64,000 nt of DNA, from positions 6,450 to 70,449 of the forward strand of contig JAJZAH010000004.1 in assembly GCA_021799535.1 (NCBI GenBank), read 5' to 3'. How positions within the stretch are numbered: position 1 is the stretch's first letter; each line of letters opens with the position of its first letter. A program made the translations under genes and the position numbers. This stretch comes from Nanobdellota archaeon (lineage in GTDB: Archaea; Nanobdellota; Nanobdellia; Pacearchaeales; GW2011-AR1). The notes under the pieces are model-generated. The model was not told the DNA's origin. It was given only the letters and a program-made list of their open reading frames with translations, and did no database searches. Positions 1 through 64,000 of this stretch are shown one piece after another.

Positions 1-369
1 GTCTTCACGTCTGTATGGTCTTCTCCCATCAAAATAAAGAACAGAAAAGATTTATATAATTAGCCATGCGGAGAATTGTATGATTGAATATTACAAATAT
101 GACCTGCTTAACTACCACAGCAGCCAGATTTACTTTTACCGCAAAAGGCCGACGATGAACACAAAAAATTATTTTTTTGGACCTTTCTTTAGCGGAGATG
201 AAACGGCTCAAAACTACAAGCCCGCGGGAGATCCGTGGGAGATTATAAGAAAAATAGTATATCAGAAAAGAGATTATAACAGAAAGGAAGAAAAAGATTC
301 CTGTTAAAAATTTAAATACCACAATCCGCAAATAAAAATACTTAAAAAAGAAACACAACTTTAATTAAT

Positions 370-1098
370 ATGAAATTAAAACTTGAAGACCCAACACTTT
401 TCACGAAAGCGATAGAGCTTATATCTGACCTGGTCCTTGAAGTCAGAATAAAAGTGAATGAGTTTGGGATTTCTATTGTCGCAATAGACCCGGGAAATAT
501 CTCAATGGTATCTATGAGAATACCCAAAAAAGCCTTCAAGGAATTTGAATCCGAGCCGGAGGTCCTTGGAGTAAACCTTGAAAACCTTAAAAAAATACTT
601 AGAAGAGCGTCTAAAACAAGCTCACTCCTCCTTGAAAGGAAAGAGAACTCACTTGAGATAAAAATAGAAGACAAGATAAACCGGATATTCACATTAAACC
701 TCATCGAAGTTGAAAGGGAAGACAAAGAATTCCCCGAACACCTTGAATTCTCATCGAAAGTAATTATAAATTCGCAGGACCTTATCGACTCAATAGAAGA
801 CTGCCTTGTCGTTTCTGACGCATGTTCATTCATCATAAAAGACAAGAAATTTATAATAGAATCCAAAGAGACAAATTCTGCAAGGACAGAATTCTCGCAG
901 GATGAAGCTAACATAGAAGCGGAAGACTGCCGCGCACGTTACAGCTTAGAATATCTGCAGAAATTCATGAAAGCAGGAAAGCAGTTTGAGACAACAACAT
1001 TGAAATTCGCCGAAGACCACCCAATAAGAGTGGATTTCACAAGCGAACACCTATCGCTAAGCTTCCTTCTCGCGCCAAGGATGGAGACCGAAGATTAG
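370..1098 (+). CDS. pcn: DNA polymerase sliding clamp (PCNA)
   Basis: 242-aa ORF with the length and overall pattern of archaeal PCNA, including the C-terminal LSFLLAPRME + acidic tail. An A/T-rich TATA-like box lies ~30 nt upstream of the ATG. Confidence 0.85.
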   Translation: MKLKLEDPTLFTKAIELISDLVLEVRIKVNEFGISIVAIDPGNISMVSMRIPKKAFKEFESEPEVLGVNLENLKKILRRASKTSSLLLERKENSLEIKIEDKINRIFTLNLIEVEREDKEFPEHLEFSSKVIINSQDLIDSIEDCLVVSDACSFIIKDKKFIIESKETNSARTEFSQDEANIEAEDCRARYSLEYLQKFMKAGKQFETTTLKFAEDHPIRVDFTSEHLSLSFLLAPRMETED

Positions 1099-1139
1099 TC
1101 ACTAAAAAAATTTATAAAAATCATTTCCCAAATTAATTC

Positions 1140-2369
1140 ATGATTCAAAACAGTCTTATTGACTTGATAAACCAGAATCTCAAAAGAGGGATTGATCCCA
1201 AATCTATAGAAGACGAACTTGTGAATTCGGGATGGAAAATAAAAGATATCCGCGACACAATAAAATACGCACAGGAAATAAATCAAAATGGGTCCGGAGC
1301 GGCTTCTGCAATATTCAGTTCAAGAAGAACATGGATATATGCCTCACTTCCAATCATCTTCGTTGCCGCAGGAATATTTATATTTTTTATCTTGACATCC
1401 CCGCATGCACAATATAGTGCAAATCAGATTTCAAATGGTGTCAATGTTAATCTTGCACAAGGAAAAAACACAACTTTTGCAGTAGATAATCAGCAGCATA
1501 TAATAGAAGTAAACTCAGTCAGCACAAATTCGGCAGTTATTACAATCCATAGCAATCCCATAATACTCAACCTGACAGTCGGAGAAACAAAAGAAGTTGA
1601 CCTGAACGGCGACGGAACGCCCGATATAATTGTAAAACTTGTGAGCATAAACAATGGAGTCCCTAATGTTTATATACAAAAAATTAAAGCCAATTGTACA
1701 GAGAACTGGCAATGTGGCAACTGGAGCGAATGCAGAGCCGACGGGAAAGAGATAAGAACATGCACAGATCTTAATTCATGCGGAACAGACAAAAGTATGC
1801 CCCCCGCAGAAAAAAATTGTAATTATAATTATTCAGCAACAAATGACCACACTTCAATAACCTCAAATTTTTCTCCAGATTCGATGAGAGAAAACAGCTC
1901 TGTGAATTTTTCAGCGAGACTGGACTCGAGCCTAAACAAGACAACAAACGGAAATGCAGGACAAAGTTTGAATCAGACAAATAGCTCCACAAATTTAAAC
2001 GTGGAAGCAAACATACCTAAAGGGGTAAACTTATCGACTCCCGAAAGTGCCGCAAAAGCTGTATGGGAAAGCTTCAATAACAACAACTCAAAAGAATTTT
2101 ATTACTTATCAAGTTCAGAATTGAGAAGCAAATGCGATGAATCTGAACCTTTTTGCAACAAAACCTTTTACAATGCAAAAGCACTCATAATTTACACAAG
2201 AGGATATAACCTATTCGTCGAACCAAATTACAGAATGACTCTGAGTTTTCAAAATTCAACAGATGCAAATGTTCTTATTTATGCCCCAACAAATATCACG
2301 TGGCCTGTTACAATCAGTCTGGAAAAAGAAGATTCTTTATGGTGGAACCAAAAGATTATAATATCGTGA
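1140..2369 (+). CDS. Membrane-anchored extracellular protein with a Cys/Trp-rich motif; function unknown
   Basis: 409-aa ORF. A small N-terminal cytoplasmic domain is followed by one TM helix (WIYASLPIIFVAAGIFIFFIL). The ectodomain is Asn/Ser/Thr-rich and contains CTENWQCGNWSECRADGKEIRTCTDLNSCG. Confidence 0.6.
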   Translation: MIQNSLIDLINQNLKRGIDPKSIEDELVNSGWKIKDIRDTIKYAQEINQNGSGAASAIFSSRRTWIYASLPIIFVAAGIFIFFILTSPHAQYSANQISNGVNVNLAQGKNTTFAVDNQQHIIEVNSVSTNSAVITIHSNPIILNLTVGETKEVDLNGDGTPDIIVKLVSINNGVPNVYIQKIKANCTENWQCGNWSECRADGKEIRTCTDLNSCGTDKSMPPAEKNCNYNYSATNDHTSITSNFSPDSMRENSSVNFSARLDSSLNKTTNGNAGQSLNQTNSSTNLNVEANIPKGVNLSTPESAAKAVWESFNNNNSKEFYYLSSSELRSKCDESEPFCNKTFYNAKALIIYTRGYNLFVEPNYRMTLSFQNSTDANVLIYAPTNITWPVTISLEKEDSLWWNQKIIIS

Positions 2370-2444
2370 GTTCATTCAGAATATCCGAGGCATATCTTTT
2401 CATTCTATTGAAATATTTATAAATGTAAAAATCCTTGAAAAGAA

Positions 2445-3263
2445 ATGAAAGAGGCGCCCCGTTCTATCGGCAAAAAAGGCCAGGTAACAATATTTGTCAT
2501 CCTTGCGATAGTGATAGTCGTCTTGGGGGTCCTCATCTACCTCTTTTTCCCAGGGATAAAAACGACAGCGACGTCAGTTGAAGAGAATCCTGTCGCTTAT
2601 TTCCAAAGCTGCGTCCAGGGAAACTTAAGTGCAAATGTCGAGACTGTCAGCCTTCAGGGAGGAAGCATGAATCCAAGCTCAAGCGTTGTATACATGGGGA
2701 ATAAAATTGCCTATTTATGCTATACAAACCAGCCTTACACAGAATCTCCGACGATAATGTGCGTCCCACAGGTCGCATTCCTGGTGTCAAGCATCGAAAG
2801 CCAACTCAAACAAAGCATGGCTGCGACAGTGCACAACTGCTTCTCACAGATGAAACAGGATTACACAAGCAAAGGATATACGGATGTAAACCTTCAGGAG
2901 GGCGATTTCAATGTGAACCTCCTGCCAAACAAAGTCGTCCTTCACAGCAACACGCAACTGACTCTCACAAAGGGATCACAAAAATATTATGATTCATTTG
3001 ATGTTGTTCTCAACAATAATCTTTTTGAACTCGCTTCACTTGCAAGTACAATAGTCGGATGGGAGGAAACATACGGCAACGCTGATCCTGTCTACTTCAT
3101 GAACTATTATCCGGATCTGAACATAACCAAAAATGTCCTTTCAGACTGGACCAAAGTCTGGATAATACAGGAAAGAAGCACTGGGGACAAATTCGAATTC
3201 GCGGTCAGGAGTATAAACTGGCCTTTAGGTATACCTAAACCATCCAATCAGACAGCACAATGA
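2445..3263 (+). CDS. Type IV pilin-like protein (class III signal peptide)
   Basis: The N-terminus MKEAPRSIGKKG/QVTIFVILAIVIVVLGVLIYLF has a basic stretch, then [KR]G-Q, then a ~22-aa hydrophobic helix. It is first of a same-strand run and overlaps the next gene by 4 nt. Confidence 0.6.
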   Translation: MKEAPRSIGKKGQVTIFVILAIVIVVLGVLIYLFFPGIKTTATSVEENPVAYFQSCVQGNLSANVETVSLQGGSMNPSSSVVYMGNKIAYLCYTNQPYTESPTIMCVPQVAFLVSSIESQLKQSMAATVHNCFSQMKQDYTSKGYTDVNLQEGDFNVNLLPNKVVLHSNTQLTLTKGSQKYYDSFDVVLNNNLFELASLASTIVGWEETYGNADPVYFMNYYPDLNITKNVLSDWTKVWIIQERSTGDKFEFAVRSINWPLGIPKPSNQTAQ

Positions 3264-5053
3264 GAAAAAGAGGGATAGCGATCATATTTTTGGCATCACT
3301 GTTAGTCCTGACTGTTTTCTTATTCAGTTCACATTTGGTCTCAGCAGACAACAATGTTTGCTGCGAAAAGTTAAGCAACGCCGCCGGAGGGCAGTGGTGC
3401 CAGAACGCACCCGCAAGCTCGTGCAATGCAAGTTTCCAGATGGCTCCCACCGCGTGCGAGTCTACCTCTTTTTGTAAACCGGGAACATGTTACGGAAGCA
3501 CAGGAACCGCAAGCCAAGCAGGGCTTTGCAATGAAGGGGTGAGTCAGATAGTATGCCAGAATAACGGCGGCGCATGGAGCGACCAGAGAGCTTCAGCACT
3601 TGCGCAATGCCAACTCGGATGCTGTTACTTAGGCTCAAGCCAGGCGCTCCTCTCAACTCAGGTCAGATGCAAACAACTTTCATCAAATTACGGTGTGAAC
3701 ACAAGCTGGGACAGTTCGATCACCTCAGAGACCCAATGCATAGCAAGTGCAGGCGGTGACACTAAAGGGGCATGCGTGTACCAGACAGGAGGAGAAAGAA
3801 CATGCAGACTCACAACAAAGACCGGATGCAACAACCTGCAATCAAACGGAAGCGTCTCGGGGGTCACATTCTACCCGAATGACTTATGTTCAAATGAAGA
3901 GCTTCACACAAATTGCGGACCTTCAAAGCAAACAACATGTGTTGTAGGTCAGGATGCAGTTTATTTTGTTGACACATGCGGAAACGTAGCTAATGTATAC
4001 GACGCAAGCAGGGCAAATGATCCAACCTACTGGGCAACAATAATACCCAAGAGCGATTCATGCAGCAACTCAAGCAGCAATATAAATAACCCTTCATGTG
4101 GAAACTGTGATTTTGTCTTGGGAAGCACATGTGCACCAGCGCAAAGGGGACAAACACAGCCTGTTTATGGCAATAACATATGTAAGGATCTCGGATGCAA
4201 CTATAACGGAAAATATTACCAGCAGGGGGAGTCATGGTGCGCTCTCACACCAGGAACGACAACAATAACAGACCAGAACCAAAACGGAAGCTATACTTTC
4301 GGCTCGTCGGGATCGACTCCTAATAGCGCATCCCAAAATATTCCGGGATCGGTTTACGAAAAATTAACATGCTATGACGGGCAAGTAAATTCCGAGTTTT
4401 GCGGAGACGGAAGGCAGCAGACGTGCGTCCAAGACACAATACAAACCTCAAATGGCCCATTCAGTAATGCCGCATGTGAACTCAATAGATGGCAGGATTG
4501 TTACAGCCAGACGAATGAGACAAGCTGCCTTGACAGGACACAGAGAGACTGCCAATGGATAAGTAACACTTTCCCCTATGGGACACAAAACACCCAAGGA
4601 GCTAAAAAATCAGGGGCATGCGCACCCTTGAATGCACCGGGATTCGATTTCTATAACGGAAGCGGAAACGGCGACACAATAAGCTCACTTGGAACAATAA
4701 TCTGCCCATACAAAATAGAGTATTCTGTAGCAGGCGGATACAAAATAACGGAAGGGGGAGACTGTTTAACATTAACTGGGAATACTGCGCATCATATGAC
4801 TAACCAAATAAATCCCCAGTGGGTCCAAGGGATGTATGCAAGATGTATAGCAATAGGAGACAGCGGACCAAAGACAAATTATTTAGGATATCCGGGTGAG
4901 ACACAGGTAATAGCTGAAAAGATAACTTCCGGAAACGCCACAACGAACATAATAAGCACTAACGGAAACGGCATAATAAAAGTGGATAACGGAAACGGAA
5001 TTGCCCAAACTTACAAAAGCTGGTCGAATTTCATAAGAGGAATAATAGGATGA
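3260..5053 (+). CDS. Secreted Cys-rich protein (597 aa); function unknown
   Basis: N-terminus MRKRG/IAIIFLASLLVLTVFLF...VSA. I count about 39 Cys. The composition is Gly/Ser/Thr/Asn/Gln-rich. It has 4-nt overlaps with both neighbours. Confidence 0.6.
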   Translation: MRKRGIAIIFLASLLVLTVFLFSSHLVSADNNVCCEKLSNAAGGQWCQNAPASSCNASFQMAPTACESTSFCKPGTCYGSTGTASQAGLCNEGVSQIVCQNNGGAWSDQRASALAQCQLGCCYLGSSQALLSTQVRCKQLSSNYGVNTSWDSSITSETQCIASAGGDTKGACVYQTGGERTCRLTTKTGCNNLQSNGSVSGVTFYPNDLCSNEELHTNCGPSKQTTCVVGQDAVYFVDTCGNVANVYDASRANDPTYWATIIPKSDSCSNSSSNINNPSCGNCDFVLGSTCAPAQRGQTQPVYGNNICKDLGCNYNGKYYQQGESWCALTPGTTTITDQNQNGSYTFGSSGSTPNSASQNIPGSVYEKLTCYDGQVNSEFCGDGRQQTCVQDTIQTSNGPFSNAACELNRWQDCYSQTNETSCLDRTQRDCQWISNTFPYGTQNTQGAKKSGACAPLNAPGFDFYNGSGNGDTISSLGTIICPYKIEYSVAGGYKITEGGDCLTLTGNTAHHMTNQINPQWVQGMYARCIAIGDSGPKTNYLGYPGETQVIAEKITSGNATTNIISTNGNGIIKVDNGNGIAQTYKSWSNFIRGIIG

Positions 5054-7371
5054 TGATAGATAAAGGAAACAGAAAAGCAATCGCCTTAAGCGAGATAGGA
5101 ATCCTCATAATCGGAATCTTCGCATTCATATGGATGATAAATGGACTGCCGGGGGTGAGTGCTGCGGGAGGAGGGATGCAAATCGGTTCTTCATGCATCG
5201 TCCCTGGTGTCAGCGCAGGAACATGCATCAGCACCTCTACATGTGCCAGTCAAGGTGGAAAATCTTATCCAAACTATTGCCCTGGTCTTCCAACGGACGT
5301 GCAGTGTTGCATCACACCGATAAATGCCCCAGCGAAAGGAACAACGGGTGGTTCTTTTGATTTCACTTCCACGGTAGCTGGTGCAGGTACTGGAGCCTTG
5401 GTGAATAGAGGAATAAACTTAGCGATTCCTCCAGTAAATCCGGCTCCTGCAAAGATAATAGAAACCGAATCGCTTCAAGCTCAAGCTGCAGATGCGGCAA
5501 AGAAGCTATCTGGGACACTTCCCCCTTCAGCGTTACCTTCAGTTGGATCTTCATCAAATTTTTGGGGAAAGACTTGGATTGGTGCTACGACATTTGCGAC
5601 AATCGCGGCATATGTAGGAGTTGCCGTCGCTGCTGTTGGGGGATATTTCGGTATGAAAGCTGTGGCGAGGGCTGTACACGCAAATTCTGACTGGACAGCG
5701 GCATTCGGAACAATAGGAGCGGGAGCGGGAGCAATAGCCGGAACATTAATATTGTTTGCAGGGAGCATACCTGTAGCGGGATGGGTCATAGCCGCCGCGG
5801 CAACAGTTGTTGCGGGAATCATAGGGATATTTTCAAAGTCAGTCCAAGAATCAGGGGTTGTTGTGTTTTACTGCAACCAATGGCAGCCTCAGACAGGCGG
5901 AGCAAATTGCGATCTTTGCAACCACCAGAATGTTCCCTGCTCACTGTACCAGTGCAAGAGTTTGGGCCAATCATGCGCATTCATACAAAGTGATCCTTCA
6001 AACAACGGAGCATCTTTCTGTTTTTACAACAATTCAAATGACATAAATCCTCCATTCATGGTGCCTGACAGCGGATCTCTCACGCCAGGGTATTATTACC
6101 AAAACTCAACCGCCGTCTCACCTCCAGATAGAGGTGTCCAGATAATAGACACAAAGACCCAGGATGGCTGCGCTCTTCCATTCAGCACGGTTTCCTTTGG
6201 AGTAAATACCCTCAATGAACTCACAAAGGCGCCTTATTACGCTGCATGCAAAGTCAGTTTCACAAGGATGAATTCATACGAAAGCATGAGCAATTATATA
6301 GACGGAAGCGGTCTTAAATTGAATCATACGATGATCTTAAAGGTCCCTGAAATAAACACCAGCGTAGGACAGTCGAATATGATATCCGCTTATGTGAGAT
6401 GCCAGGACGCCAACGGAAACGCTGACACAGGAAATTTCGTGTTCCAGATGTGTGTGCAAAAAGGTCCTGACCTCACTCCTCCAGTCATAGAATCCACAAG
6501 TTTGGATAACAACACCAAAGTCGCTTCCAACGTGACAAACGCAACCGTTGCATTCTATGTTAACAAACCTGCAATATGCAAATGGTCTTTCAAGCCGGGA
6601 GAAGATTACAGCAACATGGAAAATAACATGAGCTGCGCAAACGAATCAACACAGATAAACCTTAACCTTGATTATGCATGCTCGGCAAACCTTACAGGAA
6701 TCTCTCAAAGCAAGAAAACATTTTATTATGTGAGATGCCAGGACTTAACACCTCAGAGGAACACAAATATCCAGGACTATGTTTACTCACTTTCGTCCTC
6801 GCCCGCTCTTGTCATAAAGAATGTATCACCTAATGCAACAGTCATAAAAGACTCGACAAGCCCTGTCCCTGTCACAATCACAGCCTCGACAATAGGAGGG
6901 GCCTATGACGGCAATGCTGTATGCTCTTACAGCACAACAGGAAGGATAGGAGATTATGTGATATTTGACAACACCTCATCATACAAAAGTTCAACAACTG
7001 TATATGACACAGCCGGGCCTCAAACTTATTATATAAGATGCAGCGACCTTGGAGGCAACGTGGACACCAAAGTAATAAACTTCAATGTGAGTGTTGATAA
7101 TACCGCTCCCCTGATATCAAGAGCTTACTATGACAATGGCCAGATGAAGATAATAACAAGCGAGAAGGCGTCATGTGAATACTCAACATCAAGCTGTGAT
7201 TACAATTTCGGAGACGGCACAAACATAACAAGCTACGACGGGATAAACCATAACTTCCCATGGAACACTGCAACTGACCTTTATATAAAATGTGAAGATA
7301 TCTACGGCAATCTGCCTTCTACAGGCACATGCAGTATTATTGTAAGAGCTTACGGAAACCAAAACTCATAA
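5050..7371 (+). CDS. Large surface protein: Cys-knot-like N-domain, Gly/Ala-rich TM block, four tandem Cys-pair repeats
   Basis: 773 aa. The N-terminus is NRKA/IALSEIGILIIGIFAFIW, followed by a C-rich module ending CPGLPTDVQCC. A hydrophobic Gly/Ala-rich region sits at about aa 170-260. Four ~95-aa repeats each end in Y[VI][RK]C[QSE]D..GN. Confidence 0.6.
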   Translation: MMIDKGNRKAIALSEIGILIIGIFAFIWMINGLPGVSAAGGGMQIGSSCIVPGVSAGTCISTSTCASQGGKSYPNYCPGLPTDVQCCITPINAPAKGTTGGSFDFTSTVAGAGTGALVNRGINLAIPPVNPAPAKIIETESLQAQAADAAKKLSGTLPPSALPSVGSSSNFWGKTWIGATTFATIAAYVGVAVAAVGGYFGMKAVARAVHANSDWTAAFGTIGAGAGAIAGTLILFAGSIPVAGWVIAAAATVVAGIIGIFSKSVQESGVVVFYCNQWQPQTGGANCDLCNHQNVPCSLYQCKSLGQSCAFIQSDPSNNGASFCFYNNSNDINPPFMVPDSGSLTPGYYYQNSTAVSPPDRGVQIIDTKTQDGCALPFSTVSFGVNTLNELTKAPYYAACKVSFTRMNSYESMSNYIDGSGLKLNHTMILKVPEINTSVGQSNMISAYVRCQDANGNADTGNFVFQMCVQKGPDLTPPVIESTSLDNNTKVASNVTNATVAFYVNKPAICKWSFKPGEDYSNMENNMSCANESTQINLNLDYACSANLTGISQSKKTFYYVRCQDLTPQRNTNIQDYVYSLSSSPALVIKNVSPNATVIKDSTSPVPVTITASTIGGAYDGNAVCSYSTTGRIGDYVIFDNTSSYKSSTTVYDTAGPQTYYIRCSDLGGNVDTKVINFNVSVDNTAPLISRAYYDNGQMKIITSEKASCEYSTSSCDYNFGDGTNITSYDGINHNFPWNTATDLYIKCEDIYGNLPSTGTCSIIVRAYGNQNS

Positions 7372-7637
7372 TATAAGTTAGATATCGGCGGCCGCTTTTG
7401 AGGAAAATATCTCGCCTGCACTCAAGGCTGCCAAATGACAGGGCTTTGCAGAAGTTTCTTAGCTTCGGTTTATTTGCCAAATTTGCGTTGCGGCTTTAGC
7501 CGCCAACGGGCGGGAAAAAAAGCAAAAAAACCATCTCTTTCTAAAAACCACACGACAGAAAAATTTTACCTGCTCGTACCCTCATTAAATCAATAGGTTT
7601 TCCATAAATTTAAAAATTAGGCGGACCTGAAAGTAAT

Positions 7638-8060
7638 ATGGACAAAAAAAGAGGGCAGCTGGAGATTTCTTTTGGCACAATTTTCTCAATAATACTTATA
7701 ATTGCTTTCCTTGGAGCCGCATTCTATGCAATACAAAAATTCCTCTCTTTCCAAAGCGAACTCCAAACCCAGAAGTTCTATGATTCCCTAAGGACAGATG
7801 TTAACTCAGTATGGACAAGCAATGAAGCATCAAAGCAGACCGAATATGTCCTGCCGTCAAGTGTGAAGCAAGTATGCTTCAGGAATGACAATAATGACAA
7901 TGTCTACTTTATGGAAAACACGCCCGTTCCAGGACAATATGTAGACCATCTGAATATATTGACCCCTTATTGCGTGAACGCTTCAAATGGGAAAGTTGAT
8001 TTCATAATCAAAAAAAATTACGGGGAGCCCCTTGTTAGTGTAACTGCGGCAACAGGTTAG
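7638..8060 (+). CDS. Type IV pilin-like protein (class III signal peptide)
   Basis: MDKKRG/QLEISFGTIFSIILIIAFLGAAFYAI is a textbook archaeal prepilin N-terminus (RGQ.E.S, DUF361-like). Confidence 0.65.
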   Translation: MDKKRGQLEISFGTIFSIILIIAFLGAAFYAIQKFLSFQSELQTQKFYDSLRTDVNSVWTSNEASKQTEYVLPSSVKQVCFRNDNNDNVYFMENTPVPGQYVDHLNILTPYCVNASNGKVDFIIKKNYGEPLVSVTAATG

Positions 8061-8073
8061 CTCTAAGGTCAAA

Positions 8074-9024
8074 ATGCCAAAAATAAAAAGGTTCAGACAA
8101 AGAAACGGGGCCAAAAGAGGTTTCCTTGACCTTCCGTTCTCATGGGTTTTTGCACTTATTGTCGGAGCGATAATACTTTTTGGAGCCATATACTTCGCAA
8201 CAAGGGCGTCAAATGTCGCAAATACAGAATCATCAGCACAAACGGGCTCTTCACTTCTTAATCTACTCTCGCCTCTCCAGAACGGCGTCGAGTCCGCAAA
8301 CTCCATCACAATAAATCTTCCTGTTAACTCAATAATAAACCATCAGTGCAGCACATTCGGGAATTTCGGGACTGACTCAATCTCAGTTGATCAGTTTGTG
8401 AATAACAAATGGACAGACACAGGTGTAAAAATCTCATCAGAAAATAAGTATATCTTCTTCCCGTCGTCGCTTCAGGGGAAAAACCTCAACGTATTTTCAG
8501 AGCCATTCAGCTTCCCTTTCAAGGTCGCAGACCTCATGTATGTCACAAATGCGGACACAAAATACTGCTTTCTTAACATGCCCACAACTTCAAGGAAAGG
8601 ACTCCAAAATCTCAACCAGGGCAATTTCGAATATGACAACTGCTCCAACGACTCGGTAAAAGTCTGTTTCAATTCAAACATAAACTGCAATGTGAACGTC
8701 GACACAAATTACAGAACGGTGACGAAAAACGGGAATACGGTGTATTTCCAGGGAGACGCACTGATGTACGCAGCGATATTCTCGGACCAGAAGATATATG
8801 AATGCGAACTCGGCAGGCTTATGAACAGAACGAAAACTCTCCTGGATATATATAAAGAAAAATCTGCAAACCTTCTTAAAGTTGGATGCGATTCATCGAC
8901 GGATTTTGCAGGGTTTCAGAGTGATCTTGAAAGTTTCAACGGATCAGCAGACCTTTACATCCTCTCAAATGACGCAAACAATATGAATAGCATAAATAGC
9001 AATTCAGGATGTACGCTATGGTAA
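8074..9024 (+). CDS. Type IV pilin-like protein (class III signal peptide)
   Basis: ...NGAKRG/FLDLPFSWVFALIVGAIILFGAIYFA, with a 316-aa Cys-containing ectodomain. Confidence 0.55.
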   Translation: MPKIKRFRQRNGAKRGFLDLPFSWVFALIVGAIILFGAIYFATRASNVANTESSAQTGSSLLNLLSPLQNGVESANSITINLPVNSIINHQCSTFGNFGTDSISVDQFVNNKWTDTGVKISSENKYIFFPSSLQGKNLNVFSEPFSFPFKVADLMYVTNADTKYCFLNMPTTSRKGLQNLNQGNFEYDNCSNDSVKVCFNSNINCNVNVDTNYRTVTKNGNTVYFQGDALMYAAIFSDQKIYECELGRLMNRTKTLLDIYKEKSANLLKVGCDSSTDFAGFQSDLESFNGSADLYILSNDANNMNSINSNSGCTLW

Positions 9025-9536
9025 ACAAAAGAGGACAGATAAAAATACAACAGATGGTTTTCATGATACTCGGACTGACAGTATTTTTCGTCATAGCCGG
9101 GCTTTTTGTCCTGTCTTTGTTTCTTTCGGGGCTGAAAAGTTCACAGGCGGCAACAAGCGAACAGCAGGCAACACTACTTGTAGAAAATCTGGCAAATTCG
9201 CCTGAGTTCGCCTGCGGGAGCGCTTTCGGGACCCAAAGGACAGACTGTATAGATATGGACAAAGCTCTTGCCCTGAAAGACCACGCCGGACAATATGCGA
9301 GCTTCTGGGGCGTCCAGGAGATAGAAATATTAAGATTATATCCTCCGGAGAACTTCAGCATCGAGTGCACAAATGAAACGTACCCTAATTGTGGGAGACT
9401 CTCAATCCTAAAAACCGGAAACACAGGAACTGATGACTCTGCCTATGTGTCTTTATGCAGGAAAGAAAAATACGGCAATTCATTCTATGACAAATGTGAA
9501 ATGGGGGAACTCGCGGTGAGGATTTCAAATGGGTAG
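9018..9536 (+). CDS. Type IV pilin-like protein (class III signal peptide)
   Basis: MVNKRG/QIKIQQMVFMILGLTVFFVIAGLFVL. The ATG at 9018 overlaps the upstream stop (ATGGTAA). The track start at 9009 is an alternative. Confidence 0.6.
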   Translation: MVNKRGQIKIQQMVFMILGLTVFFVIAGLFVLSLFLSGLKSSQAATSEQQATLLVENLANSPEFACGSAFGTQRTDCIDMDKALALKDHAGQYASFWGVQEIEILRLYPPENFSIECTNETYPNCGRLSILKTGNTGTDDSAYVSLCRKEKYGNSFYDKCEMGELAVRISNG

Positions 9537-9993
9537 AAAAGCGCAATCGGAGCTTGTAGGATTTGCGATAATAGTTATAATAGTTTCCATAATAATCCTA
9601 ATATTCATATCACTTTCGCTGCAAAACAAGCCGGAAGCCGTCCAAAGCTACAAGACAGAATCATTTGTCCAGTCAGCCCTCCAGTATACCACCACCTGTC
9701 AGGAGAACGGGCATTATGACTCATATCTTGACTTGATAGAACTATGCAGCCGAAACGGACTTTGTGATAACGGGACAGAAGCGTGCAAGGTGCTTGATTC
9801 AACCTCAGAAAACCTCGTGAACAGCTCATGGCATGCGGGAAGTGAGTTCCCTGTGAAAGGATATGACTTTTCCATAAATTATGGCGGGAAGGATCTTGTC
9901 AATATTGAAAGAGGGAACAGGACTTCACAAAGCAAGGGCTCAAATCAGGTCTTTAGCGGAAACCTCCAGATAACTTTTGAGGCTTATTATTAA
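9529..9993 (+). CDS. Type IV pilin-like protein (class III signal peptide)
   Basis: MGRKA/QSELVGFAIIVIIVSIIILIF. It overlaps the upstream gene by 8 nt. Confidence 0.6.
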   Translation: MGRKAQSELVGFAIIVIIVSIIILIFISLSLQNKPEAVQSYKTESFVQSALQYTTTCQENGHYDSYLDLIELCSRNGLCDNGTEACKVLDSTSENLVNSSWHAGSEFPVKGYDFSINYGGKDLVNIERGNRTSQSKGSNQVFSGNLQITFEAYY

Positions 9994-10328
9994 ATCTTCA
10001 GATGAACAACAACTTCATCAACAACAATCACCGGCTTATGCCTTACTCTGCTCTTTGACTCCTCTTTCACGAGTTCTATAAACCCAAACCTTTCCAGAAG
10101 TTTCACATCATCCATCACGGCTTTGAACGGTCTTCCAAGGATCTTTGCCAGACTGTAAATAGAAGAGGGCTCTTTGTACTTCACCACATCAAGAAGCCTT
10201 GCTTTCTCTTTAGAGAGGAGCTTCCTTAATGAGGACAGGCTCTCAAAATCATATTTATCCTTTTTAAGGAACCTGAAAGCGCCTTCAGACTCTTTTATAG
10301 TGACTTCCCTTATCCTTATTTTTGCCAT
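9990..10328 (-). CDS. Winged-helix transcriptional regulator-like protein
   Basis: 112 aa. The SIYSLAKILGRPFKAVMDDVKLLERFGFIEL segment looks like a helix-turn-helix plus wing. It is convergent with the pilin-like cluster and divergent from the S-layer gene leader. Confidence 0.45.
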   Translation of the reverse strand: MAKIRIREVTIKESEGAFRFLKKDKYDFESLSSLRKLLSKEKARLLDVVKYKEPSSIYSLAKILGRPFKAVMDDVKLLERFGFIELVKEESKSRVRHKPVIVVDEVVVHLKI

Positions 10329-10725
10329 TTTATGCTAAAACGATGCCTTTAAGGATATATATTATTTTCGAATATATATAATTTGCCCCTTTTTACCCCT
10401 ATAGGCAAAACCTGTAACTTTTTGAAAAAGACACCGAAAGCTTTTTAAATAAAACCTTCAAAAAGTGGCCTTTGAAGACAATAACCGAAAGACTTACTCC
10501 AAAGCTTTTTAAAGAAAAATTTATTCTCTTTATTACACTCAATTGAGGGTGGTCTTATAGGGAATAAGCCCATGCATTTGCAGAACACGAATGCGGGCGT
10601 AATGCTCTATAAGTGCTAAAAAGTTCCCCTATAGCTTTTTAGCAAAGACTTCGACTGCCTTAGGTGGTCCGGAAGCCAAAAGCTTCCAACCAGAGAGGTA
10701 GAAAGGAGGACAAAAATAAGACAAA
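10329..10725 (+). promoter_or_regulatory. Long promoter/leader region of the putative S-layer gene
   Basis: 397-bp non-coding stretch. An exact 13-nt repeat AAAGCTTTTTAAA occurs at 10437-10449 and 10501-10513 (BRE/TATA-like). Several hairpins are present, e.g. GGAAGC-CAAAA-GCTTCC. A strong SD, GAAAGGAGGA, lies ~15 nt before the ATG. Confidence 0.5.
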
Positions 10726-13032
10726 ATGAAATTGAATTTCAAAAAGATCTCAGCAGTTCTTGGTTCAGTAGTAATGGCCGGAGCAAGTTTGGGATTCGCT
10801 GCTGCAGCTAGCTTCCCAGCTCCATTCGTTCAGAATGGTGTTGCTAATGTAGCTGTAGTGTATGGTACTGGTGCTGGTGTATCTCAGCTTGACCAAGTGT
10901 CAGCAGGAAACATCGAAAGCAACTTAGGAACATACGTTACCGGCGGGTCAACAAATATCTCTGGTGAGAACGTCCTTCTTCAGATGCCTTCATCATATCT
11001 TCACGTAGGAAATGGTATAAGTCAAGTTTTCGGAAGATCTGTTACAAAGACAGATATGCCGACACTTTTGGCTGACGGCACTTATCAGGACTCTCAAAAC
11101 AGTGACCACTCATACACTCAAAAGATTGATGTGGCCAACTTGACTCTCAAGCAATTTGACCTTGAACAGTATGACTCTAATGTAACTTCAACTACTCCTG
11201 CAATAGGATTCCCATTGAGCTCTGGAGCTAATGTATTAAATTACACATTAACTTTCACGAGCGCAGTTAACTCAAGCTTGATGCAGTACACTAACCTTAA
11301 CCTTATGGGTTCAAGTTATTACGTGCTTTCAGCTTCTTCGACTTCATTGACACTTCTAGACTCTGCAGCAACTGCAACTCTTAGCAATGTCGGAAGCTCG
11401 ACTACATTAAATGTAGGGGGAAAGACCTATGCTGTAAGTGTTGCTTATATAGACTCAAGCAACGTAAAGCTTACTATTAATGGTCAAACAACAGACACAT
11501 TACAAAAAGGAAGCACTTACAAATTAAGTGACGGCTCTTATGTTGGTATAAAAGACGTCCTTTACAATACTGCAGGAAGTGGAAACGGCGAAGTTGACTT
11601 CAGCATTGGTGCAGGAAAGATTATCCTGAACAATGGGCAGAATGTCCAAGTGGGCACGAATTCCGTTAGTGGTGTAACTGCTACTATAGGAGCTAGTGGA
11701 AAAAGTATATCAAATATATCTATCCAGTGGGACACAGGAGACACAGGCGCAATCACACAGAGTATGCCTTTGACTATGCCAGCATTTGACGGTGTTAAAT
11801 TAACCTTTGGTGGGATGACCTATCCAAAGAATGAAAACACAACAGTAGCAAATGATGGAAACACAGCAGTTAAAGTATCAACAACTTTGGAAGGTGGTTC
11901 CGTTTCATTAGATGTTCTTGGGATAGACAAGACAACTGGGAACTTCACTACAATAGGACAAGACTCAAACAACTTGTTAGTTACAAACAATTCAGCATAC
12001 CTGAATAAAATTCACCAGAATAGTGAGTTTGTGATTTCGGGAATCAACGGAAAAGTAGCTGAGTCACATGTATATAAAGTGACAAGTTTCTCAAACACAA
12101 CAGAAAATGGACTTCAGGTTGTATTGACTGATCAGGCTAACACTGCAAACCAGGTTACATTGACCAATGGTCAAGCTAGTTCAGTAGGAGTTAGCACAGG
12201 GATAACCTTGACTCCATCTATTAACTACGCTGCAAAGAATGTAAGTTTCACGGCAAGTGGAACCGGAGCAAACTTCGCTTCCCTTTACACAAATGATGGG
12301 TTAAAGATGTTGCTTCCAACTTCTGTGCATGTTAATGGTAACGCAAGCAAACCTACAGTTCAATCTTATAACCTTCAGTTCACTGAAGCTGATAAGAACG
12401 GAAATATTGCATCTGGAAACAAATTCAATATAACTGTGGGAAGTGTTGGAACAACAACAAAGCAGACTTCTGTAACGGGAGTCAGCGGCGCAGGTAGCGC
12501 AGTAGAAGTAGGACAAACAAACGTGTACGATTACACTGTGGCTTCTCCACTCGCAACTGCTATATCCTACAACGAGGGACCAACACAGGAAACTGCTTCA
12601 TTGGTATACCATGGCGGTGAATCTTACGGCCAACTTTACTTAGCATCTCCAAGTGCAACTATCTCAGGTAGTAGCAAATTAGGAAATGTTTTAGTAACAG
12701 ACAGCGAAATTTCATCAGTTTCAGGCAAGAACTTAGTGATTGTTGGTGGTAGCTGTATTAACTCAGCTGCTGCAACTGCATTAGGCGTTGCTTATCCAAC
12801 TTGCGGACCTGCTTTCACACAGGCTACAGGTGTAGGATCAGGACAATTCCTTCTTGAAGGAGTTACTGGCAAATTCGGTGGATCATTCGCTTTAGTTGTT
12901 GCTGGTTATGAAGCTGCAGATACAACAAACGCTGCAACTTACTTGACTCACAACACTGTTGACACATCAGCTAAATACGTAGGAACTTCAGGTACACAGG
13001 CAACATTGCAGGTAGCTAACTCAACTGCGTAA
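10726..13032 (+). CDS. Putative S-layer protein
   Basis: 768 aa with a Sec signal peptide (...GFAAAASF). Thr/Ser/Gly/Asn/Val-rich and almost Cys-free. N-terminal VANVAVVYGTGAG...D..SAGNI and C-terminal GKNLVIVGGSCINSAAA...ALVVAGYEAADT blocks resemble methanogen-type S-layer proteins. A strong SD and a T-rich terminator flank the gene. Confidence 0.6.
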   Translation: MKLNFKKISAVLGSVVMAGASLGFAAAASFPAPFVQNGVANVAVVYGTGAGVSQLDQVSAGNIESNLGTYVTGGSTNISGENVLLQMPSSYLHVGNGISQVFGRSVTKTDMPTLLADGTYQDSQNSDHSYTQKIDVANLTLKQFDLEQYDSNVTSTTPAIGFPLSSGANVLNYTLTFTSAVNSSLMQYTNLNLMGSSYYVLSASSTSLTLLDSAATATLSNVGSSTTLNVGGKTYAVSVAYIDSSNVKLTINGQTTDTLQKGSTYKLSDGSYVGIKDVLYNTAGSGNGEVDFSIGAGKIILNNGQNVQVGTNSVSGVTATIGASGKSISNISIQWDTGDTGAITQSMPLTMPAFDGVKLTFGGMTYPKNENTTVANDGNTAVKVSTTLEGGSVSLDVLGIDKTTGNFTTIGQDSNNLLVTNNSAYLNKIHQNSEFVISGINGKVAESHVYKVTSFSNTTENGLQVVLTDQANTANQVTLTNGQASSVGVSTGITLTPSINYAAKNVSFTASGTGANFASLYTNDGLKMLLPTSVHVNGNASKPTVQSYNLQFTEADKNGNIASGNKFNITVGSVGTTTKQTSVTGVSGAGSAVEVGQTNVYDYTVASPLATAISYNEGPTQETASLVYHGGESYGQLYLASPSATISGSSKLGNVLVTDSEISSVSGKNLVIVGGSCINSAAATALGVAYPTCGPAFTQATGVGSGQFLLEGVTGKFGGSFALVVAGYEAADTTNAATYLTHNTVDTSAKYVGTSGTQATLQVANSTA

Positions 13033-13041
13033 AGCCAAAAA

Positions 13042-13078
13042 TTTTATTTTTTATTTTTTTCTTTTTCTTTTTTTCTTC
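13042..13078 (+). terminator. T-rich archaeal terminator after the S-layer gene
   Basis: Consecutive oligo-T tracts (TTTTATTTTTTATTTTTTTCTTTTTCTTTTTTTCTTC) start 10 nt after the stop codon. Confidence 0.55.
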
Positions 13079-13395
13079 GTCTGGTCGGGAGACTAAAACT
13101 ATAAGAATACCCATCTTCCCGACGGAGATGCCCGTTTCACATAAGGGAAAATCGGGTCTTAACCTGGGAATTAATTGAGCCTTATTTGAAATTATCCCAA
13201 AAACAAAAAAGATATAGCCAATTCTTCCGTATAAAAGTCATGGAGAGTCTAAGAAAGCTTGAAAATGGAGGGAACATCGACATAAAAAAGCTTAAAGGAA
13301 GAGTATATACATAGTCTTCGTATGAAATCTTATTCTACCGTCGTATAAAACGGAAATCCGCAACACTTTTATACCTTATTAGCCCATTATAAAGA

Positions 13396-13998
13396 ATGAT
13401 AAAAAAGATAGAGACGAAAGAACAAAAAAGCAAGAAAGAGAAAAAGAATCAGCTGGTCCTTGCGGGATTGCTGATATTTGTCATGCTCTTCTCAATTTTT
13501 GGGATAATTTTCCAGTACATGGGGGGATTTGGAGGAGGAACGAACTCACAGAATCCCACAGTAACTTACAAAGGCCTTACTTTTCAGGAAATCAACGGAT
13601 ATTATGTCCTCCAATCAGGAAGCTCGTCCTTTTACTTCTCTACAGACCCTCAGACAGCCGGAAACTCAACCTCAGAAATAATGACAAACAAAACACTCTC
13701 AAGCTATGCAGGCCAGGTAGTTTATGTCTCATCCCCTTATGATTATAATGCTTACAATGACATTTACACTGACCTTTCAAATTACACACGGAGGGTCCAG
13801 GGCGCATGCGCAGTCAATGAAACCTGCGTCGACAGCACTCTCCCCCTGAAAGACTGCTCAAGCAATCTCATCATAATAAAGAAAGCACAAAACAACCAGA
13901 TATATCAAAAAGGCAACTGCATATATATTGAGGGAAAGCAAAGTGATTTACTGGGCTTGACAGACGAATTCCTCATGCATATACTTGGAATAAATTAA
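13396..13998 (+). CDS. Membrane-anchored extracellular protein; function unknown
   Basis: 200 aa with a Lys-rich N-terminus, one TM helix (LVLAGLLIFVMLFSIFGIIF) and a Cys-containing ectodomain. Confidence 0.5.
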   Translation: MIKKIETKEQKSKKEKKNQLVLAGLLIFVMLFSIFGIIFQYMGGFGGGTNSQNPTVTYKGLTFQEINGYYVLQSGSSSFYFSTDPQTAGNSTSEIMTNKTLSSYAGQVVYVSSPYDYNAYNDIYTDLSNYTRRVQGACAVNETCVDSTLPLKDCSSNLIIIKKAQNNQIYQKGNCIYIEGKQSDLLGLTDEFLMHILGIN

Positions 13999-14010
13999 AA
14001 ACTGCATAAA

Positions 14011-14649
14011 ATGGCTGAAAAAAACACTTCCGAAGAAAAGGTACCTGAAAAAGAGTCAAAAGAAGAGAATAAGATCCTCAAAGTGATACTCATAACAGGA
14101 GGAATAATACTTGTAGCTGCAATAGTATGGTTGGTATTTTCGCCAAAGCAAAACAGCCTCGAATATAAAGGGATAAACTTCACTGTCGAAAAGATCGGGA
14201 ACCTGACTTTCTATGACACGACAACACTCGCAAACAACAGCCAGGGAGCCCCATTCGGATTCAGGATAAGGACAAATCCAAATGACCTGAAAAATGTCCC
14301 TTTTGAAAACTCAGGAAATTTCAATTTCACAAGGTTTAATTTTGTGAAAACTGAGGGAAATTATACATTCGACTGCAATGGGTATGGGATAATAGCGATT
14401 GTGAACCTGCAAAGAACATTTTCGGAAATGGGGATGTCATTATCGCAAGATCAAAATGCAACATGCGACCCACAGGGAAGATACGGTTTGTTCAACTTAA
14501 GATACGGCAATAAGACGGAGATAGAACAAGTCGGAAGCAACTGCTACGATATAATAATGAGAGGGAATGACTCAAGCTGTGACGTCCTGCCTGCAACTGA
14601 AAAGCTGATGGTGGATGCATACGCTAAGTATCTTAATTCTTCCGCATGA
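14011..14649 (+). CDS. Membrane-anchored extracellular protein; function unknown
   Basis: 212 aa with an acidic/Lys-rich N-terminus, one TM helix (VILITGGIILVAAIVWLVF) and four Cys in the ectodomain. Confidence 0.5.
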   Translation: MAEKNTSEEKVPEKESKEENKILKVILITGGIILVAAIVWLVFSPKQNSLEYKGINFTVEKIGNLTFYDTTTLANNSQGAPFGFRIRTNPNDLKNVPFENSGNFNFTRFNFVKTEGNYTFDCNGYGIIAIVNLQRTFSEMGMSLSQDQNATCDPQGRYGLFNLRYGNKTEIEQVGSNCYDIIMRGNDSSCDVLPATEKLMVDAYAKYLNSSA

Positions 14650-15122
14650 ACCCGCTAGTTCTTGCGATAATACTGACAATATTGCCTGTCGTCGAGCTAA
14701 GGGGTGGGCTCCCTGTCGCGCTTCTCAATGCCTCAAAAGAAGGAGTCTCTCAGGGGCTTATATTTCTCATAATAGTCGCACTTAATATCCTAATGGTGTT
14801 TGTGGCATTCTTCTTCCTGGATTATCTGCACAAGTTTTTCCTGAGAGTTAAGTCATACAAGAGATTCTATGAATTCACATTAAGGAAAATGCAAAATAAA
14901 ATAGACAAATTTGAGAAAGCTCATGACTCGATAGGAGTTTGGGCCCTATTTTTATTCGTCGCTATCCCCTTCCCACTGACAGGAGCATATTCCGGCGTCC
15001 TTCTGTCATGGCTTTTCGGTTTACCCAGAAAGAAAAGCATAATGGCAATATCATTAGGGGTCATAACAGCAGGAATAATAGTCTACCTTGGGACAATAGG
15101 AATCACTTCTTTTTTAGGCTAG
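14646..15122 (+). CDS. Small multidrug-export-like membrane protein (COG2426-like)
   Basis: 158 aa with 4 TM helices. The N-terminal LPVVELRGGLPVAL motif is typical of this family. It overlaps the previous gene by 4 nt. Confidence 0.5.
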   Translation: MNPLVLAIILTILPVVELRGGLPVALLNASKEGVSQGLIFLIIVALNILMVFVAFFFLDYLHKFFLRVKSYKRFYEFTLRKMQNKIDKFEKAHDSIGVWALFLFVAIPFPLTGAYSGVLLSWLFGLPRKKSIMAISLGVITAGIIVYLGTIGITSFLG

Positions 15123-15639
15123 ATTTGTCATAAAGGTACTTGATATCAGAATATACAGGAATGGATTTAATCTTGAAGACTTTCACCTCATAAAACCATA
15201 TGCCGACAACAAGTATCGTGCTTCCGGCATACCATAAGACCTCATGCGTGAGCTCAAAAAGCGAGGAATTATTCACAAACATCACCCCAAGTATGACAAT
15301 CCTTAAAATATTCACAATAAGAAAAATTAAGAAGGAAAGGAGGATCATATTTATTCTTTTAGACGGCTTTATATCCGGAGTTGACAGATTGAGTATAAGC
15401 AAAAAATAATATGCAGAGCCGGCAACACAAGCTCCTATAATGTCGAGGTTCTTAGCGCCTATAAGTATAGTATCACCAGAAAGAACTGCCTTGAAAAAGA
15501 TGTCAAGTATGTAAAAAACAGGGTATTTTGTCAACGGAAGGAACACATAATAAAAAAGCGAAAGGCCCGGGATAACGAGAACTATCAAAGCAAGATATCT
15601 GAGGAAAAGAAACAGAACTTTCTTTGAATCTTTTTTCAT
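15103..15639 (-). CDS. Archaeosortase/exosortase-family protein (minimal form)
   Basis: 178 aa and polytopic. It has Cys71 in IIGACVAGS, Arg113 in VNILRIVILG (aN..RI motif, 42 residues after the Cys) and His132 in THEVLWYAG. This is the order and context of the exosortase/archaeosortase conserved residues. Confidence 0.55.
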   Translation of the reverse strand: MKKDSKKVLFLFLRYLALIVLVIPGLSLFYYVFLPLTKYPVFYILDIFFKAVLSGDTILIGAKNLDIIGACVAGSAYYFLLILNLSTPDIKPSKRINMILLSFLIFLIVNILRIVILGVMFVNNSSLFELTHEVLWYAGSTILVVGIWFYEVKVFKIKSIPVYSDIKYLYDKSSLKKK

Positions 15640-15695
15640 AACTATATATGAAAAAAGCTATTTATATAATTTGAGTTTTCTTTAAGAGCTTAAAA

Positions 15696-17342
15696 TCATC
15701 TTCTTTTCAATATCTTGACCGCAACAATTATTATTGCGACAAGCAAAACAACATTAAGCAGGACTATCCCAACAATTTCCCAGTTGACATTTGAGCCCAG
15801 ATCACTCCAGAATGAGCCCTGCGCAACCGTGAGGTTTACCTGCTTGTCAGAAACAATCTGGCCATTCGAAGTTAAGATTATATTGAAATTCTGACTCCCC
15901 GCACTTCCTGACTTGAGGTTGAAAGTCATATAAACATCTTTTGAATATCCTGAACCAAGAGTGAAGGTCTCAGCACTTATATTGACCAGGTCTGCCCATG
16001 AGTTGTACCCACTAGGGGCTAAGACAAAAGTCGCTGTCTTTGCATCTTCATTCCTTACATAAACATGAACTGTCACTTGCTTGCCTTCTGTAGCTTCCCC
16101 TGAAGATATGTCAGCAGTCACGGTAGGGGGTGTTATCGCACAATTGCCTGAAACATTCATAAAGACGGTCTTCACTGCCTGGTCATTGTTACTGTTTTCA
16201 TATAAATTATTATTGCTGTCATAAACACTAAGCTGGATTCCGTATATTTTCTCGCTTGCGTTTTTAGGAATGTTAAAATTCGCCGAGAAATCCTGTGAGC
16301 TGAAAGCACTTATGCTCCCGAGTTTCACAATCTGGTTCACTCCAAGTTCCTGGTTATAAATAACTACATAAGAGCCGCTTGACTGGTCACTGCTTCCTAT
16401 ATTATATATTGTTCCTGCAAGGTTAACATTAGAACCGCACGAAACGGAGCCATTCAAAGTATCTCCGTTCTGAAGAATATTTCCATTTAAAGTGACATCC
16501 ACAGGGATCATGAAATCGTCTCCTGTTTCAACATACCCATTCTCATTCACAGAAGAGCAAGTCTGGTTCCCGTCATAAAGGCCATTCGCAGATGTGTCCC
16601 TTATAGTGCCCGAAGCTTTAACATAAAGTACAACGTTCCCCCCGGCATTGTCGATCCTGTTCATCCCATTGTTGAGCTGGAAGTTGATGTCCACAGTCTT
16701 ATCATTGCCCGAATTAAGACTGAATGAGCTAAGGGTTCCGCTGTCTATCTTATTCCCGTCTGTCGTATAAAGGGCCCACTGAACCTTGACATTCCTAAGG
16801 TCGTAATTCCCATTATTTTCAACGTCTACCTTTGCACTGACATTGTCAAGAAGATACCATGTACTGGAATCACCGTAACCGCTTGATATGCTAAAGTCAG
16901 GAGAATCTACCTTGAGAATATTTACAACATTAGGAGTGCCCTGGCAAAAATCAGTATTCTTGAAATAGATTGTCCCGTAGTTTTGGCCGTTGACTTTCAG
17001 TGATGTGCTGTAAGAAACTGAATCAAGAAAATTGAAATACCCGTCGGGGTCAGAAACACTGTAATTCACATTAACAAGCCTTGAAGCAGTGTGATTAGCA
17101 GATGTATTTAGGGAGAAAGATGATGGTGAAACGGAAAAACTGACAACACCTGTGCCCTGAGTTATTGAAGGGACAGACACTGCCACACTTGTGTTGGTGT
17201 CACTCGAAATATTAACCGTAAAATGCCCGCTTGTCCCGGTTATCTGGCTTGGGACTCCTGTGACTGTAAGCGCACTTACTGAATTTGCCAAGAATAAAAC
17301 CACAAATGCAAGCACAAAGATTACACTGATTCTTCTTCCCAT
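15696..17342 (-). CDS. Secreted surface protein with a C-terminal TM + basic tail (candidate archaeosortase substrate)
   Basis: 548 aa with a Sec signal peptide (..ANSVSA/LT). The body is Asn/Ser/Gly/Val-rich and beta-rich-looking. The C-terminus is ...NWEIVGIVLLNVVLLVAIIIVAVKILKRR*. Confidence 0.6.
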   Translation of the reverse strand: MGRRISVIFVLAFVVLFLANSVSALTVTGVPSQITGTSGHFTVNISSDTNTSVAVSVPSITQGTGVVSFSVSPSSFSLNTSANHTASRLVNVNYSVSDPDGYFNFLDSVSYSTSLKVNGQNYGTIYFKNTDFCQGTPNVVNILKVDSPDFSISSGYGDSSTWYLLDNVSAKVDVENNGNYDLRNVKVQWALYTTDGNKIDSGTLSSFSLNSGNDKTVDINFQLNNGMNRIDNAGGNVVLYVKASGTIRDTSANGLYDGNQTCSSVNENGYVETGDDFMIPVDVTLNGNILQNGDTLNGSVSCGSNVNLAGTIYNIGSSDQSSGSYVVIYNQELGVNQIVKLGSISAFSSQDFSANFNIPKNASEKIYGIQLSVYDSNNNLYENSNNDQAVKTVFMNVSGNCAITPPTVTADISSGEATEGKQVTVHVYVRNEDAKTATFVLAPSGYNSWADLVNISAETFTLGSGYSKDVYMTFNLKSGSAGSQNFNIILTSNGQIVSDKQVNLTVAQGSFWSDLGSNVNWEIVGIVLLNVVLLVAIIIVAVKILKRR

Positions 17343-17452
17343 TTTACCATTTTAGAGTTACGTCCCTTTATAAATTTTTGTATTTTCAAAGACATGCATT
17401 TTTGCGGTTTATCGAAAAAATTTATATATTTTTAGTGCATAATTTACTATAG

Positions 17453-17845
17453 ATGGTCTTGAAATCGAAAGAAAACTCAGTAGGAGCATGGTTTTTCTTA
17501 GTAGGTGTAATAATAGCTATATCTATCGGAATCGTGACCACCTTCTTTTTGCCTCTAACAAGGATAAATCAGTACAGCTCCTCAATATACGGCGTCCTTG
17601 TTTTACTTGGACTTATTGTCGGGTTCAGTATAAATGTATCCGGAAAAGATTCCCAGACTTTCTTATTAATAGGAGCTGTGCTTGTGATAGTAAGCAGGTT
17701 CGGCATGGAAAGTGTCACAGGATCATTGATAGGAATAGGAATAGGCGATGCGGTCGCATCGACTTTCTCAGCTCTTCTGACTCTTTTTGTACCTGCAACT
17801 ATAGTAGTCGCCATAAAAACGGTTTTCTCAATAACACGGGTTTAA
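17453..17845 (+). CDS. Integral membrane protein; function unknown
   Basis: 130 aa with 4 predicted TM helices. The overlapping 184-aa ORF in another frame looks spurious. Confidence 0.5.
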   Translation: MVLKSKENSVGAWFFLVGVIIAISIGIVTTFFLPLTRINQYSSSIYGVLVLLGLIVGFSINVSGKDSQTFLLIGAVLVIVSRFGMESVTGSLIGIGIGDAVASTFSALLTLFVPATIVVAIKTVFSITRV

Positions 17846-17847
17846 AA

Positions 17848-18477
17848 TCATCTTTTTTGAAGCCTTTGAAGGTTTTCAAGATTAAGTATGTCTCCATCCG
17901 TCAGGTCCATCCTCGGACAGGCTGTGTTCACCCAGCAGTCAATCTGGAAGTTCTCAAACTCGCCAACGTTCAGGTCATTTGCTATGAAAAGGTAGCTTTT
18001 TTTGCCTTTCAGGTTCCGATGAAAATTGACAGCACTCTTTAACCTTTGCTGACCGGGTTTGTTAGTAACAAGAATCCCTATTTTTTCAGAATTCAGAAAT
18101 TTGGAATACATTGCCTTTTCTTTTCTCTCCATCCTGGCGACATCAGCGCTTGAGATCTTTTCAATAGTTTCATCCTCAAGGATATAAGTTGGGAGTTTTG
18201 ACTCATAAGCAAGAGAGACTGAATGGAACTTTCCCTGACCGACAATTAAAATAGCTTTCGTTTCCGGAGGAAATTTGGGCCTTGAACACCCAAGGACTTG
18301 TGTTTTATACACGATTCTTTTGTCAAGGGATTCCCCGAGCTTCTTAGCGACGTCAGCAAACTGGTTCGAGTAGCATATGGAAAGCACTTTCTCAGGGATT
18401 TTTTCATTGACAAGCCTTCTTACCTTCTCATAGTCCGGTTCTTTCTTTATTTTGGCAGAAATAAATACAGTTTTCAT
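17848..18477 (-). CDS. dph2: Diphthamide synthesis Dph2-like protein, N-terminally short
   Basis: 209 aa. QVLGC, GQGKFH, GILV..KPGQQRL and NTACPRMD blocks parallel domains 2-3 of archaeal Dph2 (~340 aa). The domain-1 equivalent is absent. Confidence 0.6.
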   Translation of the reverse strand: MKTVFISAKIKKEPDYEKVRRLVNEKIPEKVLSICYSNQFADVAKKLGESLDKRIVYKTQVLGCSRPKFPPETKAILIVGQGKFHSVSLAYESKLPTYILEDETIEKISSADVARMERKEKAMYSKFLNSEKIGILVTNKPGQQRLKSAVNFHRNLKGKKSYLFIANDLNVGEFENFQIDCWVNTACPRMDLTDGDILNLENLQRLQKR

Positions 18478-18732
18478 AAAATAACAATAAATCGAGATTT
18501 TAAAAATTTAAAGGATGCAGGTTTTGTGTATAAAGTCTGAATAAGGAGCTACTTTTTGCACAAAGCATATTTGGGAATATACTTAAATAGTGATTTGTTA
18601 TATTCCTTAATCCATTTACTCTGAGCATAAAACCGCAATTCGGTGAAAGAAGAGGAAAAGAATTTGGAAATATTTTCAATAACTTTTTCAAATATAGTCA
18701 GTTATTAAACAAAGCTAGGGATGCAAAAAAAT

Positions 18733-19125
18733 TTAAAAATCTTCAAGGCTCTTCCTTTCTTCAGGTTTAGCTTTAGGAACATGCTTCTCAACTCTTGCAA
18801 AAGAGGGCGTCACAACCACTATGTTCTCGCCGAAGCCTGCAATTGTGCCTTCAAGCGCATCAGCGGTTTTCTTTATTTTCGAGATGGCTCTCTTAAGTTC
18901 AATAGGATCTTTTTTCTTCAGAATCCTTATATCAATGACCGCAATAGTGTATCCTTCCCTTAAGGCATTAAGAATGTTGTTCGAGTCATCATAATCGTTG
19001 AGGTTGAAAAGCTTGACAACAACTTTGTTCTCTTTTTTCTCCTGACTCACATCAATCTCAAGGTACTCATCACCGACAGAATTATCACTTCCTTTGAAAG
19101 CTTTTTTGAATTTTTCGAACACCAT
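18733..19125 (-). CDS. sepF: Cell division protein SepF
   Basis: 130 aa. It shows the archaeal SepF/DUF552 pattern: a variable N-terminus, then VVKLFNLNDYDDSNNILNALREGYTIAVIDI...ALEGTIAGFGENIVVVTP. Confidence 0.75.
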   Translation of the reverse strand: MVFEKFKKAFKGSDNSVGDEYLEIDVSQEKKENKVVVKLFNLNDYDDSNNILNALREGYTIAVIDIRILKKKDPIELKRAISKIKKTADALEGTIAGFGENIVVVTPSFARVEKHVPKAKPEERKSLEDF

Positions 19126-19200
19126 GATAGATTTAGATATAGTCTATTTATAAAGATTTCGGGTTTTCGCCATAATAATTCCGCGAAAAAAAAGAAAAAA

Positions 19201-19524
19201 TCAGTTTCTGTTCTTTGACTCTTTTATTATCTCGTCTCTGATTTTTTTCAGCTCAGATGAAATTTTTTCCTCATCAGCCTCGAGCTTTTCAAGGCTTGAG
19301 TGTATAACCTTCCTTTTTTCCTCGAGCTCTTCCGTTATTTTTTCTTTCTTAATTTTTATCATAAGCTGCCCGACAAGTTTGTAAACATCATCTTTAGAAC
19401 TTTCGACTTCTCTGATTGCCGAAAGAGTCTCATCCATCTCCATCTGAAAAGCCTGCTTTTGCATCAGGATTGATTGAAGATTCTCCTGAAAAATCTGCAT
19501 CTTTTGCAGTTTGTCCTTTTCCAT
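19201..19524 (-). CDS. pfdB: Prefoldin beta subunit
   Basis: 107 aa with a coiled-coil / beta-hairpin / coiled-coil layout, including the VYKLVGQLMIK hairpin core. Confidence 0.75.
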   Translation of the reverse strand: MEKDKLQKMQIFQENLQSILMQKQAFQMEMDETLSAIREVESSKDDVYKLVGQLMIKIKKEKITEELEEKRKVIHSSLEKLEADEEKISSELKKIRDEIIKESKNRN

Positions 19525-19541
19525 TTTAAAAACTATGAATC

Positions 19542-19679
19542 TTATTCAGCCTTGACAACTTTTACTTTTCTTCTTGGCTTGAAGAAGATCTTTGAATCGC
19601 AATGCGGACATTTGAATCTCTTTTTCAGATCTTCACTTTTTATTTCATTCCCGCATTTGAAACATTTATACTCTGCCAT
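19542..19679 (-). CDS. rpoP: DNA-directed RNA polymerase subunit P (Rpo12)
   Basis: Hand-translated 45-aa ORF that is not in the >=60-aa track: MAEYKCFKCGNEIKSEDLKKRFKCPHCDSKIFFKPRRKVKVVKAE. It has the C..C...C..C zinc ribbon plus the basic tail typical of RpoP. Confidence 0.8.
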   Translation of the reverse strand: MAEYKCFKCGNEIKSEDLKKRFKCPHCDSKIFFKPRRKVKVVKAE

Positions 19680-19684
19680 CTTGA

Positions 19685-19903
19685 TCAGTCTAAATAGTAA
19701 GTGTTTGATGCAAATTTTTTTTCACATCTTGGACACTCCCATACTCCTTTTGAGATTCTCTTAACTCCAAGCCTGCCGCAGAACGGGCACTTTTGTTTGA
19801 GATTCTGTTTAGACTCGACTTCAACAAGTTTATCTTTAACAGTCTTCCCATACCTTGCTCCAAACCTTCCTGCTGATTTTGTTTTTTTTGATTTTGTTGT
19901 CAT
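19685..19903 (-). CDS. rpl37ae: 50S ribosomal protein L37Ae (eL43)
   Basis: 72 aa with GRFGARYG at the N-terminus and the CPFCG...CPRC zinc ribbon. Confidence 0.9.
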   Translation of the reverse strand: MTTKSKKTKSAGRFGARYGKTVKDKLVEVESKQNLKQKCPFCGRLGVKRISKGVWECPRCEKKFASNTYYLD

Positions 19904-19916
19904 TTTTTTTTCCGAA

Positions 19917-19989
19917 TGGGGCTGCCCGGATTTGAACCGGGGTCGAGAGGTCCCAAACCTCTAAGGCTACCAGGCTACCCCACAGCCCC
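19917..19989 (-). tRNA. tRNA-Pro (UGG)
   Basis: The minus-strand read GGGGCTGTGGGGTAGCCTGGTAGCCTTAGAGGTTTGGGACCTCTCGACCCCGGTTCAAATCCGGGCAGCCCCA folds as a cloverleaf. The anticodon loop is TTTGGGA and the T-loop TTCAAAT. Confidence 0.85.
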
Positions 19990-20021
19990 ATAAATTAAGG
20001 GAATTTTTTTAATTTATAAAC

Positions 20022-20726
20022 TTATTTTTTAGCCGGCTTGGCCGGAGATTTCTCGGCTGGCTTTGCCGTCGCTGCCGTTCCCGTAGCCGGTGTGGTGGCA
20101 GTAGTGGCCGGTGTCGACGCCGCTGCCGCGGCAGCTGCAGCAGCAGCTTCCTTCTGTTCAGCCTCTGCTTTCAGCCTCTTATCCTGCTCTGACTTTAAGT
20201 TTTCGAAAAACTCTTTTATCAATTTCTTCTTTTCAGGTGATGCTTCAGCCTTTTCTTCCTTTATTTCCTTATCAAATTTCCCCTCGTCAACCATCTTCTC
20301 AACTTCCACAGGGTTCATGTTCTCTACGAGAATACCCAAGCTTACGCAACTTCCGATTACCGTCTTTACAGCGGTCTTAAGATCATTGCAAAGCAAATTC
20401 GGCATCTTTGATTTTGCTACAAAAATTACCTGCTCTATCGACAAATTCCCAACCTTGATCTTTTTTTGCAGACCGGAACCCGCCTGTATTCCGGCTTCCC
20501 TCTTCAAAAGCCCCGAGACAGGTGGTGAAAAAACATTGACTTCAAAACTTTTTGTTTTCAAGTCAACAACTATATTCACCGGAACCTGCATGCCATTGAA
20601 AGCCTGCGTCGAGGAATTGACTTTGTCTATAACTTTATTTATGGGAATCCCCGCAGGGCCAAGTTTCTGGCTGAGAGCAGGTCCGGGCTTCATCGCCCCT
20701 CCATCAACCAACAGTTTAATATTCAT
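20022..20726 (-). CDS. rpl11: 50S ribosomal protein L11 (uL11) with a long C-terminal low-complexity extension
   Basis: The N-terminal ~155 aa is a typical uL11 (MKPGPALSQKLGPAGIPINKV...). It is followed by ~75 aa of KE-rich then Ala/Thr/Pro-rich tail (AAAAAAAAASTPATTATTPATGTAATAKPAEKSPAKPAKK). Confidence 0.85.
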   Translation of the reverse strand: MNIKLLVDGGAMKPGPALSQKLGPAGIPINKVIDKVNSSTQAFNGMQVPVNIVVDLKTKSFEVNVFSPPVSGLLKREAGIQAGSGLQKKIKVGNLSIEQVIFVAKSKMPNLLCNDLKTAVKTVIGSCVSLGILVENMNPVEVEKMVDEGKFDKEIKEEKAEASPEKKKLIKEFFENLKSEQDKRLKAEAEQKEAAAAAAAAAASTPATTATTPATGTAATAKPAEKSPAKPAKK

Positions 20727-21175
20727 CTTTCTTCTTCTCCTTCTCTTCTAATAACCTTTACATTATCGAGCTTTATTGTGACTGGCAGTGGAACCACTGC
20801 CCCAAGAAGGCTCACAACTACTTCTTCCTTTTGCTTGTCTATTCTTAAAACTTTTGCTTTTTCCCCTTTAAGAGTAGAACTTATTATCTCTACTATATCC
20901 CCCTCTTCAATCGAAACGACTGCGGCGCTTGTCTCAAGCATATTTTTTATTTCATCGTAAGAAATTGTTTTGCCGACAATGCCTTTTATGTAAGGCAGAT
21001 TATAAACAGCTTCTTCCGCGGATTCCCTGTCTTCAGACTCAAGGATTATATAACCCCTAAGACCATGTGGCTTAAGTACGGAATAAACGTTCAGATTTTT
21101 CTTTTTCCCTCTGCCCGCTATGAGATCTATTGCCGAGTCTTCCTTGTTTGTCTGAACTTTTACGATAAATATCAT
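20723..21175 (-). CDS. spt5: Transcription elongation factor Spt5 (NusG)
   Basis: 150 aa with an NGN domain followed by a KOW motif (GDIVEIISSTLKGEKAKVLRID). It sits in the conserved secE-spt5-rpl11 order. Confidence 0.85.
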   Translation of the reverse strand: MIFIVKVQTNKEDSAIDLIAGRGKKKNLNVYSVLKPHGLRGYIILESEDRESAEEAVYNLPYIKGIVGKTISYDEIKNMLETSAAVVSIEEGDIVEIISSTLKGEKAKVLRIDKQKEEVVVSLLGAVVPLPVTIKLDNVKVIRREGEEER

Positions 21176-21253
21176 CTTTCAGGCTACCTCAAAACTTTAG
21201 AAGTAGTAATATTAATTAAAAGAGAAGCTTTATAAAAGTTTTTATTAAGTTCC

Positions 21254-21421
21254 TTACTGGAAAAAACCGAGAAGTATTGAGATTAAAAAGCCTATCACCC
21301 CGAGGATAGCGATTCCGATAGCAGAAACTTTCGCGGTCATCTCAAACTCTTTCCTTGATGGCTTTTTCAAAGTTTTCCAAACTCTCACACATTTATGATA
21401 AAAAATTTTAAAATTTTCCAT
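21254..21421 (-). CDS. secE: Protein translocase subunit SecE (Sec61 gamma)
   Basis: Hand-translated 55-aa ORF that is not in the track: MENFKIFYHKCVRVWKTLKKPSRKEFEMTAKVSAIGIAILGVIGFLISILLGFFQ. It has a basic amphipathic N-terminus and a single TM helix, and it lies immediately upstream of spt5. Confidence 0.75.
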   Translation of the reverse strand: MENFKIFYHKCVRVWKTLKKPSRKEFEMTAKVSAIGIAILGVIGFLISILLGFFQ

Positions 21422-21612
21422 ATTAGAGATTAATCATGCAGGTTTTTAAAATTATTGAAGGGGGAGAGTGTTAAGTATTAAGGGCTTTTCATTAAATTTT
21501 CCTCTGCCGTTAAGTTCGTGGCTTTTTGTTTAATTGCGTTCAATAAAAGAGTATTCCATGCGTTGCCCTGAACCCCGACTCCGCATTTATCCGCGGTACT
21601 CCACACATGATT

Positions 21613-22710
21613 TTATTCAAGAAACTCGATCCCCAATTCTTCTTCCATCTCACGATGTTTCAGGGAATCAAAGTCCTCACCATGCCCCAAAACCTGGGAA
21701 CTCCTGACTCCCGTAACAATCAGTAAAACCCTTATGGATTTGTCCATATCAGGTGAAATCTTAGCACCCCAGATCATCTTCGCGTCAGGGCTTAACCTGC
21801 TTCCAACTTCGTGGATTATATCCTTGCATTCCTCAAGGCTCATGTCGTTGCCCCCGATTATGTTCACAAGAGCGCCTTTTGCCCCCGAGATATCAACATC
21901 AAGAAGAGGATTTTGTATAGCCTTTGAGACCGCATCAAGGGCTCTTTTTTCAGTATCACTTTCTCCCATACCTATCAGAGAGACACCTCCTTCGACCATA
22001 ACTGCTTTTATATCAGCAAAATCAAGATTCACCAGGCCTGAAGTTGTTACCAGTTCTGTGACCCCCTTCACAGCGTTTGTCAAGATTTCATCCGCAATTT
22101 TAAAAGCTGTATGGAGAGGAAGTTCAGGAGCAAGCTCTAAAAGCTTGTCATTTGGAATCACGATAAGGGTGTCTGTTAGGACTTCCATTCTTTCAAGACC
22201 ATAAACTGCATTTTCAATCCTTTTTGCACCCTCGATTGTAAAAGGCATTGTAACGACGCCTATTGTCAGAGCACCAAGTTTCTTTGCGATTGATGAAACA
22301 ACCGGCGCGGCTCCCGTACCTGTCCCACCCCCCATACCACAGGTTATGAAGATCATATCACTTCCCGAAAGCCTCTTTTTTATTTCCGACTCAGATTCCT
22401 TAGCAGCCTCTTCCCCAATTTTAGGATTGCTTCCTGCACCAAGCCCCTGCGTCAGTTCTTTGCCCAAGAGTACTTTCTGGTCAGCGTTGGTATAAAGTAG
22501 ATCCTGCGCGTCAGTATTCATGGCTATGAGTTCTCCTCCTTTGATTCCTATCTCTCTCATTCTATTAAGAGAATTTCCTCCTCCGCCTCCAATACCAACG
22601 ACCTTTATTCTGGTTGCCTGCTTTTTTATTATCTCTTCAAGTTCACGATCAACTTCCTTAACATTTGAAGAGCTCAATGAAACATCAAGTTCAGAATAAT
22701 CTTCTTCCAT
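21613..22710 (-). CDS. ftsZ: Cell division GTPase FtsZ
   Basis: 365 aa with GIGGGGGNSLNRM and the tubulin signature GGGTGTGAAPV. A TTTTATAAA box lies ~27 nt upstream. Confidence 0.95.
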   Translation of the reverse strand: MEEDYSELDVSLSSSNVKEVDRELEEIIKKQATRIKVVGIGGGGGNSLNRMREIGIKGGELIAMNTDAQDLLYTNADQKVLLGKELTQGLGAGSNPKIGEEAAKESESEIKKRLSGSDMIFITCGMGGGTGTGAAPVVSSIAKKLGALTIGVVTMPFTIEGAKRIENAVYGLERMEVLTDTLIVIPNDKLLELAPELPLHTAFKIADEILTNAVKGVTELVTTSGLVNLDFADIKAVMVEGGVSLIGMGESDTEKRALDAVSKAIQNPLLDVDISGAKGALVNIIGGNDMSLEECKDIIHEVGSRLSPDAKMIWGAKISPDMDKSIRVLLIVTGVRSSQVLGHGEDFDSLKHREMEEELGIEFLE

Positions 22711-22811
22711 GAGTAAACATGATTAAATCTCTTTATAAAAATTGTTGTGCTTTATCGGCCGGACGATCCCTGACCAGTTAATTATTTATATTTGCCCGCA
22801 TAATGGAAATT

Positions 22812-23624
22812 ATGAAAAAAGAAAAAGTGGCTTTAATTTTTTTTGTTATCTCAATAAGTTTATTTCTGATTGGTTTTATCCCTTCACAAACTGGTGCGGT
22901 TACAGGAAACAGAATAATACCTTTTTCTATTATTCAGATAATGGGATTCATCTCATTGATGATTTCTTTACTTATGATCCTGAAAAGAGAAAGCTTGGAT
23001 TATATTGTCATACCTAGCGGCGGCGGAAAATGGGACCATGAAAATAAGATGTATTCGGAAGATAAAGAAAGGGCAAAGAAAGGACTAGAGTATTATAACG
23101 AATTAGAAAGTGGAAGATATTTTGTAATCAGTGGCTACAAGGGTGAAGGGATAGGGGGAATAAGAAAAGGACAGCCTTATTCCATCTACAAATTTCTAAG
23201 GAAACACGGAATAAAGCCCGACCAGATGATTGTCGAGGGCAAATCACATAACTCCCTTGAGAATGTACTTTACACTTTAAAAAAATTAAAAGAAAAAGGA
23301 GATTTCAATAGACCGGTAAAGATAGCTTTTGTATCTTATCCAGATCATCTAAAGAGAATTGAAGACTTCGAAAAGGCAGCATCAGACAGAGGCTTAATTG
23401 GAAAAGGGGATTTTGAATTTTATGGCATTCCTACTTCTGAAAATTTAGATGAGAAAGCATATGAAAATTCTCCTGCAAGAAGAATCCTGCATCGATATAA
23501 AATCGCTTCTATTAATAGGTACGGTTCAAAAAAAAGCGGGATAAAGTATATTGTAAAAAAGGACCCTGCCGAAAATTTTATAAAAAACGCTGTGAAGTTA
23601 GCAAAGAAATTTTTGAATAAATAA
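22812..23624 (+). CDS. DUF218/YdcF-like protein with an N-terminal membrane anchor
   Basis: It carries IVIPSGGG and GKSHNSLENV motifs, with two N-terminal TM helices. The start at 22812 fits the TATA box (TTTATAT at ~22784) better than 22803. Confidence 0.5.
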   Translation: MKKEKVALIFFVISISLFLIGFIPSQTGAVTGNRIIPFSIIQIMGFISLMISLLMILKRESLDYIVIPSGGGKWDHENKMYSEDKERAKKGLEYYNELESGRYFVISGYKGEGIGGIRKGQPYSIYKFLRKHGIKPDQMIVEGKSHNSLENVLYTLKKLKEKGDFNRPVKIAFVSYPDHLKRIEDFEKAASDRGLIGKGDFEFYGIPTSENLDEKAYENSPARRILHRYKIASINRYGSKKSGIKYIVKKDPAENFIKNAVKLAKKFLNK

Positions 23625-23633
23625 ATTCTGTGT

Positions 23634-24314
23634 TTATTGGGGTTTTTTCCCCGTTGCTCCCTCGGATTTTGGCGGCTCAGTTAATTTCATCTCTATATCC
23701 AAACCAAGTATTTCCTTGTATTTGTCCTTGAAAAGTTCAGCGAAGTTTGAAAGCTCTTTTGGTATTTCAATCGAAACTTTTTTTTCGTTCACGCTGAATT
23801 TAAATTCCTGAGAACCCAGGAAAAATTCGTTCAGAGCCTTCACTTTTTCATCCTGGTTTTCTATTTTCCTCAAAACTTTCACATCATATTCCACGCTCTT
23901 TCCTGCAAGAGGATTGTTGAAGTCCACTACTACTCTTCCGCTTGTAACTGTCAGGACTTTCGCAATCCTTCCGTCAAAATTGAAAATACTGCCCGGAATC
24001 GGATTCAGATTGCTGTCCTTAAAATTTTTCAGCGGGACCATCTGGATGAGCTTTGGATCCCTTTTCCCAAAAGCTTCATCAGGGCTTAATGAAATCAGGT
24101 ATTCCCCGACACTCCTCCCTACAAGAAAATTATCCACTCCTTTAACGAACATTCCTTCACCAAGGCAAAAAACAAAAGGCTTTGTCTCAACAGCATGACT
24201 GTGCCCCGCATGAAGTTTCTCCAAATTCTCTTTCACATTGGAATCAAAGATCTCACCGCCTTTGATTTTCCCTGTGAACTCAATTTCAATAAAATCCTTT
24301 TTCCCAAGAGCCAT
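23634..24314 (-). CDS. FKBP-type peptidyl-prolyl cis-trans isomerase (long archaeal type)
   Basis: 226 aa with an FKBP core (IEFTGKIKGGEIFDSN...), an insert-in-flap region and GKSVEYDVKVLRK. Confidence 0.8.
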   Translation of the reverse strand: MALGKKDFIEIEFTGKIKGGEIFDSNVKENLEKLHAGHSHAVETKPFVFCLGEGMFVKGVDNFLVGRSVGEYLISLSPDEAFGKRDPKLIQMVPLKNFKDSNLNPIPGSIFNFDGRIAKVLTVTSGRVVVDFNNPLAGKSVEYDVKVLRKIENQDEKVKALNEFFLGSQEFKFSVNEKKVSIEIPKELSNFAELFKDKYKEILGLDIEMKLTEPPKSEGATGKKPQ

Positions 24315-24403
24315 GATAAATTTGAATTGGATGATTAGTTTATAAAATTTGTTGGTCTTGGCAAATCATAAAAATTTATAAAGGGAGTTTTTTTCTTTAA
24401 GCA

Positions 24404-24793
24404 ATGGTTTTGAAAATAATTAACGCAACGGAGGCGAGAGTAGGAACAAACCTTACTCTCGAGGGCGAATTTTACACTGTAAGAAAAATGGATGTTTCAA
24501 AGACCGGAAAACATGGACACGCAAAATGTCGAATTGAAGCTGAAAACATGGTAACAGGCTCAAAGAAAGTTTTTGTTGTTCCCGGGCATGACAGGTTCGA
24601 AGTCCCGATGGTCAATAAAAACAAAGGACAAGTGCTATCTGTTTCAGGTGATCACGCAAGCATAATGGACCTTGAATCGTTTGAAACTATTGAAGTGTCT
24701 GTTCCCGAGGAGTTAAAGGACCAGGTACAGACGAACGATAACGTTGAATATTGGGATGTCGAGGGCACTCTAATTCTGAAGAGAAAGAGTTAA
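24404..24793 (+). CDS. eif5a: Translation initiation factor 5A (aIF5A)
   Basis: 129 aa with the hypusine loop SKTGKHGHAKCRIEA. Confidence 0.9.
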   Translation: MVLKIINATEARVGTNLTLEGEFYTVRKMDVSKTGKHGHAKCRIEAENMVTGSKKVFVVPGHDRFEVPMVNKNKGQVLSVSGDHASIMDLESFETIEVSVPEELKDQVQTNDNVEYWDVEGTLILKRKS

Positions 24794-24944
24794 ACCCACG
24801 AAAAAGTCAAAAGTCCCACAAGAGAGGTTTGTATCAATTAAAAGAAGAGACTAACAAAAACTGCCGGGTAAATTTTCCGTTCTGATGAAAGAGCTATCTA
24901 TTTCAATTAAAAACCTTTTTAAACCATTTATTTCTGTATCAGTT

Positions 24945-25109
24945 ATGGCAACGAAGATCAAAGAAGCACAGGACAGACTTTTCAAAAATATGTTTGTATG
25001 CCAAAGGTGTGAAACAAAAATGAGAGCCGATCCGCAGAAAATCCTTAAAGGTAAGATCAAATGCAGGAAATGCGGAAGAAGCCAATTCAGAGTTCTAAAG
25101 AGGAAATAA
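24945..25109 (+). CDS. rpl40e: 50S ribosomal protein L40e (eL40)
   Basis: The internal start gives a 54-aa protein, MATKIKEAQDRLFKNMFVCQRCETKMRADPQKILKGKIKCRKCGRSQFRVLKRK, with a C..C...C..C ribbon. Confidence 0.8.
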   Translation: MATKIKEAQDRLFKNMFVCQRCETKMRADPQKILKGKIKCRKCGRSQFRVLKRK

Positions 25110-25165
25110 ACAACTGAAACCACCACCCTTATAAACTTCTTTCTCGGGTTATATAAGATATAAAA

Positions 25166-26572
25166 ATGGATGTAATGTTTTGGGATTTGACATTAATGGT
25201 GATATTTGTCATCGGAGTTTCAATCTTTTTATATTTGAAGAAGAGCAGGATAAAACGTGAAGGTCTCTTGCTTCTATATCACACAAAGTGGGGGATAAAA
25301 TTTATCGACAAGTTTGGGAAAAAGCACGAAAGGCTCCTCAAAGCGCTAAGTTATGTCTCTGTGATAGTAGGATATATTCTGATGATCCTTATGATTTATT
25401 TGTTTATTCAGATCCTGTGGGTCTATATATTTGAGGCAAATGTTGTAAAAGCAATAAAACTGCCTCCGATAACACCCCTTATCCCTTACCTGCCCCAAAT
25501 TTTCCAGTTGAACTTCCTTCCGCCGTTTTACTTTTCTTATTGGATAATAATACTCGCCATAGTCGCTATAACACACGAATTTTTCCATGGGATATTCGCC
25601 AGGATAGCGAATGTAAAGACAAAAACAACTGGATTTGGATTCTTCCCGTTTTTTTTCCCTATTTTCCTTGCGGCATTTGTCAACCTTGATGAAAAAACAA
25701 TGGAAAAAAGGAAGAACTTCCAACAAATGGCTGTACTCTCTGCAGGTACATTCGCCAACATAATTACCGCGATAATAGCGGGCATAATCATGATATTATT
25801 CTTTACAGTTTCTTTTGCACCTTCGGGAGTAATTTACAATGATTATGCATTCGGTTACGTAAATATGAGTTCAATAACTTCTGTCAACGGCATACCTGTA
25901 CACAATGTCTCATACGGATTCTTGAGCAATATAACCTCCCAGGGAGGCTTCAACAAGATTGTTGCTGGAAACGAAACTTTCGCTGCGATAAAGGGAATAA
26001 TCCCAAATTCGAACCAAATCGCTCTCTATTATAACTCTCCCGCACTAAAGAATAATTTAAGCGGAGCCATAATAGATATAAACGGGGAAAAAATAACCAG
26101 TCTTGACAAATTGGCTTCTGCGATAGGCAAATATTCACCAGGCGAAAATGTCTTACTGACAATGTACAATGGGAGCAAAATTTTTAACAAAACAATCGCT
26201 CTCGGAAGTTCCCCCGAAGGGAAAGCCTGGATAGGGATAACTTTCGAAAACCCCATTTCATCTGGGATAATCGGCAGCATTACAAATTGGATTGCTTCTT
26301 ACAAAGACCCCCATATCTATTACATAGAAAAATTTGCTGGAGCGAACTTCTTGTACGACCTTCTTTGGTGGCTCGTTTTAATCTCATTTAGCATAGCATT
26401 AGTGAACATGCTTCCTGTAGGGATATTTGACGGCGGAAGATTCTTTTACCTGACAGTTCTCTCAATCACAAAGTCTAAGAAAGCAGCTGAGAAATCATTC
26501 AAATTTATAACTTACCTTTTCCTTGTGCTTCTCTTAGTACTTATGATATTTTGGGCCAGAAACTTTTTTTAA
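25166..26572 (+). CDS. Site-2 protease family (M50) membrane metalloprotease with a PDZ-like insert
   Basis: 468 aa. It has the HEFFHG (HExxH) motif in a TM helix and NMLPVGIFDGG (NxxPxxxxDG). It is a multi-pass membrane protein. Confidence 0.85.
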   Translation: MDVMFWDLTLMVIFVIGVSIFLYLKKSRIKREGLLLLYHTKWGIKFIDKFGKKHERLLKALSYVSVIVGYILMILMIYLFIQILWVYIFEANVVKAIKLPPITPLIPYLPQIFQLNFLPPFYFSYWIIILAIVAITHEFFHGIFARIANVKTKTTGFGFFPFFFPIFLAAFVNLDEKTMEKRKNFQQMAVLSAGTFANIITAIIAGIIMILFFTVSFAPSGVIYNDYAFGYVNMSSITSVNGIPVHNVSYGFLSNITSQGGFNKIVAGNETFAAIKGIIPNSNQIALYYNSPALKNNLSGAIIDINGEKITSLDKLASAIGKYSPGENVLLTMYNGSKIFNKTIALGSSPEGKAWIGITFENPISSGIIGSITNWIASYKDPHIYYIEKFAGANFLYDLLWWLVLISFSIALVNMLPVGIFDGGRFFYLTVLSITKSKKAAEKSFKFITYLFLVLLLVLMIFWARNFF

Positions 26573-26652
26573 GAAGAGCTGCAAAGATTTTATAAATATG
26601 CGGGTGATTGATAGTTTTTGTTTATTTCAGCAAAAATAGACTGACAGATAAA

Positions 26653-26952
26653 ATGAGCTTAATAACGGAAATATTCGGCAGAAAAATCAGCGGTGAAAGC
26701 TTAAAAGATCTCATGAAACTACTAGACATCCCGGAGAATTGCCTCCAGAATTTCTCATCGGAATGGGTGGTCGAAAACTATTGGGGAAAGTGCGCCGCTA
26801 AAATTGAAGATAAAGGCATAGAGGTGGATTTTTATATATTCAGAAAAGACTTACACACGAGAGAAAAGGAATCATTATACCAAACTGAAAAATACCACTT
26901 CAAAAAAATGGTCCCATACGAAAATATCAAGCCAGTTCCTTCAGTTTTTTAA
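26653..26952 (+). CDS. Hypothetical protein
   Basis: ~99-aa ORF taken from the internal Met (MSLITEIFG...). No recognisable motif. Confidence 0.35.
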   Translation: MSLITEIFGRKISGESLKDLMKLLDIPENCLQNFSSEWVVENYWGKCAAKIEDKGIEVDFYIFRKDLHTREKESLYQTEKYHFKKMVPYENIKPVPSVF

Positions 26953-26994
26953 AATACCCCATAATTCTTTAAACACCTGAAATTTTCCAAATAT

Positions 26995-28053
26995 ATGCCG
27001 ATAATAGGATTATCAAGGGAAAGACGTAAACAACTAAATGAACTTCAGAAAAAGATCCTAATAAAACAAGGATACAGACTGGTGGGGAATCATTCAGCAG
27101 TTAAAGTATGCGAATGGACAAAAAAATCTCTTCGCGGGGAAGGAAATTGTTATAAATACACTTTTTACGGAATCCGCTCTCATCAGTGCATGCAGATGAC
27201 AACTTCGATGTTCTGTGCATCACGCTGCAAGTTCTGCTGGAGAGGTCAAAAAGCGCCCGTCGGAAAAGAATGGTATGGCCCGATTGACTCACCAGAGCAC
27301 ATAATAAACCACTCTATTGAAGAGCACCTAAAGCTTCTTACAGGGTTTGGAAGCAATTCAAAAACAAACGGAAAGGAGCAGGAAGAATTAAAAGATGTGA
27401 GACATGTCGCGCTTTCACTCACAGGCGAACCAATAACTTACCCTTTGATAGACGAGATACTTGAAGAATTCCACAGGAGGAGAATTTCCACCTTCCTCGT
27501 GACAAATGCCCAGTTTCCGGATGCAATAGAGAAAATAAAAAATGTAACCCAATTGTATTTAAGCATAGATGCTCCCTCAAAAGAAAGACTAAAAAATATT
27601 GATAGACCCCTTTTTTCAGATTATTGGGAAAGGACGAATAAATGCCTTGATCTCCTCGCCACACGCAGATACAGAACATGTATAAGGCTCACGATGATAA
27701 AGAAAGAGAATATGGAAAACTATGAAGATTACGCGAAGCTCATAAGGCGCGGCTCCCCTGATTTCATAGAGCTCAAATCTTATGTTTGGGTAGGAGAAAG
27801 CCAGAAGAATTATCGTGTTCAAAATATGCCATATATGGAAGACATGAAAGATTTCACGAAAAGGCTCCTTGAGTTCCTCCCTGAATATGAATACCTGTCA
27901 CGCCATGAATCATCGCGGGCAATACTCCTTGGAAGAAGGTCCCTCAATAAAAAGCATTGGATAAATTTTACAAAATTTTTTGATTTGGTCAATTCAAGAG
28001 CAGATTATAAGTCTGAAGATTATTGTTCAGAAAAAATGGAGGACAATAAATGA
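26995..28053 (+). CDS. taw1: tRNA 4-demethylwyosine synthase (Taw1/TYW1, radical SAM)
   Basis: 352 aa with CMQMTTSMFCASRCKFCWR (radical-SAM Cys cluster plus the upstream Cys) and LSLTGEPITYP. Confidence 0.85.
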   Translation: MPIIGLSRERRKQLNELQKKILIKQGYRLVGNHSAVKVCEWTKKSLRGEGNCYKYTFYGIRSHQCMQMTTSMFCASRCKFCWRGQKAPVGKEWYGPIDSPEHIINHSIEEHLKLLTGFGSNSKTNGKEQEELKDVRHVALSLTGEPITYPLIDEILEEFHRRRISTFLVTNAQFPDAIEKIKNVTQLYLSIDAPSKERLKNIDRPLFSDYWERTNKCLDLLATRRYRTCIRLTMIKKENMENYEDYAKLIRRGSPDFIELKSYVWVGESQKNYRVQNMPYMEDMKDFTKRLLEFLPEYEYLSRHESSRAILLGRRSLNKKHWINFTKFFDLVNSRADYKSEDYCSEKMEDNK

Positions 28054-28256
28054 AAGATCTGACAAGGCTATTCAAAAGTGCAAATGAAAGTGTGCTAAGA
28101 GGATTTGCATCAGCCCAGCTTGAGATCAATGAAAAAAGCAAAGATGCAGAAAATTATTTTAAGTCAAATAGACCAAAGAAAACTTACGAATTCCTCTTCT
28201 ATGGAGTAGGATATTTGGCCCAAAGATATAATTTTCTTTGGAGTAGAGGAGCGTGA
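28050..28256 (+). CDS. Hypothetical small protein
   Basis: 68 aa with an ATGA overlap onto the taw1 stop. No motif. Confidence 0.35.
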   Translation: MKDLTRLFKSANESVLRGFASAQLEINEKSKDAENYFKSNRPKKTYEFLFYGVGYLAQRYNFLWSRGA

Positions 28257-28267
28257 GTGAGTCTGCA

Positions 28268-28837
28268 TTAACCCGCATGCTCCTTTAGATCTTGCAGTGC
28301 TTTTTTCACTTCATCAATATTTGTTCCGTCATATCTTATCACCTGGGAATGTCTGAAGTCTTTGTTCATTTCGTTCGCAGGCATTATCACTAAGCCCCGC
28401 GGCCTGTGAGAAAGCCATCTTTCTATGTATTCGGGAAAATCATCAACAAGAACTTTCCCGTAAACAAGCCCTTTATCTCTTGTTAGAGTTATGTCAAAGT
28501 CCTCACCAAAATGTTTGTCAAAACATCTTTTCTTCCCAGACCACGCCGCAGGATTTCTTCTTGGAGCTTGAGTCAGAATCATTATCCTAAAACCCAAGTA
28601 TTTTGCAACTTCCAAAATATCCCACCCAAGTTTGAACTTCGGAAGGTTCTCCCACCATGATTCAGAGCTGGTTATTAATTCTATTCTTTTCTGAAGATAC
28701 TCTGGTCGGTTTTCATGACCAAATATAGCTTCTTTTTCTGCAGGGGACCGAATTTTTCCGAGATCTTCTCTAAGTTTTCCATCATAATCAAAAAGGGTCC
28801 CGTCAGAATCAAATAACGCCACAAGAGGTTCTTCCAT
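28268..28837 (-). CDS. HAD-superfamily hydrolase (5'(3')-deoxyribonucleotidase-like)
   Basis: 189 aa with the N-terminal FDSDGTLFDY motif (DxDxT) and a downstream VLVDD motif. Confidence 0.6.
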   Translation of the reverse strand: MEEPLVALFDSDGTLFDYDGKLREDLGKIRSPAEKEAIFGHENRPEYLQKRIELITSSESWWENLPKFKLGWDILEVAKYLGFRIMILTQAPRRNPAAWSGKKRCFDKHFGEDFDITLTRDKGLVYGKVLVDDFPEYIERWLSHRPRGLVIMPANEMNKDFRHSQVIRYDGTNIDEVKKALQDLKEHAG

Positions 28838-28859
28838 GATCCGGTAAAATAAGAAGGAT

Positions 28860-29114
28860 TTAATTAATTTTGTTTTTGACTAACAATTTTAGTACGGAAC
28901 CAAGAAATAAAAGACAAGCACCTGCAATTAAAAAAACCCAGTAATTTGGATTCTCAATATTAAAAGAAATCACTCCTCCGCTTAGAAAACTTATACCCAT
29001 TACAAACAAAATTTCTCCAATTAAGGCTCTAGCTTTTTCTGTTGAGATAACCCCTATCAAAAAAGTAAAAACTATCAGTGAGGCACAAATTAATGATAAA
29101 AGCAGTTCATACAT
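28860..29114 (-). CDS. Small membrane protein
   Basis: 84 aa with three hydrophobic helices. Confidence 0.4.
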   Translation of the reverse strand: MYELLLSLICASLIVFTFLIGVISTEKARALIGEILFVMGISFLSGGVISFNIENPNYWVFLIAGACLLFLGSVLKLLVKNKIN

Positions 29115-29117
29115 TTT

Positions 29118-29468
29118 TTACAAATAAACAATACCTTCTTTCGTCAAAGCGCAGAACCTTATTCCAACTGGGACATTTATCAGCGCCGAAACAAGAGCCA
29201 TATGCTCTTTACCATCGCCCGAAGCAATCGAACATGCAACTTCCATCCCTTCAAACTCCCCTTTAAGTTTTTTGGATAATTCCTCTTTCAGGTCAACAAG
29301 TTTCTTGTCAAGGTCAACTTTCACAAATTCAAACTTTTTCTCATGCTTGAAATCTTTTGCAAAGTCATTTCCTACGAGAATTATCTTATCCCAGTCGCCA
29401 TACTTCATGAGCCCTGAGACCTGAGCCCATGTCCCTTCGCCTTTTGATAATAATGCGACTAATTCCAT
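29118..29468 (-). CDS. Hypothetical protein
   Basis: 116-aa ORF with a 3-nt spacing to the downstream gene. No motif. Confidence 0.4.
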   Translation of the reverse strand: MELVALLSKGEGTWAQVSGLMKYGDWDKIILVGNDFAKDFKHEKKFEFVKVDLDKKLVDLKEELSKKLKGEFEGMEVACSIASGDGKEHMALVSALINVPVGIRFCALTKEGIVYL

Positions 29469-29533
29469 GGTTTAAAAAATAAGAAACTCTTTTTAAGGAT
29501 TATTGCTATGGAAAAATATTTTTGGGAAAAGAC

Positions 29534-29857
29534 TCAAAGCTGAATTTTCTCTCCGGATTTGGGATACACCACTTCAATATTTTTTTCGGGCTCATCAATT
29601 CCAAGTTTTTTTAATAAACCCTTTGGAATTTTCTCCCGACACTCCTTGAGAGCATCTTGTATATTCTTACCATTTAGTATTTTTGCAGAATCAAGAATCT
29701 TTTTCATTTCGAGACTTTCTTCGTGGTGATTAAAGAGATCCAACAGTCCGATCCCATAAGTATGAAACTCCACAGATTTTATCTCTTTTACATATTTGTC
29801 ATATGCCTCGAACATTTCTCTGATCTCATTTGCCGAATAGAATTTTTTTTCTTCCAT
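29534..29857 (-). CDS. Hypothetical protein
   Basis: 107-aa ORF. No motif. Confidence 0.4.
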   Translation of the reverse strand: MEEKKFYSANEIREMFEAYDKYVKEIKSVEFHTYGIGLLDLFNHHEESLEMKKILDSAKILNGKNIQDALKECREKIPKGLLKKLGIDEPEKNIEVVYPKSGEKIQL

Positions 29858-29904
29858 GCATTAAAGTGCAGAAAAGGATAAATAAAGGCTTCGAAAGATC
29901 AAAA

Positions 29905-29921
29905 GATAAGTAGTGGAACAC
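29905..29921. other. 23S processing-stem arm (pairs with 32767-32783)
   Basis: GATAAGTAGTGGAACAC is the exact reverse complement of GTGTTCCACTACTTATC on the other side of the 23S. Confidence 0.7.
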
Positions 29922-29949
29922 GACATAAGAAAAAAATAATTGAAGCTTT

Positions 29950-32755
<2,806 letters not shown>

Positions 32756-32991
32756 TTATGCCTAATGTGTTCCACTACTTATCTCATTGAACATAACGTT
32801 CTCGAAGCGATCCGGAAATCTTCCATTCCGAACCTTCAACTTTTTTGTTGAATATGATGTTGTTATTAACGATCATCCGTTTCTGATAAATCCCCGTCGA
32901 AATTCACGTCGGAAACCATCTTTTGAAATGGACCTGCCGTGAATTGGCTTGCGAACCTTGAAGGAATTCACGACGAATCCCGTTTTACGTA

Positions 32992-33062
32992 TGGACCTGC
33001 CGTGAATTGAACACGGATCTCATGCGTGCAAGGCAAGTATTCTACCGTTGGACTACAGGCCC
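32992..33062 (-). tRNA. tRNA-Ala (UGC) in the 16S-23S spacer
   Basis: GGGCCTGTAGTCCAACGGTAGAATACTTGCCTTGCACGCATGAGATCCGTGTTCAATTCACGGCAGGTCCA. It has the G3:U70 identity pair, the anticodon loop CTTGCAC and the T-arm CCGTG/CACGG. Confidence 0.8.
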
Positions 33063-33076
33063 ACGAAACGGATGAG

Positions 33077-33089
33077 TGTATGTAGAAGC
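33077..33089. other. 16S processing-stem arm (pairs with 34744-34756)
   Basis: TGTATGTAGAAGC is the reverse complement of GCTTCTACATACA. The helix continues after a 1-nt bulge. Confidence 0.65.
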
Positions 33090-33110
33090 TGTCCATGATC
33101 ATAAGTAAAA

Positions 33111-34562
33111 AAGGAGGTGATCCATCTGCAGGTTCCCCTACAGATACCTTGTGACGACTTAACCTACCTTGTCATGCCAAGGTTCTCCCCCGAAGGGTTT
33201 CACCCTAACATAACTCGGTTGATTTGACGGGCAGTGTGTGCAAGAGACCGTGACATATTCACCGGACGTTGATAACATCCGATTACTACGAATTCCAGCG
33301 TCATGAGGCTGAGTTACAAACCTCAATCTGTACTAAGATGAATTTTAAGGGATTGGCTTCTCCTTTCGGAGTTGCATCCCATTGTGTTCACCATTGACGC
33401 GCGCGTGTTGCCCAGGGGATTTGGGCTGTACTCACCTAACGTAGCCCACACTTTCATCCATATTTCTACGGCAATCTCTCTATTGTACACTTAGTAAATA
33501 GAGATGTGGGTCTTGCCTGTTACCTGATTTAACAGGTCACCTCACGGCACAGGCTGACGTCGGCCATGCAGCTCCTCTCAGCGTGTCAGGTAAGCCCTTC
33601 AGACTGACCTTCATTCTGCTGTCGCTCCTGGTGAGGTTCACGGTGTAGAATCTAATTGAACCGCACGCGTCACTCGTTGTAGTGTCTCCCCGCCAATTCC
33701 TTTAAGTTTCGGCCTTGCGACTATACTTCCCAGGTAGTACACTCTTCGCCTTCGCTTCAGCACCAATACCTCTCGAGGAGGTACTAATGTTTAGTGTGCA
33801 GTGTTTACTGCCAGGACTACACGGGTATCTAATCCGTTTTGCGCCCCTGGCCTTCATCCCTTACTGTCAGAACTGTCCTCGTAAGATGCCTTCGCTGTTG
33901 TGAGTCCGTTCGAGATTAACACATTTAACCGTTACTTCGAACGTACTTCTTACGTCTTCCAGTCTCTAGCTTAATAGTATTCCTTGCGCGCCCTATATTT
34001 AAGATATAGGATTTCACAAGGAACTTAGAAAGCAAGCTACGGATGTTTTAGACCCAATAAAAATGGCTGCGACTTGGACCGCGGGTATTACCGCGGCGGC
34101 TGGCACCCGTCTTACCCAGTCCTTATTCGCCGAACTTTTTAGATTCGGCAAAAGCATTCCAAATTGGAACGCACTCTGACTCAAACTATCACGCTTGCGC
34201 GCATTGTAGATGATTCCTAACTGCTGCACCCCGTAGGGCTGGGAATAGTGTCTCAGATTCCCTCTCAGGGCCTCTCCGCTAAGAGCCCTTACGGATCACA
34301 GGCTTGGTGGGCATTTACCCCGCCAACAACCTAATCCGCCGCAGCCCCTTCCTTAGGCTCGAGTTTCTGGGATAAATCTTTCCAGGGTATATCCCATATT
34401 AAGTGTTAACCTCAGTTTCCCGAGGGTATCCTTAACCTAAGGGTAGGTTAGCTACGTGTTACTGAGCAGTTTGCCTTTCAACTCCCGTGAAGGAGCAAAA
34501 AAAGACTTGCATGTCTAAGCGCAAGTCAGAGAGCCGCAGCCGCCAGCAGGATCAACTGGAAT
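33111..34562 (-). rRNA. 16S rRNA
   Basis: The 5' end is ATTCCAGTTGATCCTGCTGGCGG and the 3' end ...GGGGAACCTGCAGATGGATCACCTCCTT. Internal CCCTACGGGGTGCAGCAG and GTGCCAGCCGCCGCGGTAATAC are present. Length is ~1452 nt. Confidence 0.95.
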
Positions 34563-34826
34563 TAACAATTTTGTCATTTTACCGACGACGATAAAATAAA
34601 ATTGCGCAATTTCTTTGTAAGAAAAGAAATCACTTCACACATACTCCTACTATTGGCTTAAAGATCACAAACATTATGACAACAAATTATAATTTCATTT
34701 TAAAAAGATAAAAACCTTATTAATCGATTACAAAATGAGCACTGCTTCTACATACATCATACCTTATATGTGAAACATTTTACTAAGGCACTCATCATCG
34801 TTAATGAAGTTTTTAGAAAAAATGTG

Positions 34827-34834
34827 TTTATAAA
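34827..34834 (-). promoter_or_regulatory. Candidate rRNA operon TATA box
   Basis: TTTATAAA lies ~70 nt upstream of the 5' strand of the 16S processing stem. It is the same octamer seen upstream of many genes here. Confidence 0.35.
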
Positions 34835-34968
34835 TCTTTCGAGAAGACTATTTTTCCTGGGTTCAGAGAGCATCTTCCAGAAGCTATTGCACGGCAGAAA
34901 ATTTCCGTCGGGAAAACAGAAAACAAATGAAGATTAAGATTTAAAAACTCGCTTCAATTAATCTCCTG

Positions 34969-35199
34969 ATGGACGCAAGCGACGCAAACAATATACAGCT
35001 TAGAATGCAGGAGATACAATCGAATGCATCGTTCTCCGACGCACTCGGGAAACTTCTCTCCGGTCGCGCAGGGTACAAGCCAGTTATAGAGAAGAAAAAA
35101 GAAGTCCTGATGTGTAAAAAATGTATGACTCCGTTTTTGATACAAAAGCAGAAATTTTGCCATGAGTGCGGCGCAAAGAACGAAGACGCCACGAGATAA
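34969..35199 (+). CDS. Small zinc-ribbon protein
   Basis: 76 aa with a C-terminal CKKC...CHEC motif. Confidence 0.4.
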   Translation: MDASDANNIQLRMQEIQSNASFSDALGKLLSGRAGYKPVIEKKKEVLMCKKCMTPFLIQKQKFCHECGAKNEDATR

Positions 35200-35287
35200 A
35201 TTTATTTGCTGTAGCCAGATCAATAGAAATTCTCGTCGGTTAAACATTTGCAAAATGTATTTAATCCATCACATCCTTGATTTTTTT

Positions 35288-35665
35288 ATGGAACCTAAAA
35301 AAATCTATGTAATCCAGAAACATTATGCATCGCACATTCATTGGGACTTGCGCCTCGAGTTTGACGGAACCCTGAAATCATGGGCTGTCCCAAAGGAGCC
35401 ATCGAAGGTAACAGGTATAAAACGACTTGCCGTGCAGGTTCAGGACCATGAAAAAAGCTACGCTGACTTCGAAGGAACAATCCCAGAAGGGGAATATGGG
35501 GCCGGAAAAGTCGAAATATGGGACAAAGGAACTTACGACCTGATTGAGAGGAGCGACAAAAAGATTGTCGTAGACATACAAGGCAGAAAGTTAAAAGGAA
35601 AGTATATTTTGCTCAATTCAAAGCTTGGCGGAAAAAAAGAGAACTGGCTTTTTTTCAGGGAATAG
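35288..35665 (+). CDS. Stand-alone LigD-type 3'-phosphoesterase (PE) domain protein
   Basis: The internal start gives 125 aa. The motifs are VIQKHYASHIHWDLRLE, SWAVPKEPS, LAVQVQDHEKSYADFEGTIPEGEYGAGKVEIWDKGTY. Confidence 0.8.
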   Translation: MEPKKIYVIQKHYASHIHWDLRLEFDGTLKSWAVPKEPSKVTGIKRLAVQVQDHEKSYADFEGTIPEGEYGAGKVEIWDKGTYDLIERSDKKIVVDIQGRKLKGKYILLNSKLGGKKENWLFFRE

Positions 35666-35676
35666 ACCCTGAAAAA

Positions 35677-35964
35677 TCAATCATCTTTGTTGTAAAATTC
35701 ATCAAGTGTCTTGTAAGGAATGATTTCCTTATACTTATCAAAATCTTTTTCATCCATGGGCCTGCAAACTTTGCACGGCCGATATCCTTCAAGGATTGCA
35801 TTTTTCATTATATGAAAAAACACCCTGTTTTCTTTTTTCAGTTTTATTTTGCCGGACTTACAGCCAAGAGTTCCAAAAACCTTAAGGTTTTTGTTTCCTG
35901 CATATTTCCCCTTGACCTTGCTTTCAATAATCTCTCCGTCTTCAAGAATTCTGTAAAGCTTCAT
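35677..35964 (-). CDS. Ada-like zinc-binding domain protein
   Basis: 95 aa. The ...FFHIMKNAILEGYRPCKVCRP segment matches the Ada_Zn_binding C-terminal signature. It lies 8 nt downstream of the 1129-aa gene. Confidence 0.5.
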   Translation of the reverse strand: MKLYRILEDGEIIESKVKGKYAGNKNLKVFGTLGCKSGKIKLKKENRVFFHIMKNAILEGYRPCKVCRPMDEKDFDKYKEIIPYKTLDEFYNKDD

Positions 35965-35972
35965 TTTAAATG

Positions 35973-38900
35973 TTAATGAACAATCAGATTAAGTTTTTTT
36001 TCCAAGCGATTAAATTTGTCTTTATTTTTCTCAAGTTGATAATTCATCATTTTCATCTCCCTATAAATAGAGTCATCCTTGATTCCTTCCTCAATCAAAG
36101 ACTTGGCTCTGCTCAAAATCCCCATCTTGTAGTCCCAACCAGAGACAATATCTATAACCGGATCCAAATAGGATCGAGTCGATAGTAAAAGTTCTCCTCT
36201 CCCTCCATATCCCCCGACGATAGCACCCCTAACAGAAGCGGATTTCCCAATCATCTTTCTATAAGCTATAGTAGTTTGTTTTCCGACATCAAGTATCCCC
36301 ATCTTTCCTCTTTCTGCAATCGCACCGTAGTGGTGCCTGTCACCAGCGAAGTAGTAAACAGCTCCCTCCCTCGTGCCTGTAGCCTGCGCAGAAATCATGC
36401 TTATCTCACTCCTTCCATGCCACATCTTGTGCGTCGCGACTCCTTTTATGACTCCGTTAGCTCCCGGGAGGTCAATCATCTCATAAGTGAATCCCTGACC
36501 CGAAGCACTCTGTCCTCTCCTCAGAAGATTCTGCTCCTGATACTTCCTGTCGAACATTGATGCGACTACATTCGCCTCATCTTCTGCATTCCCTCTATGG
36601 GACCCCATCCAGTGGTTCCCGGCTCCGATAAAAAGAGGGATCTTATTTTCCATCAGCTCAGCATTAGGAGCATACAGTACCTCCATGAATGTAGCTTTTT
36701 GATCTTCCGGCTTAAACTTCGGCTGACCTTCCTCGAACTCTTTTGCATAAATCTGAGTAGCTTCAAGTATCTCTCCGTCGCTTGCACCTTTCTCCCTCAT
36801 TCTGTGCTCAAGTATACTGAGTCTCTTCATGAATCCAGGAACGTCATTTGAAACCATAAGGAAGTCATTTGTAGCAGACTCTCTCTTTGAGTCATAATCC
36901 CTGTACCCAAGCTCACCATGCAAGGCTTCAGTCATGATGGAATATTTTATGTTGTTGAATCCGTTCGTCTGCAAGGCAACAAGTTGGCTTGCTCTTATTC
37001 CGTCGATGTTCGACACTCTTCCAGGCATGGAGAAAGAACCGAGATGCATATCATTCTGCAGAAACACACGATATATTTCAGGCCTGACCTCATCAAGCAA
37101 TGAGTTAATCTCAGCTTTTGTCTTCTCCGATTCTTTTGCCTTCCCTTCAAGTTCGAATTTTTTCAGGTCTGATTCGAGCTGAGAATACCTCTCCCCGTAT
37201 TTCTTTCCTATTCCCTTGAGATAATCATCATCTACAAATATAGATTCGTTGCTTTGGTCAGGATGCTGGATATAAAATACCGGTCCGGTCGTATTCCCCC
37301 CTTTCACAATCCTTTTTGCGGGCCATGTCCCCTTGTTGCCTTTCACCATCAGAGTCCCGAGTTTCTGAGTGTCGTGTCTCGTTGGAAGTTTTATGTAAGC
37401 TGTGATTATTGGAGCTCTCGAATATTCTCCCTGCACTGTCGTCTGATCTACAGTCATCTTTTCTTGCATATTATATCCGTCAGCGCCCCAACTCGTCAAT
37501 GCTATGTCAGGAAAAGCAAAATCTCTCTTGTTATGTTCTTTTTTCAATCTTGGTTTAACCTTTCCCTTTTTTACACCCTCGGAAATCTCGCTCTCATGAA
37601 AACTCAATAGTTCACTGAATGTATTAAGCACAGGTTCATTCGATTTTTGGGCGTTTGTCCTTGGCATTGAGAGGATAGTTGTCCCTATTGGCCTGTTAGG
37701 ATCCGCCTCCCTGCCTTCAAGAGAATACTGGGGATCCGGAATCTCTATATTGATTATATCATCCGTGTGAAGGAAAAACTTGTGGCTTTTGCCATTAATT
37801 TTGCCCACTTCGGAGAAAAGTGTCTTGTAAAAATCCTCGTTTATCTGCTTTGTAACCATATAAAATGCTTTCGCTTCAGTAGGTGAAATAGCGATTTTCT
37901 TTGTAAACCACGCTGGTCCTTCGGAGAATTCGGCCATCAAAGAGTTCTCAAACCTTTCGGCATCATGGATCTTGTCTTCCAGAGAATCTATCTTCTTCGA
38001 GTTGGCCACAAATCGGTCCTGGCTTGATTCATAGAAATCTTTAAGTTTATTAAAAGTTGTCAGGTCTTCATGAGCTTTTCGGGTAGTGTCGTAGAACAAA
38101 GAATCGAACTCTTCTTCTTTCCTTTTATCGTCAATCTTTCTTCCGCTCACTTCTTCGTACCTTTTCTTCACCTTATCGTGGAGAGATTTAAGCATCTTTG
38201 TATCTGTCTTTCCCCTTGTCCTGAAAAAACTATCCATTATCTTTCTGTAATCTTCCCCGCGCTCCGGGAATTCGCCTTCGCCAAATTTCTCTTTTCTGGT
38301 GCTTACATGAGAGTACACCCTTTCTCCGATGAGCTTCTTGATGAGATTCTCCGAAAGTTCAGATTTCAAGCCCTCTAATTTTCCTCTCCATTCAGGAAGT
38401 TTCTTAGTGGCATTTTTCATCTCTTGGTGAAGCTTCCTCAATTTAGGAAGAAGGGTATCAAGAGTCTCGCTCATATTTGCATAATCATTATAACTCCATT
38501 GGTAATGTATCGGAATTTCTTCAGGGATATTAGCAAAAAGAGGAGCAACTTCGTGAGCAACGCTTCTTGCGGCTTCCTCTGTTGAAGAAAGCGTGTTTAT
38601 AACATTCTGTTCAAGATTTTTATGGGCCCTTTCGCTGAGCTTAAAGCCTCCTAAATCCAAGATTTGGTTTATCTTTCTGAGTTCTTCCTCCTTCCCATTA
38701 TCACCATTTTTTCCTGATTTATCAAGCCCTGTCAAAAGTGCTCTCTGATTTTTTGCTTTCCCAAACATCTGGATGAATTCCGGCATCAACCCCCCCTGAA
38801 TAACATAGCTTGAGAGCATTTCATTAAGCCCCATAGACTGGCGCACAATCTTCTCTCCCAAAAAAGCATCATTGTTCGTGAAAAGAGTTCCCGTCCCCAT

Positions 38901-39362
38901 TTCTGCAGAGAACACGTGGATTTTAGGAACACGGTAATCACTAAGAGTATCATCCCACCTTAATTTATGCTGATTTACAACTGCGCTAATCAGTGCCTCT
39001 TCTTCCCCAAAAAGGCCATTAGCAGTAGGCAAATATTTAGGATCTGGAATATGCCAGACATCAGCAATTTTTTTCAGCTGGGATGAAATTTTCTGTTTTG
39101 CGACTTCAAGTTTTTTCGATTCATGCTTGAATGAGCTCGGCTTCTTCGGATCATAAGCTGATTCATCGAAACCGGACATTTTCATAGCAATCTGATTCAG
39201 GGTCGGAACAGGGCTCTGAAATATCGTCGGAGTTATGTAAATGTTTCCCGTGTCTCGGGGACTCATCTGCTCAATTGCTTTCAAAAGAACTCTGTCCTCA
39301 GGAGTTATAAGAAGCCGCTCTTCCAAAACTTTTGGAATTTTTCCGCCTCTTTTTACTTCCAT
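35973..39362 (-). CDS. Large (1129 aa) protein with C-terminal divergent metallophosphoesterase-like motifs
   Basis: The N-terminal ~700 aa is charged, helical and unknown. The C-terminal part carries, in calcineurin-fold order, LQNDMHLGS (DxH), GAGNHW (GNH), THKMWHG and AGDRHHYG. Confidence 0.45.
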   Translation of the reverse strand: MEVKRGGKIPKVLEERLLITPEDRVLLKAIEQMSPRDTGNIYITPTIFQSPVPTLNQIAMKMSGFDESAYDPKKPSSFKHESKKLEVAKQKISSQLKKIADVWHIPDPKYLPTANGLFGEEEALISAVVNQHKLRWDDTLSDYRVPKIHVFSAEMGTGTLFTNNDAFLGEKIVRQSMGLNEMLSSYVIQGGLMPEFIQMFGKAKNQRALLTGLDKSGKNGDNGKEEELRKINQILDLGGFKLSERAHKNLEQNVINTLSSTEEAARSVAHEVAPLFANIPEEIPIHYQWSYNDYANMSETLDTLLPKLRKLHQEMKNATKKLPEWRGKLEGLKSELSENLIKKLIGERVYSHVSTRKEKFGEGEFPERGEDYRKIMDSFFRTRGKTDTKMLKSLHDKVKKRYEEVSGRKIDDKRKEEEFDSLFYDTTRKAHEDLTTFNKLKDFYESSQDRFVANSKKIDSLEDKIHDAERFENSLMAEFSEGPAWFTKKIAISPTEAKAFYMVTKQINEDFYKTLFSEVGKINGKSHKFFLHTDDIINIEIPDPQYSLEGREADPNRPIGTTILSMPRTNAQKSNEPVLNTFSELLSFHESEISEGVKKGKVKPRLKKEHNKRDFAFPDIALTSWGADGYNMQEKMTVDQTTVQGEYSRAPIITAYIKLPTRHDTQKLGTLMVKGNKGTWPAKRIVKGGNTTGPVFYIQHPDQSNESIFVDDDYLKGIGKKYGERYSQLESDLKKFELEGKAKESEKTKAEINSLLDEVRPEIYRVFLQNDMHLGSFSMPGRVSNIDGIRASQLVALQTNGFNNIKYSIMTEALHGELGYRDYDSKRESATNDFLMVSNDVPGFMKRLSILEHRMREKGASDGEILEATQIYAKEFEEGQPKFKPEDQKATFMEVLYAPNAELMENKIPLFIGAGNHWMGSHRGNAEDEANVVASMFDRKYQEQNLLRRGQSASGQGFTYEMIDLPGANGVIKGVATHKMWHGRSEISMISAQATGTREGAVYYFAGDRHHYGAIAERGKMGILDVGKQTTIAYRKMIGKSASVRGAIVGGYGGRGELLLSTRSYLDPVIDIVSGWDYKMGILSRAKSLIEEGIKDDSIYREMKMMNYQLEKNKDKFNRLEKKLNLIVH

Positions 39363-39621
39363 GAAAGCTAAAAAAGTTTTTAGTTTTTAAATTAATCTGT
39401 ATTTCAAAATATAATTTGAAAAGTTTTTAACCATTTCCCAATAAAAGGTAACTTTTATAAAATTCAGATTCGTAAGAATTTAAACCCCCAAAAATTTTCT
39501 TATTGTTATTGTTTTTTCCGTCGAGAAAACCCCTTGTTTGAACCAGAAAAAAATATGTAGTCAGGGGCATTGGAAAAAGAAAATATAAATAAGATTAAAC
39601 TATCCTTTTTGACCGGGGAAC

Positions 39622-40434
39622 TTATTCTTCATCACCTATCCACCAGTCCATGTCTGGAAGTGTCGAAGTATCTTTCCCTCTTGCCTTTAAATACCCTCTT
39701 GCAAGAAGATAGAAAATCAGCCCGAGACTTTTTCCACTCTTGTTATTTCCGATTATCACATAATCTGCCCCCTGAGAAAAGTTATTTGTCCCGCAGATCA
39801 TCAAAACCTTTTTCTTAACATCAAGTGTGTCTTTTAGCGCATTCTTGTCAAGCCAATGGTCCGATATAACCGTGAGCTCAGTCTCAAAGAAATCCTTAAG
39901 ATTCGTATTAGTCATGATGCCTGCAGGATATTTTTTCGTGAAAACCCTTATCCCAGTTACTTCACCGAATTTCATCGCTGCTCTCCAACCCGACTGCCTT
40001 TTGCACACCAAAATGATGTCTTCAGGCTCAAACTTTGAAAGGTATTCGATACCTCCCTTGAGTTTTTCATCAATCAGATCTGTGTTGAAAATGGCCAGCC
40101 CATCAGCCCTTCTCCTGTAAACGTAAGGCTTCATCTCAGGAGTCACAATCCTAGTTCCCAAGTATATCCCTGTCTTGACATAATCTTCAAGATCGATAAG
40201 CATATCTGCTTTTTTTTTGGCTTTAATTTCTTCTTTCAGAGATTCAGTATCAAGCTTTTCTACCTTCTCTTCCATAAGCTTCGCGGCCTTTTCTTTCAAG
40301 GCTCTCAGCTTATCTTCGGCAGATTTGCCTGGCCCTTTCGAAAATTCAGTCTCAAGAGATTCCGCTTCGGCGGCTTTTTCAAGCTCTGCACCAGACAGTT
40401 CTTCAGGCTCTTTTTCAGATTTTTTCCTTGCCAT
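39622..40434 (-). CDS. rps2: 30S ribosomal protein S2 (uS2) with an N-terminal KE-rich extension
   Basis: 270 aa with the uS2 core from about aa 78 (LIDLEDYVKTGIYLGT...PAGIMTN...). It is preceded by a ~75-aa Lys/Glu/Ala-rich segment. TTTATAAA lies ~25 nt upstream of the first ATG. Confidence 0.8.
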   Translation of the reverse strand: MARKKSEKEPEELSGAELEKAAEAESLETEFSKGPGKSAEDKLRALKEKAAKLMEEKVEKLDTESLKEEIKAKKKADMLIDLEDYVKTGIYLGTRIVTPEMKPYVYRRRADGLAIFNTDLIDEKLKGGIEYLSKFEPEDIILVCKRQSGWRAAMKFGEVTGIRVFTKKYPAGIMTNTNLKDFFETELTVISDHWLDKNALKDTLDVKKKVLMICGTNNFSQGADYVIIGNNKSGKSLGLIFYLLARGYLKARGKDTSTLPDMDWWIGDEE

Positions 40435-40488
40435 AAGAGTTTAGATTAAATTTCATTTATAAAGATTGCTGTTAAGAAAACAAAGAGA

Positions 40489-40752
40489 CTATGGAAATTC
40501 TCCCTCAGTTTTTTCCCGAGGCTTTCTCCACTTTGTTAAAATTATCTTAAAACCAATTATCCTTGAAGTATAATTCGAGCCAAGAAACTTTAAGATTTCA
40601 TCAGAATACTTTTTCAGACTCTCTTTGTCCTCTCTTGCTGATTTTAACACTGTGACTTTGACTATCCTGCAAGTGTCAAAATGAACCTTAATCATTCCCA
40701 AAAAATTTTCAGTAATCCCGTTTTTGCCAAGCTGGACTTCTCTTATCATCAT
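40489..40752 (-). CDS. YhbY/CRM-domain RNA-binding protein
   Basis: 87 aa with the VQLGKNGITENFLGMIKVHFDTCRIVKVTVL pattern. Confidence 0.65.
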   Translation of the reverse strand: MMIREVQLGKNGITENFLGMIKVHFDTCRIVKVTVLKSAREDKESLKKYSDEILKFLGSNYTSRIIGFKIILTKWRKPREKTEGEFP

Positions 40753-40826
40753 GATTAAAAGAATTGAGATTTTATAAATCTATAAGACCATAAAAGTTAT
40801 TAATGACCTGAATTGAATAATTGCAT

Positions 40827-40966
40827 GCGCTAGTGGTCTAATGGTAGAATGCGAGCTTCCCAAGCGAGGGACACCTACGGTTTCCCACCGCTCTGTCTTC
40901 CATTCACGGGAGAAGTGTTTCCTGCGGAAAGAGCTCGCGACCCGGGTCCGATTCCCGGCTGGCGCA
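40827..40966 (+). tRNA. tRNA-Gly (CCC; UCC if the loop is phased 1 nt differently) with a ~69-nt intron
   Basis: Exon 1 is GCGCTAGTGGTCTAATGGTAGAATGCGAGCTTCCCA (40827-40862). The intron is ~40863-40931. Exon 2 is AGCTCGCGACCCGGGTCCGATTCCCGGCTGGCGCA. The acceptor, anticodon (CGAGC/GCTCG) and T (CCGGG/CCCGG) stems pair only after removal of the insert. Confidence 0.8.
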
Positions 40967-40967
40967 T
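40956..40967. repeat. attL core (3' end of tRNA-Gly)
   Basis: CGGCTGGCGCAT, identical to 50128-50139. Confidence 0.7.
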
Positions 40968-41037
40968 AAAACCTTTTTGACCATTTGTAGGGGATACGAT
41001 ACGGACTGATTAAAAATAAAGTCCGTCTAAAAAGGAC

Positions 41038-42180
41038 ATGAAAATAGATCCATACAAATGCAAAGAAAAGTACCTTAGATGGAAAAAGGAAACCCAAGAT
41101 GGAATCCCCAGACTAAGCAAGGTTAATTCAGACCTCATCCATCAATTTCTTTACGATATGGAAAGCGGTTTAAACATCTCTGGAAGCAAAAAGGGAGCAA
41201 GAAGTTATAATCGACTACTCGCTCTGAAAAATCGCCTCATAATTCTTTGTATGAAGTTTAACGATATATTCAATGTGGGGAACATCACTAATATCACGGA
41301 AGAACAAATTCATAGATTTTTTACGGATATGCGAAATGGAGATATAAGGAAAAATAGCGGAGAAGAGTATCGGGATGTTAGTGATCTGATAAAAGATTTC
41401 AAGACTTTTTGGCATTGGCATATGAAAGTAAGCAAAAAACGTGGGAAAGACATTTTAGATATAACCTTAGACCTTGATTTAAGCAAAGATAAACCAAAAT
41501 GGGTTTATTTGAACGAAGAGCAAGTCAAAAAGTTATCAAACTTGGCAAAATACGAATATAAGGTCTTGATAATGTTCCTGTACGATTCGGGCATACGTGC
41601 GCCTACGGAACTTATCAACGTAAAAGTGTCGGATTTCTATAATGATTTCAAGGAATTAAATATTCGTGACGAAATAAGCAAAACTTTCGGGCGAAGAATA
41701 AAAATAATGTTCTGTTCGGAAATGCTAAAACAATACGTAAAAGACAAAAAATTAAGCGAAAACGATCAATTGTTCAAAATAAATTACATTGTCGCTAATC
41801 GATATCTTAAAAGATTAGCGAAAAAAGTTTTCGGAGATAGAGAAAGTTTAGCCGGTGAACGATATTCAAAGTTAACACTGTACGATTTTCGCCATAATTC
41901 TTGCTGTTATTGGTTGCCGAAATATCCGTCAGAAATTGCGTTAAAATATCGTTTCGGCTGGAAAAAGTCGGATAAGATCCATTACTATTCGGAATTATTG
42001 GGGATGAGGGATACGATTTCCGAAGAAGATCTCCTTGTAGATGTGACGAAAACGGAGATTGAAAAAAGATTGATGATATCCGAAAAAAATAACGAAATTT
42101 CGAAAGAAAGAATTAAAGCTTTAGAGGAACAGATTATCGAGATCAAAAAGTGGGCTGAGAGGATAGAAGAAAGAATGTAA
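41038..42180 (+). CDS. Tyrosine recombinase / integrase
   Basis: 380 aa with LYDSGIRAPTELINVKVSD (box I Arg), LYDFRHNSCCYW (box II) and a late ...IHYYSE Tyr. It lies 70 nt from the tRNA 3' end. Confidence 0.7.
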   Translation: MKIDPYKCKEKYLRWKKETQDGIPRLSKVNSDLIHQFLYDMESGLNISGSKKGARSYNRLLALKNRLIILCMKFNDIFNVGNITNITEEQIHRFFTDMRNGDIRKNSGEEYRDVSDLIKDFKTFWHWHMKVSKKRGKDILDITLDLDLSKDKPKWVYLNEEQVKKLSNLAKYEYKVLIMFLYDSGIRAPTELINVKVSDFYNDFKELNIRDEISKTFGRRIKIMFCSEMLKQYVKDKKLSENDQLFKINYIVANRYLKRLAKKVFGDRESLAGERYSKLTLYDFRHNSCCYWLPKYPSEIALKYRFGWKKSDKIHYYSELLGMRDTISEEDLLVDVTKTEIEKRLMISEKNNEISKERIKALEEQIIEIKKWAERIEERM

Positions 42181-42188
42181 ATAATTCA

Positions 42189-43412
42189 TTAAAGTATTTT
42201 ATTAAAGTCAGGATTTTTTATCCGTGCCAATTCCTCCTCTCTTTTTTCCAGTATCCTAGGTTTATGCTCATTGTAATAATCTAAAATAAATTCGTAATTT
42301 ATATCTAAATCTCCTTGATCTCTTAATTTCTTCAATGATAAAAAAGTTTCCTGGCAAAATCTTCTAAAAAGATCCTCTTTCCCATATTGCATTATTGTAT
42401 TCAAAGACACATAATCTACTTCATTTTTGTTTAACTCATAATTTAAGCAAAAATCTAGCAGAGAATTTAAAATTTCATTATCTTTTTTTTCAAAAAGGTT
42501 TTCATTAAAGTAATCCAACGATAAACCCAAATTTATGCTTCCAACCATCCTTGTTAAACAAGCATAACACTTTCCGCAGTTCTTCCCCCACCTACTGGTA
42601 ATGCAAGAATGGGTCTTTGAGAGGATAGAATCATCAGAAATCAAACTCATCATTTCTGTCTTTGTAAAGTCTTCGAATGGGAGCACGATATCAATCGTTC
42701 TGTTTAATATGATTTCAGAGATTTCTTTTGATATTTTCAAGACTAACGGATGGGTGGTATAAGTGATCGTATCAAATGGGGCGAATTTTGGTTGTCGCAT
42801 TGTAACCCCACACTCAGAGATGATTATCCTACCAGCCTGGACAAAAGATGATAAAATTGCTCCATAAAGAACATATAAAAAACCCCTCAATTGGGAATAT
42901 CCCTTTCCCATAGAAGGAGCTAAAAACTTTACTAATTCTATGCCCCTCTCTCCTAACAACACCTTCCTTATCTCTTCAACTTTTTTTGTAATCCAGCCAA
43001 GATCTTGATGAGCTACGAAAAGCCCTAAAACTTCCCCGTAATAATCTTTGCTTTTTATTATTCCCAAAGTGCTATCAACACCTCCGGAAAATAAGCAAAT
43101 TGTACTACAATCCTTGAAAGTTGGGCTCTTCTTTTTATCCTTGAGATCTTTTTTTACTAGAACAAAAGAAATGTCCTCATACAAAACTTCAAGAACCAAG
43201 ACACGCAACAAATAAGAAATGCGTTTTATCTCATCCTCCGAGAGAGTGGAATAATAATCTATCCTAACTGTACCTATAGTTTTACCCTCTTTTATTTTCT
43301 TTTCTAGCATAAATAGAGTATTTGCTATCGAATAAAGTGTGGCTGAGATTTCATCTGACCAAATAAAATCCATTATCTTATTAGGAGATCCGTAAAAAAC
43401 TTTTTTTCTCAT
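42189..43412 (-). CDS. QueC-like PP-loop ATPase with N- and C-terminal extensions
   Basis: 407 aa. It has the PP-loop CLFSGGVDSTLG (aa 106-117) and C270-x8-C279-x2-C282-x2-C285 (SCITSRWGKNCGKCYACLTR), which is the QueC zinc-site spacing. About 100 aa precede the core and about 115 aa follow it, both unknown. Confidence 0.7.
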   Translation of the reverse strand: MRKKVFYGSPNKIMDFIWSDEISATLYSIANTLFMLEKKIKEGKTIGTVRIDYYSTLSEDEIKRISYLLRVLVLEVLYEDISFVLVKKDLKDKKKSPTFKDCSTICLFSGGVDSTLGIIKSKDYYGEVLGLFVAHQDLGWITKKVEEIRKVLLGERGIELVKFLAPSMGKGYSQLRGFLYVLYGAILSSFVQAGRIIISECGVTMRQPKFAPFDTITYTTHPLVLKISKEISEIILNRTIDIVLPFEDFTKTEMMSLISDDSILSKTHSCITSRWGKNCGKCYACLTRMVGSINLGLSLDYFNENLFEKKDNEILNSLLDFCLNYELNKNEVDYVSLNTIMQYGKEDLFRRFCQETFLSLKKLRDQGDLDINYEFILDYYNEHKPRILEKREEELARIKNPDFNKIL

Positions 43413-43747
43413 TTTTTTGCAAGTTCATCAATAACCTGTTTTGCTATCTTAAGCCTAATTTTCTTCAAATCATCTGATAATAGTTTATCCTCGAATAAGG
43501 AAACAAATTCTTCGGTTGTTCTAACCTCATATTTTTCAAGGTAATATTCCGTTTCTCTATCCAAAATTTTTCTTATTATTTCCTCTTTTATTTTCTGTCT
43601 TAGCTGCGTCTTATCCTCAATTGTGAGGGTGTTCACACTAGAAATTAATTCTGGAGATTTCAACATCTGTTCAACCATTGATTCTAAATTATAAGAACTA
43701 AACTCAAGGTATAGCTTACAAGCTTCTCTTAAGGGCATGGAGCTCAT
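43409..43747 (-). CDS. Small helical protein; unknown (operon member)
   Basis: 112 aa, Glu/Lys-rich. It has ATGA overlaps at both ends. Confidence 0.5.
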   Translation of the reverse strand: MSSMPLREACKLYLEFSSYNLESMVEQMLKSPELISSVNTLTIEDKTQLRQKIKEEIIRKILDRETEYYLEKYEVRTTEEFVSLFEDKLLSDDLKKIRLKIAKQVIDELAKK

Positions 43748-44109
43748 TTTTTGCCCCCCACAGTTTTTACTGCATTTTCTACAATGATGCGATCTACTTC
43801 CTTAGGAATCCTAATCTTATTCGATTTTTTTACATGAGACCAAGATTTAGAAATCTCTATCTTAAGGGAATCTAAATTGGTTATCTTTTTCCATTTTGAA
43901 TAATTTCTTATTATTTCTGGAAAGAATTTAGCGGAATAAGAGGAATATGAAATTGGTTTTTTCGATTGCACAAGGAGCGAAAAAGTTTGTGTGGGAATTT
44001 CTTTTATCTCTTTATTTTCAATATATGCCTTTATGGTCTTTATGCCTTTAGTTACTTCTCTAGATCCGCCCAAAAAATCCCGAGTAGGATACGATTTTCT
44101 TCCGCCCAT
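43744..44109 (-). CDS. Small basic protein; unknown (operon member)
   Basis: 121 aa. It begins MGGRKSYPTRDFLGGS and ends ...KTVGGKK. There is an ATGA overlap with the next gene and a 2-nt gap after the previous one. Confidence 0.5.
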   Translation of the reverse strand: MGGRKSYPTRDFLGGSREVTKGIKTIKAYIENKEIKEIPTQTFSLLVQSKKPISYSSYSAKFFPEIIRNYSKWKKITNLDSLKIEISKSWSHVKKSNKIRIPKEVDRIIVENAVKTVGGKK

Positions 44110-44111
44110 TT

Positions 44112-44708
44112 TTAATCCATTATGAGATCATTTAGATTATTTTGTATTAAGGATTCATGCTTTTTTGTCTTATCGAAGATAACAAACCCCCATAAAGTTA
44201 TAGCAAATAGTAAGATTTGAAATAAAATTATTAAAAAAATGTAAAAAGAAATACTAATCCCAAAAATATTTAATTGAAGTTGTAACAGATTTGAATTCTC
44301 AACTATTGATATGAATGTCCCCATTACAAAGAGAAAAATAAAAAGGGATAAAAACAGCTTTTGCTTCAAAGAGTCCAAACCACTTAATTCGTTAAGTTCT
44401 TCTTCATTCTTTTTTAGCTTATCAAATACCTCTTTTCCTCCTTTGGATAAGGTTGTCCCTTTCAAGATAGTCATTAACTCCTTGAGGTATCTTCCAGGAT
44501 CCATTTCCTTAGCTTTAGATACTAAATCTTTCAGCTTATTGTACTTCTCTTGGGTGAGCCTGGTTTTAGACAAAAAATGGGAGATTTTCCGTTTTGTCTC
44601 TTTAGAAAGCCCGAATATACTCTCACTCCACCCATAGATAGCAAAGAAGATTGCTAATGCGGATAACAGGTATACATCTCCTAGCATAACATTACAAGTT
44701 TTTAGCAT
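44112..44708 (-). CDS. Membrane protein (1 N-terminal + 2 C-terminal TM helices); unknown (operon member)
   Basis: 198 aa. The TM helices are DVYLLSALAIFFAIYGW, LFLSLFIFLFVMGTFISIV and ISFYIFLIILFQILLFAITLWGFVIF, with a charged helical middle. Confidence 0.55.
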   Translation of the reverse strand: MLKTCNVMLGDVYLLSALAIFFAIYGWSESIFGLSKETKRKISHFLSKTRLTQEKYNKLKDLVSKAKEMDPGRYLKELMTILKGTTLSKGGKEVFDKLKKNEEELNELSGLDSLKQKLFLSLFIFLFVMGTFISIVENSNLLQLQLNIFGISISFYIFLIILFQILLFAITLWGFVIFDKTKKHESLIQNNLNDLIMD

Positions 44709-44816
44709 TTTTACAGCTTTCTATAACTTTTAGTGCTTATGGGGACGTAAGACATTTATTAAGTAGGATAGTCTACAACATAAATTATTTTGTATTCTCG
44801 ATGATTTTCTTGAAAG

Positions 44817-45113
44817 ATGGAAATTGAAGAAACACTTGATAAAATTGAGGAACATTTAGAATTCATAAACAGGAAAATCGATGAAAAAGTCAGAGAAAAA
44901 GAAAATTCCAAGATTAAACCCCTTTGGAAAAAATCTGGAAAAAAGAATTCTCACCTGAATATGCTAATTGAAACCCCCTTGATGGAACAAGTTGAAAAAG
45001 AAGCTAATAAACAGGAGATTAGTGTTGCTGAATTTGTGAGGAGAAAATTAAGAGATGATCCGCAGTTAGATAGAATTGAGGGGAAAGTAGATTCTTTGCT
45101 GAAAATGGCTTAG
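44817..45113 (+). CDS. Ribbon-helix-helix (CopG-like) protein; possible controller of the R-M gene
   Basis: 98 aa. The C-terminal half HLNMLIETPLMEQVEKEANKQEISVAEFVRRKL follows the RHH pattern. It lies 34 nt upstream of the R-M gene. Confidence 0.5.
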   Translation: MEIEETLDKIEEHLEFINRKIDEKVREKENSKIKPLWKKSGKKNSHLNMLIETPLMEQVEKEANKQEISVAEFVRRKLRDDPQLDRIEGKVDSLLKMA

Positions 45114-45147
45114 AAATCCATAAAAAGTCTTATTTCTTGTCTGGGAC

Positions 45148-48048
45148 ATGGATAAAGAAAAGGCAAAAGAAAGAATTTCACAGTTTGTCAAAGAATTTTC
45201 CGAAATCCCAGAATCTGAACTTAACGATAAAAAAGAAGAGGACATTAAGTGGCTCTTTATTGAACCCCTACTCGACGCTTTAGGTTGGCAAAAAAAAGAC
45301 ATAGAAAAGGAGGCTAGTGTCTTAAATGGAAGAGCCGACTATCTTATAAGAAATGGGAATCAAGAGACATTAGTTATTGAGGCAAAGAAAACCAGTGTTC
45401 ATCTTTCTGAAGAAGAGGGTAGACAAGCCGTTTCATATGCTTATCACAGAAAAATAAAATTTGCCGTCCTCACAAACTTCAAATATATACGTGTTTATCA
45501 TGCACTTTCTAATGTAAGAAAAATAGATCATAACCTTCTGTTCTGGTTGGATTTCAAAGATTTCATAAGCAACTTCGATAAATTATGGCTTTTGTCAAAA
45601 GAAAGTTTTGATAAAGGGGAACTTGAAAAATTAATCCCTTCAAAAGACCAAAAAACTGCAGTTCCGATTGATGAAAGAATACTTGATGATTTATTACACA
45701 TCCGTGAGTGGCTTTCAAAAGAGTTGAAGTCAAAAAGGATGGAATTAAAAGACGGATATGTTGATGAAATCGTACAGATTTTTATTGATAGGTTAATCTT
45801 TATGAGGTCTGCTGAAGATAGGGGATTGGAAGCTGAAGATTTTCTACTCAAAATAATGCAAGCCGTCCAACAAGGCGAAACAGATAAAAATTTATGGTCA
45901 CTTTTAAAGGATCAGTTTATAAGGTTCGATAAAACTTACAATTCTAAACTTTTTGCGACGGGGATCTTAGAACAATATGGATTTTTCTCTGACGACGTTT
46001 TGAAAAAAGTCATCAAAACTATTTATTACGGATTGGAGTCAACTCAAGAAAAGTATATGTTCAATGAAATTCCTGGAGACCTCTTTGGTTCAATCTATGA
46101 ACAATATCTTGGGACAATTCTCTCTGGAACTGAAAAAAGAATTAAGCTGGAAGGTGGAACAGGAAAAAGGAAAAAAATGGGGATATATTACACCCCTTCT
46201 TATATCGTCGATTATATCGTGAAAAATACAGTTTATGAGTATATTAAAGACAAGTCCATTGATGATATCCTCGATGTAAAAATCCTTGATCCTGCTTGCG
46301 GTTCGGGATCTTTCATAACGAGAGCTTTCGTTGAGGTCTGTAATGTCATGAGGGATAAATTAAGTAGAGGAGAAAAATCAAAAAATTGGTCTTCATTTAA
46401 GGAACCGAGCAAAGTTCTTAACTTTTCACAAAAATCAACCATCCTAAAAAATTGTATTTATGGTGTTGATTTAGATGAGAAAGCGGTTGAGCTTGCTCAG
46501 TTAAATTTATTATTGAAATGTCTTGAAGGGGAGACAAGAGATTTAAAAAATAGAAAGCTACCAAACCTGCTGGATAATATAAAATGTGGCAATTCTCTTA
46601 TAGATGACCCTAAAATCTCTGATCATGCGTTTAACTGGAATGCTTCATTCAAAGATGTCATGAATGCTGGAGGTTTTGATGTTGTGATTGGAAACCCTCC
46701 TTATGTAAAAATACAAACATTTTCAGATTACGAAAAAAAGGAGAATGATTACCTCGTGAGCGTTTTTAAATCGTCAACTGGGAATTTTGATTTATATGTG
46801 TTATTTGTTGAAAAAGGGTTTAACTTGATAAAAGAAGGTGGTGTTTTGGGATTCATCCTACCCCACAAATTTTTTCAGTCCGAGTTTGGAGTCGGGCTAA
46901 GAACATTCTTACAAGAAAAAAAGGCCTTGAAGTCAATAATTGATTTCAGAGACAACCAAATATTTGATGGTGCAACTACCTATACTTGCTTATTATTTCT
47001 TAATAAGGCAAATAATAATACTTTTAAGTATTTGGGAATAAAATCAACAATTAATATGCCCCAAGTGTTAGAAAACCCAAGTGGATTTTCAAATCTTTTT
47101 TTTGATTCATTGGATTCAAAAAAATGGATTTTTTCATTGGATAACAGGATTTTAGACAAAATTAAAAAGGACTCACAATCAAACTTAGGAGAATTTACCT
47201 CTAAGATATTTCAGGGGATTGCTACCGGAGCAGATAAGATATTCTTTTTACAAAAAATTGAAGACAAAAACCACGATCTCAGGGTTTATTCAAGAGGACT
47301 GAACAAAGAGATTATTCTTGAGGAAGAACTTCTTAAACCTTTAATTAAAGGAAATATGCTAAAGAGATATTCCCCAATTAAAAGTGATGAGCTTATTTTA
47401 TTCCCTTATGCGTTGGACATTAATGGAAAAGTGAGACTAATACCAAGGGGTGATTTAAAGGAAAATTTTCCAAAAACATATGATTATTTGAAAAATTTTG
47501 AAAAAGAGTTGAGGGATCGCGAAAAAGGACGGTTTGACAATCAAAGATGGTACTGTTATTCACGAAACCAAGGTATGGGAGACATAAGTAAGAAGAAAAT
47601 ACTCACCCCAGACATTTGCAGTCAAGGAGAGTCCTCTTTAGATGTCGATGGAACTTTTTTAACAACAACAACTGTTTACGGCATCATACCTAAAAATAAA
47701 AATAATTTTGAAATTTTGTTGGCTATACTAAACAGTAAAGTTCTGGAGTACTTTATAAAAAATACTGGTAGTATACTTAGGGGTGGTTTTTATCGTTATA
47801 AAACAGCCTATTTGAAACCATTTCCTATTAAGGAAATTTCAGATAAACAAAGAGAGCAATTCATAAGATTAGTAAACCAGATGCTTGAACTCCAGAAAAA
47901 ATATCATGATGACAAAGTTCAAGGGCATGAGAAAGAGAGATTAAAGCAGCAAATTGATAATATTAATTATGAAACTGATCAGGAAGTTTACAAACTCTAT
48001 GGACTCACGCCCGAAGAGATAAAAATCGTCGAGGAGAGTTTAAAATAA
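45148..48048 (+). CDS. Type IIG restriction-modification enzyme (fused nuclease + N6-adenine methyltransferase + specificity region)
   Basis: 966 aa. The N-terminal HSDR_N/PD-(D/E)xK-like block is LLDALGW...GRADYLI...LVIEAKK. SAM motif I is ILDPACGSGSF and motif IV is VVIGNPPYVK. The C-terminal region is TaqI/Eco57I-like. Confidence 0.8.
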   Translation: MDKEKAKERISQFVKEFSEIPESELNDKKEEDIKWLFIEPLLDALGWQKKDIEKEASVLNGRADYLIRNGNQETLVIEAKKTSVHLSEEEGRQAVSYAYHRKIKFAVLTNFKYIRVYHALSNVRKIDHNLLFWLDFKDFISNFDKLWLLSKESFDKGELEKLIPSKDQKTAVPIDERILDDLLHIREWLSKELKSKRMELKDGYVDEIVQIFIDRLIFMRSAEDRGLEAEDFLLKIMQAVQQGETDKNLWSLLKDQFIRFDKTYNSKLFATGILEQYGFFSDDVLKKVIKTIYYGLESTQEKYMFNEIPGDLFGSIYEQYLGTILSGTEKRIKLEGGTGKRKKMGIYYTPSYIVDYIVKNTVYEYIKDKSIDDILDVKILDPACGSGSFITRAFVEVCNVMRDKLSRGEKSKNWSSFKEPSKVLNFSQKSTILKNCIYGVDLDEKAVELAQLNLLLKCLEGETRDLKNRKLPNLLDNIKCGNSLIDDPKISDHAFNWNASFKDVMNAGGFDVVIGNPPYVKIQTFSDYEKKENDYLVSVFKSSTGNFDLYVLFVEKGFNLIKEGGVLGFILPHKFFQSEFGVGLRTFLQEKKALKSIIDFRDNQIFDGATTYTCLLFLNKANNNTFKYLGIKSTINMPQVLENPSGFSNLFFDSLDSKKWIFSLDNRILDKIKKDSQSNLGEFTSKIFQGIATGADKIFFLQKIEDKNHDLRVYSRGLNKEIILEEELLKPLIKGNMLKRYSPIKSDELILFPYALDINGKVRLIPRGDLKENFPKTYDYLKNFEKELRDREKGRFDNQRWYCYSRNQGMGDISKKKILTPDICSQGESSLDVDGTFLTTTTVYGIIPKNKNNFEILLAILNSKVLEYFIKNTGSILRGGFYRYKTAYLKPFPIKEISDKQREQFIRLVNQMLELQKKYHDDKVQGHEKERLKQQIDNINYETDQEVYKLYGLTPEEIKIVEESLK

Positions 48049-48088
48049 AAAATAGAAATTTTCGAATCAATAGGAGTGTTAATTTTGC

Positions 48089-48661
48089 TTAGTGTTCAAT
48101 TTTTTGCATAAAATTTTTAGCACTTATAATTTTTACTTTAAATTCTTTTTCTAACATCTTACTTAAATACAAATCTTTATCTAACGTAACAAAATATTCA
48201 CATTTGTTTAATTCTGCCTGATAAATTAATATTATATCGAATGTTGAAAATCCTTCTTGGGATAATTTGTTTATTCTATTCATATCCATCTCTTCGTCTT
48301 TCATTGGTTCTACTCTATGTTCGGAATGATTAAAAAAAGAGAGTATAATCATATTTACCCCATCTATCTGTCCTTTGTTTAATCTTATATTCTCCTCTGC
48401 ATCTGCAAATTCCTTTACAGTATAGCCACTTTCCAAGATTATTTCATCTAATTTTAATTTCATTAAGATATCCCTCAGCTCCAATTCATTCCACCTTGTC
48501 ATTATATTTAAAAAATTCAATTTTTCAAAGCTGGTTAATAGAGGACGTAGCTTGGCCAATCTTTTTGGTAATGAGACGCCTTTATCCTCTTTATTATAAA
48601 TAAATGTAAATTTAACTAAAAGGTTGGTATCAAACATTATTCGCTTAGGAAAGTGTTCCAT
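48089..48661 (-). CDS. PIN-domain-like nuclease
   Basis: 190 aa with an N-terminal IMFDTNLL, an internal acidic residue (NELE), FDIILIYQA and a C-terminal FVTLDKDL. Confidence 0.5.
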   Translation of the reverse strand: MEHFPKRIMFDTNLLVKFTFIYNKEDKGVSLPKRLAKLRPLLTSFEKLNFLNIMTRWNELELRDILMKLKLDEIILESGYTVKEFADAEENIRLNKGQIDGVNMIILSFFNHSEHRVEPMKDEEMDMNRINKLSQEGFSTFDIILIYQAELNKCEYFVTLDKDLYLSKMLEKEFKVKIISAKNFMQKIEH

Positions 48662-48670
48662 CTTAAAAAA

Positions 48671-48817
48671 TTATCCAAAATATTTTCTTATTGCTTTTTT
48701 ACTGACAATTCGCTTTGGAAATCTTCTTTTATAACCCGAAACTCTTATTCTTTTAGAGCTGAAAATTCCTGTACTTATCTTTTTATAATGCCCCCTAACA
48801 TTCAGTCTTTTTTTCAT
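48671..48817 (-). CDS. Possible very basic 48-aa protein upstream of the PIN gene
   Basis: Hand-translated: MKKRLNVRGHYKKISTGIFSSKRIRVSGYKRRFPKRIVSKKAIRKYFG. It ends 9 nt before the PIN ATG. There is no homology support. Confidence 0.25.
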   Translation of the reverse strand: MKKRLNVRGHYKKISTGIFSSKRIRVSGYKRRFPKRIVSKKAIRKYFG

Positions 48818-48968
48818 ATTTTTTTTAGGTGTTTCTTCCTTAAAACCTTTTTCCTATCCCGTAACTCTTAAATAAAATCACTCCCTTGAATAATCATGAA
48901 AAACGTTATGAAATATGCCCGGCGGGACGCTCTCGGGGCTGTGGTTTACGTCGTGGCTGTCGCTCTCC

Positions 48969-49157
48969 TTATGTATTTTTTGAGTAGAATATCTTTCTTA
49001 GCTTCCTTAAAAGAATAATCTCTTCTTCCGTCGCCGGATCCTCAGCTTTACGTCTAAGGAGTTCAGAAATCGAAATTCCTAAAGATTCCGCTTCTTTCTG
49101 AAGTTTAGTCAGTTTTTCCGTCTCTATCTGAAGATGTATCTGAGAATTCATTCTCAT
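48969..49157 (-). CDS. Ribbon-helix-helix (CopG-like) protein
   Basis: 62 aa. IHLQIETEKLTKLQKEAESLGISISELLRRK follows the RHH pattern. Confidence 0.5.
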   Translation of the reverse strand: MRMNSQIHLQIETEKLTKLQKEAESLGISISELLRRKAEDPATEEEIILLRKLRKIFYSKNT

Positions 49158-49339
49158 TTTTACTCTCTAGCCTCCTCACTACTCTTTTTAAGATTTGTAT
49201 GGCTTCTTCCCCTACATCCTCTTTTATGTTTATCATATGGTATTAACCTAAAGTTAATAGTACCATGATTACTATATAAATCTTTCGCAGTATTTCCTTT
49301 AAGAGAATACTTTAAAAACTTGATTAATTATAATATTGT

Positions 49340-50095
49340 ATGAATAAGATCGGAAGAACACCTATAAAAATTACAGAAAGTTTGCCTTTTAGTGAGGTGA
49401 TTCTTTTGGTGGCTTCAGACCAAAATTATCCTCAAAAAATTGCAGAGATAAGAAAAACAAAACCTTCAGCAATTGTAAAACAATTAGATATCTTAAAACG
49501 TAAAAAATTTCTTAATAATCCTGTAAAAGAAAAGCTGTTAAATAAAACTCTTTACACTGTAAACTTTAATAAAATAAATGAAGAATTTATAGAGTTTATC
49601 AAAAAAAGATTAAACCAATCTCAAAGTTTAAATAAAAATTTGATACCGCTTAATATAAATTTAAATGTTTTAAACGATAAAAAGGTTTATAGAAATAGTT
49701 ATTTGACAGCTTTATTTAAAATTGTGTTTAATCGTGTTGGGTTATCACATGAAAAAGTTTCAATAAATCATTTATTTGACATAATGATTAAATACGATTT
49801 ATTATCAAAGTTTTCTTTAATCAATAGTGCATCAGAAGAAAGGGCTGTTGATAAGATTAATGAAGAGGGAAGAGCAAACTCAGGCAATCCAAGAGCCTTG
49901 ATTGATAATCAAACAGAAAGTATAAAAAAGAGCTTTGGTATAAATATCAAGAATCAAGGAGAAGAAATGAAAGAAATTGAAAATTTAAGAGAGATATGTG
50001 AACGTCTTAAAATAGATCCTCTTTTCCCAAATATTTCAACAGGATTTCAAACAAACAAGCTAAAAGAAATGCTCAAGAAAACGGAAAAAAACTAA
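49340..50095 (+). CDS. Winged-helix DNA-binding protein of the element
   Basis: 251 aa. The N-terminal YPQKIAEIRKTKPSAIVKQLDILKRKKFL is wHTH-like (ArsR/MarR-like). The rest is unknown. Confidence 0.4.
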   Translation: MNKIGRTPIKITESLPFSEVILLVASDQNYPQKIAEIRKTKPSAIVKQLDILKRKKFLNNPVKEKLLNKTLYTVNFNKINEEFIEFIKKRLNQSQSLNKNLIPLNINLNVLNDKKVYRNSYLTALFKIVFNRVGLSHEKVSINHLFDIMIKYDLLSKFSLINSASEERAVDKINEEGRANSGNPRALIDNQTESIKKSFGINIKNQGEEMKEIENLREICERLKIDPLFPNISTGFQTNKLKEMLKKTEKN

Positions 50096-50127
50096 TCCCC
50101 ATAATTTGGTCAAAAAGGTTTGCTCCT

Positions 50128-50139
50128 CGGCTGGCGCAT
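50128..50139. repeat. attR core (partial tRNA-Gly 3' copy)
   Basis: CGGCTGGCGCAT. It is not part of a complete tRNA. Confidence 0.7.
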
Positions 50140-50140
50140 T

Positions 50141-50518
50141 TTATTTTCTGTTCCCGGCATGCAAGAGATCTTTTCTTTTTATGATGAGCTCACGTGGTTT
50201 GTTTTTCAGTTTCCATGAGCCCTCCTTCATCCAGAAATACTTCACCACATCATGACCTGTAAAAACGTGGACAGGGACATCTCTTTTGTGATCACGCCAG
50301 TCCTGGGATTTCAAGGCCGTAAAGATACCCGCTTCATAGATTTCATCATCTTCAGGATTTATTCTTTCAATCACACAAAACGGGCTACCTGGAGCTATCG
50401 TATGAAGAATGACATTCTCTTTCCCTCTGAAAGAAGAGACTAACTCATCGTTCCCTTTGGAATTCCTCCCCAAAAAGATTTTCGTTCCGGTCGAAAGTAT
50501 CAGCTCCCTTGGCTTCAT
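50141..50518 (-). CDS. NFACT-R_1 / DUF814 domain protein
   Basis: 125 aa with FLGRNSKGNDELV...ILHT..PGSPFCVI, the DUF814 pattern. Confidence 0.6.
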   Translation of the reverse strand: MKPRELILSTGTKIFLGRNSKGNDELVSSFRGKENVILHTIAPGSPFCVIERINPEDDEIYEAGIFTALKSQDWRDHKRDVPVHVFTGHDVVKYFWMKEGSWKLKNKPRELIIKRKDLLHAGNRK

Positions 50519-50594
50519 GATAAGGTTAGTCTTCCATCTTTTTTATTCTTTTCTTAAAAATAAAGTTTATAAGCAAACCCCCCAAGTAATATTC

Positions 50595-51044
50595 ATGAAA
50601 GTCTACAGTAGCGGAAAAGTGGAAGAATTCTCGCCTTATGGACTCCTGACCTACATGTTATTAAGCGACCTGATTTTCGAGAAAGGGAGTATCTTCCGTG
50701 CTGAGATACTTGAAAGAAAAGTCTTATCAAATAAAGGGAATGCTCTTAATTGCTCTGTTAGGGTGAGCCCGATCTTAGCTTCCATCATAAACATAGGCGG
50801 GAACCCCGTAGGGTCAGGATGGATGAATTACATGAAATTTCTTGAAGAGGCTGGATGTAAAAAACCTCTGGGATTATACAATCTGGATTCGCTTATCGGG
50901 AAAGACGTCTATCTCCTAGCCACGGAGAGTTCCATAAACAGAACAACACGGGGCGTGATTACCCAAAAAGGATTCAACGAAATTAAATTTATGATAAAAG
51001 GGAACGATCTTGAAAAATTCATGGTTGGCAATCATCAACATTAA
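50595..51044 (+). CDS. Hypothetical protein
   Basis: 149 aa from the internal Met. TTTATAAG lies ~29 nt upstream. The 5' part of the track ORF overlaps the divergent gene. Confidence 0.4.
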   Translation: MKVYSSGKVEEFSPYGLLTYMLLSDLIFEKGSIFRAEILERKVLSNKGNALNCSVRVSPILASIINIGGNPVGSGWMNYMKFLEEAGCKKPLGLYNLDSLIGKDVYLLATESSINRTTRGVITQKGFNEIKFMIKGNDLEKFMVGNHQH

Positions 51045-51074
51045 AGTTATAAATTTAATTGGATAAGATATATC

Positions 51075-51950
51075 ATGATTTACGGATATCCCACAAATGA
51101 AAAATTTATAGACAAAGCTTATCTGCTTCTTGACAAGCTGAGAAGAAAGCAATTATGGCAGAAGGACACTTTGATCGTAGCCTTGGACAAGTCGGCAAGG
51201 CCGCTTGCATATGCCTTAAGAAAATTATCACAGGAAGAAGGGAAAGCGGCCCCAGACATGAGGTTTTTCAACTATAGCAGCCACTTTGAAAACTCTGACT
51301 TTGAACCTGATGAAGTTGCAGATTTCATAAGAGAAAAAATCGGCCCTGAAAAATTCTCGGGGTACAAAAGCATCCTCTTACTTGACGACCACCTTTATAC
51401 AGGAAACAGCCTGAAAAACATGAAGAAAGTCATAGAGAGCTATTTCTCAGGGAATGAAGGTAAAAAGGCTATAAACCTGGCCGCTCTAGGGACTACTGAG
51501 GGCCATTTCAAGATAAAAAAGAGGGATTTCATATTTGTAGATAAGGACTTATCGACCCAAAGAGCAGATGAAGCTCAAACAGGTGTAAGAGATAAAGAAG
51601 ATTACGAAAAATCGAACATTCAACTTAGCCATGTTAGACTATCTGAAAGGGAAAAGGACAAAGAAGTTTATGCAGACTTCATAAAAAACAGGGGTGAATT
51701 GGCAAGAGATATAAAAAATTATATCCACAAAAGACAGATCCAGGAAGGTAAGACAAGTCTGCTTGAAAAGGCAGTCCGGATTTTTTCAATCATTTTCATT
51801 GCCTCGGGCTTAATCTTAGGCTATGGCGGAATTACCGGGAATGTTACGGGAAATTCCGCAACGTCGGACTCATGGGGAGTTGTGCTAATTGTGTTCGGAA
51901 CACTGGGCTTGGTAATTTCGAGAAAAATTTCAAGAAACTCAAGATTATGA
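51075..51950 (+). CDS. Phosphoribosyltransferase-like domain protein with a C-terminal membrane anchor
   Basis: 291 aa. It has a PRTase-like loop (ILLLDDHLYTGNSL) and two C-terminal TM helices. Confidence 0.4.
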   Translation: MIYGYPTNEKFIDKAYLLLDKLRRKQLWQKDTLIVALDKSARPLAYALRKLSQEEGKAAPDMRFFNYSSHFENSDFEPDEVADFIREKIGPEKFSGYKSILLLDDHLYTGNSLKNMKKVIESYFSGNEGKKAINLAALGTTEGHFKIKKRDFIFVDKDLSTQRADEAQTGVRDKEDYEKSNIQLSHVRLSEREKDKEVYADFIKNRGELARDIKNYIHKRQIQEGKTSLLEKAVRIFSIIFIASGLILGYGGITGNVTGNSATSDSWGVVLIVFGTLGLVISRKISRNSRL

Positions 51951-52391
51951 ATTTCTTTTCAAAAGCCATTCATTCACAATCTTCAATGATTCTTTCTGGT
52001 CCCCGTAAGCCAGCATACCAAGAGCTCTTTTGTAATTTAACCATCTGGAATCAGCTTCTTCCCTTTTATCGATGTGAACTCTCCCCATACCGACTTCGAC
52101 AGAGTAAAGCGAAAACGTCTGCCCTTTGATTCCAGGCCGGTCCTTGAGAAGCTTCGGATAAAGGTATTTTCCCGAATACTTATGATGCTTTATGCCGACT
52201 GGGTCCAACCCTACTTCTTCTCCCAGTTCTCTTCTTACCGCACTCTTTTTTGTCTCGAACCTTTCTACCCCTCCCTTCGGGAATTCCCAACCTGACCAAT
52301 GAAGCTTTCTCTTTAAAAGAAGATATTTTGGAACACCTCTATCAAGACGATAAACAACTATGAAAACGCCTTTCCTAAACCTGAATCCCAT
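51945..52391 (-). CDS. NUDIX hydrolase
   Basis: Nudix box GWEFPKGGVERFETKKSAVRRELGEEVGL. The start at 52391 forms a TGATG overlap with the upstream gene. Confidence 0.8.
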   Translation of the reverse strand: MGFRFRKGVFIVVYRLDRGVPKYLLLKRKLHWSGWEFPKGGVERFETKKSAVRRELGEEVGLDPVGIKHHKYSGKYLYPKLLKDRPGIKGQTFSLYSVEVGMGRVHIDKREEADSRWLNYKRALGMLAYGDQKESLKIVNEWLLKRNS

Positions 52392-52642
52392 CACTTCTTT
52401 CCTTCCTCTTTTTTGGCAAAAAGTCTTGAAGCAAGTACAATTCCTCCAACGCATACCACAGTAACTGCAAGCGTCAAGAACAATTGCCCTTGAAGAGGAG
52501 AATACGAGGAAATCTTATTGACATATTGCGTTATGAGAGTATTCCACGAAAGAGCAATCAAAAGGCTGAAAGCTGAAATGATAGCTGTATTCATAGATAT
52601 GTTGAATTGGTTCCTGAAATCTGATATGACTTTTTTTACCAT
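52391..52642 (-). CDS. Small membrane protein
   Basis: 83 aa with two TM helices. Confidence 0.45.
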   Translation of the reverse strand: MVKKVISDFRNQFNISMNTAIISAFSLLIALSWNTLITQYVNKISSYSPLQGQLFLTLAVTVVCVGGIVLASRLFAKKEEGKK

Positions 52643-53070
52643 AATCTGCTGATTTTTTTAGCCTCACTTACTAAATCTTCCTCGCTTAAAAATTTTCTTA
52701 GGGAAGTCTCATTTGGATTGCTCCATTTCCTTTTAGGAATCAAATGAAAGTGCAGGTGAGGGACCGATTTTTTCGAGATCTTCATGTCTCCTTCCTTGTA
52801 ATCCACTTCGACCGCAGGGTATTTTTTTCTCAGCACATTCATGCCTGAAACTATCAGATCAAACAGGCAATTCTTCTCATTTTTTCTGAGCTTTCCCAAA
52901 TCAGTGATGTGGCGCTTTGGAATGACCAAAAGATGGTCCTTCATGTATGGAGCCCTCGCAGGAGTTATGTAAGCATAATTATTTTCTGTTATCACAAAGT
53001 CTCTTTCAGGATCACAGAACGGGCAAGCACCTTTTTTCATGAATTTTCTTAAGAAAGAAATATAGTTCAT
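52636..53070 (-). CDS. HIT-family (histidine triad) protein
   Basis: 144 aa with HLHFHLIP and an N-terminal CPFC. Confidence 0.8.
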   Translation of the reverse strand: MNYISFLRKFMKKGACPFCDPERDFVITENNYAYITPARAPYMKDHLLVIPKRHITDLGKLRKNEKNCLFDLIVSGMNVLRKKYPAVEVDYKEGDMKISKKSVPHLHFHLIPKRKWSNPNETSLRKFLSEEDLVSEAKKISRLW

Positions 53071-53148
53071 GGAAAAACCAAGTGAGGATAATTTTTAAAA
53101 CTATTTTAGCGCAATTAAATTAATAAACAAAAAGATTCACCCCTTTTT

Positions 53149-53670
53149 ATGTATCTTGGGATTGACGAGTCAAATCATGGATTGAGTCCTGAAATTTTCG
53201 TCGGTTGCATAACATCTTCATACGAAGAGGTAAAAGAAGAGAGAAAATCTTTATCTAAAATAAGAGGAGCTCCCTACAGCAGATGGAAAGACCTGCTGGA
53301 CGTCAATTACAAACATATAATATTTGGGTGGGAATTCAGAGAGATAGACCCCACAGACTATAAGATAATCGCAATAGGAGAGTTTGCAAGGAACTTTTCA
53401 GAACAATTCAAGATAAGGCAAATATTCATGGATGGGAACATAAAGAAATCCCAGCTTGAAAGAATAATGAATATCCTTGCATTTGTCGACAAAGATATAA
53501 GATTATCTTTCGGGAAAGACCTTGACAGAAAGATAAGCCTCGTGAATAAAGCAGACAATGTGGCAAATCTCTTGTTTCACGAATATGTGAAAAATAAAGG
53601 GAGAGAAAAGGACAAATACGAAAAATACTTAATCAAACCTGATTTAAAGGATTACGAAAGGTTTCTTTAA
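53149..53670 (+). CDS. Hypothetical protein (GIDES N-terminal motif)
   Basis: 173-aa ORF. MYLGIDESNHG is reminiscent of DUF3800/RNase-H-fold N-termini, but this is weak. Confidence 0.35.
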   Translation: MYLGIDESNHGLSPEIFVGCITSSYEEVKEERKSLSKIRGAPYSRWKDLLDVNYKHIIFGWEFREIDPTDYKIIAIGEFARNFSEQFKIRQIFMDGNIKKSQLERIMNILAFVDKDIRLSFGKDLDRKISLVNKADNVANLLFHEYVKNKGREKDKYEKYLIKPDLKDYERFL

Positions 53671-55042
53671 AAATTTTTATTTCCCAGCCTTCCTTGCCAT
53701 CAAGGATATCATACCCCAAAGATTTTATCTTTTCCCGAAGCTCATCAGCTTTTTTCCAATTTTTGTTTTTCCTGTATTTCTCACGTTCGTCCGCCAAAGT
53801 TCTTATCTCTCCTGGAATTTTGATATTATTTTTTTCCAGAAGCTTCAGCCCGAGAACCCCATCCATTTTCTTAATTGTCCGGTACTTTCCCTTTGCATTT
53901 TCGTCGCGGATCAATTTCCAGAGAACCTGAAGAGCTTCAGGAATATTAAGATCATCATCAATCGCGTTTTGAAACTCCTTTAGATAATTCTTGTTAAGTT
54001 CGCCATCATCCTCGATTTCTGCGATTATATTTTTCAATCTTTCATAAGCATTCTTTGCAGAATCAATCTTCTCAAAAGAAAAATAGAGAGGCTTCCTATA
54101 ATGAGTTCCTAAAACAAAATACCTGTAGACCATTGGGGAATAACCTTTCCTTTCAAGTTCAGATAAGGTCAAAATCCCCCCTTTGCTCTTGGACATCTTC
54201 TCTCCGGTTTCATCGACGAGCCATCTTTGATGCATCCAGTATTTCACCCAAGGCTTTTTCCCTGTGGCACATTCACTCTGCGCAATCTCGTTTGTATGAT
54301 GAACGGGTATGTGCTCTTCACCCCCCGTATGGATGTCAAACTGCTCCCCAAGGTATTTCATGCTCATAGCTGAACATTCAATATGCCAACCAGGAAAACC
54401 TATCCCCCAAGGAGAGTCCCACTCCTGCTGCCTCACACCAGGTTTCTCGGAAAATTTCCATAAAGCAAAATCGGTTTTATTTTTCTTCTCACCTATATCA
54501 ATTCTCTTTCCGGCTTCTAATCCCTTAAGGTCAAGCCTTCCGAGCCTCGCATAGTCTTTAGGATTTATCTTTGACGTGTCAAAATAAATCCCATCTGATG
54601 TCCTATAAGTGTAACTTTTTTTCTCGAGAGTTTTAATTAGTTCAATCTGTTCCTTAATATGTTTTGTAGCCCAAGACCAGACAAAAGGTGGTATGACATT
54701 TAACTTGCTTAGGTCTTCTTCAAATAAATCAAAATAGTATTTTGAAATCTCTTCAGCTGTCTTTCCTTCCCTTTTTGCTGCTTTCTCAACTTTATCCTCT
54801 CCTGTGTCCTCGTCAGAAGTCAGGTGTCCGACGTCAGTCACATTTATCACATGCTTGACCTTATAACCGTCATAAATTAATATTCTCTTCAGCGTGTCTG
54901 CAAATATGTAAGCTTTCAGGTTGCCAATATGCTGATACCAGTAAACAGTGGGCCCGCAAGTGTATAACCCGACATTTGGAGGGTTGATAGGCTCGAATTT
55001 TTCTTTCTTCCTTGATAAAGTGCTGTAAATTTTCAGAGACAT
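53633..55042 (-). CDS. cysS: Cysteine--tRNA ligase
   Basis: 469 aa with the HIGN (HIGH) motif in [17 protein letters not shown] and a KMSKS motif. Confidence 0.95.
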
Positions 55043-55082
55043 AAGAGAGGCAGGAGATCCAAGTTTAAAAGATTTTAGAATG

Positions 55083-55646
55083 TTACTGAAGCGTCACTTG
55101 TACATCAGCACTACTGTAAGGATTGCCGTTCTGATATACATTAACTGTGTAAACGACAGTACATGCAGGAGCGCTCTGAGGTGCTGCCACTGTGACCAAC
55201 ACAGCATTATCAAGTGCCTGACCAGGACCCAAAGGCAGGGGAGATGATGAGATTCCGCCTATAAGATAAGAGTTAGCAACCTGGGTAGTTATTGATCCCG
55301 CGCAATTTGATACATCCGTTGCACGGATAGTGTAGTTGAAAACAGCATTTGATTTTGCGTCATTATAGATTGAAAAAGCGAAACCTTGAGGGGGGCTAGC
55401 TCCCCTCTTGACGTCGACTATCCTTGAAGTGGGATATATCGCTAACTTTGTCTCCTGTCCATTCGAGAAAGCCTGGTTTATCTGGCTTGTCAACTGCTGA
55501 TTCACAGAATCTATTGCATTATTGCTTGAAGAGAAAATTTTCTGGATAAAAAAAAGCCCAAGAACAAGAACACTCATAAGAAGGACGATTGTGACAATAG
55601 TCCCAACAGACATTTCCATAGCACCTTTCGAACCGATTTTGGCCAT
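55083..55646 (-). CDS. Type IV pilin-like protein (class III signal peptide)
   Basis: MAKIGSKG/AMEMSVGTIVTIVLLMSVLVLGLFFI. 187 aa. Confidence 0.6.
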   Translation of the reverse strand: MAKIGSKGAMEMSVGTIVTIVLLMSVLVLGLFFIQKIFSSSNNAIDSVNQQLTSQINQAFSNGQETKLAIYPTSRIVDVKRGASPPQGFAFSIYNDAKSNAVFNYTIRATDVSNCAGSITTQVANSYLIGGISSSPLPLGPGQALDNAVLVTVAAPQSAPACTVVYTVNVYQNGNPYSSADVQVTLQ

Positions 55647-55647
55647 T

Positions 55648-55974
55648 TTAAGCTGCTCCCGTAAGGTTTAGCTGAGAGCTATAAAGTAAAACTGCCAGAA
55701 AAGAAACCGTAAGCACCACTATTGCAAGGAAAACGCCAACAAGGTTAAGGACAAAAGCCCATAAGTTTGACCTTTTTGAAACCTTTCCTTTTTCAATGTA
55801 AGCGAAGATTAACCCAAGAACCCCCGTAATTGCAACGCCATAAGGAAGAACAAAAGAGATCAGGATTGACAAAACCCCCAAGATTATCGAAACATTATTT
55901 TTTACACTTTGAACCGGCATATTTGCACTGGTTTCTTTCCCTGATTCCTTCCTGGAAATTTTTTTTGCCACCAT
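55648..55974 (-). CDS. Small membrane protein
   Basis: 108 aa with three TM helices. It lies 1 nt upstream of the pilin-like gene. Confidence 0.45.
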   Translation of the reverse strand: MVAKKISRKESGKETSANMPVQSVKNNVSIILGVLSILISFVLPYGVAITGVLGLIFAYIEKGKVSKRSNLWAFVLNLVGVFLAIVVLTVSFLAVLLYSSQLNLTGAA

Positions 55975-56036
55975 CTTCCTGTTTTACAAAAGGATTGCCC
56001 ATTTATAAAAGTTATTGTAAAAAGAACCTACAAAAA

Positions 56037-56108
56037 TGGGAATGGGGGGAGTCGAACCCCCGACACCATGATCTTCAGTCATGTGCTCTCCCGCTGAGCT
56101 ACATTCCC
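56037..56108 (-). tRNA. tRNA-Phe (GAA)
   Basis: GGGAATGTAGCTCAGCGGGAGAGCACATGACTGAAGATCATGGTGTCGGGGGTTCGACTCCCCCCATTCCCA, with the anticodon loop CTGAAGA. Confidence 0.9.
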
Positions 56109-56250
56109 TTCTGAAATTTGAACGTAGAGTTGGCATGCGACTTGTCGGTCTTCAACTGAGCTACATTCCCGTTCCATGAAGAAGAGGCGACTCTTTTTTA
56201 AAGTTTGTCAATACGCAAATCCATAAATATGCCCTAAACCTGCTAATTTT

Positions 56251-58050
56251 ATGTGCGGGATAATCGGCTATGTGGGAGATAGGGAGATAGTTCCCATTCT
56301 TGTCGAAGGACTGAGGAAACTTGAATACCGCGGGTATGACAGCGCGGGAATATGCGTTCTTGACAGCGGAGTTCTCAAGGCAGTCAAAAAAGAGGGAAAA
56401 ATATCTGAGCTTGAGAAAGAAGAGTCCCTCAGGTGGATTTCCGGAAAGGCTGGAATCGCGCACACGCGCTGGGCCACACACGGGAAACCCGATGAAATAA
56501 ATGCTCACCCGCACTTTGACTGCGAGAACAAGATAGCAATAGTACACAACGGGATAATAGAAAATTATCAGGCATTAAAAAAAATCCTCATAAAAGAAGG
56601 CCATACAATAAAATCTGAAACAGATTCCGAAATAATAGCACATCTTATAGAAAAATTCTACGAAGGGGATCTTGAAGAAGCAGTCACAAAAGCCCTCGAG
56701 CTTATAGAGGGAGCTTACGGGCTCGCGGTCCTGTCGAGTAAAGAAGAGAAAATTATCGCTGCAAAAAAAGGCTCTCCTCTTGTAATAGGAATAGGTGATG
56801 ACGAGATGTTTGTCGCTTCCGATGTCTCCCCGATATTAGGGTATACAAATAAGATAATCTACCTTTCTGACGGGGAGATTGCTATCATAGCAAAAGATAG
56901 GTACTTGATAAAAAATCTTGACGGAAAAAAGATCGATAAGGAAGTACATGAGATAGAGGGATCGATAAAAGAAATCGAAAAAGGTAACTTCAAACATTTC
57001 ATGATCAAAGAGATATTCGAACAGCCCGATGTGATAGAAAGCACTATAAGGGGCAGAATAAAAGGAAACAGGATAAAACTAAATCTTGACATCGACCCGA
57101 AAAAAATAAAACGTATAATTCTGATTGCCTGCGGAACAAGCTGGCATTCAGCGCTTATAGGCAAATATATAATAGAAAAATACGCAGGCATCCCATGTGA
57201 AGTGGATTATGCTTCAGAATTCAGGTACAGAAATCCTCTGATTAATGAAGATGATTTAGTAATAGCAATCTCTCAATCGGGGGAAACGGCAGATACTATC
57301 GCAGCACTGAAAGAAGCAAAAGGAAAAGGTGCAAAAGCCCTGGGAATTGTAAACGTCGTCGGATCAACAATATCAAGAGAGGTAGACTCTGGGATATACC
57401 TTCACGCGGGCCCTGAGACAGGAGTCGCATCAACAAAAGCATTTACCTCGCAAGTAATCGCGCTCCTTATGTTCTCCCTTTTTATAAGGCAGGAGAAAGG
57501 GGAGGAAGTAGATAAAGTAATCTTTGAGGAGATGGGAAAGCTTCCAGGCAAAATCAGAAAAGTTCTTGAAAGCTCCAAAAAGATAAGAGAAATAGCAATA
57601 ATGTTCAAAGACAAAAATAATTTTCTCTATTTCGGAAGAGGCATAAATTTCCCGGTAGCTTTGGAAGGAGCGCTAAAGCTAAAGGAAATATCTTACATCC
57701 ATGCGGAAGGATATCCGGCAGCCGAAATGAAACACGGTCCGATCGCACTTATAGACAAAAACATGCCTGTTGTATTCCTTGCAACAAAAAGCCCGCTTTC
57801 TTCTAAAACGCTGAGCAATATGGAAGAAGTTTACGCAAGAGGCGGGAAAATAATCTCAATTGCGAATGAACCAACACCTGAAATCCAAAAGTTTTCTGAA
57901 GAAATGATAACTGTACCTGAAACTATCGAAGAATTATCTCCAATAATAAACGTAATTTCATTGCAGCTTCTTGCTTATCATATAGCTGACCTAAAAGGAC
58001 TTGATGTGGACAAGCCAAGGAATCTCGCTAAGTCTGTCACGGTGGAATGA
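56251..58050 (+). CDS. glmS: Glutamine--fructose-6-phosphate aminotransferase
   Basis: 599 aa with the N-terminal MCGIIGY and two SIS domains, ending ...KSVTVE. Confidence 0.95.
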   Translation: MCGIIGYVGDREIVPILVEGLRKLEYRGYDSAGICVLDSGVLKAVKKEGKISELEKEESLRWISGKAGIAHTRWATHGKPDEINAHPHFDCENKIAIVHNGIIENYQALKKILIKEGHTIKSETDSEIIAHLIEKFYEGDLEEAVTKALELIEGAYGLAVLSSKEEKIIAAKKGSPLVIGIGDDEMFVASDVSPILGYTNKIIYLSDGEIAIIAKDRYLIKNLDGKKIDKEVHEIEGSIKEIEKGNFKHFMIKEIFEQPDVIESTIRGRIKGNRIKLNLDIDPKKIKRIILIACGTSWHSALIGKYIIEKYAGIPCEVDYASEFRYRNPLINEDDLVIAISQSGETADTIAALKEAKGKGAKALGIVNVVGSTISREVDSGIYLHAGPETGVASTKAFTSQVIALLMFSLFIRQEKGEEVDKVIFEEMGKLPGKIRKVLESSKKIREIAIMFKDKNNFLYFGRGINFPVALEGALKLKEISYIHAEGYPAAEMKHGPIALIDKNMPVVFLATKSPLSSKTLSNMEEVYARGGKIISIANEPTPEIQKFSEEMITVPETIEELSPIINVISLQLLAYHIADLKGLDVDKPRNLAKSVTVE

Positions 58051-58096
58051 GACGGAGCATATAAATTGTTATAAACCAAAAAGGCCGGATATTTTT

Positions 58097-58438
58097 ATGG
58101 AAAGTAAAAAAAACAAGATTTGGATAGGACATAACGGCTTGGGGTATTGCGTTAGGTATAATGGCGAACTCCCTGGGGATTATTGCGGTTCTTACAGATG
58201 GCCCGGCAATTCCGGATTTCATGACTTAATTAATCTTCTGTCCAACACGGCCGACGAATTTTATCAGAAAGGGATTGAACTCAGAATAGAAAAACATTCA
58301 ACGACGAAAATTCCGGCAGAAGAGAGAAGGACAATTGAAACAATCGTAGGAAAGATAGAAAAAATCTGCATTAGAAATAAAAAACTTTCTTCACAAATTT
58401 CTCACGCGCAAAGGAGCCTCTTTAAACTACAAAGATAA
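58097..58438 (+). CDS. Hypothetical protein
   Basis: 113 aa from the internal Met. The 5' part of the track ORF overlaps the glmS 3' end. Confidence 0.35.
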   Translation: MESKKNKIWIGHNGLGYCVRYNGELPGDYCGSYRWPGNSGFHDLINLLSNTADEFYQKGIELRIEKHSTTKIPAEERRTIETIVGKIEKICIRNKKLSSQISHAQRSLFKLQR

Positions 58439-58473
58439 GCTAGGAAACCCCATTATAGCAAAGGTCAATATCA

Positions 58474-58890
58474 ATGACATGCGAGCTAAAAAAGAAAGCT
58501 TATAAACAAAAATCGGAGAATACTCCAACGAGAAGAAACGCGCAATTGCTGATTATGGATGCAAGATGTCCCTCAGACTGCGGTTACCTGGGAAACTACA
58601 TAAAAGACACAGATGAATATTTTAAAGCCCTAAAGAAAATCACACATTATATACAACCGGGGTTCGACCGTTCAGTAATCATAGGACTCAATGATAAAGC
58701 TTTGATTTCATCTGACCTATCCGGATACGCCTCGATAGATCTCGGGAGGCAAATCGTGAGTTATTCGGAGCAAAATATCCCCGGTGCGAAAGAGATTTTT
58801 ATCCCATACAAAAGCTGGCACCCATACATTTTTTTCTATCAGCAGATTAAGCTCGATGATGGAGCAAAGAAAAAGAAAACGAGCTCATGA
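58474..58890 (+). CDS. Hypothetical protein
   Basis: 138-aa ORF. No motif. Confidence 0.35.
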   Translation: MTCELKKKAYKQKSENTPTRRNAQLLIMDARCPSDCGYLGNYIKDTDEYFKALKKITHYIQPGFDRSVIIGLNDKALISSDLSGYASIDLGRQIVSYSEQNIPGAKEIFIPYKSWHPYIFFYQQIKLDDGAKKKKTSS

Positions 58891-59073
58891 AGATCCTCCT
58901 GGAACTGGATGTGACAAAAAGGCTCCTAGAGTTTTCTGATTACAAGCGTAATAATGCAAAAGATATAAGAGGCATATGGAAAAATTCGATTTCTTACGAG
59001 GGACCCCAAAAGAGTATAAGTCGGGGATAGGCCACCTTTATGCGAATGACCGTGTCTGTGAGCATTTAGGTGC

Positions 59074-59391
59074 AAGTCGGGGATAGGCCACCTTCTGTCG
59101 TTCGCCGCTTTCGGACCGAACGTGCTGGCATTCGACTATGCAGGCATGCTTAAGCTACCCTTGCATCAACCAAGTTGCCCGTTTCATCAAATCCGTTTTT
59201 TCGTCGCTCCCCTCAAGGTTCAATGCTCCAAAACGGCTGTGTCGTTTCTGTTGCAGAGCTTTCCATCACTGGAATCTCCCTTTCAGGAGATAGTTTATCT
59301 CACGATGGGCGGACCTTCCTCAGAATCCAGAAATCATAAAACATTTCTTGGCAATTTAACGCCAGGATCCCGAAAGCCAGCTCCCCGACTT
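59074..59391 (-). ncRNA. rnpB: RNase P RNA (archaeal type A-like)
   Basis: On the minus strand the P1 helix pairs AAGTCGGGGA... with ...TCCCCGACTT. It has CR-I-like GAGGAAGGTCCGCCC, ACAGAAACGACACAGCC and a 3' ACAGAAGGTGGCCTATCCCCGACTT. It is GC-rich relative to its surroundings. Length is ~318 nt. Confidence 0.8.
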
Positions 59392-59586
59392 ACAGAATTA
59401 CTGCGAAGGTAGAGATTATAAAACTTGTGATTTCAATAGTATGTGTAAGACCAGTATATATGTCATGAACCAACATATGATTTCAAGGGATAACAAAGCT
59501 TTTAAACCATCCAAGCCTGCAAAAGTCATCCAGACTACATCGCTGAACTCCAAAGTTCTGGGATCAGGCGCATACTGTAGAAGGAC

Positions 59587-60222
59587 ATGAAGATGGAAAT
59601 AAGCGACCAGCTGAAATCAGCAATAGCCGAATTAAGGAAAAGCGAACCAAGAAAGTTCAAGCAAACTGTTGATTTAGTTGTGAACCTTCAAAAGTTTGAG
59701 GTGAAAAAAACTCCTCTTAACATATTTATAAGAATACCACACAAGTCAAAGGATAAAAAAATTGCAGGCTTCTTCGAGTCTAAGAGCGAGATTATTGACA
59801 GTATAACCGAGATGGACTTCAAAAAATATAATGATAAAAAAAAGCTGAAGTCCCTTGTGAACAAATATGACTTTTTCATTGCACAGGCCAAGCTTATGCC
59901 CAAAGTGGCTACGGTTTTTGGAAGAGTGCTTGGACCTGCCGGGAAAATGCCTTCCCCACAGATGGGGATAGTTCTGAATGCGGACCAAAAGTCCATCGAT
60001 GAGCTCAGGGAAAAAATAAACACGAGCCTTAGGATAAGGACTAAAGAACCATCGATAAAAGTAGCAGTCGGAAAAGAGGACATGAAAGACGAGGAGATAA
60101 TTGAGAATGTGATATCTATTTACAACGAGCTTGTCAAGGCCCTTCCAAGGGACAAAGAAAACATAAAGAACATGGAGATAAAATTCACGATGACTAAACC
60201 TGTGAAGATAAAATTAAGATGA
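59587..60222 (+). CDS. rpl1: 50S ribosomal protein L1 (uL1)
   Basis: 211 aa with FKQTVDLVVNL...LGPAGKMPSP. Confidence 0.9.
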   Translation: MKMEISDQLKSAIAELRKSEPRKFKQTVDLVVNLQKFEVKKTPLNIFIRIPHKSKDKKIAGFFESKSEIIDSITEMDFKKYNDKKKLKSLVNKYDFFIAQAKLMPKVATVFGRVLGPAGKMPSPQMGIVLNADQKSIDELREKINTSLRIRTKEPSIKVAVGKEDMKDEEIIENVISIYNELVKALPRDKENIKNMEIKFTMTKPVKIKLR

Positions 60223-61103
60223 AAAAGCAAGTTAAAACACACGTATCAAAAGAGAAAGTCAATGCGGTTAAGCAGATGACTGATTTGTTAAAGACCAAAA
60301 AGACGATAATGGTAGCTGATATCTCCTCGATCCCGAATTCCCAGTATGAGGAGATAAAAAAGAAACTCAGAGGAAAGTCCACCGTCAAGGTTCCAAAGAA
60401 GAATCTTTTTTTCAGAGCAGTTGATGAATCGAAAAATGAGGTTCTTCTAAATATAAAAGGATTTTTCAACAAGCCTGTTGCAGTCTTATTTTCAGATATG
60501 GACTCATATGATCTTGCGGCCGAGCTTATAAAAAATAAAAGCCCTGCCAAAGCAAAGCCTGGACAAATTGCACCAAACGACTTGGAGGTTCCTGCAGGAC
60601 CTACAGATCTTGTCCCGGGTCCGGCAATATCCGAACTTGGGGCCCTCGGAATAAAGATCCAAATACAGGGAGGCAAAATAGAAATCAAGGAACCAAAGAT
60701 ACTAACGAAAAAAGGCGACAAGATTTCTGACGGAGCATCTGCCATACTTGCAAAATTAGGCATAATGCCTTTCACTATAGGGTTTACTCCGATCTCAGCA
60801 TATGATTCAAAATCAGGAAAGATTTACACAGAGATAAAGATAAATCCAGAAGAAGCCACAAGAGAGATGAAAGAATCATTCGCAAGAGCTATTGGACTTG
60901 CCGTTAGTGCAAGCTACTTCACAAAAGAGACTACTCCCTTAATGATCCAGAAAGCGGGAGTATATGAAAAGAGAATGATAAAGATCATAACCGGAGAGCC
61001 TGATGAAACCACTGCTCCAACGGCAAAAGAAGAGATTCCTCAACCTAAAAAGGAGGAAAAACCAGTGAACCCTGCCGAAGGGCTTGCAAGCCTTTTCGGA
61101 TAG
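60219..61103 (+). CDS. rplP0: 50S ribosomal stalk protein P0 (uL10)
   Basis: 294 aa. It has an ATGA overlap with rpl1 and the C-terminal stalk peptide EGLASLFG. Confidence 0.9.
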   Translation: MKKQVKTHVSKEKVNAVKQMTDLLKTKKTIMVADISSIPNSQYEEIKKKLRGKSTVKVPKKNLFFRAVDESKNEVLLNIKGFFNKPVAVLFSDMDSYDLAAELIKNKSPAKAKPGQIAPNDLEVPAGPTDLVPGPAISELGALGIKIQIQGGKIEIKEPKILTKKGDKISDGASAILAKLGIMPFTIGFTPISAYDSKSGKIYTEIKINPEEATREMKESFARAIGLAVSASYFTKETTPLMIQKAGVYEKRMIKIITGEPDETTAPTAKEEIPQPKKEEKPVNPAEGLASLFG

Positions 61104-61130
61104 GTCACTAATTAAATGAAGGTAACGAAA

Positions 61131-61418
61131 ATGGAATATGTATATGCGGCACTTTTGTTGCACAAACTTGGAAAAGAAGTTAGTGAAGACGGCATAAAAG
61201 CAGTCGTTGCAGCAACAGGCACAAGTGTTGATGACTCCAAAGTCAAAAGCCTTGTCGCAAGCCTTAAAGGTGTAGATATAGACGCTGAACTTGCAAATGC
61301 AAGCATGGCATCTGCAGCTCCGGCAGCACCAGCAGCTGAAGCAAAGAAAGAAGAAGCACCAAAGAAAGAAGAAAAGAAGGCATCTGCAGCAGAAGGATTG
61401 GCTTCATTGTTTGGATAA
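61131..61418 (+). CDS. rpl12: 50S ribosomal stalk protein P1 (aL12)
   Basis: MEYVYAALLLHKLGKEV..., with an Ala/Lys/Glu-rich hinge and the C-terminal EGLASLFG. The track start at 61116 is an alternative. Confidence 0.9.
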   Translation: MEYVYAALLLHKLGKEVSEDGIKAVVAATGTSVDDSKVKSLVASLKGVDIDAELANASMASAAPAAPAAEAKKEEAPKKEEKKASAAEGLASLFG

Positions 61419-61534
61419 TTTTGTTGATTTTATCCATTAAGCCAATCCCAACTTCTTTAGTTGGGACATGAGTTTCTTCGAAAGGAATTCTGAAAGACAA
61501 CAATTCTTTTAAATTAACAGGGAGTCTGATACAG

Positions 61535-61882
61535 ATGGATGAAGACATTTACATTGGAGATTATGCAATTAGATTTGAAGACGGAACACTTACAGTCAAA
61601 AGAGGGCAACTGGAAGTCAGATTGGATAAAGTCGATGAATCCGTATTTATAAGCTCGAAAGGGCTCCACTCTGTGAGGATCACTTCTATAAATTCTACTC
61701 TCGGCGGGGGGATCTCTCCAACTGCAAATTATCCTCCAAATGTTTTTGGAGATAAAGTGGAGTATAAGATCACAAGGTATAATGGTGAAGGAGCGCAGAT
61801 TCCCAATGAGATCTTCGTTGGGAAAGAGGGATATTTTTATCAATGGGGGCCCAAGACATCAAAGGTTGAAGACAAAGATTGA
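61535..61882 (+). CDS. Hypothetical protein
   Basis: 115-aa ORF. No motif. Confidence 0.35.
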   Translation: MDEDIYIGDYAIRFEDGTLTVKRGQLEVRLDKVDESVFISSKGLHSVRITSINSTLGGGISPTANYPPNVFGDKVEYKITRYNGEGAQIPNEIFVGKEGYFYQWGPKTSKVEDKD

Positions 61883-61927
61883 TCCGAATGAATAGTTTTA
61901 TAATTCTGTATTTTCTACCTGAGCCAT

Positions 61928-62045
61928 GCCTGCATAGCTCAGTCGGTAGAGCGATTGCTTCGTAAGCAAAACAAGTTTTGCGCATTTCGCGAAACGAATT
62001 TGCAGAAAAAGCAATAGGTCGGGAGTTCAACTCTCCCTGCAGGCT
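61928..62045 (+). tRNA. tRNA-Thr (CGU) with a 45-nt intron
   Basis: Exon 1 is GCCTGCATAGCTCAGTCGGTAGAGCGATTGCTTCGTA (61928-61964). The intron is 61965-62009. Exon 2 is AGCAATAGGTCGGGAGTTCAACTCTCCCTGCAGGCT. The anticodon stem ATTGC/GCAAT forms only after removal of the insert. Confidence 0.85.
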
Positions 62046-62103
62046 TTCAGCTCAAAGGAAATTAGAAAGATATATAAAAAAACAGGGTAGTTTGATTAAA
62101 AGT

Positions 62104-62211
62104 ATGAGAAAACAACCAAAAACTCTACGTGGACAAATGAGAAGATTAACAAGCGGAACGGGACAAAAAATCCTGAAACGGATACAAAAAAAGATTATAA
62201 TAAAACCCTGA
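62104..62211 (+). CDS. Possible 35-aa highly basic protein
   Basis: MRKQPKTLRGQMRRLTSGTGQKILKRIQKKIIIKP. TATATAAAAA at 62071-62080 lies ~30 nt upstream of the ATG. There is no homology support. Confidence 0.25.
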   Translation: MRKQPKTLRGQMRRLTSGTGQKILKRIQKKIIIKP

Positions 62212-62302
62212 AAAAAATAAAAAAAGAAATGAATTTTAAAGTGGACATTTGTTAACTCATTAATCCACAAATCTTTATAACTCCGACGCAATTTTTTGAG
62301 TG

Positions 62303-64000
62303 ATGGCATGGAATCTTTATGACAAGGGAGAATTCCTGAAACCCCTTTGCTTCTCAAACGGAAAAAGCCAGGAAGATGTCGTTGAGGAAGTCTTGGGCCT
62401 TATCGAAAAAGGCGTGAGGATAATTTTCATACACGGTGTCTGCGGGACAGGAAAATCTGCGATAGCACTTAATCTCGCAAGCAAGATAGGGAAGACTTCA
62501 ATAGTAGTTCCAGGTAAAACTCTCCAGGCCCAATACAAAAGAGATTACGAAGGAGAAAAATATCTTCTGAAACCAAACGGCGAAAAGCTAAAGATAAGCG
62601 TCATCACTGGAAGGAACAATCACCCCTGCAAGTTCCTTCAGGACAACAAAGACGCAATCCCAAAAATAAGAAGAGAGATCAATGCAAAATTAAATGATAT
62701 ATTCTCCGGCGTCTTGAGGGAGAAAAAAGAGAATGAAAAAGAGAACACATCAGCTGCAAACCCTGAACTCCCGTGCAACATAGATATAAGGGAGAAAAAC
62801 TGGCTGAAGATAAAGGAGTACTTAAAACATAACAAAAAAATAGACATACGAAATTTCTCTTCTGTGAAAGACGTAAAAAGACTAAGCATCGCTCCAGTCT
62901 GTCCATACTGGAGTCCTGTACTCCCTGAAAAATATGAGATAAAAACACTCACGGATTCAAAGCAAAGGAGATATGAAGGACTTGACGGGAATATTTTTGT
63001 CCAATATAGGAGAAAAAAGGGGTGTCCGTTTTATGAGCAGTTTGACTCATATATAGACTCAGATGTGATAGTATTTAATTCCCTGAAATACAAGCTCGAG
63101 ACAGCTCTCTTAAGAAAACCAAAGACAGAAGTAGAGATAATCGATGAGTGCGACGAATTCCTTGATAGTTTCTCAAATGAAAGGACAATAAATATAGATA
63201 GACTCCAAAGCGCACTCATACACACGCTTGGAGCCGGGGAAGGCGATCAGGAAACAATAGAAGAACTTTTTGAGCTTATCACCCATCTGGGGAAAGATGA
63301 GAGAGTCGGAGATGCGATAAGAGCAGGAGAGATAATCCCGTTAAAGTCCACAGGAGTTTATGATATAATAAAGATATTCATAAAAGAAGAATGGCTAAAA
63401 TCCATTGATGATGAAAGCTACCTTTTTGATGTCCTTGAAACTGCTAAGATGTTCACGGAATTCCTTGACGAAAGCTATGTGATATTTTCAAAAAAAGAAA
63501 AAGGGTTATATGCAGATGTCGTCACGACAAATCTTGCAAAAAAATTCAGCCAGCTCGTAAATAAAAATAAGGTTATTGTTCTTATGTCCGGGACGCTACA
63601 TTCAGACGAAGTTCTAAAAAATATCTTCGGACTCTCGAACTTTGAGAGGGTAGATGCGGAAACACAGAGTCAAGGGGAAGTCAGGGTGAAAAAGACAGGC
63701 CTTGAAATGGACTGCAGATATTCAAACTTCTCTTCTGAAAAATTGACGCGTGAAGATTACCTGAAAGCGCTGGATAGATGCATAAAAGAAGCCCCAAGGC
63801 CGACGCTCGTCCATGTCAATGCTTTCCTTGATCTGCCTTCAGAAAGCGAAATAATAAAGTTTAATCTTAAGAACCTGATGCCAAGAGAGAAAGTCAAAGA
63901 GATGCAGATGGAAGACAAACATGGCAGGCTTACTGAAGAGTTCAAGAAAGGAAAGAGGGAGATCCTTTTTTCAACAAGGGACTCAAGAGGCGTCGATTTT
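62303..64000 (+). CDS. XPD/Rad3/DinG-family Fe-S helicase-like protein (3'-truncated by the window end)
   Basis: This open frame runs to the window edge and is absent from the track. It has Walker A HGVCGTGKS, four Cys (HPCKF, LPCN, VCPYW, GCPFY), SDVIVFNSLKY, and IIDECDEF (DExx box). Confidence 0.65.
   Translation, partial: MAWNLYDKGEFLKPLCFSNGKSQEDVVEEVLGLIEKGVRIIFIHGVCGTGKSAIALNLASKIGKTSIVVPGKTLQAQYKRDYEGEKYLLKPNGEKLKISVITGRNNHPCKFLQDNKDAIPKIRREINAKLNDIFSGVLREKKENEKENTSAANPELPCNIDIREKNWLKIKEYLKHNKKIDIRNFSSVKDVKRLSIAPVCPYWSPVLPEKYEIKTLTDSKQRRYEGLDGNIFVQYRRKKGCPFYEQFDSYIDSDVIVFNSLKYKLETALLRKPKTEVEIIDECDEFLDSFSNERTINIDRLQSALIHTLGAGEGDQETIEELFELITHLGKDERVGDAIRAGEIIPLKSTGVYDIIKIFIKEEWLKSIDDESYLFDVLETAKMFTEFLDESYVIFSKKEKGLYADVVTTNLAKKFSQLVNKNKVIVLMSGTLHSDEVLKNIFGLSNFERVDAETQSQGEVRVKKTGLEMDCRYSNFSSEKLTREDYLKALDRCIKEAPRPTLVHVNAFLDLPSESEIIKFNLKNLMPREKVKEMQMEDKHGRLTEEFKKGKREILFSTRDSRGVDF

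Follow-up and report, generated by a model that had tools for sequence, protein, structure and literature searches.

Results

The window analysed here, a 64,000-nucleotide stretch of a Nanobdellota archaeon genome (contig JAJZAH010000004.1), carries a tRNA-Gly(CCC) gene at 40827-40966 on the forward strand. The full-length Rfam model RF00005 matched this interval with 40.1 bits (gathering score 29), and ARAGORN, run with introns allowed, called tRNA-Gly(CCC) with a 69-nt intron at position 38, i(38,69), just 3' of the anticodon (about 40863-40932); under default settings the program missed the gene. The pre-tRNA folds into a cloverleaf. These results confirm the intron-containing tRNA-Gly of the original prediction. 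The orthologous tRNA-Gly genes of two relatives, L016 and L015, have no intron.

The 12-nt direct repeat CGGCTGGCGCAT is present on the forward strand at 40956-40967 (attL) and 50128-50139 (attR), with no third copy in the window, and it was absent from all 100 dinucleotide-preserving shuffles. Both copies had been correctly predicted as exact. Their description as the last 12 nt of the tRNA plus one base holds for the overlap with the tRNA 3' end and fails in length: the repeat comprises the last 11 nt of the gene (tRNA positions 63-73, ending with the discriminator A at 40966) and one T. The right-hand copy lacks a tRNA body. Ahead of it stands a degenerate stretch resembling the T arm (GGTTTGCTCCT, compared with GGTCCGATTCC in the tRNA), in which the 11 nt to the left of the repeat match the T arm at 5 positions, for a total of 17 of 23.

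Just inside the direct repeats lie inverted arms, described earlier as perfect over 14 bp; they are perfect and inverted, and the length is 15 bp (AAACCTTTTTGACCA at 40969-40983, complement at 50107-50121). Imperfect pairing, which includes a GGGGAT box, extends each arm to about 27 nt, giving a left arm at 40969-40995 on the forward strand and a right arm at 50095-50121 on the reverse strand. The gap between arm and direct repeat is asymmetric, 1 nt on the left and 6 nt on the right. When two 30-nt flanks were drawn at random with the composition of the island, none of 20,000 draws reached an inverted match of 13 bp, and 0.005% reached 12 bp. Each repeat occurs as a single pair within the window, and neither the direct nor the inverted repeats are chance matches.

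Base composition changes at the same boundaries. GC content is 32.2% within the element and 40.7% outside it, close to the roughly 30% and 40% estimated beforehand, and all 1-kb bins from 41001 to 50000 fall at 28-34% while the adjoining bins are at 39-40%. The tetranucleotide profile answered less clearly: distance is raised across the island, but no higher than over the rRNA operon, which deviates equally. The rRNA region itself shows that composition alone is not decisive.

The first gene past the tRNA (41038-42180, forward strand) encodes an intact tyrosine integrase of 380 aa. Its ATG at 41038 lies 71 nt beyond the tRNA end (70 nt had been predicted), and the predicted enzyme stands. The protein matched PF00589 with 27.7 bits (cutoff 27.1) and the phrog_216 integrase of PHROGs at 1.5e-9, and R187, K215/K222, R285-H286, W308 and Y316/Y317 are invariant among 20 relatives; by our own assignment of positions, these invariant R, K, R, W and Y are candidate catalytic residues. 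Every significant Foldseek match of its structural model was a tyrosine recombinase or a repressor-type relative with the same fold, the best being XerA (5hxy, E 1.2e-6). XerA was also the closest PDB entry by sequence (E 0.022), and the NCBIfam XerA model scored 39.6 bits against a cutoff of 220. The predicted structure thus shows a tyrosine recombinase fold, with low confidence in part of the catalytic C-terminal region (pLDDT <50 at residues 272-339). Twelve nucleotides upstream of the ATG, a palindrome, ACGGACT-N12-AGTCCGT (41001-41026, forward strand), surrounds the TATA-like TTAAAAATAAA and is possibly an operator over the integrase promoter; many family members have similar TATA-centred palindromes upstream.

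The integrase belongs to a DPANN family of more than 2,100 relatives at about 60% identity, of which we found no published description and which the review PMC8371274 does not mention. We located 80 genome loci, with two or three copies in several genomes. A same-strand tRNA lies just upstream of the integrase in at least 32 loci, in most at a distance of 71-90 nt, and integrases that are 80-83% identical sit at different tRNAs. The integrase is the only gene common to these elements; some also encode ribbon-helix-helix-like proteins.

Downstream of the integrase, four reverse-strand genes form the operon that had been predicted as QueC-like. Its last gene (42189-43412) encodes a QatC-like, QueC-family enzyme of 407 aa (PF06508, 6.7e-10; PADLOC QatC, 8.8e-12), with 58 bits against the NCBIfam QatC model, far under the cutoff of 280. 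The structural model (pLDDT 92) found its best fold match in QatC of the QatB-QatC complex (9y01/9y02; TM 0.61-0.64 over 378-404 columns). The 112-aa protein at 43409-43747 had no family match in Pfam, PADLOC, PHROGs, NCBIfam or PDB sequences, and its gene adjoins the QatC-like gene also in L104 and L103. In alignments, the 121-aa protein at 43744-44109 has an invariant N-terminus, MGGRKSY; since an N-terminal glycine motif is essential in QatB (PMC13279940), it is by analogy a candidate substrate of the QatC-like enzyme. The first gene (44112-44708) encodes a 198-aa protein with hydrophobic stretches that we read as membrane-spanning, and proteins of 193 aa (L104) and 186 aa (L102) occupy the homologous position elsewhere. 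By these comparisons the cassette is a conserved unit that travels in other contexts too.

The largest gene (45148-48048, forward strand) encodes a type IIG restriction-modification enzyme of 966 aa, as predicted: PADLOC REase_MTase_IIG matched over the full length (5e-174), and Pfam recognised Eco57I, N6_Mtase, MmeI_Mtase, TaqI_C and HSDR_N_2 domains. Upstream of it, a 98-aa CopG/ribbon-helix-helix-like protein (44817-45113, forward strand) has relatives in 12 other integrase-family elements by tblastn, and a second such protein, of 62 aa (48969-49157, reverse strand), has relatives in 8 integrase loci. Both had been called ribbon-helix-helix proteins, and matches of that type were found for both, but all were weak and under cutoff (PF12441 at 4.9e-4 for the former; VapB, NikA and MobA types for the latter). 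A PIN assignment for the 190-aa protein (48089-48661, reverse strand) found no backing, with no significant match in Pfam (E up to 10), PHROGs, NCBIfam, PADLOC or PDB sequences. The predicted winged-helix protein of 251 aa (49340-50095, forward strand) ends 11 nt before the right arm; 62 distant relatives share its conserved N-terminal part of ~90 aa, and a winged-helix fold is possible, with faint support from ArsR- and MarR-type matches in 3 of 32 relatives. This protein is absent from other integrase loci. None of the element's genes was recognised as serving replication, transfer or virion formation, which suggests that it behaves as a small, non-autonomous defence island.

Beyond the right-hand repeat, the host flank begins with the NFACT-R (DUF814) gene (50141-50518, reverse strand; PF05670). 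In seven related species the two flanking genes are adjacent and the 9.2-kb segment is missing at the predicted boundaries: NFACT-R directly adjoins YhbY and S2, and in these relatives (L015-L021) it stands directly beside the tRNA-Gly and YhbY genes. In L016, the closest long contig, the tRNA-Gly(CCC) end ...CGGCTGGCGCA|TTTC runs straight into the NFACT-R gene, the arrangement foreseen for an empty site.

A mine-drainage metagenome run, X3, also holds an exact empty site. A 46-nt contig, ACCCGGGTCCGATTCC followed by CGGCTGGCGCATTTTATTTTCTGTTCCCGG, joins window positions 40940-40967 to 50140-50157, and both of its sides match the host strain of the element, not L016. The X3 contigs break precisely at 40938-40967 and 50128-50157, and the flanking contigs of 6 kb and 5 kb branch no further. 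Depths in flank (7.3-8.6) and island (6.2-8.5) are similar, so the empty-site fraction is probably small and is poorly measured. In five other runs and in all assemblies the island is present at 99.96-100% identity, so the empty site of X3 may belong to a sister strain that was never infected and may not be an excision product. Current activity was not supported: no circular or attP junction was found, and the X3 contigs cross 50139 and 40956 without the branch expected from attP. The segment 40956-50127 is an insertion with exact boundaries, and its insertion rebuilt an intact tRNA-Gly(CCC). The proposal of an integrated element of ~9.2 kb is supported, the tests that it had named (gene content of relatives, composition profile, frequency of the repeats) all speaking in its favour.

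Discussion

We conclude that the segment 40956-50127 (9,172 bp) is very probably an integrative element that its own tyrosine integrase put into the 3' end of tRNA-Gly(CCC) in a DPANN archaeon of mine-drainage sediments. Related elements suggest how. One, L081 (9.7 kb), is an independent element in which the repeat measures 13 nt and the imperfect inverted arms 30 nt; in five others (L041, L052, L067, L075 and L077) attP is unsplit and the arms reach up to 38 nt. An arm pattern, T(+1)/T(+9)/TTG(+11-13)/GGG(+24-26), is kept in 32 family members, and its T(+1), TTG and GGG positions recur even between elements that have nothing but the integrase in common. Judged by these sequences, a direct repeat combined with inverted arms is how attachment sites are organised throughout the integrase family and is not peculiar to the tRNA-Gly locus. 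The dyad of the arms falls on tRNA position 66, the base after CGG/TGG, in all seven elements with recognisable arms, from which strand exchange is predicted within the 7 nt that open the repeat, CGGCTGG.

In the mechanism that we propose, the free form would carry a nearly symmetric attP of about 70 bp, reconstructed from the two ends in the order right arm (TGGTCAAAAAGGTTT), GCTCCT, core CGGCTGGCGCAT, A and left arm (AAACCTTTTTGACCA). Integrase protomers would occupy both inverted arms and bring attP together with the tRNA's T-stem and acceptor end, with strand exchange over the 7-bp overlap CGGCTGG (40956-40962), centred on tRNA position 66. Identity would span from the left edge of this overlap to one base beyond the tRNA end because the element supplies the new tRNA 3' end. 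The choice of tRNA would be set mainly by the core sequence in attP and not by the integrase protein. We infer from the site sequences both the part of the arms in integrase binding and the exact points of cleavage.

A transposase that duplicated a 12-bp target could also leave perfect inverted repeats at the ends and, beyond these, a direct repeat. This origin has next to no probability, and it is contradicted by the locus itself, which has no transposase-like gene and a tyrosine integrase as its sole recombinase, and by the asymmetric placement of the arms relative to the repeat; across the integrase family the repeat is always a tRNA 3' end, and unsplit palindromic attP sites exist. We give equally little credence to low-GC ancestral core genes flanked by chance repeats, a reading refuted by the shuffles, the random draws and the empty sites known from relatives and from the same population. 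That the element is a plasmid or virus in integrated form, able to replicate or form particles once excised, is improbable, though less remote. The related 5,031-bp contig L088 has the 136-nt terminal overlap expected for a 4.9-kb integrase-bearing circle, several relatives have the unsplit attP form, and four island proteins belong to no known family. Archaeal replication and virion proteins often go unrecognised. Against a plasmid or virus, PHROGs recognised only the integrase and the QueC-like protein among the island proteins, and IMG/VR holds no relative of the integrase; three of the four unassigned proteins are members of the QatC-like cassette, which travels elsewhere, and the 251-aa protein is missing from all other elements. 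What the family shares is the integrase, with ribbon-helix-helix-like proteins in some elements, and on the circle of L088 a reverse transcriptase is encoded but no replication protein could be recognised.

The element might, alternatively, be the relic of a single past integration, now fixed and immobile, with the empty-site reads coming from a never-infected sister strain. We regard this as unlikely, yet as the most serious of the alternatives. Assemblies from six samples all carry the element, differing at no more than 5 positions over 18-21 kb, the attP junction (GGTTTGCTCCTCGGCTGGCGCATAAAACCTTTTTGACC) was not found, and the empty site appeared in one of six runs. However, the integrase reading frame is unbroken and retains every conserved residue, no mismatch interrupts the 12-nt repeats or the 15-bp arms, and the empty-site contig is identical to the element's strain on both sides, between unbranched flanks. 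This alternative bears on present-day activity only and not on the origin of the element.

The integrative element can be compared with several known systems. Its 407-aa enzyme matches QatC of QatABCD over the full length by fold, and the small neighbour with an invariant N-terminal Gly-Gly recalls the glycine motif required in QatB. In contrast to QatABCD, the cassette has neither the QatA ATPase nor the QatD TatD nuclease and carries the hydrophobic-stretch and 112-aa proteins instead, and its enzyme scores far below the NCBIfam QatC cutoff. The cassette has DPANN archaea as its hosts, and one homologue carries the label Patescibacteria.

Among archaeal elements, short att sites are known from Thaumarchaeota (8 bp), Msmi-Pro1 (11 bp) and SNJ2 (13-14 bp), and several archaeal integrases need sequence outside the identical core (PMC8371274). 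The 12-nt identity within a tRNA gene resembles these, and by analogy integration here likely needs sequence outside the core as well. In the scheme of Williams 2002, which PMC8371274 cites, recombination at the asymmetric tRNA 3' end is sublocation III. As with the non-suicidal, pNOB8-type integrases, integration leaves the integrase gene intact; the att sites of those Sulfolobales enzymes span 40-50 bp, and the likeness noted here is one of layout. Cre/loxP and XerA/dif likewise have two inverted arms around a central region with a dyad, and XerA is the closest structure to the integrase by fold and sequence. Their central region is 6-8 bp, whereas the arms here are 15-35 bp apart, a separation wider than in lox- or dif-type sites that counts against the arm-binding scheme. 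Unlike those systems, the partner site attB has no arms, and the integrase family has several copies per genome.

Bacterial tRNA-targeting genomic islands and prophages provide examples of recombination at the asymmetric tRNA 3' end. The element shares with them a tyrosine integrase adjoining attL, a repeat that is the tRNA 3' end, a restored tRNA, GC content below that of the host, and accessory and defence cargo. It differs in its DPANN host, in an integrase that is barely recognisable (PF00589 at the cutoff, best PDB sequence match at E 0.022), in a predicted attP that is compact and nearly symmetric where theirs is a 240-bp array of arm sites, and in that no separate excisionase was identified in it. 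With 9.2 kb of DNA, anti-virus genes and a tRNA-Gly as its site in a tiny DPANN archaeon, the element is a mobile island of an ordinary kind, and a clean example of it.

A repeat-bounded island at an intron-containing tRNA-Gly

The tRNA gene at 40827-40966 gave a full-length Rfam match (40.1 bits; gathering score 29) and was called by ARAGORN, with introns allowed, as tRNA-Gly(CCC) with a 69-nt intron; at its default setting ARAGORN overlooked the gene. The precursor adopts a cloverleaf fold around the intron, and the original prediction of an intron-containing tRNA-Gly at this position is therefore borne out. The 12-mer CGGCTGGCGCAT lies at 40956-40967 and recurs at 50128-50139 with no other copy in the window, and it was absent, even as a single copy, from all of 100 dinucleotide-preserving shuffles. 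Since the left copy sits at the 3' end of the tRNA, the direct repeat comprises the final 11 nt of the tRNA and one further T. Part of the tRNA thus stands at both ends of the island, and the intact tRNA at one end.

Inverted repeats lie just inside the direct repeats. They had been described as perfect over 14 bp; the inverted repeat is real, but it is perfect over 15 bp (40969-40983 and 50107-50121), and it extends imperfectly to ~27 nt, including a GGGGAT box. When two 30-nt flanks of island composition were drawn at random 20,000 times, no arm of 13 bp or more appeared; together with the uniqueness of the 12-mer in the window, this indicates that the repeats do not reflect chance. The lower GC previously estimated for the interior was also upheld when computed: GC is 32.2% in the island versus 40.7% outside, and 1-kb bins drop at both boundaries. 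Together with the empty sites described below, these data establish the boundaries of the island and its status as an insertion; the observation of a repeat-bounded element at tRNA-Gly is confirmed, and its interpretation as an integrated element is supported.

The intron of tRNA-Gly(CCC) (40863-40932) is absent from the orthologous genes in L015 and L016, two related loci, and long introns (20-105 nt) are also found in many tRNAs adjoining integrases of the same family. The element cannot be the source of this intron, as the intron does not contain the att core.

Element-free sites in relatives and in the same population

The window carries archaeal 16S and 23S rRNA and RNase P, and its relatives are labelled Woesearchaeota, Pacearchaeota or Nanoarchaeota, all DPANN lineages. 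If the island is an insertion, its flanks should be contiguous elsewhere, and in seven related species the NFACT-R (DUF814) gene, which lies right of the island at 50141-50518, directly adjoins the YhbY and S2 genes found to its left. The closest long contig (L016, 453 kb) has a tRNA-Gly(CCC) without an intron; this gene ends in ...CGGCTGGCGCA, is followed by TTTC and leads directly into the NFACT-R gene at its 3' end, an arrangement that is the predicted empty site. Within the window's own species, exact-protein look-ups with the integrase and both flanking proteins returned the island in every contig, at 99.96-100% identity.

One of six metagenome runs whose contigs were examined, the mine-drainage run X3, differed. 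Its contigs break exactly at 40938-40967 and 50128-50157, and a 46-nt contig, ACCCGGGTCCGATTCC + CGGCTGGCGCATTTTATTTTCTGTTCCCGG, joins the T arm of the tRNA (40940-40955) through a single repeat copy to the right flank (50140-50157). This contig agrees with the window strain on both sides, and L016 does not match it. Thus, element-free genomes exist in the same population, cut precisely at the repeats, and the empty site expected from the original prediction is found in L016, in six other species and as an attB contig in X3. The depth of the 46-nt contig was 4, versus ~8 for its neighbours, which is not reliable as an empty-site fraction because flank and island depths are similar. The X3 empty site may be the product of excision, or alternatively it may come from a never-infected sister strain. 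The five other runs contained the integrated form only. A circular junction (attP), which had also been proposed as a check, did not appear: the contigs of the six runs had no branch at 50139 or 40956, which is weak evidence given that contigs drop rare variants. A search of JGI metagenome contigs for the exact attL, attR, attP and attB patterns gave no match, the integrated form included, so the organism is not in that collection and the search carries no information on excision.

In L015 (1135-1300), which comes from a relative with 75% identity in NFACT-R, the orientation of tRNA-Gly(CCC) is reversed with respect to its flanks, and its last 13 nt (CCGGCTGACGCAT) occur again 75 nt further on; this arrangement resembles a scar left at the same hotspot by an element since lost or by a rearrangement that an integrase mediated. 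The window also has two ORFs of 149 and 291 aa with host-like GC (50595-51950) that separate NFACT-R from the NUDIX gene; they are missing in 7 of 7 relatives, where NUDIX abuts NFACT-R. Adjoining the S2 gene is a 1,129-aa ORF (35973-39362) with no Pfam hit on record and a counterpart at the same position in L016 (47% identity).

The integrase is a divergent tyrosine recombinase

The integrase gene (41038-42180, plus strand) encodes 380 aa in an intact reading frame. The protein barely reaches PF00589 (27.7 bits versus a cutoff of 27.1), and its top PDB sequence match is archaeal XerA (E 0.022). R187, K215/K222, R285-H286, W308 and Y316/Y317 do not vary among 20 relatives sharing 58-65% identity with it, and the first His of HxxR is replaced in these by an invariant Y282; catalytic residues were assigned by motif, not by structural superposition. 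The structural model is of medium quality (pLDDT 71.7, low over residues 272-339). In Foldseek it had 22 matches at E ≤ 0.001, all of them tyrosine recombinases or same-fold repressor-type relatives, including XerA, XerH, lambda Int, Tn1549 Int, IntI and Cre, over 290-370 columns. The catalytic residues, the predicted two-domain fold (a helical core-binding domain plus a catalytic domain) and PF00589 place the protein in the tyrosine recombinase superfamily. The family assignment made earlier for a tyrosine integrase gene 70 nt from the tRNA is thereby confirmed, with the att site 71 nt upstream of the gene. A word-indexed search yielded 2,138 relatives; each of the best 120 shares 59-68% identity with it and has about 385 aa. 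No relative was found in IMG/VR.

Other identities for the enzyme and the element do not fit. The protein is not XerA, the enzyme of chromosome dimer resolution, of which one per genome is expected, acting at dif: it scores 39.6 bits against a cutoff of 220 on the XerA model NF040815, several genomes have 2-3 copies, and the gene is missing from the syntenic site in relatives. In SSV-type ('suicidal') integrases, attP lies within the integrase gene and integration splits it. Here integration left the reading frame unbroken, with the att site outside the gene, so the protein is not of that type. Terminal inverted repeats next to direct repeats would also suit a transposon with a target-site duplication, but no transposase was found, and the repeats are separated by spacers of 1 nt and 6 nt and do not abut directly.

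A common attachment-site layout across the integrase family

A same-strand tRNA lies just upstream of the integrase gene at no fewer than 32 of 80 genome loci carrying relatives of the integrase. The targets are tRNA-Asp, Glu, Gly, Ser, Leu and Tyr, many of them intron-containing, and in most of these loci the integrase starts 71-90 nt past the tRNA end. When 32 family sequences were aligned on the discriminator base, the following base was T in all 32, with T(+9), TTG(+11-13) and GGG(+24-26) conserved further downstream; the left arm in the window (40969-40995) conforms.

In an exact-match search of 80 related loci for a direct repeat plus inverted arms, the window alone passed, because most elements exceed the 10-kb flank or have imperfect arms. 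When mismatches were allowed, five unsplit attP sites were recovered along with L081, a bounded 9.7-kb element that is independent of the window's and has the 13-nt repeat TCGGTCGGGGCGT and imperfect 30-nt inverted arms. At the unsplit sites (L041, L052, L067, L075 and L077), long inverted arms flank a core resembling a tRNA 3' end, with no tRNA body; those of L075 reach 38 nt, two positions of which are mismatched. Wherever arms could be defined (7 of 7 cases, counting the attP sites reconstructed from the two ends of L081 and of the window element), the dyad is centred on the base after CGG or TGG, corresponding to tRNA position 66, and arm separation across these cases is 15-35 bp. In L081 and L058, as in the window, identity starts at tRNA position 62 or 63.

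Some loci depart from the simple arrangement. In L058, three copies of the tRNA-Asp 3'-end repeat CGGCGTGGGCGT (9904, 13240 and 14835) follow one tRNA, implying that elements lie in tandem or are nested; the integrase, a QatC-like gene and a NUDIX-like ORF are the sole contents of the first unit, which is 3.3 kb and repeat-bounded. L088 (1-5031) has a 136-nt terminal overlap, as expected for a 4.9-kb circle, and carries a family integrase, its frame apparently interrupted, and a reverse transcriptase. Family integrases of ~60% identity also occur at L077 (9868-11492), L067 (9880-11636) and L052 (3300-4599), on contigs assigned to Planctomycetes; one of these contigs is a 734-kb Phycisphaerae contig, and the flank of L052 reaches 58% GC. 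All three have an unsplit palindromic attP-like site and no tRNA, and the neighbours in L077 are of bacterial type (AbiEii, HerA-like, ThiF, zf-HC2 anti-sigma and BlaR1-like). These occurrences point either to spread across domains or to the site being used differently.

Proposed recombination mechanism

On present sequence evidence, crossover in the window element most probably takes place at tRNA positions 63-69. The 7-bp overlap would be CGGCTGG, centred on position 66 and formed in the window by the first seven bases of the repeat. Integration by a tyrosine recombinase requires attP and attB to share an identical overlap. Identity would run rightward from the overlap to the tRNA end, because the element provides the gene's new 3' end; to the left, the element carries only a degenerate copy of the T arm (GGTTTGCTCCT versus GGTCCGATTCC in the tRNA). 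We considered a crossover in the T loop and rejected it, since attP and attB are mismatched there (TTTGCTC versus TCCGATT). The proposed layout agrees with the report that effective archaeal integrase sites tend toward the 5' end of the shared sequence and that bases outside it are needed (PMC8371274).

The arms are conserved among elements that share the integrase alone, making this protein the likeliest to bind them, and we regard the arms as putative integrase-binding sites. Integrases 80-83% identical to each other lie at different tRNAs (Glu/Ser, Glu/Asp and Gly/Glu), which suggests that the core carried in attP, rather than the protein, determines the tRNA target. Integrase similarity was only weakly linked to the tRNA target: the target amino acid was the same in 12 of 30 nearest integrase neighbours versus 7.3 expected, and a protein-encoded choice of target was therefore dropped.

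Just upstream of the integrase gene, a palindrome is centred on a TATA-like box (41001-41026), and it may be an operator. Short TATA-centred palindromes also lie upstream of the integrase in many family members, among them L032, L043, L049, L067, L076 and L089. The pattern suggests a dimeric repressor, possibly a recurrent ribbon-helix-helix-like protein.

Cargo of the island

The type IIG restriction-modification enzyme anticipated in the original prediction is present at full length at 45148-48048 (PADLOC PDLC03604, 5e-174, residues 2-961). It matches the Pfam domains HSDR_N_2/MmeI_N, Eco57I/N6_Mtase and TaqI_C, and so a single polypeptide is predicted to combine nuclease, gamma-class N6-methyltransferase and specificity domains, as in type IIG enzymes. 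A CopG-like protein of 98 aa is encoded ahead of it.

What had been called a QueC-like operon is a four-gene cassette (42189-44708, minus strand) encoding proteins of 198, 121 and 112 aa and then a 407-aa QueC-family enzyme. The 198-aa protein has hydrophobic stretches, and its counterparts are ~190 aa long. The cassette recurs in the same order in L104 (4717-7227), adjoining another type IIG enzyme, and it is also found in L102 (4762-7239) and L103, within an element that also carries an integrase and genes resembling those of type IV secretion. In L058, a QatC-like gene follows the integrase inside the 3.3-kb unit. For the 407-aa enzyme (model pLDDT 92), the best structural match spans the full length and is QatC from the QatB-QatC complex (TM 0.61-0.64); Cap9 and QueC match the core of the enzyme alone, and the curated QatC model scores 58 bits versus a cutoff of 280. 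The N-terminus of the 121-aa protein, MGGRKSY, is invariant, and an N-terminal glycine motif in QatB is required for defence (PMC13279940). Neither the QatA ATPase nor the QatD TatD-like nuclease was found among the island proteins, so the cassette is not a Qat system by membership. By analogy, it may work like one, and it may be a Qat-like archaeal defence system whose effector is a membrane protein.

The 190-aa protein, earlier taken for a PIN protein, has no PIN match even at E up to 10. A VapBC-type toxin-antitoxin pair, to which the 62-aa protein could have contributed the antitoxin (its match to VapB, at E 0.001, is below cutoff), was rejected for the same reason. The winged-helix reading of the 251-aa protein retained faint support without a family assignment; the searches made assigned no family to this or the 190-aa protein, and the family of the 251-aa protein is not a backbone gene of these elements. 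No replication, transfer or virion genes were recognised among the island proteins. Cargo differs widely between family elements, from an RHS/Tc-toxin-like giant protein in L081 to the reverse transcriptase in L088.

Significance and comparison with known systems

DPANN mobile elements are poorly charted, and this locus is a fully bounded example which combines an empty site in the same population with a family-wide att layout, leading to a prediction of the crossover. Restriction-modification and QueC-family defence modules reach very small archaeal genomes on tRNA-targeting islands. If its activity is confirmed, the compact integrase and attP pair could be a genetic tool for DPANN archaea.

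A broader reading, which we put forward tentatively and consider somewhat likelier to fail than to hold, is that the window element belongs to a very large, hitherto undescribed family of minimal 'integrase plus cargo' islands in DPANN archaea and on Planctomycetes-assigned contigs. These islands would share a ~60%-conserved integrase and a compact symmetric attP with its dyad always on tRNA position 66, and a change of the 12-13-nt core alone would re-programme their target. Among the cargo there would be a Qat-like system of archaea: its QatC-type enzyme would modify the N-terminal Gly-Gly of a 121-aa partner and act via a membrane protein.

The literature searched did not describe the DPANN integrase family, a symmetric attP with its dyad on tRNA position 66 or an archaeal QatC-like cassette, and a 2021 review of archaeal tyrosine recombinases makes no mention of DPANN lineages (PMC8371274). 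In its general type, the island is a tRNA-targeting genomic island of a tyrosine integrase, with crossover at an asymmetric tRNA 3' end. Many such islands are known in bacteria. Archaeal non-suicidal integrases with short att sites are already known as well (PMC8371274).

Follow-up and report, generated by a model that had tools for sequence, protein, structure and literature searches.

QatABCD is an anti-phage system whose core is a complex of QatB and QatC (Gao et al. 2020; structures 9y01/9y02, 9vlk and 9zee), and QatBC protects against phage (PMC13279940). The tagging of protein N-termini with a nucleobase by enzymes of the QueC family was shown only in 2025–2026, in two bacterial anti-phage systems, and modification of an N-terminal glycine has been published for QatC acting on QatB and for Cap9 acting on a CD-NTase (PMC13279940, PMC13639016, bioRxiv 10.1101/2025.04.06.647259). 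The G2 residue is essential to QatB, of which an N-terminal peptide carrying NDG has been observed (PMC13279940, PMC13639016). The QueC superfamily as a whole is engaged mainly in small-molecule chemistry, and the motifs given for QatC are SGGxDS, ExG, HP, P(x)4TK and GxCxxC(xx)RR (PMC13329287). Specific to QatC is a Thr/Thr pair in place of the Tyr/Asp with which QueC and Cap9 read CDG (PMC13279940, PMC13639016), and one group took this site as a sign that QatC may have another substrate (PMC13279940). QatC activity has not been reconstituted in vitro (PMC13279940), and the E. coli protein fails to rescue a queC deletion (PMC13329287).

Here we compare these systems with a four-gene operon in a 64,000-nucleotide stretch of DNA from a Nanobdellota archaeon (hereafter, the window). 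We read the locus, with a probability of roughly 60%, as a Qat-like anti-virus or anti-MGE module on a DPANN-type archaeal integrative island, with a core made up of a QatC-like enzyme and a two-protein partner, B and A, in the role of QatB.

A four-gene operon on a tRNA-integrated island

An ORF check of the window places four translationally coupled genes on the minus strand at 42189–44708, within an island of low GC content (0.323, against 0.40 in the flanks). The features of the operon and island are as follows.

44112–44708, minus strand: gene 1, transmembrane (TM) protein; the ORF spans 198 aa, or 191 aa from its probable start codon, Met8 (ATG at 44687)
43744–44109, minus strand: gene 2 (B), basic protein, 121 aa
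43409–43747, minus strand: gene 3 (A), helical protein, 112 aa
42189–43412, minus strand: gene 4, QatC-like PP-loop ATP pyrophosphatase, 407 aa
44709–44816: intergenic region common to the operon and the divergent RHH gene; presumed operon promoter region
40827–50139: island of ~9.2 kb that carries the module
40827–40966: intron-containing tRNA (Rfam, 40 bits; missed by ARAGORN)
41038–42180: tyrosine integrase (Pfam match)
44817–45113, plus strand: RHH gene, divergent from the operon
45148–48048: type IIG restriction-modification (R-M) enzyme (E 5e-174)
50117–50139: partial repeat of the tRNA 3′ end (direct repeat)
Other island genes: 190 aa, 62 aa (RHH) and 251 aa

The tight packing described in the initial annotation is borne out, with a 2-nt gap between genes 1 and 2 (TAA-AA-ATG) and ATGA overlaps at the gene 2/3 and gene 3/4 junctions. 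This is more than a chance arrangement: among 50 distinct loci, taken from both domains of life, 47 show the genes in the same order, and in 28 of these 47 B and A overlap by 4 nt.

The tRNA, the integrase, the direct repeat and the type IIG enzyme likewise confirm the earlier view of a tRNA-integrated island with an R-M gene. The assignment of the 190-aa neighbor as a PIN protein finds no support in Pfam, PADLOC or a PDB sequence search. Scans of the island genes with Pfam and PADLOC detected no QatA (KAP NTPase), QatD (TatD), TGT/Cap10, CD-NTase or QueD/E, so the obligatory partners of Qat, CBASS and Dpd systems are missing from the island, as had been claimed. QatA and QatD are also missing from the sampled homologous loci, whereas the canonical Qat loci (L101, L105, L109 and L118) do carry both. 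Neither QueD nor QueE was found in the window or in any sampled neighborhood. DPANN archaea are often without CDG-synthesis pathways, and the two observations together suggest that the ligand of the module may not be CDG.

The enzyme resembles QatC along its full length

The 407-aa enzyme contains the PP-loop LFSGGVDS, with S109 and S114, and the cysteine cluster C270-x8-C279-x2-C282-x2-C285, both noted at the outset. It consists of an N-terminal α/β extension (residues ~1–100), a QueC-type core (~104–300) that carries SGGVDS, a T217-x-T219-T-H-P loop, P-x4-TK and the Cys/Zn site, and a C-terminal helical extension (~300–407). Its best family match is the NCBIfam QatC model NF041925 (E 6e-16), where its 58.3 bits fall far under the 280-bit cutoff of this equivalog model, and the PADLOC QatC model matches with an E value of 8.8e-12. 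A profile of the enzyme family searched against PDB sequences recovers QatC (9vlk_A, 1.4e-9), QueC (3e-6) and Cap9 (9nto_B, 5.6e-3). A Foldseek comparison of the AF2 model (pLDDT 91.8) with the PDB returns QatC (9y02_B/9y01_B) with an E value of 4e-11 and TM scores of 0.63/0.60 over ~405 aligned columns; QueC and Cap9 align to the model over the core alone (~200–220 columns). QatC is consequently the enzyme's closest relative as judged by sequence profile and predicted full-length fold, at an identity of ~17–18%. In the AF2 model, the enzyme shows the length (~400 aa or more) and the specific N- and C-terminal extensions of QatC. The initial annotation had called the module unlike QatABCD and its extensions of ~100 and ~115 aa unrecognizable. 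Neither description holds, since the best family, PDB-sequence and full-length fold matches are all to QatC, and both extensions match QatC in the Foldseek comparison.

The active-site residues point the same way. In a profile alignment, T217 and T219 align to T276 and T278 of E. coli QatC, and the Thr/Thr pair, SGGxDS, ExG, HP and P(x)4TK are invariant in 28 diverse members of the enzyme family, which therefore carry the QatC active-site signature. GxCxxC(xx)RR is also conserved in the family. The cysteine site of the window enzyme reads C-x8-CGKCYAC-LTR and departs from the QatC zinc motif C(x)19CGxCxxRR; in most relatives the second Cys of the Cx8C pair is replaced, and the motif reads C-x8-N[DE]GxCxxCxxRR. 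QueC models score far under their cutoffs (TIGR00364, 25.6 bits against 150; PRK11106, 18 bits against 378), and no second PP-loop gene was found in the window.

Two small proteins as a proposed counterpart of QatB

B is strongly basic (pI 10.1). Its AF2 model (pLDDT 89) has a flexible N-terminal tail, MGGRKSY..., of which residues 1–8 are flexible, followed by a five-helix body. Of 91 members found in the database, 87 keep the N-terminus MG[GS][RN], as do 70 of the 73 from the loci (~96%). M1, G2 and R4 are invariant and G3, G14 and W90 near-invariant; five of these six most conserved positions lie within the first 14 residues. The earlier description of B as a basic protein with an MGG start stands, and the N-terminal MGGR proves to be conserved, but the C-terminal VGGKK that it also singled out is not conserved in the family. 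B is rare, with 74 clusters in 1.84 billion proteins. Searches with a word index returned 18 matches for B and three for the TM protein, numbers that reflect the fast evolution of both, and an exhaustive profile search and locus-based HMMs were used instead.

B has the unstructured N-terminal tail and conserved Met-Gly of a QatB-type partner. QatB in canonical Qat loci starts MGTSKSY, and B in the window starts MGGRKSY. Its MG[GS]R resembles the MGTS of QatB and the MGGS of the type IV CBASS CD-NTase, N-terminal glycine motifs that are essential there, and the upstream partners of other QueC-like subfamilies likewise start with MG (MGHIR..., MGHRK..., MGS...). The likeness is one of analogy, drawn from the layout and a seven-residue motif. 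Alignment of B and A with QatB from three canonical loci gave hhalign probabilities below 1%; their profiles found no QatB and nothing meaningful among PDB sequences at E values up to 10, and PADLOC gave no QatB match for either. A Foldseek search of the B model against the PDB returned nothing significant, the best match being to helices of CpaF (E 1.5), and scans of the TM protein, B and A with Pfam, NCBIfam and PADLOC yielded only noise. We therefore rejected the idea that B and A are a split QatB homolog, as no sequence, profile or fold homology to QatB was detected.

A has a pI of 5.4, in keeping with its initial description as an acidic helical protein; mild acidity is a property of this member and does not extend to the family, in which pI ranges from 4.8 to 9.8. 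The family is helical and fast-evolving and always lies between B and the enzyme, and 23 of 24 ORFs in this position join a single family in an iterative search. Two proteins, P0197 (210 aa) and P0188 (246 aa), are B-A fusions whose alignment to the A profile has hhalign probabilities of 92% and 72%, and at locus L047 a B-A fusion is encoded beside the enzyme. These fusions support B and A as a single functional unit, and we propose that A is the partner of B, the two together forming one unit analogous to QatB.

The membrane protein is exchanged for other accessories

Gene 1 encodes a protein with three hydrophobic segments, one near the N-terminus and two near the C-terminus, in line with the three TM helices first predicted. 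The N-terminal TM ends in a conserved GW and is followed by a charged, soluble helical segment of ~80 aa; a short tail that carries a conserved Glu comes after the two C-terminal TMs. Across 52 family members (numbered from Met8), W20 is conserved in 51, and G123 and E178 in 49 each. The most likely start is Met8, giving 191 aa rather than 198 aa, because homologs begin MLGDVY and the database copy of the protein has 191 aa. The protein matches no Pfam, NCBIfam or PADLOC family and is a putative effector or sensor.

It is present at 39 of 50 loci. Elsewhere, RelA/SpoT-like, STAND ATPase, E2/E1-JAB or DUF6602 genes stand in its place, and cytoplasmic immune-type genes replace it at 8 of the 50. 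The accessory genes of variants that lack the TM protein are typical immune modules. The TM partner at L047 gives a weak holin match, and the TM proteins of Acidobacteriota have signal-like N-terminal extensions.

Distribution of the module

B, A and the QatC-like enzyme co-occur at 47 of the 50 loci. The neighborhood search thus shows that the partnership of the enzyme with two small genes, usually together with the TM gene, is conserved across genomes, and that the small ORFs belong to conserved families. The hosts are DPANN and other archaea, Acidobacteriota and Clostridia. Among the host contigs is the 697-kb Woesearchaeota contig JAHWHZ010000001.1, and a related locus with two small genes and a QueC-like gene lies on a plasmid of Natrinema sp. 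DC36. Module loci usually adjoin R-M genes; by inspection, the module has R-M or defense genes as neighbors both in the window and at eight or more further distinct loci. One homologous module lies on an ICE-like element, and at L014 and L017 the module adjoins an integrase of the same family as that in the window. A scan of viral contigs and of annotated phage records revealed no relatives of the module, and the notion of a virus-borne module was rejected on this ground. A literature search for this DPANN, Qat-like or QatC-like clade, with subscription-only papers outside its scope, found no prior description.

Proposed function and alternatives

We infer a modification of the partner protein and, with it, its chemistry, a defense phenotype and an effector role. 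Removal of Met1 from B would expose Gly2, and the flexible basic tail (GGRKSY...) would then enter the active site of the enzyme, with the extension domains and a long loop holding B-A. ATP-driven adenylation of a carboxylate could be followed by transfer to the α-amine of Gly2, probably as a deazaguanylation. Whether B-A carries the modification would in turn control the accessory protein. In the window this accessory is the three-TM protein, which probably either damages membranes as an abortive-infection effector or serves as a sensor in the membrane; other lineages would couple this core to RelA/SpoT-like, STAND ATPase, E2/E1-JAB or DUF6602 proteins. Ligand conjugation to a small protein by the QueC-like enzyme had been suggested initially. 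The suggestion fits well with the near-invariant N-terminal MGGR and the published QatC-QatB and Cap9–CD-NTase reactions; the C-terminal glycine motif is a local trait that the family does not share.

The same chemistry might instead serve an addiction or toxin-antitoxin-like function in island maintenance, or a stress response, in which modified B-A would check a TM toxin to the benefit of the mobile element. In its favor, the module is carried by an island with a tRNA and an integrase in one case and by an ICE-like element in another, an integrase of the same family recurs at L014 and L017, and the TM protein is small and holin-like in layout, with the weak holin match at L047. We nevertheless regard it as fairly unlikely, because R-M genes are neighbors of the module in many settings that are unrelated to one another, STAND ATPases and E1/E2/JAB genes, which are typical of immune sensors, can take the accessory place, and the closest characterized relative, QatBC, confers phage protection. 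Maintenance of the island and defense are not mutually exclusive. It is improbable that the enzyme acts on a small molecule or nucleic acid, such as a modified base or nucleotide signal, with B and A as scaffolds or regulators. Such a role would suit the main chemistry of the QueC superfamily, the failure to reconstitute QatC in vitro and the very basic nature of B (pI ~10), which could bind nucleic acid. Against it, the strongest conservation in B falls at the extreme N-terminus with Gly2, the acceptor in two characterized systems, canonical QueC substrate motifs are missing (as the 25.6 bits with TIGR00364 indicate), and no TGT-type base-exchange enzyme is nearby.

A small protein, a membrane protein and a modifying enzyme that uses ATP, all encoded in one operon, also recall a RiPP-like or protein-maturation cluster, and the signal-like extensions of the Acidobacteriota TM proteins would agree with a precursor B that receives an N-terminal acyl group before the TM protein exports or anchors it. 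In its predicted structure, though, B is a folded helical protein of 120 aa with no leader/core organization, no protease or ABC exporter is present, and the TM protein is dispensable, giving way to cytoplasmic immune-type genes at 8 of 50 loci; we consider this reading very doubtful. The prospect of an ordinary housekeeping QueC or archaeosine-pathway enzyme with unrelated neighbors can be virtually dismissed. Many homologs are named “7-cyano-7-deazaguanine synthase” in public sources, and Cx8CxxCxxC is the QueC spacing; yet both QueC models fall far under their cutoffs, Thr/Thr replaces the CDG-reading Tyr/Asp, the extensions are of the QatC type, the partners are strictly conserved, the gene sits on a low-GC mobile island, and QatC from E. 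coli itself does not restore a queC mutant. We thus favor a Qat-like defense module. A bolder extension, which we hold possible but tentative, is that the B-A-enzyme trio represents an undescribed cross-domain family of immune “switches”, in which the enzyme would place a mark at the N-terminus of a dedicated pair of small proteins, and this pair would gate interchangeable effectors or sensors; in DPANN archaea, which may lack 7-deazaguanine synthesis, the mark may be a new N-terminal modification and not NDG.

What is new here is the partner set: two small proteins, one of them starting with MGGR, and a membrane protein. As a compact, divergent version of Qat, the module would offer a candidate substrate of much smaller size, at 121 aa, and a membrane protein as the evident candidate for its output, with natural variants in which RelA/SpoT-like, STAND ATPase or E2/E1-JAB genes take over the output. 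It would extend the principle of N-terminal tagging to archaea, including genome-reduced DPANN lineages, and make it possible to ask directly if every such ligand is 7-deazaguanine. It also suggests a sequence rule for finding more systems, namely a QatC-like enzyme with a partner that starts with Met-Gly; if the switch-family reading is true, “QueC-family enzyme plus Met-Gly partner” would become a general search rule that takes in the MGHIR, MGHRK and MGS subfamilies.

Comparison with known systems

The window enzyme shares with QatC of QatABCD its layout, with a long active-site loop in the QueC core and both extensions, and keeps the Thr-x-Thr-(T)HP signature, SGGxDS, ExG, P(x)4TK and GxCxxC. 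In both systems, the upstream partner has a flexible Met-Gly tail followed by a helical body, enzyme and partner form a conserved core with variable accessories, and the setting is a defense island. The two differ in cysteine spacing (Cx8C here, Cx19C in QatC) and in the partner, which is non-homologous to QatB (~260 aa) and consists of two proteins of ~120 and ~90–115 aa that are occasionally fused. In place of QatA and QatD, there is a three-TM protein or a RelA/SpoT-like, STAND, E2/E1-JAB or DUF6602 protein, and the hosts of the module are mainly archaea, DPANN among them, and Acidobacteriota.

With Cap9 of type IV CBASS (Wassarman et al. 2025; 9nto), the proposed principle has in common a QueC-family enzyme, an N-terminal glycine target (MGGS there, MGGR here) and an ATP-dependent acyl-adenylate. 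The match of Cap9 to the window enzyme is confined to the core and weak by sequence. Cap9 is a minimal protein of ~185 aa with the canonical QueC Tyr/Asp, whereas the window enzyme has 407 aa and Thr/Thr, and the CD-NTase substrate, the TGT-like Cap10 and the CBASS effectors have no counterpart here. Canonical QueC (PF06508 cluster 1) shares the PP-loop Rossmann core and the Cx8CxxCxxC spacing; unlike it, the window enzyme is nearly twice as long, lacks the canonical catalytic motifs and QueD/QueE neighbors, and is encoded on a mobile island with dedicated protein partners. In contrast to Dpd systems, the island genes include no DpdA (TGT-like), DpdB or other dpd genes.

Structure of the operon and its island

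The operon lies in a low-GC island of the window. Its features are listed below in window coordinates.

Features of the island
40827-40966: intron-containing tRNA gene at the left island end (Rfam 40 bits; missed by ARAGORN)
41038-42180: tyrosine integrase gene, after the tRNA and before the operon
42189-44708, minus strand, first ORF: TM protein, 198 aa
42189-44708, minus strand, second ORF: B, 121 aa
42189-44708, minus strand, third ORF: A, 112 aa
42189-44708, minus strand, fourth ORF: enzyme, 407 aa
Divergent from the operon: ribbon-helix-helix (RHH) gene
45148-48048: type IIG restriction-modification enzyme (PADLOC E 5e-174)
After the type IIG enzyme: three further small genes
50117-50139: incomplete repeat of the tRNA 3' end, identical over 12 nt

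The four ORFs have exactly the positions, strand and lengths given in the initial annotation. Their junctions also agree with it: the first is a gap of 2 nt (TAA-AA-ATG), and at the other two the stop and start codons overlap as ATGA. Hydrophobic helices lie at both ends of the TM protein, one N-terminal and two C-terminal, a topology retained across its family together with three near-invariant residues (W20, G123, and E178). Its start is probably Met8, giving 191 aa, since homologues begin MLGDVY and the database copy is 191 aa long. B is basic (pI 10.1), opening with MGGRKSY and ending in VGGKK. The enzyme carries an LFSGGVDS PP-loop and the cluster C270-x8-C279-x2-C282-x2-C285.

The window is archaeal; its RNase P is of the archaeal type, and its rRNA operon has the order 16S-tRNA(Ala)-23S. 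That the operon sits in a tRNA-integrated island is borne out by the tRNA gene, the integrase, the repeated tRNA 3' end, and a GC content of 0.323 over 40967-50139 versus 0.40 on either flank. The att-site arrangement is unusual: at the right end (50105-50139 versus 40945-40983), the tRNA 3' end is partially repeated in direct orientation, exact over CGGCTGGCGCAT, and just ahead of this repeat lies an inverted copy of the post-tRNA sequence (TTTGGTCAAAAAGGTTT versus AAACCTTTTTGACCA). By our own reading, the candidate anticodon of the tRNA at 40827-40966 is UCC (Gly). A second intron-containing tRNA gene, likewise found by Rfam and missed by ARAGORN, lies at 61928-62045, and an ORF of 1129 aa (35973-39362, minus strand) separates the rRNA operon from a gene at 39622-40434 that we take to be ribosomal-protein-uS2-like. 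The 190-aa neighbour (48089-48661, minus strand) previously labeled a PIN gene gets no support for that name from Pfam, PADLOC, or PDB sequences, none of which it matches. Its N-terminal 'MFDTN' motif and an upstream gene for a 62-aa RHH protein (48969-49157, minus strand) make a PIN-like toxin/antitoxin pair possible.

The enzyme resembles QatC

The initial annotation held the operon to be unlike Qat, the bacterial anti-phage system QatABCD, and the enzyme's extensions to be unrecognizable; neither view survives comparison. Pfam detects QueC within residues 236-291 alone, while QatC is the best match in both PADLOC and NCBIfam (E 6e-16; residues 90-289 aligned to positions 89-312 of the 398-position model), the NCBIfam score of 58 bits lying well under the 280-bit cutoff. 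Among PDB sequences, a family profile built from 28 diverse homologues matches QatC chains best (9vlk_A, E 1.4e-9, extending into the N-terminal extension; 9zee_B, 1.7e-8), with QueC (3e-6) and the type IV CBASS enzyme Cap9 (6e-3) ranked lower. The AlphaFold2 model (pLDDT 91.8, pTM 0.91) aligns with the QatC chains of QatB-QatC crystals, 9y02_B and 9y01_B, over ~405 columns (E 4e-11, TM 0.63/0.60), whereas QueC and Cap9 align with the core alone (~200-220 residues). Both extensions are therefore of QatC type. In QatC they are needed for Qat defence, and the C-terminal one binds QatB (PMC13279940).

Family-invariant residues include S109, G111, D113, and S114 of the PP-loop, Q174-x-R176-x3-Y180, E200-x-G202, T217-x-T219-T220-(H221)-P222, P245-x4-T250-K251, and C270, G280, C282, and C285. 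The profile alignment pairs T217 and T219 with T276 and T278 of E. coli QatC, the two threonines that set QatC apart from QueC and Cap9, whose Tyr and Asp read 7-deazaguanine (PMC13279940, PMC13639016). Identity to QatC is nevertheless ~17-18%, and the cysteine spacing is the QueC-like Cx8C rather than the Cx19C of QatC, the second cysteine being absent from most relatives. Judged by sequence profiles and the predicted fold, this is clearly a QatC-type enzyme.

B and A accompany the enzyme across archaea and bacteria

A large protein database contains 228 enzyme homologues. Their archaeal hosts are Woesearchaeota, Nanoarchaeota, Aenigmatarchaeota, Pacearchaeota, Thermoplasmata, and Nitrososphaerota; the bacterial ones are Acidobacteriota/Terriglobia and Clostridia ('Eubacteriales'), plus one contig binned as Patescibacteria. 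That 4.1-kb contig (L014, JAHILT010000013.1) carries a full module at 53% identity, and its assignment possibly reflects a binning error or cross-domain transfer, as the close relatives are all DPANN archaea.

The partnership read from the window recurs in enzyme neighbourhoods. From 116 sampled loci, we counted the 50 distinct ones with an intact enzyme gene and at least 1.5 kb upstream. B (~120 aa) and A (~86-117 aa) lie directly upstream on the same strand in 47, with a 4-nt B-A overlap in 28 of these, and the TM gene is also present in 39 of the 50. In the other three, the enzyme gene is truncated or decayed, or the B-like ORF has diverged so far that it scores under the threshold. The module is thus real and conserved. 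It is also rare: when 1.84 billion representative proteins were searched exhaustively with the B profile, only 74 clusters emerged, nearly all 118-124 aa long with the match beginning at residue 1.

An MG[GS][RN] start is found in 87/91 database and 70/73 distinct locus members of B, the others being truncated or mis-called ORFs or spurious matches. M1, G2, and R4 are invariant and G3, G14, and W90 near-invariant, so conservation is concentrated in the N-terminal tail, which the AlphaFold2 model (pLDDT 89) places as a flexible segment (residues 1-8) on a five-helix body. The Gly-rich C-terminal end (GGKK) is not kept across the family. The window sequence finds A ORFs in only 10 loci, and iterative searching joins 23 of 24 into one family. 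The acidity noted for A holds for the window copy (pI 5.4) but not for the family (pI 4.8-9.8). Database proteins P0197 (210 aa) and P0188 (246 aa) are B-A fusions (hhalign to the A profile, 92% and 72%), and in L047 the P0197 gene immediately precedes that of the enzyme. These fusions suggest that B and A act as one functional unit.

Defence genes and accessory proteins

The window (type IIG) and several other loci have restriction-modification or other defence genes next to the module, and where the TM gene is missing, other genes join the conserved B-A-enzyme trio.

Genes beside the module or trio at sampled loci
L001: type IIG enzyme, adjoining the module
L002: N6/N4 methylase, adjoining the module on an integrase and type IV secretion element
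L006: type I S subunit, adjoining the module
L008: methylase and ResIII helicase, adjoining the module
L012: methylase and PD-(D/E)XK nuclease, adjoining the module
L013: type I S subunit and Schlafen/AlbA_2-Fic, adjoining the module
L022: C5 methylase, adjoining the module
L027: N6/N4 methylase, adjoining the module
L084/L087: RelA/SpoT-domain protein abutting B
L088/L090 and L032: AAA_16+TPR STAND-like ATPases beside the trio
L091: Prok-E2 and ThiF-JAB pair, 12 nt upstream of B
L005: DUF6602 protein beside the trio
L047: small holin-like TM protein beside the enzyme and B-A fusion

Searches of 2.9 million viral contigs and of annotated phage genomes found no relative. An integrase of the window family (41038-42180) adjoins the module in L014 (20-586), and another in L017 (5611-6765, minus strand) lies beside an N-truncated QueC-like gene missing all three partners. 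These neighbours suggest that the module travels with this integrase family and sometimes decays.

Proposed mechanism and alternatives

Glycine at position 2 leads to the expected removal of Met1 by methionine aminopeptidase. Cap9 joins 7-amido-7-deazaguanine (NDG) to Gly2 of the CD-NTase by ATP activation of the carboxylate CDG (bioRxiv 10.1101/2025.04.06.647259). In Qat, the QatB tail sits in the QatC active site, G2 of QatB is essential, and an NDG-modified N-terminal QatB peptide has been detected (PMC13279940, PMC13376578, PMC13639016). The best-supported model for B, A, and the enzyme builds on this chemistry: Met1 of B would be removed, the GGRKSY tail would enter the QatC-like active site, and the enzyme would adenylate a carboxylate, most likely CDG, and transfer it to the Gly2 amine. 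The modified B-A unit would then control the accessory protein, in the window the three-TM protein, and the outcome would probably be defence. Ligand conjugation onto a small protein, the central mechanistic guess of the initial annotation, reads as a good one.

As to the ligand, no CDG-pathway genes were seen near the module, and DPANN archaea may be without them. On account of the Thr/Thr site, one group suspected that QatC itself acts on a substrate other than CDG (PMC13279940). The same chemistry could instead serve island addiction or a TA-like role; the enzyme could also act on small molecules or nucleic acids with B and A as scaffolds, or the genes could form a RiPP-like maturation cluster. 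A housekeeping QueC is effectively excluded, because QueC models score far under their cutoffs, the substrate-reading residues are replaced, and the enzyme carries QatC-type extensions, is encoded on a mobile low-GC island, and has obligate partners. The module offers a good experimental lead.

Comparison with known systems

The literature that we searched does not describe this QatC-like clade or the partners that go with it; the 2026 QueC-family survey, which was included, leaves DPANN and Acidobacteriota members unmentioned. TM, B, and A are also without a model in PADLOC (2023), Pfam, and NCBIfam. The module is not categorically new, since its enzyme is clearly QatC-like and the proposed chemistry is already published.

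Distant matches include canonical QatABCD at L101, L105, L109, and L118 (a Calothrix plasmid), each with a KAP-type ATPase, a QatB of ~260 aa starting MGTSKS[YM], QatC, and TatD. When the profile of B or A is aligned with QatB from three canonical loci, the probability is <1%, and PDB sequence and fold searches did not retrieve QatB; B+A thus shows no detectable homology to it. The likeness is one of layout, with a Met-Gly tail, a helical body, and ~230 aa for B and A summed or fused; in sequence it is confined to the tail (MGGRKSY in B, MGTSKSY in QatB). B-A is therefore a partner analogous to QatB in layout.

Other QueC-like subfamilies (468-648 aa) also have a Met-Gly-starting partner upstream; L098, L104, L111, and L115 are from metagenomes.

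Met-Gly partners in other subfamilies
L098/L104/L111: MGH[IV]R[IL]G..., 259-277 aa, upstream of the QueC-like gene
L115: MGHRKLIF, 119 aa, plus a second gene of 118 aa
L117 (Natrinema sp. DC36 plasmid NZ_CP084474.1, locus 2585-4918): MGSASASS, 159 aa

At L117, in a cultured haloarchaeon, the partner is joined by a second small protein, acidic and 141 aa long, and by a QueC-like protein of 479 aa whose PP-loop is degenerate (SDGLDS). The recurrence of such partners in several subfamilies suggests that pairing a QueC-family enzyme with a Met-Gly partner is a general rule.
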